Below are positions 1 through 23,092 of a DNA stretch of 23,092 nucleotides, piece by piece. The DNA is taken from the IMG/VR virus record IMGVR_UViG_2681813271_000002, one strand, 5' to 3'. Every line of letters starts with the position of its first letter. Positions within the stretch are counted from its first letter, which is position 1. Under the pieces are notes generated by a model, which was not told the origin of the DNA, did no database searches, and saw nothing but the letters and a program-made list of their open reading frames with translations. Both the position numbers and the translations under genes were made by a program. The stretch comes from a virus (lineage: Duplodnaviria; Heunggongvirae; Uroviricota; Caudoviricetes).

Positions 1-105
1 TGTGCGGGAATAATCAAAAACGATGCACACCGGGGTTACCGGGTACACATATTTCATCATGCCAGCGAGTCCGGTTCTGGCACGGAAGAAACCGGACGTT
101 ATGAT

Positions 106-534
106 TTAGTGCGGAAATATTTGTGTAGTGTTCTGTATGTTCTCAGTAAAGAGTAATGAATTATCAAAGGTATAGTAATANNNNNNNNNNNNNNNNNNNN
201 NNNNNNNNNNNNNNNNNNNNNNNNNNNNNNNNAAAACCCCTGCTGTAGCAAGATTTTTCCTGTATTCGTAAAATGATAACTCTCCTGATTTGAATCCTTT
301 TAAGGTGGCTTCTATAAGGCATTTATTTTTTGAAAATCTTACATTTACAACCTTACCCTGTCCTTTTATTAAAACCGTATTATCGTTTTCAAGAACAAGA
401 TGAATATTCTCTGTGGCTAAATAGTAAATGTAATGTGAGACATTGTGACGTTTTAGTTCAGAATAAAACCAGTGATAGTTTAAATTATTTCGCACTTTAT
501 CGAATATTTGTTTAAAAATGGCAACCTGAGCCAT
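106..534 (-). CDS. ydfO: DUF1398-family prophage accessory protein (YdfO/YbcV-like); interior interrupted by N-run 181-232
   Basis: Minus-strand ORF 106-549 from the track. Translation ([55 protein letters not shown]...[22 protein letters not shown]) matches my recollection of E. coli cryptic-prophage YdfO/YbcV proteins. The second in-frame ATG (534) has a GGAAGG Shine-Dalgarno 7 nt upstream; the first ATG (549) has none, so 534 is preferred. Position next to a ynfO-like gene and a Nu1 homologue mirrors the Qin prophage order nohA-ynfO-ydfO. Confidence 0.55.
181..232. other. N-run (52 nt), unresolved sequence inside the ydfO-like gene
   Basis: Run of n in the sequence. Confidence 1.
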
Positions 535-591
535 TGTAGTACCTTCCATGTGATATGAGGGGGCGTAGTCTGCACGATTATCTAAATTGCT

Positions 592-825
592 TCAATCTGG
601 TCTAACCTGTTTTCTGAGCAATTCAGTAATGTCACTCTTTTCTTTGTTTGCTTCAGGCGAAACTCTTTTTTCTGAGCACAGTCTCCGGCGGCAGGCTTCA
701 ATGACCCAGGCTGAGAAATTCCCGGACCCTTTTTGAACAAGAGCGATGTTAATTTGTTCAATCATTTGGTTAGGAAAGCGGATGTTGCGGGTTGTTGTTC
801 TGCGGGTTCTGTTCTTCGTTGACAT
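592..825 (-). CDS. ynfO: DUF3950-family small prophage protein (YnfO/YlcI-like), possible ribbon-helix-helix DNA binder
   Basis: 77-aa minus-strand ORF, MSTKNRTRRTTTRNIRFPNQMIEQINIALVQKGSGNFSAWVIEACRRRL..., matching recalled YnfO/YlcI proteins found next to terminase small-subunit genes in E. coli lambdoid prophages. Basic N-terminus followed by a short beta-strand/helix pattern is compatible with an RHH fold (inference). Confidence 0.6.
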   Translation of the reverse strand: MSTKNRTRRTTTRNIRFPNQMIEQINIALVQKGSGNFSAWVIEACRRRLCSEKRVSPEANKEKSDITELLRKQVRPD

Positions 826-984
826 GAGGTTGCCCTGTATTCAGTGTCGCTGATTTGTATTGTCTGAAGTTGTTTTTACGTTAAGTTGATGCAGATCAAT
901 TAATACGATACCTGCGTCATAATTGATTATTTGACGTGGTTTGATGGCGTAGATGCACGTTGTGACATGTAGATGATAATTATT

Positions 985-1200
985 ATCATTTTGCGGGTCC
1001 TTTCCGGCGATCCGACAGGTTACGGGGCGGAAGGCGCGCGGGTTTTCGCTATTTATGACAATTTTCCGGTTTAAGGCGTTTCCGTTCTTCTTCGCCGTAA
1101 CCTAATGTTTTTATTTAAAACACCCCCTGAAAAGAAAGGAAACGACAGGTGCTGAAAACGGGCTTTTTGGCCTCTGTCGTTTCCTTTCTCTGTTTTTGTC
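985..1200 (+). promoter_or_regulatory. cos: cos DNA-packaging site: cosQ, cosN and cosB with three Nu1-binding R elements
   Basis: Near-identity to the recalled lambda right-end/left-end junction (…gatgataattattatcattttgcgggtcctttccggcgatccgacaggttacg|gggcgg…cgcgggttttcgctatttatga…). R-element motif CGTTTCC(G/T)TTCT occurs at 1077-1090 (R3), inverted at 1134-1148 (R2) and direct at 1177-1190 (R1). R2 and R1 form a perfect 15-bp inverted repeat (gaaaggaaacgacag at 1134-1148, ctgtcgtttcctttc at 1174-1188). Sits immediately upstream of nu1. Confidence 0.85.
1025..1036 (+). promoter_or_regulatory. cosN: cosN cohesive-end segment (12 nt between the terminase nick sites); variant GGGCGGAAGGCG versus canonical lambda GGGCGGCGACCT
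   Basis: Flanks acg|…|cgcgggttttcgc are identical to lambda. The 12 nt between them differ at positions 7-12. Confidence 0.7.
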
Positions 1201-1213
1201 CGTGGAATGAACA

Positions 1214-1733
1214 ATGGAAGTCAACAAAAAGCAGCTGGCTGACATTTTCGGTGCGAGTATCCGTACCATTCAGAACTGGCAGGAACAGGGAATGCCCGTT
1301 CTGCGAGGCGGTGGCAAGGGTAATGAGGTGCTTTATGACTCTGCCGCCGTTATAAGATGGTATGCCGAAAGGGATGCTGAAATTGAGAACGAAAAGCTGC
1401 GCCGGGAAGTTGAAGAACTGCGGCAGGCCAGCGAGACAGATCTCCAGCCAGGGACTATTGAGTACGAACGCCATCGACTTACGCGTGCGCAGGCCGACGC
1501 ACAGGAGCTGAAAAATGCCAGAGACTCCGCTGAAGTGGTGGAAACCGCATTCTGTACTTTCGTGCTGTCGCGGATCGCAGGTGAAATTGCCAGTATTCTC
1601 GACGGGATCCCCCTGTCGGTGCAGCGGCGTTTTCCGGAACTGGAAAACCGACATGTTGATTTCCTGAAACGGGATATCATCAAAGCCATGAACAAAGCAG
1701 CCGCGCTGGATGAACTGATACCGGGGTTGCTGA

Positions 1734-1759
<26 letters not shown>
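1214..1759 (+). CDS. nu1: terminase small subunit Nu1 (cosB-binding)
   Basis: 181-aa ORF MEVNKKQLADIFGASIRTIQNWQEQGMPVLRGGGKGNEVLYD…, essentially lambda gpNu1. Located directly downstream of cosB; its 3' end overlaps A. Confidence 0.97.
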
Positions 1760-5440
<3,681 letters not shown>

Positions 5441-5460
<20 letters not shown>

Positions 5461-6760
5461 TCTCCCGCATATTGCCAGCATGGCTTTTAATGAGCCGCTG
5501 ATGCTTGAACCCGCCTATGCGCGGGTTTTCTTTTGTGCGCTTGCAGGCCAGCTTGGGATCAGCTGCCTGACGGATGCAGTATCCGGCGACAGCCTGACTG
5601 CCGGAGAGGCACCCGCGGCGCTGGCGTTATCCGGTGATGATGACGGACCACGACAGGCCCGCAGTTATCAGGTAATGAACGGCATCGCCGTGCTGCCGGT
5701 GTCCGGCACGCTGGTCAGCCGGACGCGGGCGCTGCAGCCGTACTCGGGGATGACCGGTTACAACGGCATTATCGCCCGTCTGCAACAGGCTGCCAGCGAC
5801 CCGATGGTGGACGGCATTCTGCTCGATATGGACACACCGGGCGGAATGGTGGCGGGAGCATTTGACTGCGCTGACATCATCGCCCGTGTGCGTGACATAA
5901 AGCCGGTATGGGCGCTGGCCAATGACATGAACTGCAGCGCAGGTCAGCTGCTTGCCAGTGCCGCCTCCCGGCGTCTGGTCACGCAGACCGCCCGGACAGG
6001 CTCCATCGGCGTCATGATGGCTCACAGTAATTACGGCGCTGCACTGGAGAAACAGGGCGTGGAAATCACGCTGATTTACAGCGGCAGCCATAAGGTGGAT
6101 GGCAACCCCTACAGCCATCTACCGGATGATGTCCGGGAAACATTGCAGTCCCGGATGGATGCAACCCGCCGGATGTTTGCACAGAAGGTGTCGGCATATA
6201 CCGGCCTGTCCGTGCAGGCTGTGCTGGATACCGAGGCTGCAGTGTACAGCGGTCAGGAGGCCATTGATGCCGGACTGGCTGATGAACTTGTTAACAGTAC
6301 CGATGCGATCACCGTCATGCGTGATGCACTGGATGCACGTAAATCCCGTCTCTCAGGAGGGCGAATGACCAAAGAGACTCAATCAACAACTGTTTCAGCC
6401 ACTGCTTCGCAGGCTGACGTTACTGGCGTGGTGCAAGCGACGGAGGGCGAGAACGCCAGCGCGGCGCAGCCGGACGTGAACGCGCAGATCACCGCAGCGG
6501 TTGCGGCAGAAAACAGTCGCATTATGGGGATCCTCAACTGTGAGGAGGCTCACGGACGCGAAGAACAGGCACGCGTGCTGGCCGAAACCCCCGGTATGAC
6601 CGTGGAAACGGCCCGCCGTATTCTGGCCGCAGCACCACAGAGTGCACAGACGCGCAGTGACACTGCGCTGGATCGTCTGATGCAGGGGGCACCGGCACCG
6701 CTGGCTGCAGGTAACCCGGCATCTGATGCCGTTAACGATTTGCTGAACACACCAGTGTAA
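5441..6760 (+). CDS. C: capsid assembly protease C (ClpP/SppA-like serine protease), GTG start
   Basis: The track ORF 5306-6760 contains the lambda gpC sequence starting at VTAELRNLPHIASMAFNEPLMLEPAYARVFF…. GTG at 5441 is preceded by gaggagaag (Shine-Dalgarno) and gives 439 aa, the gpC length. Overlaps the end of B. Confidence 0.93.
6365..6760 (+). CDS. nu3: scaffolding protein Nu3, nested in-frame in the 3' third of C
   Basis: In-frame ATG at 6365 preceded by ggaggg; encodes MTKETQSTTVSATASQADVTG… (131 aa), sharing the C stop. This is the known lambda C/Nu3 nested arrangement. Confidence 0.85.
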   Translation: MTKETQSTTVSATASQADVTGVVQATEGENASAAQPDVNAQITAAVAAENSRIMGILNCEEAHGREEQARVLAETPGMTVETARRILAAAPQSAQTRSDTALDRLMQGAPAPLAAGNPASDAVNDLLNTPV

Positions 6761-6769
6761 GGGATGTTT

Positions 6770-7102
6770 ATGACGAGCAAAGAAACCTTTACCCATTACC
6801 AGCCGCTGGGCAATAGTGACCCGGCTCATACCGCAACCGCGCCCGGCGGATTGAGTGCGAAAGCGCCTGCAATGACCCCGCTGATGCTGGACACCTCCAC
6901 CCGTAAGCTGGTTGCGTGGGATGGCACCACCGACGGTGCTGCCGTTGGCATTCTTGCGGTTGCTGCTGACCAGACCAGCACCACACTGACGTTCTACAAG
7001 TCCGGCACGTTCCGTTATGAGGATGTGCTCTGGCCGGAGGCTGCCAGCGACGAGACGAAAAAACGGACCGTGTTTGCCGGAACGGCAATCAGCATCGTTT
7101 AA
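6770..7102 (+). CDS. D: head decoration protein D
   Basis: [110 protein letters not shown], i.e. lambda gpD. The track ORF starts two codons upstream at 6764 (MFM…); 6770 is chosen to match lambda. Confidence 0.95.
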
Positions 7103-7122
7103 CTTTACCCTTCATCACTAAA

Positions 7123-7146
7123 GGCCGCCTGTGCGGCTTTTTTTAC
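7123..7146 (+). terminator. GC stem-loop followed by a T-run between D and E (terminator-like or mRNA-stabilising hairpin)
   Basis: ggccgc-ctgt-gcggc followed by ttttttt (7138-7144), seen directly. Whether it terminates in vivo is unknown; lambda late transcripts are Q-antiterminated. Confidence 0.4.
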
Positions 7147-7157
7147 GGGATTTTTTT

Positions 7158-8183
7158 ATGTCGATGTACACAACCGCCCAGCTGCTGGCGGCAAATGAGC
7201 AGAAATTTAAGTTTGATCCGCTGTTTCTGCGTCTCTTTTTCCGTGAGAGCTATCCCTTCACTACGGAGAAAGTCTATCTCTCACAAATTCCGGGACTGGT
7301 AAACATGGCGCTGTACGTTTCGCCGATTGTTTCCGGTGAGGTTATCCGTTCCCGTGGCGGCTCCACCTCTGAATTTACGCCGGGATATGTCAAACCCAAG
7401 CATGAGGTGAATCCGCAGATGACCCTGCGTCGCCTGCCGGATGAAGATCCGCAGAATCTGGCGGACCCGGCTTACCGCCGCCGTCGCATCATCATGCAGA
7501 ACATGCGTGACGAAGAGCTGGCCATTGCTCAGGTCGAAGAGATGCAGGCAGTTTCTGCCGTGCTCAAGGGCAAATACACCATGACCGGTGAAGCCTTCGA
7601 TCCGGTTGAGGTGGATATGGGCCGCAGTGCGGCGAACAACATCACACAGTCCGGCGTCACGGAGTGGAGCAAGCGTGACAAGTCCACGTATGACCCGACC
7701 GACGATATCGAAGCCTACGCGCTGAACGCCAGCGGTGTGGTGAATATCATCGTGTTTGACCCGAAAGGCTGGGCGCTGTTCCGTTCCTTCAAAGCCGTCA
7801 AGGAGAAGCTGGATACCCGTCGCGGCTCTCATTCCGAGCTGGAGACAGCGGTAAAAGACCTGGGCAAAGCGGTGTCCTATAAGGGAATGTATGGCGATGT
7901 GGCCATCGTCGTGTATTCCGGACAGTACGTGGAAAACGGCGTCAAAAAGAACTTCCTGCCGGACAACACGATGGTGCTGGGGAACACTCAGGCTCGCGGT
8001 CTGCGCACCTATGGCTGCATTCAGGATGCGGACGCACAGCGCGAAGGCATTAACGCCTCTGCCCGTTACCCGAAAAACTGGGTGACCACCGGCGATCCGG
8101 CGCGTGAGTTCACCATGATTCAGTCAGCACCGCTGATGCTGCTGGCTGATCCTGATGAGTTCGTGTCCGTTCAACTGGCGTAA
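7158..8183 (+). CDS. E: major capsid protein E (HK97 fold)
   Basis: MSMYTTAQLLAANEQKFKFDPLFLRLFFRESYPFTTEKVYLSQIPGLVNMALYVSPIVSGEVIRSRGG…FVSVQLA, 341 aa as in lambda gpE. The track ORF begins upstream at 7131; the lambda-type start is ATG 7158. Confidence 0.96.
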   Translation: MSMYTTAQLLAANEQKFKFDPLFLRLFFRESYPFTTEKVYLSQIPGLVNMALYVSPIVSGEVIRSRGGSTSEFTPGYVKPKHEVNPQMTLRRLPDEDPQNLADPAYRRRRIIMQNMRDEELAIAQVEEMQAVSAVLKGKYTMTGEAFDPVEVDMGRSAANNITQSGVTEWSKRDKSTYDPTDDIEAYALNASGVVNIIVFDPKGWALFRSFKAVKEKLDTRRGSHSELETAVKDLGKAVSYKGMYGDVAIVVYSGQYVENGVKKNFLPDNTMVLGNTQARGLRTYGCIQDADAQREGINASARYPKNWVTTGDPAREFTMIQSAPLMLLADPDEFVSVQLA

Positions 8184-8224
8184 TCATGGCCCTTCGGGGC
8201 CATTTTCTCTCTGTGGAGGAGTTC

Positions 8225-8623
8225 ATGACGAAAGATGAACTGATTGCCCGTCTTCAGGAGCTGGGTGAGCAATTGAACCGCGATGTCAGTTTGACGGGAA
8301 CGAAAGAAGAACTGGCGCTTCGTGTGGCAGAGCTGGAAGAAGAGCTTGATGACACGGATGAAACTGCCGGTCAGGACACCCCTCTCAGCCGGGAAAATGT
8401 GCTGACCGGGCATGAAAATGAGGTGGTATCAGCGCAGCCGGATACCGTGATTCAGGATACGGCTGAACTGGTCACGGTCGTGGCACTGGTGACGCTGCAT
8501 ACTGATGCACTTCACGCCACGCGGGATAAACCTGTGGCATTTGTGCTGCCGGGAACGGCGTTTCGTGTCTCTGCCGGTGTGGCAGCCGAAATGACAGAGC
8601 GCGGCCTGGCCAGAATGCAATAA
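8225..8623 (+). CDS. FI: DNA packaging/head assembly protein FI
   Basis: MTKDELIARLQELGEQLNRDVSLTGTKEELALRVAELEEELDDTDETAGQDTPLSRENVLTGHENEVVSAQPDTVIQDTAELVTVVALV…ERGLARMQ. ATG at 8225 is preceded by ggagga. Confidence 0.93.
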   Translation: MTKDELIARLQELGEQLNRDVSLTGTKEELALRVAELEEELDDTDETAGQDTPLSRENVLTGHENEVVSAQPDTVIQDTAELVTVVALVTLHTDALHATRDKPVAFVLPGTAFRVSAGVAAEMTERGLARMQ

Positions 8624-8634
8624 CGGGAGGCGCT

Positions 8635-8988
8635 GTGGCTGATTTCGATAACCTGTTCGATGCTGCCATTGCCCGCGCCGATGAAACGATACGCGGGTAC
8701 ATGGGAACGTCAGCCACCATGACATCCGGTGAGCAGTCAGGTGCGGTGATACGTGGTGTTTTTGATGACCCTGAAAATATCAGCTATGCCGGACAGGGCG
8801 TGCGCGTTGAAGGCTCCAGCCCGTCCCTGTTTGTCCGGACTGATGAGGTGCGGCAGCTGCGGCGTGGAGACACGCTGACCATCGGTGAGGAAAATTTCTG
8901 GGTAGATCGGGTTTCGCCGGATGATGGCGGAAGTTGTCATCTCTGGCTTGGACGGGGCGTACCGCCTGCCGTTAACCGTCGCCGCTGA
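8635..8988 (+). CDS. FII: head-tail connector protein FII
   Basis: 117-aa ORF MADFDNLFDAAIARADETIRGYMGTSATMTSGEQSGAVIRGVFDDPENISYAGQGVRVEGSSPSLFVRTDEVRQLRRGDTLTIGEENFWVDRVSPDDGGSCHLWLGRGVPPAVNRRR, matching lambda gpFII. Confidence 0.95.
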   Translation: MADFDNLFDAAIARADETIRGYMGTSATMTSGEQSGAVIRGVFDDPENISYAGQGVRVEGSSPSLFVRTDEVRQLRRGDTLTIGEENFWVDRVSPDDGGSCHLWLGRGVPPAVNRRR

Positions 8989-8999
8989 AAGGGGGATGT

Positions 9000-9633
9000 A
9001 TGGCCATAAAAGNNNNNNNNNNNNNNNNNNNNNNNNNNNNNNNNNNNNNNNNNNNNNNNNNNCAGCCGTATCAGCAAAACGGCGGTGCCCGGTGCCGCCG
9101 CAATGGCCATTAACCGCGTTGCTTCATCCGCGATATCGCAGTCTGCGTCACAGGTTGCCCGTGAGACAAAGGTACGCCGGANNNNNNNNNNNNNNNNNNN
9201 NNNNNNNNNNNNNNNNNNNNNNNNNNNNNNNNNNNNNNNNNNNNNNNNNNNNNNNNNNNNNNNNNNNNNNNNNNNAGTTAACCGGGGGGATTTGCCCGTA
9301 ATCAAGCTGGGTAATGCGCGGGTTGTCCTGTCCCGCCGCAGGCGTCATAAAAAGGGGCAGCGTTCATCCCTGAAAGGTGGCGGCAGCGTGCTTGTGGTGG
9401 GTAACCGTCGTATTCCCGGCGCGTTTATTCAGCAACTGAAAAACGGCCGGTGGCATGTTATGCAGCGTGTGGCCGGGAAAAACCGTTACCCCATTGATGT
9501 GGTGAAAATCCCGATGGCGGTGCCGCTGACCACGGCGTTTAAACAGAATATTGAACGGATACGGCGTGAACGTCTTCCGAAAGAGCTGGGCTATGCGCTG
9601 CAGCATCAACTGAGAATGGTAATAAAGCGATGA
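9000..9633 (+). CDS. Z: tail completion protein Z; coding sequence interrupted by two N-runs, reading frame not continuous across the first
   Basis: ATG at 9000 (MAIK…). After the first N-run the sequence encodes …SRISKTAVPGAAAMAINRVASSAISQSASQVARETKVRR; after the second, VNRGDLPVIKLGNARVVLSRRRR…[11 protein letters not shown] and a stop at 9631-9633, which overlaps the U start (ATGA). All visible segments match lambda gpZ. The span is 55 nt longer than lambda Z (579 nt) and the frame shifts from 0 to 1 across the first gap. Confidence 0.85.
9013..9062. other. N-run (50 nt) inside Z
   Basis: Run of n; replaces about 25 nt of lambda-equivalent coding sequence. Confidence 1.
9182..9275. other. 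N-run (94 nt) inside Z
   Basis: Run of n; replaces about 65 nt of lambda-equivalent coding sequence. Confidence 1.
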
Positions 9634-10025
9634 AACATACTGAACTCCGTGCAGCCGTACTGGATGCACTGGAGAAGCATGACACCGGGGCGACGCTTTT
9701 TGATGGTCGCCCCGCTGTTTTTGATGAGGAAGATTTTCCGGCAATTGCCGTTTATCTCACCGGCGCTGAATACACGGGCGAAGAGCTGGACAGCGATACC
9801 TGGCAGGCGGAGCTGCATATTGAAGTTTTCCTGCCTGCTCAGGTGCCGGATTCAGAGCTGGATTCGTGGATGGAGTCCCGGATTTATCCGGTGATGAGCG
9901 ATATCCCGGCACTGTCAGATTTGATCACCAGTATGGTGGCCAGCGGCTATGACTACCGGCGCGACGATGATGCGGGCCTGTGGAGTTCAGCCGATCTGAC
10001 TTATGTCATTATCTATGAAATGTGA
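9630..10025 (+). CDS. U: tail terminator protein U
   Basis: 131-aa [75 protein letters not shown]…, matching lambda gpU. Confidence 0.95.
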
Positions 10026-10032
10026 GGACGCT

Positions 10033-10773
10033 ATGCCTGTACCAAATCCTACAATGCCGGTGAAAGGTGCCGGGACCACCCTGTGGGTTTATAAGGGGAG
10101 CGGTGACCCTTATGCGAACCCGCTTTCAGACGTTGACTGGTCGCGTCTGGCAAAAGTTAAAGACCTGACGCCCGGCGAACTGACCGCTGAGTCCTATGAC
10201 GACAGCTATCTCGATGATGAAGATGCAGACTGGACTGCGACCGGGCAGGGGCAGAAATCTGCCGGAGATACCAGCTTCACGCTGGCGTGGATGCCCGGAG
10301 AGCAGGGGCAGCAGGCGCTGCTGGCGTGGTTTAATGAAGGTGATACCCGTGCCTATAAAATCCGCTTCCCGAACGGCACGGTCGATGTGTTCCGTGGCTG
10401 GGTCAGCAGTATCGGTAAGGCGGTGACGGCGAAGGAGGTGATTACCCGCACGGTGAAGGTCACCAATGTGGGACGTCCGTCGATGGCAGAAGATCGCAGT
10501 ACGGTGACGGCGACGACCGGCATGACGGTGACACCCGCCAGTGCTTCCGTAGTGAAAGGGCAGAGCACCACGCTGACCGTGGCATTCCAGCCGGATGGCG
10601 CAACCGACAAGAGCTTCCGTGCGGTGTCTGCGGATAAAACAAAAGCCACCGTGTCGGTCAGTGGTATGACCATCACCGTGAAAGGTGTTGCTGCAGGCAA
10701 GGTCAACATTCCGGTCGTATCTGGTAATGGTGAGTTTGCTGCGGTTGCAGAAATCAACGTCACCGCCAGTTAA
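10033..10773 (+). CDS. V: major tail tube protein V (with C-terminal Ig-like domain)
   Basis: The track ORF 10003-10773 contains [36 protein letters not shown]…. ATG at 10033 is preceded by gagga and gives 246 aa, the lambda gpV length. Confidence 0.95.
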
Positions 10774-10788
10774 TCCGGAGAGTCAGCG

Positions 10789-11211
10789 ATGTTCCTGAAA
10801 ACCGAATCATTTGAACATAACGGTGTGACCGTCACGCTTTCTGAACTGTCAGCCCTGCAGCGTATTGAGCATCTCGACCTGATGAAACGGCAGGCAGAAC
10901 AGGCGGAGTCAGACAGCAACCGGAAGTTTACTGTGGAAGACGCCATCAGAACCGGCGCTTTTGTGGTTGCGATGTCCCTGTGGCATAACCATCCGAAGAA
11001 GACGCAGATGCCGTCCATGAATGAAGCCGTTAAACAGATTGAGCAGGAAGTGCTTACCACCTGGCCCACAGAGGCAATTTCTCATGCTGAAAACGTGGTG
11101 TACCGGCTGTCCGGTATGTATGAGTTTGTGGTGAATGATGCTCCTGAACAGGCAGAGGACGCCGGGCCTGCAGAGCCTGTTTCTGCGGGAAAGTGTTCGA
11201 CGGTGAGCTGA
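10789..11211 (+). CDS. G: tail assembly chaperone G
   Basis: 140-aa ORF MFLKTESFEHNGVTVTLSELSALQRIEHLDLMKRQAEQAESD…, matching lambda gpG. Ends shortly after the slippery heptamer. Confidence 0.95.
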   Translation: MFLKTESFEHNGVTVTLSELSALQRIEHLDLMKRQAEQAESDSNRKFTVEDAIRTGAFVVAMSLWHNHPKKTQMPSMNEAVKQIEQEVLTTWPTEAISHAENVVYRLSGMYEFVVNDAPEQAEDAGPAEPVSAGKCSTVS

Positions 11212-11627
11212 GTTTTGCCCTGAAACTGGCGCGTGAGATGGGGCGACCCGACTGGCGCGCCATGCTTGCCGGGATGTCATCCACGGAGTATGCCGACTGG
11301 CACCGCTTTTACAGTACCCATTATTTTCATGATGTTCTGCTGGATATGCACTTTTCCGGGCTGACGTACACCGTGCTCAGCCTGTTTTTCAGCGATCCGG
11401 AGATGCATCCGCTGGATTTCAGTCTGCTGAACCGGCGCGAGGCTGACGAAGAGCCTGAAGATGATGTGCTGATGCAGAAAGCGGCAGGGCTTGCCGGAGG
11501 TGTCCGCTTTGGCCCGGACGGGAATGAAGTTATCCCCGCTTCCCCGGATGTGGCGGACATGACGGAGGATGACGTAATGCTGATGACAGTATCAGAAGGG
11601 ATCGCAGGAGGAGTCCGGTATGGCTGA
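10789..11627 (+). CDS. G-T: tail assembly chaperone GT, made by a programmed -1 ribosomal frameshift from G into the T frame
   Basis: The -1 frame downstream of the slippery site is open to 11627 and encodes the lambda T sequence (…FDGELSFALKLAREMGRPDWRAMLAGMSSTEYADWHRFYSTHYFHDVLLD…). The G/GT frameshift is established for lambda-like phages. Confidence 0.85.
11187..11193 (+). other. -1 programmed frameshift slippery heptamer G GGA AAG (G to GT)
   Basis: gggaaag at 11187-11193 in X XXY YYZ phase relative to the G frame (codons gga 11188-11190, aag 11191-11193), the same heptamer used in lambda. Confidence 0.85.
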
Positions 11628-14181
11628 ACCGGTAGGCGATCTGGTCGTTGATTTGAGTCTGGATGCGGCCAGATTTGACGAGCAGATGGCCAGAGTCAGG
11701 CGTCATTTTTCCGGTACGGAAAGTGATGCGAAAAAAACAGCGGCAGTCGTTGAACAGTCGCTGAGCCGACAGGCGCTGGCTGCACAGAAAGCGGGGATTT
11801 CCGTCGGGCAGTATAAAGCCGCCATGCGTATGCTGCCTGCACAGTTCAACGACGTGGCCACGCAGCTTGCAGGGGGGCAGAATCCCTGGCTGATCCTGCT
11901 GCAACAGGGTGGTCAGGTTAAGGACTCCTTCGGCGGGATGATCCCCATGTTCAGGGGGCTTGCCGGCGCGATCACCCTGCCGATGGTGGGGGCCACCTCG
12001 CTGGCGGTGGCGACCGGTGCGCTGGCGTATGCCTGGTATCAGGGCAACTCAACCCTGTCCGATTTCAACAAAACGCTGGTCCTTTCCGGTAATCAGGCGG
12101 GACTGACGGCAGATCGTATGCTGGTCCTGTCCAGAGCCGGGCAGGCGGCAGGGCTGACGTTTAACCAGACCAGCGAGTCACTCAGCGCACTGGTTAAGGC
12201 GGGGGTAAGCGGTGAGGCTCAGATTGCGTCCATCAGCCAGAGTGTGGCGCGTTTCTCCTCTGCATCCGGCGTGGAGGTGGACAAGGTCGCTGAAGCCTTC
12301 GGGAAGCTGACCACAGACCCGACGTCGGGGCTGACGGCGATGGCACGCCAGTTCCATAACGTGACGGCGGAGCAGATTGCGTATGTTGCTCAGTTGCAGC
12401 GTTCCGGCGATGAAGCCGGGGCATTGCAGGCGGCGAACGAGGCCGCAACGAAAGGGTTTGATGACCAGACCCGCCGCCTGAAAGAGAACATGGGCACGCT
12501 GGAGACCTGGGCAGACAGGACTGCACGTGCATTCAAATCCATGTGGGATGCGGTGCTGGATATTGGTCGTCCTGATACCGCGCAGGAGATGCTGATTAAG
12601 GCAGAGGCTGCGTTTAAGAAAGCAGACGACATCTGGAATCTGCGCAAGGATGATTATTTCGTTAACGATGAAGCACGGGCGCGTTACTGGGATGATCGTG
12701 AAAAAAAACGCCTGGAGCGGGATGCAGCCCAAAAGAGGGTAGATCAACAGCGTCAACAGGACAAAAATGCGCAGCAGCAGAGCGATACCGAAGCGTCACG
12801 GCTGAAATATACCGAAGAGGCGCAGAAGGCTTACGAACGGCTGCAGACGCCGCTGGAGAAATATACCGCCCGTCAGGAAGAACTGAACAAGGCACTGAAA
12901 GACGGAAAAATCCTGCAGGCAGATTACAACACGCTGATGGCGGCGGCGAAAAAGGATTATGAAGCGACGCTGAAAAAGCCGAAACAGTCCGGCGTGAAGG
13001 TGTATGCGGGCGATCGTCAGGAAGACAGTGCTCATGCGGCCCTGCTGACGCTTCAGGCAGAACTCCGGACGCTGGAGAAGCATGCCGGAGCGAATGAGAA
13101 AATCAGCCAGCAGCGCCGGGATTTGTGGAAGGCAGAAAGTCAGTTCGCGGTACTGGAGGAGGCGGCACAACGTCGCCAGCTGTCCGCACAGGAGAAATCC
13201 CTGCTGGCGCATAAAGACGAGACGCTGGAGTACAAACGCCAGCTGGCTGCACTTGGTGACAAGGTTACGTATCAGGAGCACCTGAATGCGCTGGCGCAGC
13301 AGGCGGATAAATTCGCACAGCAGCAACGGGCAAAACGGGCAGCCATTGATGCGAAAAACCGGGGGCTGACTGACCGGCAGGCAGCGCGGGAAGCCACGGA
13401 ACAGCGCCTGAAGGAACAGTATGGCGATAATCCTCTGGCGCTGAATAACGTCATGTCAGAGCAGAAAAAGACCTGGGCGGCTGAAGACCAGCTTCGCGGG
13501 AGCTGGATGGCAGGCCTGAAGTCCGGCTGGAGTGAGTGGGAAGAGAGCGCCACGGACAGTATGTCACAGGTTAAAAGTGCAGCCACGCAGACCTTTGATG
13601 GTATTGCACAGAATATGGCGGCGATGCTGACCGGCAGTGAACAGAACTGGCGCAGCTTCACCCGCTCCGTGCTGTCCATGATGACAGAAATTCTGCTTAA
13701 GCAGGCAATGGTGGGGATTGTCGGGAGTATCGGCAGCGCCATTGGCGGGGCTGTTGGTGGCGGCGCATCCGCGTCAGGTGGTACAGCCATTCAGGCCGCT
13801 GCGGCGAAATTCCATTTTGCAACCGGGGGATTTACGGGAACCGGCGGCAAATATGAGCCAGCGGGGATTGTTCACCGTGGTGAATTTGTCTTCACGAAGG
13901 AGGCAACCAGCCGGATTGGCGTGGGGAATCTCTACCGGCTGATGCGCGGCTATGCGGAAGGTGGTTATGTGGGCGGTGCCGGAAGTCCGGCGCAGATGCG
14001 GCGGGCTGAAGGCATTAATTTTAATCAGAACAATCACGTGGTGATTCAGAACGACGGTACGAATGGTCTGCCAGGTCCACAGATGATGAAGGCCGTGTAT
14101 GACATGGCCCGCAAGGGGGCACAGGATGAACTCCGGCTGCAGTTGCGTGATGGCGGTATGTTATCAGGGAGCGGTGGATGA
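11620..14181 (+). CDS. H: tail tape measure protein H
   Basis: 853-aa ORF (the lambda gpH length) with a long helical/charged central region and a Gly-rich C-terminal segment. Position between GT and M; start overlaps the end of T. Confidence 0.95.
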   Translation: MAEPVGDLVVDLSLDAARFDEQMARVRRHFSGTESDAKKTAAVVEQSLSRQALAAQKAGISVGQYKAAMRMLPAQFNDVATQLAGGQNPWLILLQQGGQVKDSFGGMIPMFRGLAGAITLPMVGATSLAVATGALAYAWYQGNSTLSDFNKTLVLSGNQAGLTADRMLVLSRAGQAAGLTFNQTSESLSALVKAGVSGEAQIASISQSVARFSSASGVEVDKVAEAFGKLTTDPTSGLTAMARQFHNVTAEQIAYVAQLQRSGDEAGALQAANEAATKGFDDQTRRLKENMGTLETWADRTARAFKSMWDAVLDIGRPDTAQEMLIKAEAAFKKADDIWNLRKDDYFVNDEARARYWDDREKKRLERDAAQKRVDQQRQQDKNAQQQSDTEASRLKYTEEAQKAYERLQTPLEKYTARQEELNKALKDGKILQADYNTLMAAAKKDYEATLKKPKQSGVKVYAGDRQEDSAHAALLTLQAELRTLEKHAGANEKISQQRRDLWKAESQFAVLEEAAQRRQLSAQEKSLLAHKDETLEYKRQLAALGDKVTYQEHLNALAQQADKFAQQQRAKRAAIDAKNRGLTDRQAAREATEQRLKEQYGDNPLALNNVMSEQKKTWAAEDQLRGSWMAGLKSGWSEWEESATDSMSQVKSAATQTFDGIAQNMAAMLTGSEQNWRSFTRSVLSMMTEILLKQAMVGIVGSIGSAIGGAVGGGASASGGTAIQAAAAKFHFATGGFTGTGGKYEPAGIVHRGEFVFTKEATSRIGVGNLYRLMRGYAEGGYVGGAGSPAQMRRAEGINFNQNNHVVIQNDGTNGLPGPQMMKAVYDMARKGAQDELRLQLRDGGMLSGSGG

Positions 14182-14507
14182 AAACCTTTCGCTGGAAAGT
14201 GAAGCCGGATATGGAGGTGAACTCGCAGCCATCGGTGCGTGAAGTGCGTTTTGGTGACGGGTACTCACAGCGTATGGCGGCAGGGCTGAATGCTGACCTG
14301 AAAACATACAGGGTGACGCTTTCCGTGACCCGGGAGGAGGCCCGGCATCTGGAAGCGTTCCTGGCAGAGCACGGTGGCTGGAAGGCATTTTTGTGGAAGC
14401 CACCCTATGCATACCGGCAGATAAAGGTGACCTGTGCCGGGTGGTCTGCGCGGGTCGGGATGTTGCGCGTTGAGTTCAGCGCGGAGTTTAAGCAGGTGGT
14501 GAACTGA
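14178..14507 (+). CDS. M: tail tip protein M, copy 1 (diverged)
   Basis: 109-aa ORF MKTFRWKVKPDMEVNSQPSVREVRFGDGYSQRMAAGLNADLKTYRVTLSV…. ATGA overlap with the H stop. About 82% identical to the visible part of copy 2. Confidence 0.9.
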   Translation: MKTFRWKVKPDMEVNSQPSVREVRFGDGYSQRMAAGLNADLKTYRVTLSVTREEARHLEAFLAEHGGWKAFLWKPPYAYRQIKVTCAGWSARVGMLRVEFSAEFKQVVN

Positions 14508-15205
14508 TGCAGGATATTCGCGAAGAAAGTCTGAACGAGTCGGTTAAGTCAGAGCAGTCACCGCGGGTGGTACTCTGGGAAATCGACCTGACGGTACAGG
14601 GTGGTGAGCGGTATTTTTTCTGTAATGAGCTGAATGAAAAAGGGGAGCCGGTCACCTGGCAGGGGCGTAAGTATGAGGCATACCCGATTGACGGCAGCGG
14701 CTTTGAGATGAACGGCCGGGGCAGCAGTGCCAGACCGTCGCTGACGGTGTCCAATCTGTTCGGTCTGGTCACCGGGATGGCGGAAGACCTGCAGAGTCTG
14801 GTGGGGGCCACGGTGGTCCGCCGCCGGGTGTATGCCCGTTTTCTGGATGCGGTGAATTTCGTTGCGGGCAATCCGGAGGCGGACCCGGAGCAGGAGCTGA
14901 GTGACCGCTGGGTGGTGGAGCAGATGTCGCAGCTGACAGCCATGACGGCCTCGTTTGTGCTGGCTACACCGACCGAGACGGACGGGGCGCTGTTTCCCGG
15001 TCGCATCATGCTGGCGAACACCTGTATGTGGGATTACCGGGGAGATGAATGCGGGTATAACGGTCCTGCGGTGGCGGATGAGTTCGACAACCCCACCACG
15101 GATATCCGTAAGGACAGATGCAGCAAGTGCATGCGCGGGTGTGAACTGCGCAGGAATGTCGGCAATTTTGGCGGTTTCCTTTCCATTAATAAACTTTCGC
15201 AGTAA
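14507..15205 (+). CDS. L: tail tip assembly protein L, copy 1 (diverged; C-terminal Cys cluster conserved)
   Basis: 232-aa ORF; TGATG overlap with M. Cysteines in …NTCMW…DECGY…RCSKCMRGCE… are conserved with copy 2. About 77% identical to copy 2 by hand count. Confidence 0.9.
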   Translation: MQDIREESLNESVKSEQSPRVVLWEIDLTVQGGERYFFCNELNEKGEPVTWQGRKYEAYPIDGSGFEMNGRGSSARPSLTVSNLFGLVTGMAEDLQSLVGATVVRRRVYARFLDAVNFVAGNPEADPEQELSDRWVVEQMSQLTAMTASFVLATPTETDGALFPGRIMLANTCMWDYRGDECGYNGPAVADEFDNPTTDIRKDRCSKCMRGCELRRNVGNFGGFLSINKLSQ

Positions 15206-15215
15206 ATCCCGGTTT

Positions 15216-15959
15216 ATGACACAGACTGAATCAGCGATTCTGGCACATGCCCGGCGGTGTGCGCCTGCGGAGTCGTGCGGCTTCGTGATAAGCACGCCGG
15301 AGGGGGAGCGGTATATCCCTTGTGTGAATATTTCCGCAGAGCCGGAGGCGTATTTTCGTATCGCACCGGAAGACTGGCTGCGGGCAGAGATGCAGGGGGA
15401 GATTGTGGCACTGGTCCACAGTCATCCCGGTGGGCTGCCCTGGCTGAGCGAGGCTGACCGGCGGTTGCAGATAAAAAGCGCACTGCCCTGGTGGTTGGTC
15501 TGCCGGGGTGACATTCACAAATTCCGCTGTGTGCCACATCTGACAGGACGGCGCTTTGAGCACGGGGTGACGGACTGTTACACGCTGTTCCGGGATGCTT
15601 ATCATCTGGCGGGGACTGAAATGCCGGATTTTCATCGCGAGGATGACTGGTGGCGCAACGGTCAGAACCTTTACCTGGACAATATGGCGGTCACCGGCTT
15701 TTACCGGGTGCCCCTGTCCTCTGCACAGGCGGGCGATATTCTGCTGTGCTGCTTTGGTGCTTCGGTACCGAACCATGCCGCCATTTACTGCGGCAACGGT
15801 GAGCTGCTTCACCATCTGCCTGAACAACTGAGTAAACGGGAGAGGTATTCCGAAAAATGGCAACGACGAACGCATTCAGTCTGGCGTCACCGCCACTGGC
15901 ACGCATCTGCCTTCACGGGGATTTACAACGATTTGGCCGCCGCCTCAGCCTGTATGTGA
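15216..15959 (+). CDS. K: tail tip assembly protein K, copy 1 (JAMM/MPN domain plus NlpC/P60 domain)
   Basis: The track ORF 14955-15959 starts inside L; the K-homologous sequence begins at ATG 15216 (MTQTESAILAHARRCAPAESCGF…), giving 247 aa. Contains HSHPGGLPWLSEAD (HxH-x7-S-x2-D JAMM motif) and a downstream Cys/His pair typical of NlpC/P60. About 88% identical to copy 2. Confidence 0.88.
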   Translation: MTQTESAILAHARRCAPAESCGFVISTPEGERYIPCVNISAEPEAYFRIAPEDWLRAEMQGEIVALVHSHPGGLPWLSEADRRLQIKSALPWWLVCRGDIHKFRCVPHLTGRRFEHGVTDCYTLFRDAYHLAGTEMPDFHREDDWWRNGQNLYLDNMAVTGFYRVPLSSAQAGDILLCCFGASVPNHAAIYCGNGELLHHLPEQLSKRERYSEKWQRRTHSVWRHRHWHASAFTGIYNDLAAASACM

Positions 15960-16416
15960 ACACGGCAGCGGAAGCCATTCGCGCCCTGTCGATGCAGATG
16001 CCGGGCTTTCGCCGTCAGATGAACGAAGGCTGGTACCAGATACGTATTGCCGGTTATGACACGGCACCGGAGGCGGTGTACGCCCGTCTTCACGAACAGC
16101 TGGGTGAGGGAACGGTCATCCACATTGTGCCGCGACTGGCCGGGGCCGGAAAGGGTGGACTGCAGATTGTGCTGGGGGCGGCAGCCATCGTGGGCTCTTT
16201 CTTCACTGCCGGGGCATCAATGGCGTTATGGGGTTCAGCCCTGGCAGCCGGTGGTTTTTCTGCCACCACGATGCTGTTTTCACTTGGAGCCAGCATGATT
16301 CTGGGCGGTGTGGCCCAGATGCTGGCCCCGAAGGCAAAAACACCGGATTACCGCGCAACGGATAACGGCAGACAGAACACGTACTTTTCCTCACTGGATA
16401 ACATGATTGCCCAGGG
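15857..16416 (+). CDS. I: tail tip assembly protein I, copy 1 (diverged); 3' end lost in N-run
   Basis: Starts at 15857 in a different frame overlapping the K 3' end by 103 nt, exactly as in copy 2. Encodes MATTNAFSLASPPLARICLHGDLQRFGRR…FSLGASMILGGVAQMLAPKAKTP… (first 187 aa visible). About 68% identical to copy 2. Confidence 0.85.
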
Positions 16417-17050
16417 NNNNNNNNNNNNNNNNNNNNNNNNNNNNNNNNNNNNNNNNNNNNNNNNNNNNNNNNNNNNNNNNNNNNNNNNNNNNNNNNNNNN
16501 NNNNNNNNNNNNNNNNNNNNNNNNNNNNNNNNNNNNNNNNNNNNNNNNNNNNNNNNNNNNNNNNNNNNNNNNNNNNNNNNNNNNNNNNNNNNNNNNNNNN
16601 NNNNNNNNNNNNNNNNNNNNNNNNNNNNNNNNNNNNNNNNNNNNNNNNNNNNNNNNNNNNNNNNNNNNNNNNNNNNNNNNNNNNNNNNNNNNNNNNNNNN
16701 NNNNNNNNNNNNNNNNNNNNNNNNNNNNNNNNNNNNNNNNNNNNNNNNNNNNNNNNNNNNNNNNNNNNNNNNNNNNNNNNNNNNNNNNNNNNNNNNNNNN
16801 NNNNNNNNNNNNNNNNNNNNNNNNNNNNNNNNNNNNNNNNNNNNNNNNNNNNNNNNNNNNNNNNNNNNNNNNNNNNNNNNNNNNNNNNNNNNNNNNNNNN
16901 NNNNNNNNNNNNNNNNNNNNNNNNNNNNNNNNNNNNNNNNNNNNNNNNNNNNNNNNNNNNNNNNNNNNNNNNNNNNNNNNNNNNNNNNNNNNNNNNNNNN
17001 NNNNNNNNNNNNNNNNNNNNNNNNNNNNNNNNNNNNNNNNNNNNNNNNNN
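16417..17050. other. N-run (634 nt) at the junction between the two M-L-K-I copies
   Basis: Run of n. Must contain the last ~36 codons of I copy 1 and the first ~20 codons of M copy 2; if the length is real, more than 400 nt of content is unknown. Confidence 1.
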
Positions 17051-17322
17051 TAAGAAAGGTGCGCTTTGGTGATGGCTATTCCCAGCGAGCGCCTGCCGGG
17101 CTGAATGCCAACCTGAAAACGTACAGCGTGACGCTTTCTGTCCCCCGTGAGGAGGCCATGGTACTGGAGTCGTTTCTGGAAGAGCACGGGGGCTGGAAAG
17201 CCTTTCTGTGGACGCCGCCTTATGAGTGGCGGCAGATAAAGGTGACCTGCGCAAAATGGTCGTCGCGGGTCAGTATGCTGCGTGTTGAGTTCAGCGCAGA
17301 GTTTGAACAGGTGGTGAACTGA
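17051..17322 (+). CDS. M: tail tip protein M, copy 2 (lambda-type); 5' end lost in N-run
   Basis: In-frame from the gap edge: (R)KVRFGDGYSQRAPAGLNANLKTYSVTLSVPREEAMVLESFLEEHGGWKAFLWTPPYEWRQIKVTCAKWSSRVSMLRVEFSAEFEQVVN, i.e. the C-terminal ~89 residues of an M homologue. Truncated by the gap, not a pseudogene call. Confidence 0.85.
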
Positions 17323-18020
17323 TGCAGGATATCCGGCAGGAAACACTGAATGAATGCACCCGTGCGGAGCAGTCGGCCAGCGTGGTGCTCTGGGAAATCG
17401 ATCTGACAGAGGTCGGTGGAGAACGTTATTTTTTCTGTAATGAGCAGAACGAAAAAGGTGAGCCGGTCACCTGGCAGGGGCGACAGTATCAGCCGTATCC
17501 CATTCAGGGGAGTGGTTTTGAACTGAATGGCAAAGGCACCAGTACGCGCCCCACGCTGATGGTTTCTAACCTGTACGGTATGGTCACCGGGATGGCGGAA
17601 GATCTACAGAGTCTGGTCGGCGGAACGGTGGTCCGGCGTAAGGTTTACGCCCGTTTTCTGGATGCGGTGAACTTCGTCAACGGAAACAGTGACGCCGATC
17701 CGGAGCAGGAGGTGATCAGCCGCTGGCGCATTGAGCAGTGCAGCGAACTGAGCGCGGTGAGTGCCTCTTTTGTACTGTCCACGCCGACGGAAACAGATGG
17801 CGCTGTTTTTCCGGGACGTATCATGCTGGCCAACACCTGCACCTGGACCTATCGCGGCGATGAGTGCGGTTATCACGGTCCGGCGGTCGCGGATGAATAT
17901 GACCAGCCAACGTCCGACATCACGAAGGATAAATGCAGCAAATGCCTGAGTGGCTGTAAGTTTCGCAATAACGTCGGCAACTTTGGCGGCTTCCTTTCCA
18001 TTAACAAACTTTCGCAGTAA
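17322..18020 (+). CDS. L: tail tip assembly protein L, copy 2
   Basis: 232-aa ORF MQDIRQETLNECTRAEQSASVVLWEIDLTEVGGERYFFCNEQNEKGEPVTWQGRQYQPYPIQGSGFELNGKG…; TGATG overlap with M copy 2; same Cys cluster as copy 1. Confidence 0.93.
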   Translation: MQDIRQETLNECTRAEQSASVVLWEIDLTEVGGERYFFCNEQNEKGEPVTWQGRQYQPYPIQGSGFELNGKGTSTRPTLMVSNLYGMVTGMAEDLQSLVGGTVVRRKVYARFLDAVNFVNGNSDADPEQEVISRWRIEQCSELSAVSASFVLSTPTETDGAVFPGRIMLANTCTWTYRGDECGYHGPAVADEYDQPTSDITKDKCSKCLSGCKFRNNVGNFGGFLSINKLSQ

Positions 18021-18025
18021 ATCCC

Positions 18026-18769
18026 ATGACAGAGACAGAATCAGCGATTCTGGCGCACGCCCGGCGATGTGCTCCAGCGGAGTCGTGCGGCTTCGTGGTA
18101 AGAACGCCGGAGGGGGAAAGATATTTCCCCTGCGTGAATATCTCCGGTGAGCCGGAGGCGTATTTCCGTATGTCGCCGGAAGACTGGCTGCAGGCAGAGA
18201 TGCAGGGTGAGATTGTGGCACTGGTCCACAGCCACCCCGGTGGTCTGCCCTGGCTGAGTGAGGCCGACCGGCGGCTGCAGGTGCAGAGTGATTTGCCGTG
18301 GTGGCTGGTCTGCCGGGGGGCGATTCACAAGTTCCGCTGTGTGCCACATCTTACCGGGCGGCGCTTTGAGCACGGGGTGACGGACTGTTACACGCTGTTC
18401 CGGGATGCTTACCATCTGGCGGGGATTGAGATGCCGGATTTTCATCGTGAGGATGACTGGTGGCGTCACGGTCAGAATCTCTATCTGGATAATCTGGAGG
18501 CCACAGGGCTGTATCAGGTGCCGTTGTCAGCGGCGCAGCCGGGCGATGTGCTGCTGTGCTGTTTTGGTTCATCGGTGCCGAATCATGCCGCCATTTACTG
18601 TGGTGACGGCGAGCTGCTGCACCATATTCCTGAACAACTGAGCAAACGAGAGAGGTATACCGACAAATGGCAGCGACGCACACACTCCCTCTGGCGTCAC
18701 CGGGCATGGCACGCATCTGCCTTTACGGGGATTTGCAACGATTTGGCCGCCGCATCGACCTTCGTGTGA
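18026..18769 (+). CDS. K: tail tip assembly protein K, copy 2 (JAMM/MPN plus NlpC/P60)
   Basis: 247-aa ORF MTETESAILAHARRCAPAESCGFVVRTPEGERYFPCVNISGEPEAYFRMSPEDW…HSHPGGLPWLSEAD…. The internal Met49 corresponds to the classically annotated 199-aa lambda K start. Confidence 0.92.
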   Translation: MTETESAILAHARRCAPAESCGFVVRTPEGERYFPCVNISGEPEAYFRMSPEDWLQAEMQGEIVALVHSHPGGLPWLSEADRRLQVQSDLPWWLVCRGAIHKFRCVPHLTGRRFEHGVTDCYTLFRDAYHLAGIEMPDFHREDDWWRHGQNLYLDNLEATGLYQVPLSAAQPGDVLLCCFGSSVPNHAAIYCGDGELLHHIPEQLSKRERYTDKWQRRTHSLWRHRAWHASAFTGICNDLAAASTFV

Positions 18770-19338
18770 AAACGGGTGCCGAAGCCATCCGGGCGATGGC
18801 CACACAGCTCCCTGCGTTTCGTCAGAAGCTGAGCGACGGCTGGTATCAGGTGCGTATTGCCGGGCAGGATGTTAGCACGTCCGGATTAACGGCGCAGTTA
18901 CATGAGGCTCTGCCTGACGGCGCTGTGATTCATATTGTTCCCAGAGTCGCCGGGGCCAAGTCAGGTGGTGTATTCCAGATTGTCCTGGGAGCAGCCGCCA
19001 TTGCCGGATCATTCTTTACCGCCGGAGCCACCCTTGCAGCATGGGGGGCTGCCATTGGTGCCGGTGGTATGACCGGCATTCTGTTTTCTCTCGGTGCCAG
19101 TATGGTGCTCGGCGGTGTGGCTCAGATGCTGGCACCGAAAGCCAGAACTCCCCGCACACAGACAACGGATAACGGTAAGCAGAACATCTATTTCTCCTCA
19201 CTGGATAACATGGTTGCCCAGGGCAATGTTATGCCTGTTCTGTATGGTGAAATGCGCGTGGGGTCACGTGTGGTATCTCAGGAGATCAGCACGGCAGACG
19301 AAGGGGACGGTGGTCAGGTTGTGGTGATTGGTCGCTGA
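18667..19338 (+). CDS. I: tail tip assembly protein I, copy 2
   Basis: 223-aa ORF MAATHTLPLASPGMARICLYGDLQRFGRRIDLRVKTGAEAIRAMATQLPAFRQKLSDGWYQVRIAG…GQVVVIGR, matching lambda gpI. Overlaps the K 3' end in another frame. Confidence 0.93.
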   Translation: MAATHTLPLASPGMARICLYGDLQRFGRRIDLRVKTGAEAIRAMATQLPAFRQKLSDGWYQVRIAGQDVSTSGLTAQLHEALPDGAVIHIVPRVAGAKSGGVFQIVLGAAAIAGSFFTAGATLAAWGAAIGAGGMTGILFSLGASMVLGGVAQMLAPKARTPRTQTTDNGKQNIYFSSLDNMVAQGNVMPVLYGEMRVGSRVVSQEISTADEGDGGQVVVIGR

Positions 19339-19398
19339 TGCAAAATGTTTTATGTGAAATCGCCTCCGGGCGGTTTTATCGTTTATGGAGCATGACGA

Positions 19399-22300
19399 AT
19401 GGGTAAAGGCAGCAGTAAGGGGCATACCCCGCGCGAAGCGAAGGACAACCTGAAGTCCACGCAGCTGCTGAGTGTGATCGATGCCATCAGCGAAGGGCCG
19501 GTTGAAGGTCCGGTGGATGGATTAAAAAGCGTGCTGCTGAACAGTACGCCGGTGCTGGACAGTGAGGGGAATACCAACATCTCCGGCGTCACGGTGGTGT
19601 TCCGGGCAGGTGAGCAGGAGCAGTCACCGCCGGAGGGATTTGAATCCTCCGGCTCCGAGACGGTGCTGGGTACGGAAGTGAAATATGACACGCCGATCAC
19701 CCGGACCATCACGTCGGCAAACATTGACCGACTGCGTTTTACCTTCGGTGTACAGGCACTGGTGGAAACCACCTCAAAGGGAGACAGGAATCCGTCTGAA
19801 GTTCGCCTGCTGGTTCAGATACAGCGTAACGGTGGCTGGGTGACGGAAAAAGACATCACCATTAAGGGCAAAACCACCTCGCAGTATCTGGCCTCGGTGG
19901 TGGTGGATAACCTGCCGCCGCGCCCGTTTAATATCCGGATGCGCAGAATGACGCCGGACAGCACCACAGACCAGCTGCAGAACAAAACGCTCTGGTCGTC
20001 ATACACCGAAATCATCGATGTGAAACAGTGCTACCCGAACACGGCACTGGTCGGCGTACAGGTGGATTCGGAGCAGTTCGGCAGCCAGCAGGTGAGCCGT
20101 AATTATCATCTTCGCGGGCGCATTCTGCAGGTGCCGTCGAACTATAATCCGCAGACGCGGCAATACAGCGGTATCTGGGACGGAACGTTAAAACCGGCAT
20201 ACAGCAACAACATGGCCTGGTGTCTGTGGGATATGCTGACCCATCCGCGCTATGGCATGGGGAAACGTCTTGGTGCGGCAGATGTGGATAAATGGGCGCT
20301 GTATGTCATCGGCCAGTACTGTGACCAGTCGGTGCCGGACGGCTTTGGCAGCACGGAGCCGCGCATCACCTGTAATGCCTGGCTGACCACACAGCGCAAG
20401 GCGTGGGATGTGCTCAGTGATTTCTGCTCGGCGATGCGCTGTATGCCGGTATGGAACGGGCAGACGCTGACGTTCGTGCAGGACCGACAGTCGGATAAGG
20501 TGTGGGCCTATAACCGCAGTAATGTGGTGATGCCGGATGATGGCGCGCCGTTCCGCTACAGTTTCAGCGCCCTGAAAGACCGCCATAATGCCGTTGAGGT
20601 GAACTGGATTGACCCGGATAACGGCTGGGAGACGGCGACAGAGCTTGTGGAGGATACGCAGGCCATTGTCCGTTACGGTCGTAACGTCACGAAGATGGAT
20701 GCCTTTGGCTGTACCAGCCGGGGGCAGGCACACCGCGCCGGGCTGTGGCTGATTAAAACGGAACTGCTGGAGACGCAGACCGTGGATTTCAGCGTGGGTG
20801 CTGAAGGGCTTCGTCATGTACCGGGCGATGTCATTGAAATCTGCGATGATGACTATGCCGGTATCCGCACCGGCGGGCGCGTGCTGGCGGTGAACAGCCA
20901 GACCCGGACGCTGACGCTCGACCGTGAAATCACGCTGCCATCCTCCGGCACCACGCTGATAAGCCTGGTTGACGGGCAGGGGAATCCGGTCAGCGTGGAG
21001 GTCCAGTCCGTCACCGACGGCGTGAAGGTAAAAGTGAGCCGTGTTCCTGACGGTGTTGCTGAATACAGCGTGTGGGGGCTGAAGCTGCCGACGCTGCACC
21101 AGCGATTGTTCCGCTGCGTGAGTATCCGTGAGAACGACGACGGCACGTATGCCATCACCGCCGTGCAGCATGTGCCGGAAAAAGAAGCCATCGTGGATAA
21201 CGGGGCGCACTTTGACGGCGACCAGAGCGGCACGGTGAATGGTGTCACGCCGCCAGCGGTGCAGCACCTGACTGCCGAAGTCACCGCAGACAGCGGGGAA
21301 TATCAGGTGCTGGCGCGCTGGGACACGCCGAAGGTGGTGAAGGGCGTGAGCTTCCTGCTCCGTCTGACCGTAACAGCGGATGACGGCAGTGAGCGGCTGG
21401 TCAGCACGGCCCGGACGACGGAAACCACTTACCGCTTCACACAACTGGCGCTGGGGAACTACAGGCTGACAGTCCGGGCAGTAAATGCGTGGGGGCAGCA
21501 GGGCGATCCGGCGTCGGTATCGTTCCGGATTGCCGCACCGGCAGCGCTGTCGCGGATTGAGCTGACGCCGGGCTATTTTCAGATAACCGCCACGCCGCAT
21601 CTTGCGGTTTATGATCCGACGGTACAGTTTGAGTTCTGGTTCTCGGAAAAGCGGATTGCGGATATCAGGCAGGTTGAAACCACAGCACGCTATCTTGGCA
21701 CGGCGCTGTACTGGATAGCCGCCAGTATCAATATCAAACCGGGCCATGATTATTACTTTTATATCCGCAGTGTGAACACCGTTGGCAAATCGGCATTCGT
21801 GGAGGCTGTTGGTCAGCCGAGTGATGATGCATCCGGTTATCTGGATTTTTTCAAAGGCGAGATAGGGAAAACCCATCTGGCTCAGGAGCTGTGGACGCAG
21901 ATTGATAACGGTCAGCTTGCGCCTGACCTGGCTGAAATCAGGACGTCCATTACGGATGTCAGCAATGAAATCACGCAGACCGTCAATAAGAAACTGGAAG
22001 ACCAGAGTGCGGCAATTCAGCAGATACAGAAGGTTCAGGTTGATACAAATAATAATCTGAACAGCATGTGGGCTGTGAAGCTGCAACAGATGAAGGACGG
22101 ACGCCTTTATATTGCGGGTATCGGTGCCGGTATTGAGAATACGCCAGCAGGAATGCAGAGTCAGGTGCTGCTGGCGGCAGACAGGATTGCGATGATTAAT
22201 CCTGCGAATGGCAACACAAAGCCGATGTTTGTTGGTCAGGGCGATCAGATATTCATGAACGACGTGTTCCTGAAACGCCTGACGGCTCCCACCATTACCA

Positions 22301-22779
22301 GCGGCGGTAATCCTCCGGCATTTTCCCTGACACCGGACGGAAAACTGACCGCTAAAAATGCAGATATCAGTGGCAGTGTGAATGCGAACGCCGGGACGCT
22401 CAACAATGTCACAATTAATGAGAACTGTCAGATTAAGGGGAAACTGTCAGCCAACCAGATTGAAGGCGATATAGTCAAAACAGTGGGTAAGGCTTTTCCG
22501 CGGGACTCCCGGGCACCGGAGCGGTGGCCATCAGGGACCATTACCGTCAGGATTTATGACGATCAGCCTTTTGACAGGCAAATTGTTATTCCGGCGGTGG
22601 CATTCAGCGGCGCTAAACATGAGCGGGAGAATAACGATATTTATTCGTCATGCCGCCTGATAGTACGGAAAAACGGTGCTGAAATTTATAACCGTACCGC
22701 GCTGGATAATACGCTGATTTACAGTGGTGTTATTGATATGCCAGCTGGTCGCGGCCACATGACGCTGGAGTTTTCGGTG
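19399..22779 (+). CDS. J: tail tip central fibre / host-specificity protein J; 3' end lost in N-run; C-terminal region diverged from lambda
   Basis: ATG at 19399 preceded by ggag. Translation [105 protein letters not shown]… is open for 1127 codons to the gap. It is absent from the ORF track only because no stop is reached before the N-run. Lambda-like over about the first 900 aa; the last ~200 visible residues differ from recalled lambda J. Confidence 0.93.
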
Positions 22780-23048
22780 NNNNNNNNNNNNNNNNNNNNN
22801 NNNNNNNNNNNNNNNNNNNNNNNNNNNNNNNNNNNNNNNNNNNNNNNNNNNNNNNNNNNNNNNNNNNNNNNNNNNNNNNNNNNNNNNNNNNNNNNNNNNN
22901 NNNNNNNNNNNNNNNNNNNNNNNNNNNNNNNNNNNNNNNNNNNNNNNNNNNNNNNNNNNNNNNNNNNNNNNNNNNNNNNNNNNNNNNNNNNNNNNNNNNN
23001 NNNNNNNNNNNNNNNNNNNNNNNNNNNNNNNNNNNNNNNNNNNNNNNN
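22780..23048. other. N-run (269 nt) spanning the J 3' end, the J-lom intergenic region and the lom 5' end
   Basis: Run of n. Confidence 1.
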
Positions 23049-23092
23049 GCCGTATCCGGTGCGCCTGCATGGGCGTCTGAACATCAGTCCAC
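23049..23092 (+). CDS. lom: outer-membrane protein Lom (OmpX/Ail family), internal N-terminal fragment only
   Basis: Frame beginning at 23049 reads AVSGAPAWASEHQS, which matches the recalled lambda Lom signal-peptide/cleavage region (…ICLAVSGAPAWA|SEHQSTLSAGY…). Position immediately downstream of J is as in lambda. Only 14 codons are visible. Confidence 0.5.

Follow-up and report, generated by a model that had tools for sequence, protein, structure and literature searches.

Arc and Mnt of phage P22 are small basic phage proteins with the RHH fold of the MetJ/Arc superfamily, encoded in the immunity region, and the strand N11-L-R13-W-P15 of Arc reads the operator. RHH proteins are also found as the antitoxins of type II toxin-antitoxin systems such as RelBE, ParDE and mycobacterial MazEF, in which the RHH fold carries a C-terminal extension. 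Accessory genes of another kind are bor and lom of phage lambda, the classical prophage-expressed morons. Located within the late region or next to it, with bor on the opposite strand, these additional genes encode outer-membrane proteins with known phenotypes; their presence varies between phages, their G+C content is deviant and they are dispensable for lytic growth.

Two further families, DUF1398 and DUF3950, have members close to cos. The enterobacterial members of DUF1398 include YdfO (prophage Qin; PDB 2HH8), YbcV (prophage DLP12), YcgX and lambdap78 of lambda, and DUF3950 is represented by YnfO (Qin), YlcI (DLP12) and an unnamed 64-codon ORF to the left of cos in lambda. In E. coli K-12 the order is ynfO-ydfO beside nohA in Qin and ylcI-ybcW-ybcV beside nohD in DLP12, which bears out the original prediction that both genes recur beside terminase genes in cryptic prophages. 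In lambda, lambdap79 (ybcW-like) lies on the opposite strand between the DUF1398 and DUF3950 genes; these copies had been overlooked in that prediction. Both genes are already catalogued, lambda included, and there is nothing new in their existence. The annotated 177-aa lambdap78 has 41 extra codons ahead of the conserved MAQVAIF start. No function was assigned to either family in the literature found, in agreement with the earlier view that neither has a settled one. Both belong to the few lambda reading frames still without an assignment, and since similar DNA was detected in 4597 of 5426 complete E. coli genomes (85%), knowledge of their function would have broad relevance. In 2091 of the 5426, the 1.3-kb query was covered to at least 80%.

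The locus analyzed here belongs to a stretch of 23,092 nucleotides of a Caudoviricetes record (IMGVR_UViG_2681813271_000002), hereafter the window. Its DUF1398 allele (NNLNYHWF...) is distinct from the K-12 and lambda copies, with 76–88% identity, and is interrupted by a masked stretch, unlike YdfO, YbcV, YcgX and lambdap78. Residues 1–50 of its DUF3950 protein are 95–98% identical to YnfO, YlcI and the lambda 64-aa ORF, to which its gene also corresponds in orientation and in distance to cos. The tail of this 77-aa protein is of the Qin type and differs from the lambda/DLP12 type (TSEKRAYTSIKSDEE), as well as from the tails of the Stx-phage, PerC-linked and TonB_C-linked alleles. Since the window has no ybcW/lambdap79 insert, unlike lambda and DLP12, its layout is of the Qin type.

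In a 2026 preprint, lambdap79 was described as sensed by the Vulcan defence system, and recombination with Qin as the way in which lambda vir loses lambdap79 and escapes this NADase defence, leaving lambda with a Qin-type layout. What is added here is that the layout of the window is the one that lambda acquires in this escape.

Organization of the right end of the genome

The start of the window corresponds to the right end of a lambda-like genome; what follows is the left arm of lambda as far as gene J, with the ORFs of Nu1 and gene A starting at 1214 and 1734. The coordinates of the features are collected in Table 1. As originally proposed, the two small genes run opposite to the late operon just to the left of cosQ. 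Their placement between the lysis region and cos held for the cos side; the lysis genes lie outside the window, which begins 105 nt to the left of the DUF1398 stop codon, and are found ~0.35–1.2 kb further left in near-identical records.

Table 1. Features at the right end of the lambda-like genome, in window coordinates.
Feature	Position	Strand	Remarks
DUF1398 (YdfO/YbcV-type) gene	106-534	-	longer ORF 106-549; Pfam DUF1398 match
N-run inside the DUF1398 gene	181-232		52 N in place of 34 real bases
Candidate promoter TAGACC-16 nt-GATAAT	604-577	-	best minus-strand site in 500-1060
DUF3950 (YlcI/YnfO-type) gene	592-825	-	77 aa; Pfam, NCBIfam and phrog_949 matches
Palindrome ATCTGGTCTAACCTGTT (GGT-N3-ACC)	595-611		over the last ynfO codons, at the mosaic junction
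Inverted repeat ATCAATTAATACG / CGTCATAATTGAT	895-927		70-102 nt upstream of the ynfO start; candidate operator
cosQ GGGTCCT	995-1001	+	right limit of the ynfO module
Mature right end	1024	+	199 nt from the ynfO start
Variant 12-nt cohesive end GGGCGGAAGGCG	1025-1036	+	context 1021-1045

The cohesive end of the window (GGGCGGAAGGCG) differs from that of lambda (GGGCGGCGACCT) by five changes within one 6-base block, located in a stretch that is otherwise 98.6–98.8% identical. The exact 30-mer around it was found in 29 viral contigs, which identifies it as naturally occurring cos variation rather than an error.

The interruption of the DUF1398 gene by an N-run was also found as described, with the masked bases exactly at the predicted place. 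At this point 34 bases, which read CCTTTTGTTTTCGTGGATATTTGTAATCCATCTG, are present in E. coli D3 (98.8% identity across the 1.3-kb query) and in the cultivable phage PhiR49_1 (98.6%), and the flanks of the run are identical to intact DUF1398 genes. Since 52 and 34 are both 1 modulo 3, the frame is kept across the run. Five N-runs are present in the window (181-232, 9013-9062, 9182-9275, 16417-17050 and 22780-23048), and the first one indicates that their lengths are no guide to the true ones. Additionally, a 632-aa ORF on the minus strand (20188-22086) was recognized as a shadow frame within the plus-strand gene J, with only a sub-threshold Pfam match.

The DUF3950 protein as a probable Arc-like DNA binder

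The assignment of the gene next to cosQ to DUF3950 was corroborated above the curated cutoffs of both Pfam (PF13132; E 2e-20, 72.8 bits versus 25) and NCBIfam (YlcI_YnfO_N, NF041551; 35.2 bits versus 30), and phrog_949 was matched as well. Residues 1–50 form a basic core that is near-invariant among E. coli alleles (pI 11.8), while the tail, residues 51–77, is wholly different between alleles. Over codons 1–50 the pN/pS was 0.11–0.17 against alleles with a pS of ~0.5; the protein itself must therefore be under selection, and not just the cos-adjacent DNA. Chance ORFs are excluded by the HMM scores together with the purifying selection.

The original prediction had noticed an RHH-like pattern in this small basic protein, and this was upheld with moderate strength. 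The structural model (pLDDT 66) consists of an extended N-terminus, a helix at 19–32, a turn GSGN and a second helix at 37–52. An hhalign comparison with a small, manually entered RHH alignment (Arc, Mnt, AmrZ, CopG, NikR, RelB and ParG) gave a probability of 79% and an E-value of 1.7e-5, in a register that places N14-I-R16-F-P18 of YnfO on N11-L-R13-W-P15 of Arc. Arc/Mnt and YnfO, as modelled, have in common a strand with the motif N-[LI]-R-[WF]-P, followed by a helix, a G-x-x-N/S turn and a helix. Two DUF3950 homologues matched phrog_497 (HicB-like) with E 0.04–0.055. Unlike Arc and Mnt, YnfO has no Pfam RHH match (no RHH model was matched by four DUF3950 homologues at E up to 10), its RHH function is a prediction, and its gene lies at the lysis/packaging boundary; PDB searches by single sequence and by profile returned ribosomal noise only. 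Judging from the model and the alignment, the DUF3950 core is probably an Arc-like RHH domain. A testable assignment as an Arc-like DNA binder, with a core under strong purifying selection, is thereby added to the description of the family.

The DUF1398 gene and its product

The second family assignment was borne out by a full-length match to Pfam DUF1398 (PF07166), with E 3e-32 and 111.6 bits versus a cutoff of 22, covering profile positions 1–119 of 119. The gene most likely starts at ATG 534 (MAQVAIF...) and not at the in-frame ATG 549, as this is the start annotated in RefSeq and is preceded 7 nt upstream by a GGAAGG ribosome-binding site, within which ATG 549 falls. The product, as a RefSeq protein, has 136 aa, versus the 141 or 147 aa implied by the window.

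The protein matched YdfO (NMR structure 2HH8) with E 2.9e-67, and the AlphaFold2 model of a 99% identical protein (pLDDT 87.7) displayed two alpha-alpha-beta3 repeats; the protein has the three-dimensional fold of YdfO. No solved structural relative of this fold was found in the fold search, toxins and structural proteins included. Neither a membrane segment nor a signal peptide was detected in this protein, the maximum KD19 (19-residue hydropathy) being 0.39; its pI is 9.4. The pN/pS was 0.33–0.37 versus two other alleles. Residues T46, N48, G104 and Y119 (P0002 numbering) are invariant, and R20 and R117 almost so.

Phage proteins of this family have been labeled "head protein" (phrog_413 and RefSeq phage records) or "putative envelope protein". 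These labels conflict with each other and are unsupported, as the protein is soluble and has no hydrophobic segment; their correction is part of what is added here.

As regards the spread of the family, a profile word search recovered 26 DUF1398 proteins, and all those with a source name were enterobacterial. The first viral scan returned 99% identical copies only. An exhaustive phmmer search for distant relatives yielded only 220 clusters, and fragments and lambda control reads full of errors accounted for many of these.

Two separate mosaic modules

The original prediction had treated the two genes as a recurring pair with a conserved role. The adjacency was substantiated: in the window, ynfO (825-592) and DUF1398 (534-106) are adjacent and co-oriented with a 57-nt spacer, and ynfO was located 60–61 nt upstream of the DUF1398 allele of the window in 79 of the 79 viral loci that carry this allele with enough flanking DNA, whatever the type of terminase. 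The idea of a functional unit was not sustained, as each gene was found alone in several contexts and homology breaks fall between them.

In phage records DUF3950 was counted 155 times and DUF1398 43 times. The Stx phages BP-4795 and 1717 carry DUF3950 without DUF1398, between Rz and the HNH/TerS genes, and other DUF3950 alleles adjoin PerC-like or TonB_C-like cargo. Xenorhabdus homologues (46–56% identical) are encoded in a P4-like element, flanked by a primase gene and an AlpA-like one. Many prophages, in turn, have DUF1398 next to cos as the only one of the two genes, and in some of them Nu1 is 98–99% identical. More distant DUF1398 members are lone genes on the chromosome, following an aryl-polyene cluster, close to fimbrial genes or, in Salmonella, close to sopE2.

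The boundaries were delimited by a three-way alignment. The cos block ends at cosQ, where homology with the DUF1398-only arrangement resumes, the ynfO block extends from ~600 to 995, and that of DUF1398 begins at CAATCTGGTC, ~65 nt ahead of the start codon of this gene. Unrelated DNA replaces ynfO in the DUF1398-only prophage locus L159, and ybcW is inserted in lambda. The tails of both the 77-aa and the 64-aa YnfO alleles occur ahead of DUF1398, and the tail is thus not matched to the neighboring gene.

In the prophages with DUF1398 and without ynfO (L141–L162; e.g., L159, 3400–3950), a segment of ~470 bp of unrelated DNA was observed between cosQ and the upstream block of DUF1398. It contains short ORFs only (53–96 aa), with no RefSeq annotation.

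The wide occurrence of each gene alone and the mosaic junction between them argue against a functional pair, and by comparison of these loci ynfO and DUF1398 appear as two separate mosaic modules, a distinction that is added here. Both show the marks of morons, namely presence or absence among near-identical phages with sharp homology breaks, and a deviant base composition (31% G+C for DUF1398 and 44% for ynfO, versus 54% for the Nu1-A terminase genes and 56% for the whole window).

The same distribution bears on a role of both genes in packaging or in the virion, for which the "head protein" label of phrog_413 could be invoked, together with the fact that DUF3950 adjoins the first packaging gene with both Nu1-type and HNH/TerS-type terminases. 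This role is near refutation and we regard it as close to excluded. Both genes are transcribed against the late operon, there are lambda-like prophages that lack ynfO or lack DUF1398 despite a 98–99% identical Nu1, and DUF3950 is also present in the Xenorhabdus satellite, far from any terminase. A virion component is further opposed by the small size and solubility of the DUF1398 protein, whose YdfO relative was solved by NMR, and by the lack of similarity to structural proteins in the fold search. Moreover, the CRISPRi knock-down of lambdap78 did not reduce plating (EOP 1.9; PMC10695390).

Transcription signals

The promoter of the two genes had been expected in 826-960, but no sigma-70 consensus promoter was found on the minus strand of this interval, where the best candidates, TTGATC-15-TAAAAA and TCTACG-16-AATAAT, were below consensus. 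The best minus-strand candidate (Table 1) is located between the genes, ~45 nt upstream of the DUF1398 start. The ~65-nt block that holds it accompanies DUF1398 in all three arrangements, although its hexamers differ in the DUF1398-only arrangement. No terminator was found between ynfO and DUF1398, and this, together with the spacing fixed in all 79 loci, makes co-transcription possible in the arrangement of the window. The search for a terminator after DUF1398 gave a hairpin that was not significant (z -1.2) and had no T-run.

The candidate promoter is overlapped by the GGT-N3-ACC palindrome, which corresponds to a PdhR SELEX site reported in Qin and DLP12 (PMC7660256). A conserved YnfO/PdhR operator at this palindrome was considered and rejected, as GGT is changed to GAT (GATCAGACC) in 37 of the 109 ynfO-positive loci. 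Further upstream, all the ynfO alleles compared share the right arm of the inverted repeat and the 115 nt that follow as far as the ATG; the left arm is absent in one of the loci (L176).

In a Xenorhabdus DUF3950 homologue (L046, 3870–3958), the palindromes TTGGTACGTACCGA and CTGGTACATACCAA were detected within ~60 nt upstream of the ATG. These palindromes of the GGTAC-N-GTACC type are candidate operators, and on sequence grounds they would fit autoregulation by a small DNA binder. The pattern is not transferable to E. coli.

The position of the genes could also suggest that they are first-entry genes, transcribed by the host RNA polymerase from the entering linear DNA before circularization, and conditioning the cell or countering its defences. 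The geometry is suitable, as both genes lie at most 0.9 kb from the right end and point inward, with the ynfO start 199 nt away, and the sensing of the neighboring lambdap79 by Vulcan indicates that the region does meet host immunity. This scenario is highly improbable, however: no promoter was found near the right end, no known anti-defence family was matched, the order of ejection is disputed, with either end coming out first in vitro (PMC10287942), and cryptic prophages, from which no injection ever takes place, have retained the genes and transcribe them.

Orthologues in K-12 and lambda and the toxin-antitoxin alternative

All the expression data found concern the K-12 or lambda orthologues and not the element of the window. 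Overlapping ybcW-ylcI transcripts were present in at least 50% of K-12 RNA-seq samples (PMC12288877). The ybcV mRNA was down 10-fold in a pdhR mutant (PMC7660256), and ydfO was induced 12- to 116-fold by an ionic liquid (PMC4077768). In addition, ybcV was among the genes most strongly regulated by copper, and ydfO responded to the induction of DicC. Regarding phenotypes, the overexpression of ybcV from the ASKA collection gave viable clones with a glycogen-excess phenotype (PMC2853380), and resistance to oxidative stress was raised by YdfO overexpression according to earlier work as cited in PMC4077768. In one study ydfO was called essential, by TraDIS only (PMC5821084); we suspect that AT-richness and paralogues depress the insertion calls in this gene, and for these reasons the call was not accepted as antitoxin-like evidence.

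The gene order and the sizes in the window match type II toxin-antitoxin systems with RHH antitoxins: a small RHH gene comes first and a gene of 136 aa follows ~60 nt later on the same strand, at the fixed spacing described above, and YnfO, with its predicted RHH fold and C-terminal extension, has a variable tail after the core, as antitoxins do. YnfO would then be the antitoxin and autorepressor, and the DUF1398 protein the effector, of a toxin-antitoxin, abortive-infection or superinfection-exclusion pair, a reading to which the TraDIS call and weak matches of the DUF1398 protein to HEPN_AbiA_CTD (E 0.005, 17 bits versus a cutoff of 27) and to PADLOC PDC-M11A (E 0.004) could be added.

Such a pair is unlikely. 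Unlike RelBE, ParDE and MazEF, ynfO and DUF1398 are not co-inherited, as each is common on its own, and the fold of the downstream protein does not resemble that of a toxin. Their relatives in lambda and DLP12 are separated by a gene on the opposite strand, and the DUF1398 gene is preceded by two different YnfO tails. The HEPN_AbiA_CTD match was judged compositional, being below the cutoff in an AT-rich gene whose product is K/N/I/Y-rich, and the PDC-M11A match was also below the cutoff and the only one in a PADLOC scan that recovered no curated system. By fold and PADLOC searches, the DUF1398 protein has no relation to any known toxin or defence effector. Furthermore, no toxicity of DUF1398 or YnfO was reported in the literature found, ybcV overexpression was viable and that of ydfO is cited as protective. 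The earlier hint at superinfection exclusion is hence unsupported, given the lack of co-inheritance and of a toxin or defence fold, and the tolerated overexpression of the orthologues. A two-gene defence or exclusion module specific to the Qin-type arrangement, in which YnfO would be a dedicated switch at the lysis/packaging boundary of lambdoid prophages, silencing the adjacent DUF1398 cargo gene up to the arrival of a signal, and DUF1398 an effector guarding the lysogen from other phages, is very unlikely.

Proposed model

The locus probably consists of two independent accessory ("moron"-type) modules located at the right end of a lambda-like prophage, between the lysis genes and cos, and oriented against the late operon. 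The analysis establishes the family membership of both products, the YdfO fold of one and a probable RHH fold of the other, together with the modular distribution of the genes, their purifying selection and their composition, and we infer DNA binding, autoregulation and a host-directed role of the modules.

The first module would comprise ynfO and its ~170-nt upstream region (about 600-995), and encode a small basic Arc/Mnt-like RHH protein. YnfO probably dimerizes, binds DNA and acts locally on transcription, its own promoter being the simplest target. The mosaic junction lies inside the 3' end of ynfO, which accounts for the variable tail.

The second module would be formed by the DUF1398 gene, which is AT-rich, and by the ~65 nt of upstream DNA that belong to it, and its product would be a soluble cytoplasmic protein with the YdfO fold. 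By analogy with lambdap78, this gene would be dispensable for lytic growth. Its orthologues are stress-responsive and PdhR-dependent (PMC4077768, PMC7660256), and by the same kind of analogy it is probably expressed in the lysogen under host and stress control, and would act on host physiology and not on phage morphogenesis.

Like bor and lom, both modules are extra genes beside the late region that vary in presence between phages, deviate in G+C content and would be dispensable for lytic growth, and both share the opposite orientation of bor. In contrast to the outer-membrane proteins encoded by bor and lom, the products of the modules are predicted to be cytoplasmic, and of signals of their own there is a candidate promoter ahead of DUF1398 and no significant terminator. 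The general picture of lambdoid genomes is unchanged by the module map or by the Arc-like assignment.

Lambda DNA in records of unrelated taxa

The genome scan for DUF3950 was swamped by "genomes" of unrelated taxa in the form of short contigs, many of ~3.5 kb, that were 95–98% identical to the right end of lambda. Examples were found under Streptomyces, Cohnella, Pedobacter, an Arcanobacterium "plasmid" and a Nanosynbacter MAG. These contigs most likely represent contamination with the lambda control DNA used in nanopore sequencing. The record MW057783, deposited as "Campylobacter phage CJLB-4", also holds the right end of lambda.

Follow-up and report, generated by a model that had tools for sequence, protein, structure and literature searches.

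A recurrent cosN allele with five right-half substitutions at the cos site of a lambda-type prophage

Lambda-like phages are defined by 12-base 5' ends related to those of lambda, and differences at base pairs (bp) 7-12 of this sequence are common among them (Feiss and co-workers, PMC4669245). Natural variants include those of N15 and phiD326 at bp 9 and 12 and that of Gifsy-1 at bp 8, 9 and 11 (PMC4669245), as well as the right-half variant of mEp213 and LLS, which reads GGGCGGCGCGCT (PMC12315714); the N15 record itself reads GGGCGGCGTCCG. The left half is the functionally critical and conserved half of cosN, and mutations of the right half are largely silent: the change G2C costs about 10-fold, its symmetric partner C11G nothing (PMC4669245). 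This asymmetry is attributed to the right half adjoining cosB, where Nu1 anchors gpA and nicking depends little on sequence; the CG flanks and the highly conserved cosQ are under selection, and bp 7-12 are not (PMC4669245). The nick is positioned by the spacing between R3 and cosN rather than by the cosN sequence (PMC9026076, citing Higgins and Becker 1994). The TerL of lambda gives equal yields on cosN-lambda and cosN-N15, the N15 allele being the only experimental precedent for the cutting of a variant by an unaltered TerL, and the published tolerance tests altered one or two bases (PMC4669245), against five in the site described here. Helper-embedded PICIs (HE-PICIs), which are inserted in the late genes of lambdoid prophages, are also an already published type (PMC10111431).

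The cos site under study lies in a window of 23,092 nucleotides, the whole stretch of viral DNA of IMG/VR record IMGVR_UViG_2681813271_000002. Its features are the following:

995-1001, + strand: cosQ heptamer GGGTCCT, the packaging-termination signal, read directly and invariant in the alignment with lambda-like phages
1023-1038, no strand assigned: cosN, 16 bp, made of the 12-bp cohesive-end sequence and two conserved CG flanks
1025-1036: cohesive-end 12-mer GGGCGGAAGGCG, where lambda has GGGCGGCGACCT
1025-1030, + strand: left half of cosN, GGGCGG, with the top-strand nick predicted between 1024 and 1025
1031-1036, + strand: variant right half of cosN, AAGGCG (CGACCT in lambda), with the bottom-strand nick predicted between 1036 and 1037
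1074-1089, + strand: R3, the critical Nu1 (TerS) binding site of cosB, AGGCGTTTCCGTTCTT, identical to lambda, at cohesive-end bp 50-65
1133-1148, - strand: R2, an inverted R site, AGAAAGGAAACGACAG as the reverse complement of R1, an exact match to lambda
1174-1189, + strand: R1, CTGTCGTTTCCTTTCT, an exact match to lambda
1214-1759, + strand: Nu1, terminase small subunit, 181 amino acids, 178/181 (98%) identical to lambda Nu1
1734-3659, + strand: A, terminase large subunit gpA, the cos-nicking endonuclease, 641 amino acids, 638/641 (99.5%) identical to lambda

The surroundings of the 12-mer are of the lambda type, as the preliminary description of this DNA had reported. Both the reading of the window and the alignment place cosQ 23 bp ahead of cohesive-end base 1, the place equivalent to that in lambda, and the sequence then runs ...CAGGTTACG, GGGCGGAAGGCG and CGCGGGTTTTCGC... 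Positions 1023-1030 read CGGGGCGG and 1037-1038 read CG, and both G2 and C11 are kept. The distances of R3, which has been defined as bp 50-65 (PMC9026076), and of R2 and R1 from cosN are unchanged, with zero indels relative to lambda, and Nu1 starts 189 bases after cohesive-end base 1 as it does in lambda. The conserved spacing and flanks predict 12-nt 5' overhangs at the nick positions listed above. T151S, D185E and T466I are the only differences of the window gpA from that of lambda, and the lambda head genes, Nu1 through FII, are all present in full, with identities of 94-100%. In the window, cos is directly followed by Nu1, A, W, B and further genes, the ORFs ahead of it match PHROG families other than those of the satellite genes, and the site is not a satellite cos of the PICI or HE-PICI kind.

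Alignment of the window with lambda (as prophage DE3), 2H10, PhiR63_1 and Turner required no indels and confirmed a five-position difference within the 12-mer: 7 C>A (1031), 8 G>A (1032), 9 A>G (1033), 10 C>G (1034) and 12 T>G (1036). These are the only positions of the 12-mer at which the window departs from all four aligned phages. The preliminary description was right that the 12-mer, which its interval 1013-1046 brackets, differs from that of lambda and reads as it stated, and wrong in having all of positions 7-12 differ: position 11 (C, 1035) is that of lambda, so five of the six right-half bases are changed. Five of the 11-22 differences found over 276 aligned columns thus crowd into six adjacent bases. 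The hypergeometric probability of this is 2e-7 to 1e-5 for any one such stretch, or 6e-5 to 3e-3 once multiplied by all 271 positions. Chance, or uniform substitution, is ruled out as the explanation of this clustering. The changes also lower the rotational symmetry of cosN from 10 of 16 bp in lambda to 8 of 16; the symmetric pairs 3/10 and 6/7 are lost and 4/9 is gained, and the critical symmetric pair G2/C11 is kept.

Two local origins for the patch were considered. A second copy of AAGGCG stands at 1073-1078 (cohesive-end bp 49-54), on the left edge of R3; templated copying from there would have taken place without flanking microhomology, and since a 6-mer match within 200 bp is unremarkable the resemblance is probably a coincidence. 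A local inversion fares no better than direct substitution, because CGACCT reads AGGTCG on the other strand, and this agrees with AAGGCG at just 4 of 6 bases. As a separate observation, the variant bases create GCGCGC (a BssHII site, in an alternating GCGCGCG run) at 1034-1039, which spans the predicted bottom-strand nick and is absent at that place in lambda.

The allele proved to be widely distributed. A first scan of IMG/VR, with the lambda flanks fixed and the 12-mer free, showed the canonical sequence to be predominant, with GGGCGGAAGGCG and the related GGGCGTCAGGCG also present. A tally of IMG/VR alleles recovered those of N15 and Gifsy-1 together with 13 others, and CG at -2/-1 and 13/14 was kept in every natural allele, positions 13-14 being unconstrained by the search pattern. 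A scan for exact GGGCGGAAGGCG gave 56 IMG/VR contigs, which come from numerous separate genomes and metagenomes. Nu1 or Nu1 and A lie immediately downstream in 47, which are therefore phage cos sites; five are satellite cos, three end near cos and are unclassifiable, and one has a Nu1-A deletion. No homologues of the satellite HTH, decoration or capsid genes were found upstream of any of the phage-type carriers. At least 28 distinct local flanking haplotypes carry GGGCGGAAGGCG, several cosQ-to-cosN spacers included. In the contig with the deletion (L131, IMGVR_UViG_3300039332_000035), the first ~30 codons of Nu1 are fused to gpA from about residue 56, and its packaging module is a degraded copy.

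A lambda-type cos is present in 3,482 of the 5,426 complete E. coli genomes, and 158 of the 5,426 contain the variant, phage and satellite cos together; this count rests on a 28-base exact match that necessarily spans the variant bases, and the division into phage and satellite cos comes from IMG/VR alone. The matched places number 169, 16 of them on plasmids, most of those listed being ~46 kb in size, and among the E. coli matches listed ~14 records match the -40 to +51 context at 95.6% identity or more. In the GenBank phage collection, GGGCGGAAGGCG is found in PhiR46_1 and YDC107_1 only, both deposited in prophage form, and no phage record beginning at the variant 12-mer, which would have been evidence on virion ends, was found. 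PhiR46_1 (L147, PV340565; host ECOR13 according to the record metadata) is N15-like, with telL/telR, ParAB, a primase and lambda head and tail genes. It and YDC107_1 (L140) are N15-like telomere phage-plasmids with a large primase, lambda-proper packaging, head and tail genes and a gpA ~99% identical to that of the window. A scan of one genome per species (position 12 not T, lambda flanks) returned only Escherichia sp. E1V33 and one chance match in Microlunatus, and within that collection the allele looks confined to Escherichia. The 12-mer was also sought in the literature, a 2017 survey of cosN variants excepted, and the one paper retrieved was on plants and unrelated.

In a first sample, no fixed difference in gpA or Nu1 separated the carriers of the two alleles. 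The nearest gpA of a canonical carrier is one amino acid away from that of the window, the differing residue being private to that canonical contig, and the three differences of the window gpA from lambda are all polymorphic and common among canonical-cos carriers. The comparison was then enlarged and dereplicated to 49 unique canonical haplotypes and 27 unique variant ones; in this set, three gpA sequences are each found, without any amino acid change, alongside either allele. The sites associated with the allele in this set are cos-proximal only, namely gpA 9 and 21 and the middle domain of Nu1, a pattern that linkage would be expected to produce. Co-variation with gpA T466I, which was present in 10 of 11 variant and 9 of 39 canonical sequences of the first small sample, was rejected, as the enrichment was gone in the dereplicated set (15 I and 12 T among variant haplotypes versus 17 I and 32 T among canonical ones, P = 0.09). 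Residue 466 adjoins what we take, from the nuclease motifs of terminases, to be a probable active-site aspartate. The terminase has very probably not co-evolved with the variant cosN.

A haplotype of the Nu1 middle domain (residues 71-148; L127, L129, L136, L139, L140 and others) was observed in 12 of the 27 variant and 2 of the 49 canonical haplotypes. It comprises Q71L, Q78H, I82L, Y84F, D95T, R103K, D104E, G123R, A126S, E144D and V148I and leaves the N-terminal DNA-binding domain of Nu1 unchanged; the allele probably spread on this background.

Flanks identical to those of the window on one or both sides of the patch are found with the canonical allele. Outside the patch, one such contig (L117) agrees with the window over -60 to +34, the downstream sequence of another (L116) is identical to the window through +430, and the Nu1 gene of the window has no nucleotide difference from that of a third carrier of the canonical 12-mer (L072). 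From these comparisons, cos is evidently a recombination junction at which the 12-mer segregates independently of its flanks. Mismatched ends are known to survive until replication, both alleles being recovered (PMC4669245). Building on this, one likely route for the transfer of an allele onto new flanks would be the packaging of a hybrid concatemer, which would give a chromosome with one end from each parent; cyclisation and replication could then leave either 12-mer between the flanks of the other parent.

The second allele, GGGCGTCAGGCG, is that of elements inserted in gene E of lambda-like prophages; along with their cos, these elements have an integrase, a primase, an SSB, E-like and D-like capsid genes and a regulator of the HTH class, and the commonest type has its own small terminase, 35% identical to Nu1. 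As an example, an HE-PICI at 26149-38450 of L260 (E. coli APEC E14033, NZ_CP126948) interrupts gene E of a lambda-like prophage located at attB-lambda (ybhC side) and contains int, primase, SSB, E-like capsid, D-like decoration, HTH and cos, and similar elements are present in L094 and in 68 loci (L261-L327). These 68 loci, fetched via the satellite integrase, yielded 30 pairs in which both cos sites are visible, and L260 and L234 bring the total to 32. The right-half alleles of prophage and embedded satellite differ in 26 of these 32 non-independent pairs, and the satellite right halves include AAGGCG itself and the canonical one. L234 (IMGVR_UViG_2623620496_000002) shows the opposite of the usual arrangement, being an AAGGCG prophage with a satellite in portal gene B that has the canonical 12-mer; its colinearity with the window ends at window position 4693. 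No TerL gene is annotated in the satellite of L260 and none was detected downstream of cos in those of L094, L119 and L130; the helper gpA would therefore have to cut both cos sites, and helper and satellite in pairs with different alleles appear to share one TerL. As read from these sequences, cosN alleles pass between helpers and satellites. The mismatch of right halves in 26 of 32 pairs does not figure in the passages of PMC10111431 on the HE-PICI type.

The cos of HE-PICIs shares with that of the window cosQ, the left half of cosN and ~34 bp to its right; its right half may be AAGGCG or the near-identical CAGGCG, and its cutting depends on the gpA of the helper. Whereas the window cos has the lambda R3/R2/R1 and is followed by Nu1 and A, most of the satellite cos sites examined have another cosB, with the satellite capsid, decoration and HTH genes upstream. 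Upstream of cos, the window and the APEC E14033 prophage, 98% identical elsewhere, lose their colinearity over window positions 1-662: iss/bor and ylcI occupy this place in APEC E14033, and two ORFs on the - strand, at 106-549 (PHROG 413, labelled head protein) and 592-825 (PHROG 949), occupy it in the window.

Compared with the cos of lambda, the site in the window is alike in cosQ, left half, CG flanks, R3/R2/R1, spacing and Nu1 start, and differs at bp 7, 8, 9, 10 and 12 and in having 8 rather than 10 of 16 bp symmetric. With the variants of N15, phiD326, Gifsy-1, mEp213 and LLS it shares the restriction of changes to bp 7-12 and the conservation of left half and CG flanks. It has five changes where N15, Gifsy-1 and the like have one to three, and it sits with an essentially lambda terminase and cosB, whereas the N15 and Gifsy-1 variants sit with diverged terminases and cosB types. 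The allele of the window lies at the divergent end of the known right-half cosN spectrum.

The window probably holds the working cos of a lambda-type prophage with a natural, neutral or near-neutral right-half allele of cosN. The allele is an ordinary polymorphism of the kind already known for the right half of cosN, and involves no new packaging system or mechanism. Nu1 would bind the unchanged R3/R2/R1 of cosB and thereby hold gpA at a fixed distance, so that the bottom strand would be nicked between bp 12 and 13 largely whatever the sequence of bp 7-12; the top-strand nick would rely on the intact left half GGGCGG and the CG flank. Packaging would then be normal and yield 12-nt 5' overhangs, GGGCGGAAGGCG and its complement, which should anneal to each other as stably as those of lambda and mismatch lambda-type ends at five positions. 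The allele would be a long-standing one that recombination at cos has carried between lambda-like prophages, helper-embedded PICI satellites and those N15-like telomere phages that have a lambda head. We infer the nick positions, the normal packaging efficiency and the neutrality, and the loss of pairs 3/10 and 6/7 with five changes may bring some drop in cutting efficiency. The preliminary description had expected the change to matter for recognition by gpA and to bear on packaging efficiency. Neither expectation is supported, in view of the published tolerance of bp 7-12 and the equal yields of TerL-lambda on cosN-lambda and cosN-N15 (PMC4669245), the lack of any fixed gpA or Nu1 difference, the identical gpA proteins with both alleles and the retention of G2/C11 and the CG flanks.

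The tail-tip genes of the window occur twice. A divergent M'-L'-K'-I' set at 14178-16417, in which the four genes are 80, 77, 87 and 68% identical to lambda (region 14178-19338), has I' fused within a 398-amino acid ORF (15857-17053) whose C-terminal half is without PHROG match. It is followed by a second, lambda-like set made of a truncated M (17059-17322), L, K and I (97-98%) and J. This partial duplication of M-L-K-I has the look of a scar left where two tail modules recombined, and the prophage may be tail-incompetent or defective for reasons unrelated to cos.

A sequencing or assembly error in the window record, which the preliminary description had put forward as a possible outcome, has nothing in its favour other than the a priori oddity of five clustered changes; the identical 12-mer in 56 IMG/VR contigs, 158 complete E. 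coli genomes and two GenBank phages, that is in many independent assemblies, excludes it, and we give it a negligible probability. The same recurrence weighs against the idea that this is the decayed, non-functional cos of a defective prophage, the cluster being damage that abolishes or cripples cutting. Change in five of six right-half bases with the loss of two symmetric pairs, the partly duplicated tail-tip region of the window and the Nu1-A deletion of carrier L131 all fit such decay, which however predicts scattered and heterogeneous changes rather than one exact allele on at least 28 backgrounds. Moreover, cosQ, the left half, the CG flanks, the R sites and the packaging and head genes are intact, PhiR46_1 is deposited as a complete phage genome with a propagation host named in its record, and the right half is experimentally tolerant (PMC4669245), all of which makes decay quite unlikely. 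Still less probable, and in our view very improbable, is a new packaging specificity, the outcome of co-evolution between the terminase endonuclease and an altered cosN that it now recognises. The enrichment of T466I in the first small sample (10/11 versus 9/39), at a residue beside a probable active-site aspartate, pointed that way, but the association was lost on dereplication (P = 0.09), three identical gpA proteins accompany both alleles, the Nu1 gene of the window is nucleotide-identical to that of a canonical carrier, and only sites near cos associate with the allele, as linkage predicts.

A more serious possibility, which we nevertheless consider less likely than not, is that the allele was imported from, or exported to, the cos of a helper-embedded PICI by recombination within the cosQ-cosN block common to both, and persists because distinct ends prevent the joining of helper and satellite. 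It concerns origin and selection and is thus compatible with the working, near-neutral allele preferred here. At the satellite cos of L172, L210, L269, L272 and L346, AAGGCG is found together with another type of cosB and a satellite TerS, the commonest satellite allele GGGCGTCAGGCG is only two positions away from that of the window, chimeric alleles such as GGGCGTCGACCT exist, and the APEC E14033 prophage has AAGGCG with GGGCGTCAGGCG in its embedded satellite. The 26 of 32 helper/satellite pairs that differ are also in line with it, as is the 258-bp block of 90% identity common to a helper and its HE-PICI at cos (PMC10111431). Against this, the data give no direction of transfer, the pairs are phylogenetically non-independent, most satellites having 100% identical integrases, six pairs have the same allele, and neutrality accounts for the data equally well. 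We are doubtful of the further proposal that the right half of cosN is a sticky-end compatibility label, with selection against helper-satellite or co-resident-phage end-joining, rather than drift, maintaining several end types as a balanced polymorphism.

If the usual nicks are made, the ends of the phage would be 5'-GGGCGGAAGGCG and 5'-CGCCTTCCGCCC. Nearest-neighbour sums give the matched variant duplex -17.8 kcal/mol versus -18.2 kcal/mol for lambda; in a lambda/variant hybrid, with 5 of 12 positions mismatched, the GGGCGG block alone would be contiguous, at an estimated -8 kcal/mol or so. The preliminary view that these ends would be incompatible with those of lambda stands as a prediction. 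A 2-base end mismatch lowers viable yield 4-fold (PMC4669245), and a 5-base mismatch should be far worse.

DNA of the phage, or cosmids built on its cos, should still package with lambda terminase. Annealing and ligation to lambda-type ends would be expected to be inefficient, and chromosomes with mixed ends much less infectious than a 4-fold loss would imply. Our findings add a well-populated allele with five substitutions to the natural variation of cosN. Together, the identical gpA proteins found with both alleles and the helper/satellite pairs suggest, as evidence from nature, that cosB-anchored gpA may cut the right half of cosN in a nearly sequence-independent manner.

Follow-up and report, generated by a model that had tools for sequence, protein, structure and literature searches.

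Tail protein K of bacteriophage λ was listed as a JAMM protein as early as 2003 (PMC300881). In 2006, Iyer, Burroughs and Aravind described K as a protein of two domains, JAB and NlpC/P60, paired with a protein I that has a ubiquitin-like domain at its N-terminus, and they predicted that K, through its JAB domain, sets this part of I free (PMC1779556). The glutamate of the JAMM motif positions the catalytic water, and its mutation abolishes the isopeptidase activity of Csn5 (PMC300881). Cleavage of gpI by λ gpK has been reported in a conference summary rather than a research paper (PMC12908700). In the λ virion only residues 135–223 of gpI are resolved, and gpK is undetected by mass spectrometry (PMC10721106).

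The 247-amino acid K is already known in practice, its JAB and NlpC/P60 architecture having been published in 2006. It is the usual call in Escherichia coli and Salmonella prophages, where it forms clusters with thousands of 247-amino acid members labeled as ‘C40 family peptidase’ or as ‘phage tail protein’, and it is also used in recent phage records. The most-cited λ records, J02459 and NC_001416, still give K without its first 48 residues, and hence without its catalytic glutamate. A structural-bioinformatics review of 2020 worked from ‘residues 52–182 out of 199’ and recognized only a single peptidase domain (PMC7291167). The value of the present analysis lies in annotation rather than discovery, as the truncation still misleads; for modelling of the ubiquitin-like processing of I by K in tail assembly, the 247-amino acid sequence is the one to be used.

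Two K genes and their tail modules

The window, by which we mean the whole 23,092-nt stretch of DNA analysed, has two K genes, designated copy 1 and copy 2 (Table 1). The sequence and the list of open reading frames agree with what the initial annotation had claimed for them: both encode 247 amino acids, they begin shortly after L, and residue 49 is Ile in copy 1 and Met in copy 2. The start codon lies 10 nt past the L stop (15205) in copy 1 and 5 nt past it (18020) in copy 2. The two proteins begin MTQTESAILAHARRCAPAESCGFV and MTETESAILAHARRCAPAESCGFV, respectively, and are 87% identical to each other. The K of PPompW-type prophages, which occur in Shiga-toxin E. coli, matches copy 1 at 99.6% identity. 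Both are intact genes of a well-described family and ordinary representatives of it. Because codon 49 of copy 1 is ATC, this gene has no start codon where the classical λ annotation begins K. A longer open reading frame for copy 1, from TTG at 14955 or from in-frame ATGs within L, was considered and rejected, as copy 2 and all homologues begin MT.TE and the extension falls inside L in a different frame.

Table 1. Positions in the window of the two K genes, their neighbors and the features of K discussed in the text.
Feature	Position	Strand	Description	Evidence
Gene L, copy 1	14507..15205	+	232 aa, TAA stop	ORF list, sequence, gene order as in λ
Gene K, copy 1	15216..15959	+	744 nt including stop, 247 aa	Translation, Pfam, AlphaFold2
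First 48 codons of K, copy 1	15216..15359	+	Include P17, E19, C21, G22, N38 and F47	
E19 codon, copy 1	15270..15272	+	GAG; JAMM-motif Glu predicted to act as general acid-base (E22 in AfJAMM)	
GGAGG, copy 1	15344..15348	+	Shine-Dalgarno-like, in codons P43-E44-A45, ~10 nt before codon 49	
Codon 49, copy 1	15360..15362	+	ATC (Ile); context ...YFRIAPEDW...	Sequence
H68-S-H70-x7-S78-x2-D81, copy 1	15417..15458	+	Zinc-binding half of JAMM motif	Translation
NlpC/P60 (C40) domain, copy 1	15546..15887	+	Residues 111–224; C121, H187, H199	PF00877, E 7e-13
Gene I, copy 1	15857..16416	+	Overlaps end of K by 103 nt; broken off by N run from 16417	
Gene L, copy 2	17322..18020	+	232 aa	Pfam Phage_tail_L, E 1e-100
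Gene K, copy 2	18026..18769	+	744 nt including stop, 247 aa	Translation, Pfam
GGAGG, copy 2	18154..18158	+	Ahead of ATG at codon 49	
Codon 49, copy 2	18170..18172	+	ATG (Met); classical λ K start position	
Gene I, copy 2	18667..19338	+	223 aa	Pfam Lambda_tail_I, residues 14–97

The gene order is M-L-K-I(-J) in both copies, with L and I backed by Pfam. The longest of five N runs (16417..17050, 634 N; the others are 181..232, 9013..9062, 9182..9275 and 22780..23048) lies between two different tail modules and joins the truncated I of the first to the final portion of M in the other. This junction was absent from all the complete E. coli genomes compared. A natural tandem duplication of tail modules was rejected, as 634 N are too few to hold the rest of I and the genes from J through the start of M; the junction is a scaffold gap or a mask.

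Some other genes of the window deserve mention. Alternative GTG starts of I occur at 18766 and 15956, overlapping the K stop, and would give a protein of 190 amino acids, which is how PV340536, ON470625 and KT232076 annotate I. The classical ATG start (223 amino acids) has Shine-Dalgarno energies of −7.7 and −8.5 kcal/mol, and the 223-amino acid I covers positions 2–83 of the 83 in the Pfam Lambda_tail_I profile, as compared with 26–83 for the 190-amino acid I. Because of this Shine-Dalgarno sequence and the full profile coverage, the longer classical I is the better call; the 190-amino acid versions truncate the ubiquitin-like domain. The list of open reading frames omits gene J (plus strand, start at 19399), probably since the gene crosses an N run and the end of the window. 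An Arg-rich open reading frame of 632 amino acids antisense to J (20188..22086, minus strand) looks like a shadow of J and not like a gene. Upstream of the tape-measure open reading frame (11620..14181, 853 amino acids), two overlapping plus-strand frames (10789..11211 and 11193..11627) hold the position of λ G and T, which in λ are joined by a programmed −1 frameshift.

Domains, predicted fold and conservation of K

In copy 1, the Prok-JAB family (PF14464) matches residues 3–105 (E 4e-16, 59.2 bits) and profile positions 3–113 of 114. The match in copy 2 has 52.6 bits, with its best stretch at residues 4–98 (profile 4–103). The curated cut-off is 25 bits for this family and 23 bits for NlpC/P60 (PF00877). 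The latter matches with 48.9 and 49.2 bits over residues 111–224, which correspond to the entire profile (1–105 of 105). A weak match to the NCBIfam desampylase family spans residues 3–85. The 199-amino acid form, by comparison, has 26.7 bits against Prok-JAB, barely above the cut-off, and covers profile positions 63–113 of 114 only. This fits the earlier argument that the HxH-x7-S-x2-D motif lies too close behind the short start to leave a complete MPN fold, H68 being 19 residues past position 49.

Residues E19, H68, S69, H70, S78 and D81 are all present in both copies. E19 sits in a PxExCG motif, and PAESCG of K aligns with PNEACG of the JAB protein of PDB 2kks, which is the closest solved relative by sequence and aligns with K residues 7–108. 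The initial annotation had noted candidate Glu residues in the long form; the catalytic one can be named as E19.

A structure of the 247-amino acid K was predicted by AlphaFold2 with an alignment of homologues. The model has a mean pLDDT of 97.2 and a pTM of 0.91, with no segment of low confidence, and the pLDDT is 97–98 over residues 1–110. Residues 1–48 provide a helix (3–15) and two strands (21–27 and 30–36) of the JAB fold, so that the first 48 residues are modeled as part of that fold; structure prediction of the 247-amino acid protein had been proposed as a check. Foldseek against the PDB matched the model to PfJAMM1 (5ld9) with a TM score of 0.67 (target-normalised) and an rmsd of 2.6 Å over 109 columns; other JAMM matches were AMSH, 3rzu, CSN5, Rpn11 and 2kks. 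The NlpC/P60 matches were the MepS, LytE and Acd autolysins. Judging from the Pfam coverage and the map of secondary structure, a K that begins at residue 49 would be without the helix, both strands and the catalytic glutamate.

The N-terminal domain of K is thus predicted to be a JAMM/MPN+ (JAB) zinc metalloprotease, with E19, H68, H70, S78 and D81 as its putative active site, and the C-terminal domain an NlpC/P60 cysteine peptidase with C121, H187 and H199 as its putative active site. We take the latter three residues to be the catalytic triad, by analogy with the family. On the model of the λ literature, the JAB domain may act in a deubiquitinase-like manner in tail-tip assembly, cutting the N-terminal ubiquitin-like domain off protein I, and K itself would be absent from the final virion.

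The N-terminal stretch of K is conserved far beyond the two copies. A tblastn search of 50,697 phage records, which is independent of annotation, found K in 1,764 of them, and in 1,726 the match covers at least 80% of the query. The alignments start at residues 1–8 even at 25–50% identity, where the hosts are Mannheimia, Pseudomonas, Ralstonia, Acinetobacter, Vibrio, Burkholderia, Rhizobium, Klebsiella and a cyanobacterium. Conservation of the upstream codons across phages, on which the claim of a longer K had been staked, is therefore seen at the protein level. When 1.84 billion cluster representatives were searched exhaustively with HMMER, 2,817 matches were returned, and in full-length distant homologues query residue ~4–10 aligns with the homologue’s own residue ~3–15.

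We also aligned 74 homologues that were chosen as full-length matches and are 33–58% identical to copy 1, a set that shows intact members and not how frequent truncation is. In this alignment G22 and N38 never vary, and P17, E19, C21 and F47 each reach 90% conservation or more. Position 19 is Glu in 73 of the 74 sequences; H68, H70 and D81 occur in all 74 and S78 in 70. Conservation is similarly high in the second domain (C121 in 73, H187 and H199 in 74 each). Together with the Pfam coverage and the predicted fold, this conservation upholds the original proposal of an intact N-terminal JAMM/MPN domain in the 247-amino acid K. Position 49 is Ile in 52 homologues, Met in nine, Leu in eight, Val in four and Ala in one. 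Ile is the family norm here, and most members are thus unable to start the short form at this position.

The pattern of substitution between the two copies points the same way. Codons 1–48 have 14 synonymous and five non-synonymous differences (dS 0.56, dN 0.048), giving a dN/dS of 0.085, as compared with 0.10 for codons 49–110 and 0.13 for codons 111–247. Neutral evolution would yield so many synonymous changes with a probability of ~1e-5, and the other two frames over this stretch have stops in both copies. Judged by this pattern of substitution, the first 48 codons are clearly translated. They had been described as conserved at the protein level in both copies, and that conservation proves to be far above chance.

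The start of K and the 199-residue annotation of λ

The long K start has no Shine-Dalgarno sequence in either copy (15216 and 18026; duplex energies −2.4 and +0.7 kcal/mol). Because this ATG lacks a Shine-Dalgarno sequence and lies 5–10 nt past the L stop, translational coupling is its most likely mode of initiation, with ribosomes that have completed L going on to K. The GGAGG before codon 49 has a duplex energy of −9.5 kcal/mol with the 3' end of 16S rRNA and a 10-nt spacer in both copies. As it is present also in copy 1, without a start codon, it is accounted for by codons P43-E44-A45. This GGAGG is probably the reason that annotators and gene callers keep picking Met49.

In the λ reference (J02459/NC_001416), L is at 13429..14127 and K at 14276..14875 (199 amino acids), with a gap of 148 nt between them. 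The initial annotation had described K of λ as starting at an internal Met after such a gap, and its size and gap were right; this start was not a free choice, however, for the upstream frame is closed in the record. The 48 upstream codons are present in the reference and nearly identical to those of copy 2, but by translation they are out of frame with K. Alignment shows that one G is missing after 14266. With this G missing the upstream frame is closed, and so Met49 is the first available start in the λ reference. At the site in question NC_001416 and OR974322 read GAGGC-TATTT(CC), whereas PV340536, OM418625, LC730321, DE3 and KT232076 and both copies of the window read GAGGCGTATTT, or, in extended form, GAGGCGTATTTCC. 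These five λ-derived records come from different laboratories, and OM418625 is λ imm21. About 20 further λ-like records span 902 nt, versus 901 nt of the reference query. With the G restored, λ K is an open reading frame of 247 amino acids beginning 5 nt after the L stop, which is also the annotation in PV340536.

Across the whole genome, LC730321 (Lambda_AGU) has 15 differences from NC_001416 (three indels and 12 substitutions), the added G after 14266 among them. The other two indels are the loss of G138 and an added C after 20832. The latter lies between orf-401 and orf-314, the site of the stf frameshift of laboratory λ, and so the side tail fibre gene of Lambda_AGU may be intact.

‘+G at 14,266’ is a routine difference from NC_001416 in λ re-sequencing. 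A full-text search of a literature library for an explicit statement of the correction to λ K, or of the true size of gpK, found none, and several papers that cite the λ reference record were found to contain no list of its discrepancies. The short annotation has outlived the missing base. In the DE3 and λ imm21 records K is kept at 600 nt (199 amino acids) though the G is present in their DNA and the 744-nt frame is open, and KT232076 annotates a third start for K (636 nt). As judged from these aligned sequences, the 199-amino acid λ K is an annotation artefact of one base missing in the 1982 reference sequence.

Two other readings of the short form have to be weighed against this one. K genes of the Met49 type, as in copy 2 and λ, may have a second start at GGAGG-ATG from which a 199-residue, NlpC/P60-only isoform is made beside the full-length K, copy 1 making the long form only. 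The strong GGAGG with its 10-nt spacer before the ATG at 18170 is what such a start would call for, Met49 is commoner than Ile in close enterobacterial homologues (46 versus 30), and gene callers often choose it, the 199-amino acid clusters P0086, P0094, P0095 and P0103 having ~1,700–4,900 member sequences each. A spacer of 10 nt is longer than usual in E. coli initiation. The same GGAGG stands equally in copy 1, where the codons alone explain it, and Met49 is a minority across the family (9 of 74). The model suggests, moreover, that a JAB remnant without its helix, two strands and catalytic glutamate would probably misfold, and we found no experimental sign of two K species. We consider two products unlikely; if real, they would be a lineage-specific arrangement in a tail assembly gene, and Ile49 genes such as copy 1 would have lost the short isoform. 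The other reading takes the 199-residue protein as the real K of λ, with a sequenced stock truly deleted by 1 nt and without a working JAB domain. Four records (J02459, NC_001416, OR974322 and OR474059) lack the G, and laboratory λ does carry a known frameshift in stf (PMC10721106). OR474059, however, is an engineered construct whose record is flagged UNVERIFIED and whose first 24.5 kb match the reference without a single difference, and OR974322 is nearly identical to it; both look derived from the reference, and because of this closeness we do not judge them independent of it. The five aligned λ-derived sequences with the G and the 902-nt span of the other close records stand against a true deletion, as does a λ laboratory’s report of activity of the gpK deubiquitinase domain on gpI. 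The genes of the window would be unaffected either way, their frame being open in both. We hold a truly short λ K to be very improbable.

What the JAB domain is for is a separate matter. Hor et al. (bioRxiv 10.1101/2023.09.04.556158) raised as a speculation that it acts mainly in counter-defence, and in such a case K would strip the ubiquitin-like tags of the bacterial Bil system from the central tail fibre rather than serve as an assembly protease on I. But tails cannot be assembled without K in hosts that lack Bil (PMC12617516), and the conserved pairing of the K and I genes, along with the reported cleavage of gpI by gpK, points to an internal substrate. A main role in counter-defence thus seems very unlikely. 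All the readings of K function considered, counter-defence included, require the full 247-amino acid protein. We are highly confident in the reading favored here, namely that both K genes of the window encode the full protein of two peptidase domains from the ATG after L and that the 199-amino acid K of λ is an artefact of annotation.

K of the window and known systems

Among the closest known systems is the K of λ itself. Copy 2 is identical to λ K (PV340536, 247 amino acids) at 240 of 247 residues (97%), and copy 1 is ~87% identical. λ K shares with both copies the L-K-I-J order, an overlap of 103 nt with I and a start codon that follows the L stop within a few nucleotides. Copy 1 differs from λ K in having Ile rather than Met at residue 49 and a spacer of 10 nt rather than 5 nt between L and K. 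Unlike the window copies, J02459 and NC_001416 list only residues 49–247 of K, because one G is missing from the sequence of these records. The K (TAPK) type of Iyer et al. has the same two domains and the same neighborhood of TAPI (ubiquitin-like) and TAPJ, with no substantive difference (PMC1779556). Some prophage K proteins have the NlpC/P60 domain alone and were suggested to be possibly degenerate (PMC1779556); the 199-amino acid λ entry is an artefactual example of this appearance.

The active site predicted for the JAB domain has nearly the same spacing as that of AfJAMM (E19/H68/H70/S78/D81 in K versus E22/H67/H69/S77/D80; PMC300881), and the motif E-x(n)-H-x-H-x7-S-x2-D is complete. 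Sequence identity to the JAMM/MPN+ isopeptidases (AfJAMM, PfJAMM1, Rpn11, CSN5, AMSH and the archaeal desampylase) is only ~15–24%, and unlike these enzymes K is fused to a second peptidase domain. K reportedly acts on a phage ubiquitin-like domain that is joined in cis to a structural protein, whereas the JAMM isopeptidases act on a conjugated modifier. The second domain resembles E. coli MepS/Spr and Bacillus subtilis LytE in its full-length PF00877 match, conserved Cys, His and His, and matching fold. K has neither the signal peptide nor the cell-wall-binding domains of MepS/Spr and LytE, and in λ it is not in the virion. For the NlpC/P60 domain of K, processing of a tail protein is as likely a role as cleavage of peptidoglycan.

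Follow-up and report, generated by a model that had tools for sequence, protein, structure and literature searches.

Organization of the locus

The window, by which we mean the whole 23,092-nt stretch of DNA analysed here, is the complete draft record CXCM01000047.1 (assembly GCA_001256555.1). It covers the late genes of a lambda-like prophage, in the order Nu1, A, W, B, C, D, E, FI, FII, Z, U, V, G, T, H and M-L-K-I, followed by a run of N and then by M'-L'-K'-I' and J. Five N-runs interrupt it, at positions 181-232, 9013-9062, 9182-9275, 16417-17050 and 22780-23048. The fourth, which separates the two M-L-K-I sets, was described in the initial annotation as a 634-nt gap, and direct reading of the window indeed gives 634 consecutive N. 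The features that bear on this gap are listed below, A and B denoting the two prophage lineages to which the stretches are compared in the next section.

9013-9062 and 9182-9275, no strand: two N-runs in gene Z, used to gauge the accuracy of gap lengths
11620-14181, plus strand: tape-measure gene H, 853 aa (Pfam TMP_2 and Tape_meas_lam_C), the last ~20 codons turning from B type to A type
14104-14117, plus strand: first switch block, 14 nt, ATGGCCCGCAAGGG, the sole stretch common to A and B between dense type-specific differences
14178-14507, plus strand: gene M (A branch)
14507-15205, plus strand: gene L (A branch)
15216-15959, plus strand: gene K (A branch)
15956-16416, plus strand: gene I (A branch), 5' 461 nt only, left flank of the gap; Pfam Lambda_tail_I (PF06805)
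16417-17050, no strand: run of 634 N that separates the A and B branches
17051-17322, plus strand: gene M' (B branch) lacking its first 58 nt, 3' 272 nt left, right flank of the gap; Pfam Phage_min_tail
17322-18020, plus strand: gene L' (B branch)
18026-18769, plus strand: gene K' (B branch)
18766-19338, plus strand: gene I' (B branch)
19339-19398: spacer of 60 nt between I' and J
19399-22779, plus strand: gene J', of B type to 22055 and of A type from 22056, cut off by the next N-run
22018-22055, plus strand: second switch block, 38 nt, identical in A and B, inside J

The run is an unbroken series of N in the deposited record, with a gene truncated at either edge. Stored gene calls of CXCM01000047.1 end at 16416 and resume at 17051, and for this reason we consider that the N belong to the record as deposited and are no later mask. 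Both M-L-K-I sets carry the same Pfam families in the same order, namely Phage_min_tail (PF05939), Phage_tail_L (PF05100), NLPC_P60/Prok-JAB (PF14464/PF00877) and Lambda_tail_I (PF06805). They share this gene order and these families with the H-M-L-K-I-J region of phage lambda, and the 60-nt spacer of the second copy is likewise of lambda length; phages 434, 21 and HK630 are ~89% identical to window positions 14000-20500. In contrast, lambda and all of the matching phage records (271/271) have a single M-L-K-I set, whereas the window shows two diverged sets, one on each side of the gap.

In loci that match the left flank exactly, gene I measures 582 nt, which leaves 121 nt missing at the gap; the shortfall would be 115 nt if I' served as the yardstick instead. 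Once these 121 nt and the 58 nt missing from M' are subtracted from 634, a length of 455 nt is left without explanation, in agreement with the surplus of more than 400 nt that had been extrapolated earlier.

A 632-aa open reading frame lies on the minus strand at 20188-22086, antisense to J. The gene calls of the public record include it, no Pfam family matches it, and in all likelihood it is a spurious call within J.

Two prophage lineages in one scaffold

Compared with its relatives, the scaffold reads B / A / N634 / B / A / N269. The B stretches (1-14117 and 17051-22055) are near-identical to genomes of the type of L006: positions 9276-14117 differ from L006 at 4 nt, and positions 17051-22055 differ from L006 and from the near-identical B loci L009, L012 and L015 at two, 18894 and 19187. 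The A stretches (14104-16416 and 22056-22779) follow other genomes, without a single mismatch between 14104-16416 and L021 or between 22018-22779 and L018. L021 is record CXDC01000070.1 of assembly GCA_001258035.1, a neighbour of the window in both WGS prefix and assembly number. The M-L-K-I genes of the A branch are also ~100% identical to those of E. coli ML35.

With an offset of 2815 nt, the two M-L-K-I modules share 76-87% identity with each other, while each matches its own separate lineage at 100% (A) or 99.9% (B). Copies arising by tandem duplication should resemble each other more closely than they resemble other loci, and here the reverse is found. The initial annotation had spoken of duplicated modules; judged from these identities, the two modules are pieces of two prophages and not a duplication. 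The same annotation had allowed that the flanks might prove to belong to different loci, and it is this outcome that the comparison favours, the left flank being of A type (100% to L021) and the right flank of B type (99.9% to L006).

Each lineage has a regular arrangement of its own. The normal order in B is H-M'-L'-K'-I'-J; 5,306 blocks of the collection contain the exact L' protein, with this order in all of the ten places listed (10/10). The equivalents of window positions 14117 and 17051 are just 118 nt apart in B, a distance that comprises the final 64 nt of H and the initial 58 nt of M', with an overlap of 4 nt between the two. In A (L021 and L018), an 857-aa H of its own precedes the module, and downstream come the remaining 121 nt of I, a spacer of 343 nt and J. 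The exact K protein was found in 3,820 blocks. Exact look-ups of L' and K returned the two parental lineages, and no second assembly of the isolate was found among the matches listed. In every gap-free genome examined, A and B occupy separate loci.

Frameshifts break gene J of two draft A-lineage assemblies (L018/L021 7666-11135) into products of 67, 547 and 513-519 aa, which suggests that prophage A is defective in both.

Switch points between the lineages

The window passes from B to A twice without any intervening N. The first passage takes place within the 14-nt block ATGGCCCGCAAGGG, near the 3' end of H: the window agrees with B (L006) as far as 14117 and with A (L021) from 14104 on, with 0 mismatches to 16416. 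The second lies within the 38-nt block inside J, bounded by the last mismatch to A (L018) at 22017 and the first mismatch to B (L006) at 22056. Both mosaic products, H and J', are without a match in public genomes. The exact H protein occurs in no contig other than its own record in an index of 153 billion genes, and a 121-nt query over the H junction reached a best identity of 91.7% in 5,426 complete E. coli genomes. A 70-nt string over the same junction gave 0 matches in IMG/VR and JGI metagenomes. For the segment 17051-22779, which spans the switch in J, no complete E. coli genome exceeded 96.6%.

A shorter, 40-nt string over the H junction matched four IMG/VR contigs; these are A-type variants that share one base, and a chimera was ruled out for them. 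A scan of genome_contigs with a degenerate junction pattern returned 31 matches, mainly lambda-like sequence in unrelated species, and none of them came from the CXCM01 assembly although the H junction of the window satisfies the pattern.

The length of the first block restricts what may have produced it. Simple graph mis-threading fails for this switch because 14 nt is shorter than any plausible k-mer, and therefore either a merge of short overlaps or a real recombinant H is needed. That H is a genuine recombinant between two co-resident prophages is plausible, since E. coli S88 carries a comparable natural mosaic: S88 aligns in one piece with window positions 9276-16416 at 96.6% and combines a B-like H and tail shaft with A-like M-L-K-I.

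The lambda-type pattern for the 3' end of H also matched assemblies of Pseudomonas, Shewanella, Neobacillus, Vibrio, Bradyrhizobium and others (L027, L030, L040, L049 and more). These matches in unrelated species comprise three contigs of ~48.4-48.5 kb and many short fragments, several of them named with a coverage near 1x, and look like contamination of public genomes by phage lambda control DNA.

Accuracy of the N-run lengths

Two of the shorter N-runs lie in gene Z, between flanks that are 100% identical to the complete or gap-free relatives L006, L009, L012 and L015, and can thus be read against a known length. The 50 N at 9013-9062 stand for 25 nt (an excess of 25) and the 94 N at 9182-9275 stand for 64 nt (an excess of 30), and these excesses in sum break the reading frame. 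The same comparison gives 211 nt in five relatives for the 269 N at 22780-23048 (an excess of 58) and 34 nt in relatives for the 52 N at 181-232 (an excess of 18). All four of the other N-runs (4/4) hence overestimate the homologous length, by 18-58 nt. On this comparative evidence, calibrated on the four shorter runs, the N-run lengths in the record are demonstrably inexact and unreliable. The surplus had been calculated on the premise that the run length is accurate; because every other N-run is too long relative to near-identical relatives, that premise is unsafe, and the last of the possibilities raised at the time, an arbitrary gap size, is the one favoured.

Gene Z itself is split by its two N-runs, with a 119-nt island between them, and is represented in public gene calls by two short Minor_tail_Z proteins.

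Search for the I-to-M' adjacency and a similar pattern in L021

A chimeric query joining the last 400 nt before the gap to the first 400 nt after it was searched for places where both halves fell within 900 nt of each other. The adjacency of A-type I and B-type M' was found in none of 5,426 complete E. coli genomes and in none of 50,697 phage records. The flanks of the gap come from different lineages whose adjacency is present in no gap-free genome of these two collections. Prophages of the E. coli S88/ML35 type have an M-L-K-I set 100% identical to the left flank, and that of S88 also joins a B-like shaft to an A-like tip; they differ from the window in that I leads to the spacer and then to J, never to a second M. 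A literature search on the accession numbers found nothing relevant.

A comparable arrangement exists in the neighbouring assembly. L021 follows A over positions 1-9787, with 2 mismatches to L018, and turns to B inside a 42-nt block common to A and B (9788-9829). Past 9829 come 2 kb of B-type sequence (the J C-terminus, lom and the start of stf) and then 11 N, after which L021 is back on A exactly at the first base of the same 42-nt block, and 852 nt then follow with a single mismatch. A B-type branch (J C-terminus, lom and stf') and an A-type J C-terminus branch thus stand in series at 9788-11893, while L020, a complete genome of the A lineage, shows the normal J-lom-stf order. A real junction falling exactly at the start of the block would be a remarkable coincidence, and on that ground we read L021 as a textbook artefact in which two branches of an assembly fork, from the same two prophages, are written in series; it is hard to read otherwise. 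L021 also shows that A-type and B-type sequence co-occur in one assembly.

The I-J spacer of A-type prophages

The gap would contain the spacer that separates I from J in A-type prophages if the sequence beyond the left flank is that of its relatives:

L021 7323-7665, L004 13262-13604 and L002 7539-7881: I-J spacer of A-type relatives, 343 nt

This spacer is AT-rich and conserved, and it is present in 1,662 of the 5,426 complete E. coli genomes. For the left module, the ~60 nt that lie between I and J in lambda, used as a yardstick in the initial annotation, are therefore not applicable. In A-type relatives the spacer holds no annotated gene and gives no Rfam match above the gathering score. 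Its minus strand carries a near-consensus sigma-70 promoter (TTCACA-16-TATAAT, 11 of 12 positions) and, ~95 nt downstream of it, a GC-rich hairpin and then a U-run (fold z = -2.05). By these sequence signals the spacer may encode a small RNA, and we regard it as a candidate. Its identification with the prophage anti-sRNA locus AgvB/AsxR was considered and rejected, as AgvB and AsxR sit at the PR' moron site; a preprint on the Pas sRNA does not mention tail genes.

Origin of the gap and of the second M-L-K-I set

Four direct observations, namely the B/A/gap/B/A mosaic, the inexact lengths of the N-runs, an arrangement seen nowhere else and the similar pattern in the neighbouring assembly, lead us to infer that the join across the N-run is probably false and that a software step was responsible for it. 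In this interpretation, to which we assign a probability of about 0.78, the 634 N are a gap of estimated size in a short-read draft scaffold, and both the duplicated module and the missing ~400 nt are products of assembly. The strain would carry two related lambda-like prophages, A and B, between which the assembler would cross wherever short identical blocks occur. After a fork at the end of H, the two right-hand branches would have been set end to end, first the M-L-K-I of A and then the M'-L'-K'-I'-J' of B. The true continuation of the left flank would then be the 3' end of A's I (121 nt), the 343-nt spacer and A's J, at another locus, and the true upstream sequence of the right flank would be the 118 nt formed by the end of B's H and the start of M'; the figure 634 would have no biological meaning. 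Of the initial annotation, the description and the arithmetic are correct; the biological reading would not stand, the evidence favouring an arbitrary gap size.

The locus resembles the misjoins that repeats induce in short-read scaffolds in its estimated N lengths, in its switches between A and B within short identical blocks, in a second branch that starts mid-gene after an N-run, and in the recurrence of the pattern in L021. False joins of this sort have been warned of: in the widely used pipeline that combines Velvet, SSPACE and GapFiller, greedy steps "can lead to false joins", joins are taken down to 5 read pairs, and test genomes contained 4-10 misassemblies each, with fragments of 300-500 nt (Page et al. 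2016, PMC5320598). Our guess, from the style of the accession, is that the record came from a pipeline of this type; a 634-nt gap would strain it because of that fragment length. The locus departs from such misjoins in the shortness of its first switch block and in its large positive gap estimate. We could derive a positive A-to-B estimate of ~600 nt from no specific algorithmic step. Graph mis-threading, bubble popping, short-overlap merging and runaway gap filling were each considered, and none fits all the details, in particular the +634 gap and the 14-nt switch. In addition, the B branch resumes 118 nt past the fork, whereas L021 resumes at the fork itself, and the other joins of the scaffold are all collinear with relatives (4/4), which indicates that the scaffolder was usually right.

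Several of these points speak for a real, private rearrangement in which 2.3-2.8 kb of A (the end of H together with M, L, K and I, and possibly the spacer before J) lies inside B just before M'. We consider such a rearrangement unlikely. In its favour are the B/A junction at 14104-14117, which is contiguous, free of N and too short for a k-mer artefact, and the collinearity of the other joins, and the S88 mosaic is a natural precedent for a B-like H followed by A-like M-L-K-I. The gap could then be closed in two ways. In the first, ~582 nt would be filled by the 3' end of I (121 nt), the A spacer (343 nt) and the 118 nt of B with the final 64 nt of its H and the opening 58 nt of M'; compared with 634 N this is an excess of 52 nt, within the +18 to +58 of the other gaps. 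In the second, the closure would measure ~185 nt and pass through an 11-nt microhomology, CCCGTGATGAA, which is found 69 nt beyond 16416 in the I gene of A and, in the same frame, 2 nt beyond the switch block in B. Only ~0.004 matches of this sort are expected in the small target zone. Both the 582-nt sum and the 11-mer are nevertheless post hoc, and the arrangement occurs in 0 of the 5,426 E. coli genomes and 0 of the 50,697 phage records, just as the hypothetical junction string produced by the I/H microhomology was not found in IMG/VR or JGI metagenomes. Such a rearrangement would moreover require illegitimate recombination at its right junction and would have to share its scaffold with a second private B-to-A switch, in J, and the like serial pattern of L021 is hard to read other than as an artefact.

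The two sites of CCCGTGATGAA are L021 7270-7280, in the 3' end of A's I (equivalent to window position 16485), and L006 5614-5624, in B's H, the shared frame reading R-D-E. The match could be due to chance, could be a cause of mis-joining or could mark a real microhomology junction. Likewise improbable is a single prophage with tandem, diverged cassettes, A-type M-L-K-I and then B-type M'-L'-K'-I'-J, behind a tape-measure protein with a chimeric C-terminus. If real, the tandem would have been made by recombination of co-resident prophages; at its right junction, either I would be fused to H through the 11-nt in-frame microhomology or the 343-nt spacer would have been retained.

That the gap hides a 5' remnant of J, a small accessory gene or another insert of ~400 nt, as the surplus had first suggested, we regard as very improbable. 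The 455 nt follow by arithmetic if 634 is taken literally, and the bases concerned are absent from the record; but N-run lengths are inexact here, the join is itself doubtful, and the A-type spacer, which carries neither an annotated gene nor an Rfam family above threshold, would cover most of the surplus. Because the spacer would fill most of the 455 nt, no hidden gene is required even if the join is real. Almost no credence is due to an in-place mask over known bases with 634 as the exact length, since, although the description of genome_contigs says that some stretches are masked as N, the stored gene calls of the NCBI record already break at the edges of the run, the other N-runs keep neither length nor frame relative to relatives with 100% identical flanks, and CXCM01 is not among the 31 matches of the genome_contigs scan.

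Significance

The main value of this locus is one of caution, as false duplications will emerge from scans that take such scaffolds for real gene order. A true join would represent a one-off structural variant with a modest bearing on how lambdoid prophages recombine. A possible by-product of the analysis is the 343-nt I-J spacer of A-type prophages, which is widespread and unannotated.

Follow-up and report, generated by a model that had tools for sequence, protein, structure and literature searches.

Gene J and the Tail Operon

The window (the whole 23,092-nucleotide stretch of DNA that was analyzed) closes with a tail operon in which gene I (18667–19338) is followed by gene J and, across a scaffold gap, by a fragment of lom (Table 1). 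J starts at 19399 in frame 1 of the plus strand, and translation leaves this frame open for 1127 codons; the final 32 codons and the stop lie inside an N-run and could only be imputed. Both peptides quoted by the initial annotation were recovered from this frame. In a full-length alignment, residues 1–1126 match residues 1–1098 of the solved lambda J (PDB 8iyk; E = 0, 2163 bits), and six Pfam families were detected, all above their cut-offs and in the expected order: Phage-tail_3, FNIII-A_GpJ, Ig_J, Ig_J_second, Phage_Tail_Tip, and Ig_GpJ_C. This is the domain set of a lambda-family J, consisting of the Phage-tail_3 hub, FNIII-A_GpJ, two Ig/FNIII domains, the tail tip fiber, and the C-terminal receptor-binding domain (RBD), whose visible part matches positions 1–102 of the 135 positions of Ig_GpJ_C. 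The locus is an intact-looking gene for a lambda-family tail tip protein J and a natural mosaic. A 398-aa open reading frame further upstream (15857–17053), considered as a possible insertion, turned out to be gene I continuing into an N-run.

Table 1. Features of the J–lom region (positions in the window).
Feature	Position	Strand	Remarks
Gene J (tail tip attachment protein/central tail fiber), readable part	19399..22779	+	1127 codons without stop (translation)
J body of lambda type, with the hub domains plus two FNIII/Ig domains	19399..21815	+	About 96% nucleotide identity to lambda in 90-nt windows; 783/808 aa
Alpha-helical shaft stretch with 28 residues absent from lambda J	21904..21996	+	28 residues equal four heptads; pairwise alignments
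Beta-prism (central straight fiber), conserved in part with lambda and ending at the equivalent of lambda G964	22066..22374	+	77.7% aa identity
Block 100% DNA-identical to J of E. coli 118UI	22094..22779	+	Last mismatch at 22093 (L002)
RBD, visible part (lambda 965–1098), VT1-Sakai/1A2 class by sequence	22375..22779	+	51.5% identical to lambda; Pfam Ig_GpJ_C
Specificity loop 1 (lambda 1006–1017, holds host-range residue 1012)	22498..22533	+	Lambda length, 7/12 residues changed
Specificity loop 2 (lambda 1041–1054)	22603..22644	+	Sole loop differing from 1A2
Specificity loop 3 (lambda 1069–1083)	22687..22731	+	Matches 1A2 and VT1-Sakai; unlike lambda at most positions
Scaffold gap, 269 N	22780..23048	.	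Hides J end, loop 4, stop, spacer, and first ~15 lom codons
lom fragment (Ail/Lom outer-membrane protein), signal-peptide end and mature N-terminus, AVSGAPAWASEHQS	23049..23092	+	44 nt translated

The Gap between J and lom

As the initial annotation had stated, the true C-terminus of J is lost in an N-run, which extends exactly from 22780 to 23048, and lom codons resume immediately behind it. The 44 nt of lom correspond to about codons 16–30 of lom in phage vB_EcoS-640R1, with 3 mismatches (0 such matches are expected by chance), and also match lom of E. coli 118UI. The unclear junction of the two genes is a scaffolding gap of a draft assembly: the window is a gapped scaffold with five N-runs, one of which is a misjoin. 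The lengths of the N-runs exceed the colinear distances in lambda (50 versus 25 and 94 versus 64), and a reading of the N-runs as exact-length masks was rejected, as in three cases the gap exceeds the homologous distance.

In at least 18 complete E. coli genomes in which both flanks are 100% identical to the window, the J–lom gap spans 211 nt, and in all best-matching genomes the distance from flank to flank is 735 nt as compared to 793 in the window. The homologous sequence (L002, positions 6481–6691) contains the last 32 J codons with their stop, 67 nt of spacer that include a terminator-like GGCGCC hairpin, and the start of lom; an Rfam search of the window found no RNA family. Imputed from the genomes with identical flanks, the complete J would most likely have 1159 aa and be followed by the terminator and lom, and the putative content of the gap includes the last 32 residues and loop 4. 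The N-run is 58 nt longer than the homologous 211 nt; that a genuine insertion separating J from lom lies behind this surplus is a weaker possibility.

Mosaic Structure of J

Divergence from lambda J is distributed unevenly over the domains. Residues 1–808 of lambda J are 96.9% identical in the window. Identity is 43.4% in the helical shaft (809–861; boundaries according to PMC11101478), where the window carries a 28-residue insertion that is presumably helical, 77.7% in the beta-prism (862–964, ending at the residue G964 that serves as the fusion point of J chimeras; PMC11338833), and 51.5% in the RBD up to residue 1098, with 30% for the imputed tail. At the nucleotide level, similarity to lambda stops at window position 21895 (lambda 18002), an endpoint also seen in the J genes of E. 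ruysiae, E. albertii, and Shigella, and a block at 22218–22428 is 90% identical to lambda. The N-terminal part, originally annotated as lambda-like over ~900 residues, is indeed of this type, but it comprises only ~810–835 residues.

The annotated divergence of the C-terminus is borne out, as the final 178 residues are 50.6% identical to lambda and all four hypervariable loops are replaced, which places this part of the protein far outside lambda-type variation. Lambda J (P03749; PDB 8iyk, 8xcj/8xck), which binds LamB, and the J of the window are alike in gene position, domain order, residues 1–808, the RBD fold family and, in part, the prism, but differ in the 28 extra shaft residues, in an RBD of only ~50% identity with four replaced specificity loops, and in length near lambda residue 1107, where the window J is one residue shorter.

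The Receptor-Binding Domain and its Relatives

By its sequence, the RBD is a member of the VT1-Sakai class. Identity over the final 178 residues is 100% to E. coli 118UI, 94.9% to 640R1, 93.1% to 1A2, 92.7% to VT1-Sakai, and 70% to phage 21 and A8. The RBD shares 165 of 178 residues with VT1-Sakai and 161 of 173 comparable residues with 1A2, without gap columns in either alignment; the 1A2 sequence in this comparison is the recoded DNA of the paper's supplement, a machine-read PDF with frameshifting errors and 5 ambiguous positions. Length and indel pattern are those of the VT1-Sakai/1A2 class, and the 93.1% identity to 1A2 across the exchanged region lies above the 90% set as the limit for this class. 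The features of a lambda-type, LamB-binding RBD, namely lambda-like sequence in residues 960–1132 including the loops around 1012 and 1107, are not found, the loops being replaced. Around residue 1012, RQRESSVDW of lambda corresponds to RDSRAPERW in the window, with charge reversals, and loop 1 is the same as in 1A2 and VT1-Sakai, whereas A8 and phage 21 carry a 4-residue deletion there. Loop 4 lies in the N-run, and its imputed version is identical to that of 1A2. Three of the 12 differences to 1A2 fall into loop 2, where the window has R, N, and N at lambda positions 1048, 1050, and 1051 (HERENND) and 1A2 has K, H, and T (HEKEHTD); one further difference is located at 997 and one at 1090.

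The closest relative over the distal fiber is the gpJ of an E. coli 118UI prophage (WP_016235292.1). Both this gene and its counterparts in at least 17 other complete genomes show 100% identity to the window over the final 686 nt of readable J and over the lom fragment, and the synteny of J, terminator, and lom agrees; the N-terminal ~2.2 kb of the 118UI gene, however, are just ~75% identical. Over 22300–22779, identity reaches 100% in at least 18 complete genomes. The identical block listed in Table 1 bears the marks of a recently exchanged RBD cassette. The tail tip protein J of phage vB_EcoS-640R1 (URC10086.1) has the same mosaic structure, with 1159 aa and 96.2% ungapped nucleotide identity, and is followed by lom and stf; besides its lower RBD identity it differs by GHGH for GRGH of the window and by ITIS for ISIS at the end. 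The C-terminus of gpJ 1A2 and of VT1-Sakai (a prophage of E. coli O157 Sakai) lacks indels relative to the window, and loops 1, 3, and 4 (the latter imputed) are identical; unlike the window, which possesses its native long shaft, 1A2 carries the shaft and prism of lambda. The gpJ of A8 (PDB 9wca, and 9wcb with OmpC) and phage 21 J are likewise natural non-LamB RBDs on a lambda-type J and share one identical 28-residue stretch with the window, but are set apart by the 4-residue deletion mentioned above and a 5-residue insertion in loop 2, neither of which occurs in the lambda-length loops of the window.

Genuine relatives were few in a protein-seeded scan of genome contigs, with 98% for E. ruysiae, 93% for E. 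albertii, and 42–67% for Shigella, and most other matches were rejected as lambda DNA contaminating unrelated assemblies. A search of these contigs for an exact 180-nt match gave no result. Most sequenced E. coli carry the J type of the window, a very common allele that is not peculiar to the phage at hand, and J variants with a VT1-Sakai/1A2 tip are already known.

Which Receptor Does J Recognize?

A different host receptor had been suggested by the initial annotation, and alignment to J proteins with known receptors supports this, as the closest class is 1A2/VT1-Sakai (OmpC) and not lambda (LamB). gpJ 1A2 is a lambda chimera (Brodel et al., Nature 2024, PMC11338833) whose C-terminal part is identical to the natural VT1-Sakai J in 172 of 173 residues. 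It was obtained from a chimera screen with a lamB-deleted recipient that expressed ompC from a plasmid, and it is OmpC-dependent by experiment: DNA was delivered into K-12 deleted for lamB and ompC only if a suitable OmpC was supplied, efficiently with the EDL933 allele but not with that of K-12 (PMC11338833). Delivery reached 98% in the source data; these experiments employed chimeric transducing particles with a P2 side fiber, not native phage, and in the source data of Extended Data Fig. 2 the panel C values of 1A2 and A8 duplicate those of panel B (PMC11338833). According to a follow-up preprint, 1A2 recognizes OmpC and not LamB. The A8 structure was solved with OmpC (PDB 9wcb), and A8 accepts the K-12 OmpC that 1A2 does not. 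Because the RBD falls into the VT1-Sakai class and 1A2 works via OmpC in lamB-deleted cells, the receptor of the window J would be a protein other than LamB, most likely OmpC. Among other phages, phi330 uses OmpC with an RBD just 35–40% identical to those of lambda and 434. A review of STEC phages names only BamA, FadL, and LamB as receptors for other phages, a 2026 receptor-prediction preprint deals with Drexlerviridae-type GpJ and not with the VT1-Sakai/1A2 class, and a paper on SNIPE that worked with the ECOR-derived PhiR phages does not name their outer-membrane receptor. We take the identity of the gene, its mosaic structure, the class of the RBD, and the nature of the gap as observed, and consider it probable that a mosaic lambda-family J with a common distal fiber, an OmpC-type RBD, and an ordinary scaffold gap at its end accounts for the locus as a whole.

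Small changes in the RBD matter, because 1A2 itself discriminates among OmpC alleles. The loop 2 variant might direct the RBD to another outer-membrane protein, such as OmpF, or to a range of OmpC alleles unlike that of 1A2. Allele-level specificity of this kind exists in 1A2 and A8, and the three substitutions in loop 2 as well as those at 997 and 1090 are located in or near hot spots of host-range evolution (PMC6646904). We nevertheless regard this as unlikely, given that three of the four loops are identical to 1A2 (loop 4 as imputed), that indels are absent, and that the window equals 1A2 at the equivalents of the host-range residue 1012 and of residue 1107 (the latter imputed), the two positions at which changes were required for the receptor switch of lambda (PMC6646904). 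The HERENND version occurs with 100% conservation in a group of E. coli isolates that are mostly of human and avian origin, and HEKEHTD is found in the O157 prophage VT1-Sakai and in 1A2; that this sub-allele may tune the RBD to other OmpC alleles than those used by 1A2 is a doubtful proposition, although, if it were true, RBD sub-alleles of the VT1-Sakai/1A2 class would track host OmpC polymorphism.

An improbable origin of the J frame is an assembly chimera, in which a lambda-like body and a 118UI-type RBD from two co-resident prophages were collapsed by the assembler. The scaffold does hold two different copies of the M-L-K-I genes, joined by 634 N at 16417–17050. To the 118UI prophage, the first of these copies is 99.5–100% identical, as are the last 686 nt of J, and over its whole length J reaches no more than 97.7% in any complete genome. 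Yet there is no N within 17051–22779, and identity to 118UI climbs gradually, with 95–99% from 21636 and mismatches scattered along the way, and there is no abrupt change from unrelated sequence; moreover, the same architecture occurs ungapped in vB_EcoS-640R1, and fine-scale mosaicism is usual for J.

Finally, it is very improbable that the C-terminus represents normal lambda J variation and that LamB is still used: the RBD and its loops are as long as in lambda up to residue 1098, the fold family (Ig_GpJ_C) is shared, and both receptors are trimeric porins, but the low identity over the last 178 residues, the charge reversals of loop 1 around 1012, the replacement of loops 2–4, and the function of the 93%-identical 1A2 domain in lamB-deleted cells in dependence on the OmpC allele supplied all argue against it.

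Proposed Working of the Tail Tip and Significance

In the preferred reading, the first ~810 residues of J are lambda-like and comprise the hub and the FNIII domains, by which the tail tube is closed, and the distal fiber, in the form carried by most E. coli prophages, consists of a helical shaft 28 residues longer than that of lambda, continuing into the beta-prism and a VT1-Sakai/1A2-class RBD. At the tail tip, the bottom loops of the RBDs of a J trimer would most likely dock on the trimeric porin OmpC and not on LamB. As in lambda J, for which the mechanism of signal transmission has been worked out (PMC11101478), binding may then spread the three RBDs, twist the prism, and flip the shaft, so that the tail tip opens and the DNA is ejected.

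The importance of these results beyond annotation is small. Of more use to those who work with this assembly is the finding that gaps and a misjoin affect the tail region of the scaffold, where gene order and gene ends should not be trusted without long reads. With respect to the prophages themselves, the common form of J in E. coli is the one with 1159 residues and a tip of the VT1-Sakai/1A2 type, and lambda J is the exception; it should therefore not be taken for granted that such prophages use LamB as their receptor.

Reading Frame of J and its Junction with lom

Gene J, which encodes the lambda-family tail tip protein, has the lambda N-terminus, begins at 19399, and continues for 1127 codons without a stop to 22779, where it enters a run of 269 N (22780–23048). 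According to the initial annotation, the true C-terminus lies within this run and is followed by lom, the gene of an Ail/Lom outer-membrane protein. Both placements hold: the final 44 nt translate to AVSGAPAWASEHQS, a stretch that in related phages and prophages closes the Lom signal peptide and opens the mature protein. The two peptides quoted in that annotation are also present in the J translation. A gap-spanning query retrieved at least 18 complete Escherichia coli genomes with both flanks 100% identical, including 118UI, VR50, and BEN2908, and in all best-matching genomes the flanks are 210–211 nt apart, versus 269 N in the window. If the missing part is imputed from these identical-flank relatives, such as the 118UI prophage (J WP_016235292.1; Table), the full J would comprise 1159 residues, as does its counterpart in phage vB_EcoS-640R1 (640R1; URC10086.1). 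Three antisense ORFs were rejected as genes, as one (20188–22086) lies entirely within J and lacks support and the others (22648–23070 and 22719–23084) arise from the translated N-run. A search against Rfam found no RNA families in the window.

Table. Features of the window, of J, and of J receptor-binding domain (RBD) classes.
Feature	Coordinates	Strand	Identity	Remarks
N-runs (n = 5)	181–232, 9013–9062, 9182–9275, 16417–17050, 22780–23048			Irregular lengths
398-aa ORF	15857–17053	+		Artefact: gene I (Pfam Lambda_tail_I, residues 15–97) running into the 634-N run, X residues
Two long ORFs	16348–17346, 16391–17254	−		Artefacts, mainly X residues across the 634-N run
118UI gap counterpart, part 1				Last 32 J codons and stop
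118UI gap counterpart, part 2				67-nt spacer: GGCGCC...GGCGCC hairpin, then T-run
118UI gap counterpart, part 3				lom start, MRKVCAAILSAAICL...
J hub domains and FNIII	lambda 1–808		96.9% to lambda	No indels
J alpha-helical shaft	lambda 809–861		43.4% to lambda	Window +28 residues
J beta-prism	lambda 862–964		77.7% to lambda	No indels
J RBD, visible part	lambda 965–1098		51.5% to lambda	No indels
J RBD tail (imputed)	lambda 1099–1132		30% to lambda	Window one residue shorter near 1107
RBD class: lambda			50.6% to window	Reference loop lengths; receptor LamB
RBD class: phage 21/A8			70% to window	Loop 1 −4, loop 2 +5 residues; A8 solved with OmpC (PDB 9wcb)
RBD class: VT1-Sakai/1A2/640R1/118UI			92.7–100% to window	Lambda-length loops of other sequence; 1A2 OmpC-dependent

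Scaffold Structure

The window is a gapped draft scaffold, with which the lambda left arm (cos to J) is colinear from ~1037 onward. Wherever a colinear reference exists, the N-run exceeds the homologous distance (50 vs. 25 and 94 vs. 64 nt for the pair of short gaps in the head-tail joining region, 269 vs. 211 nt for the J–lom gap); the run lengths are thus estimates, and exact-length masks are ruled out. Across the 634-N gap, gene I (lambda coordinate 15329) is joined back to gene M (lambda 13158), so that the scaffold contains two different M-L-K-I copies in tandem on either side of this gap (14178–19338). The first copy matches the prophage of E. coli 118UI at 99.5–100% identity, and the IS3-family element located between L and K in that prophage is absent from the window; the second copy has 95.8% identity to lambda. 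Most likely, this doubling arose when the scaffolder misjoined two co-resident lambdoid prophages that share repeats. A further mosaic boundary lies in gene Z, close to its two small gaps: identity to lambda is 97.9% in the head genes (1037–9012) but only ~90% in the first-contig tail genes Z to I (9276–16416).

Upstream of cos, window 233–1040 shares 99.7% identity with PhiR49_1, a temperate phage derived from ECOR, and ~98.5% with phage ev099, where the matching genes are annotated as hypothetical, YbcV, and YlcI/YnfO-family. Contigs 99.6–100% identical to lambda DNA, several of them ~48.4–48.5 kb long, also occur in unrelated assemblies (Neobacillus, Leeuwenhoekiella, a Chromatiales MAG, Pseudomonas, Shewanella, Oceanobacillus, Desulfosporosinus, Kitasatospora, Pseudoxanthomonas, and others) and represent lambda contamination.

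Mosaicism of J

Pfam detected the complete J domain set, which was compared with lambda using the domain boundaries of the lambda structure paper (PMC11101478; Table). The N-terminal part is indeed lambda-like, but this similarity ends around residue 810–835 instead of extending over the ~900 residues initially proposed. At the DNA level J is a fine mosaic: identity to lambda is ~96% as far as ~21815, identity to 640R1 is 100% across 21661–22055, and identity to 118UI is 100% from 22094 to the gap, while no whole-gene match among complete E. coli genomes exceeds 97.7%. The lambda similarity ends at lambda 18002. For J of E. ruysiae, E. albertii, and Shigella it ends at this point too, which makes lambda the exception in this respect. 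With a 118UI-like prophage evidently in the same scaffold, J is possibly an assembly chimera of the two co-resident prophages; against this, the contig contains no internal N, the identity to 118UI climbs gradually without an abrupt step, and phage 640R1 has the same J architecture.

Receptor-Binding Domain and Predicted Receptor

The specificity region of J (lambda 960–1132) is hypervariable among natural homologs, with four hot spots at ~1012, 1048, 1077, and 1107 (PMC6646904). An alignment of the last ~178 J residues separates three classes (Table), and by its sequence the window RBD groups with VT1-Sakai, 1A2, 640R1, and 118UI. The proposed divergence from lambda is borne out by this comparison, as identity to lambda is 50.6% and the loops are replaced. 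1A2 is a gpJ chimera on lambda J with an RBD equivalent to that of the VT1-Sakai prophage (Brodel et al., 2024; PMC11338833). Its DNA, printed in the supplement of that study, contains base errors when machine-read, and the C-terminal part was rebuilt by three-frame alignment with five ambiguous positions; identity to the natural VT1-Sakai J at 172 of 173 residues validates the reconstruction. The VT1-Sakai J gene itself is annotated as truncated by mutation, so the Sakai prophage carrying the 1A2-type domain may be adsorption-defective.

In the chimera screen, the recipient was lamB-deleted, and ompC was deleted and then supplied on a plasmid; DNA delivery by 1A2 was efficient when OmpC was the EDL933 allele but not when it was the K-12 allele, whereas A8, a phage-21-like gpJ RBD (PDB 9wca), worked with both (PMC11338833). 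A follow-up preprint reported that 1A2 recognizes OmpC rather than LamB. In the source data for Extended Data Fig. 2 of PMC11338833, the 1A2 and A8 values are identical in panels C (OmpC-EDL933) and B (OmpC-MG1655), which looks like a copy error; the 8a data give 1A2 at 98% on OmpC-EDL933. The A8 domain is 78.9% identical to the phage 21 J C-terminus, with the same loop indels, and phage 21 itself may therefore use OmpC.

The window RBD with its imputed tail is identical to 1A2 at 161 of 173 positions. Loops 1, 3, and 4 are the same (loop 4 of the window being imputed), and loop 2 differs in three residues (HERENND in the window, HEKEHTD in 1A2). By homology, OmpC is most likely the receptor of the window J. 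Less probably, the loop 2 variant may confer another receptor, or an OmpC allele range other than that of 1A2. LamB binding within normal lambda J variation is unlikely given the replaced specificity loops and the 1A2 data.

Inferred from the lambda structures (PMC11101478), the J trimer would seal the tail tip and continue as the central fiber, with the bottom loops of its three Ig-like RBDs entering a trimeric porin from its extracellular side. Binding would spread the RBD bases, upon which the prism would compact and twist and the helical shaft flip; the FNIII strings would then be released and the hub would open for DNA exit. The additional 28 shaft residues correspond to four heptads and may lengthen the fiber by a few nanometers relative to lambda.

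The diversity of the J C-terminal region is already well documented, and this RBD class has a published functional assignment (PMC11338833). Many complete genomes contain annotated gpJ genes that match the window RBD exactly at the DNA level. Of 5426 complete E. coli genomes, 3682 have matches to window 21000–22779 with at least 80% coverage. What this poor assembly shows is a J allele that is ordinary and already known.
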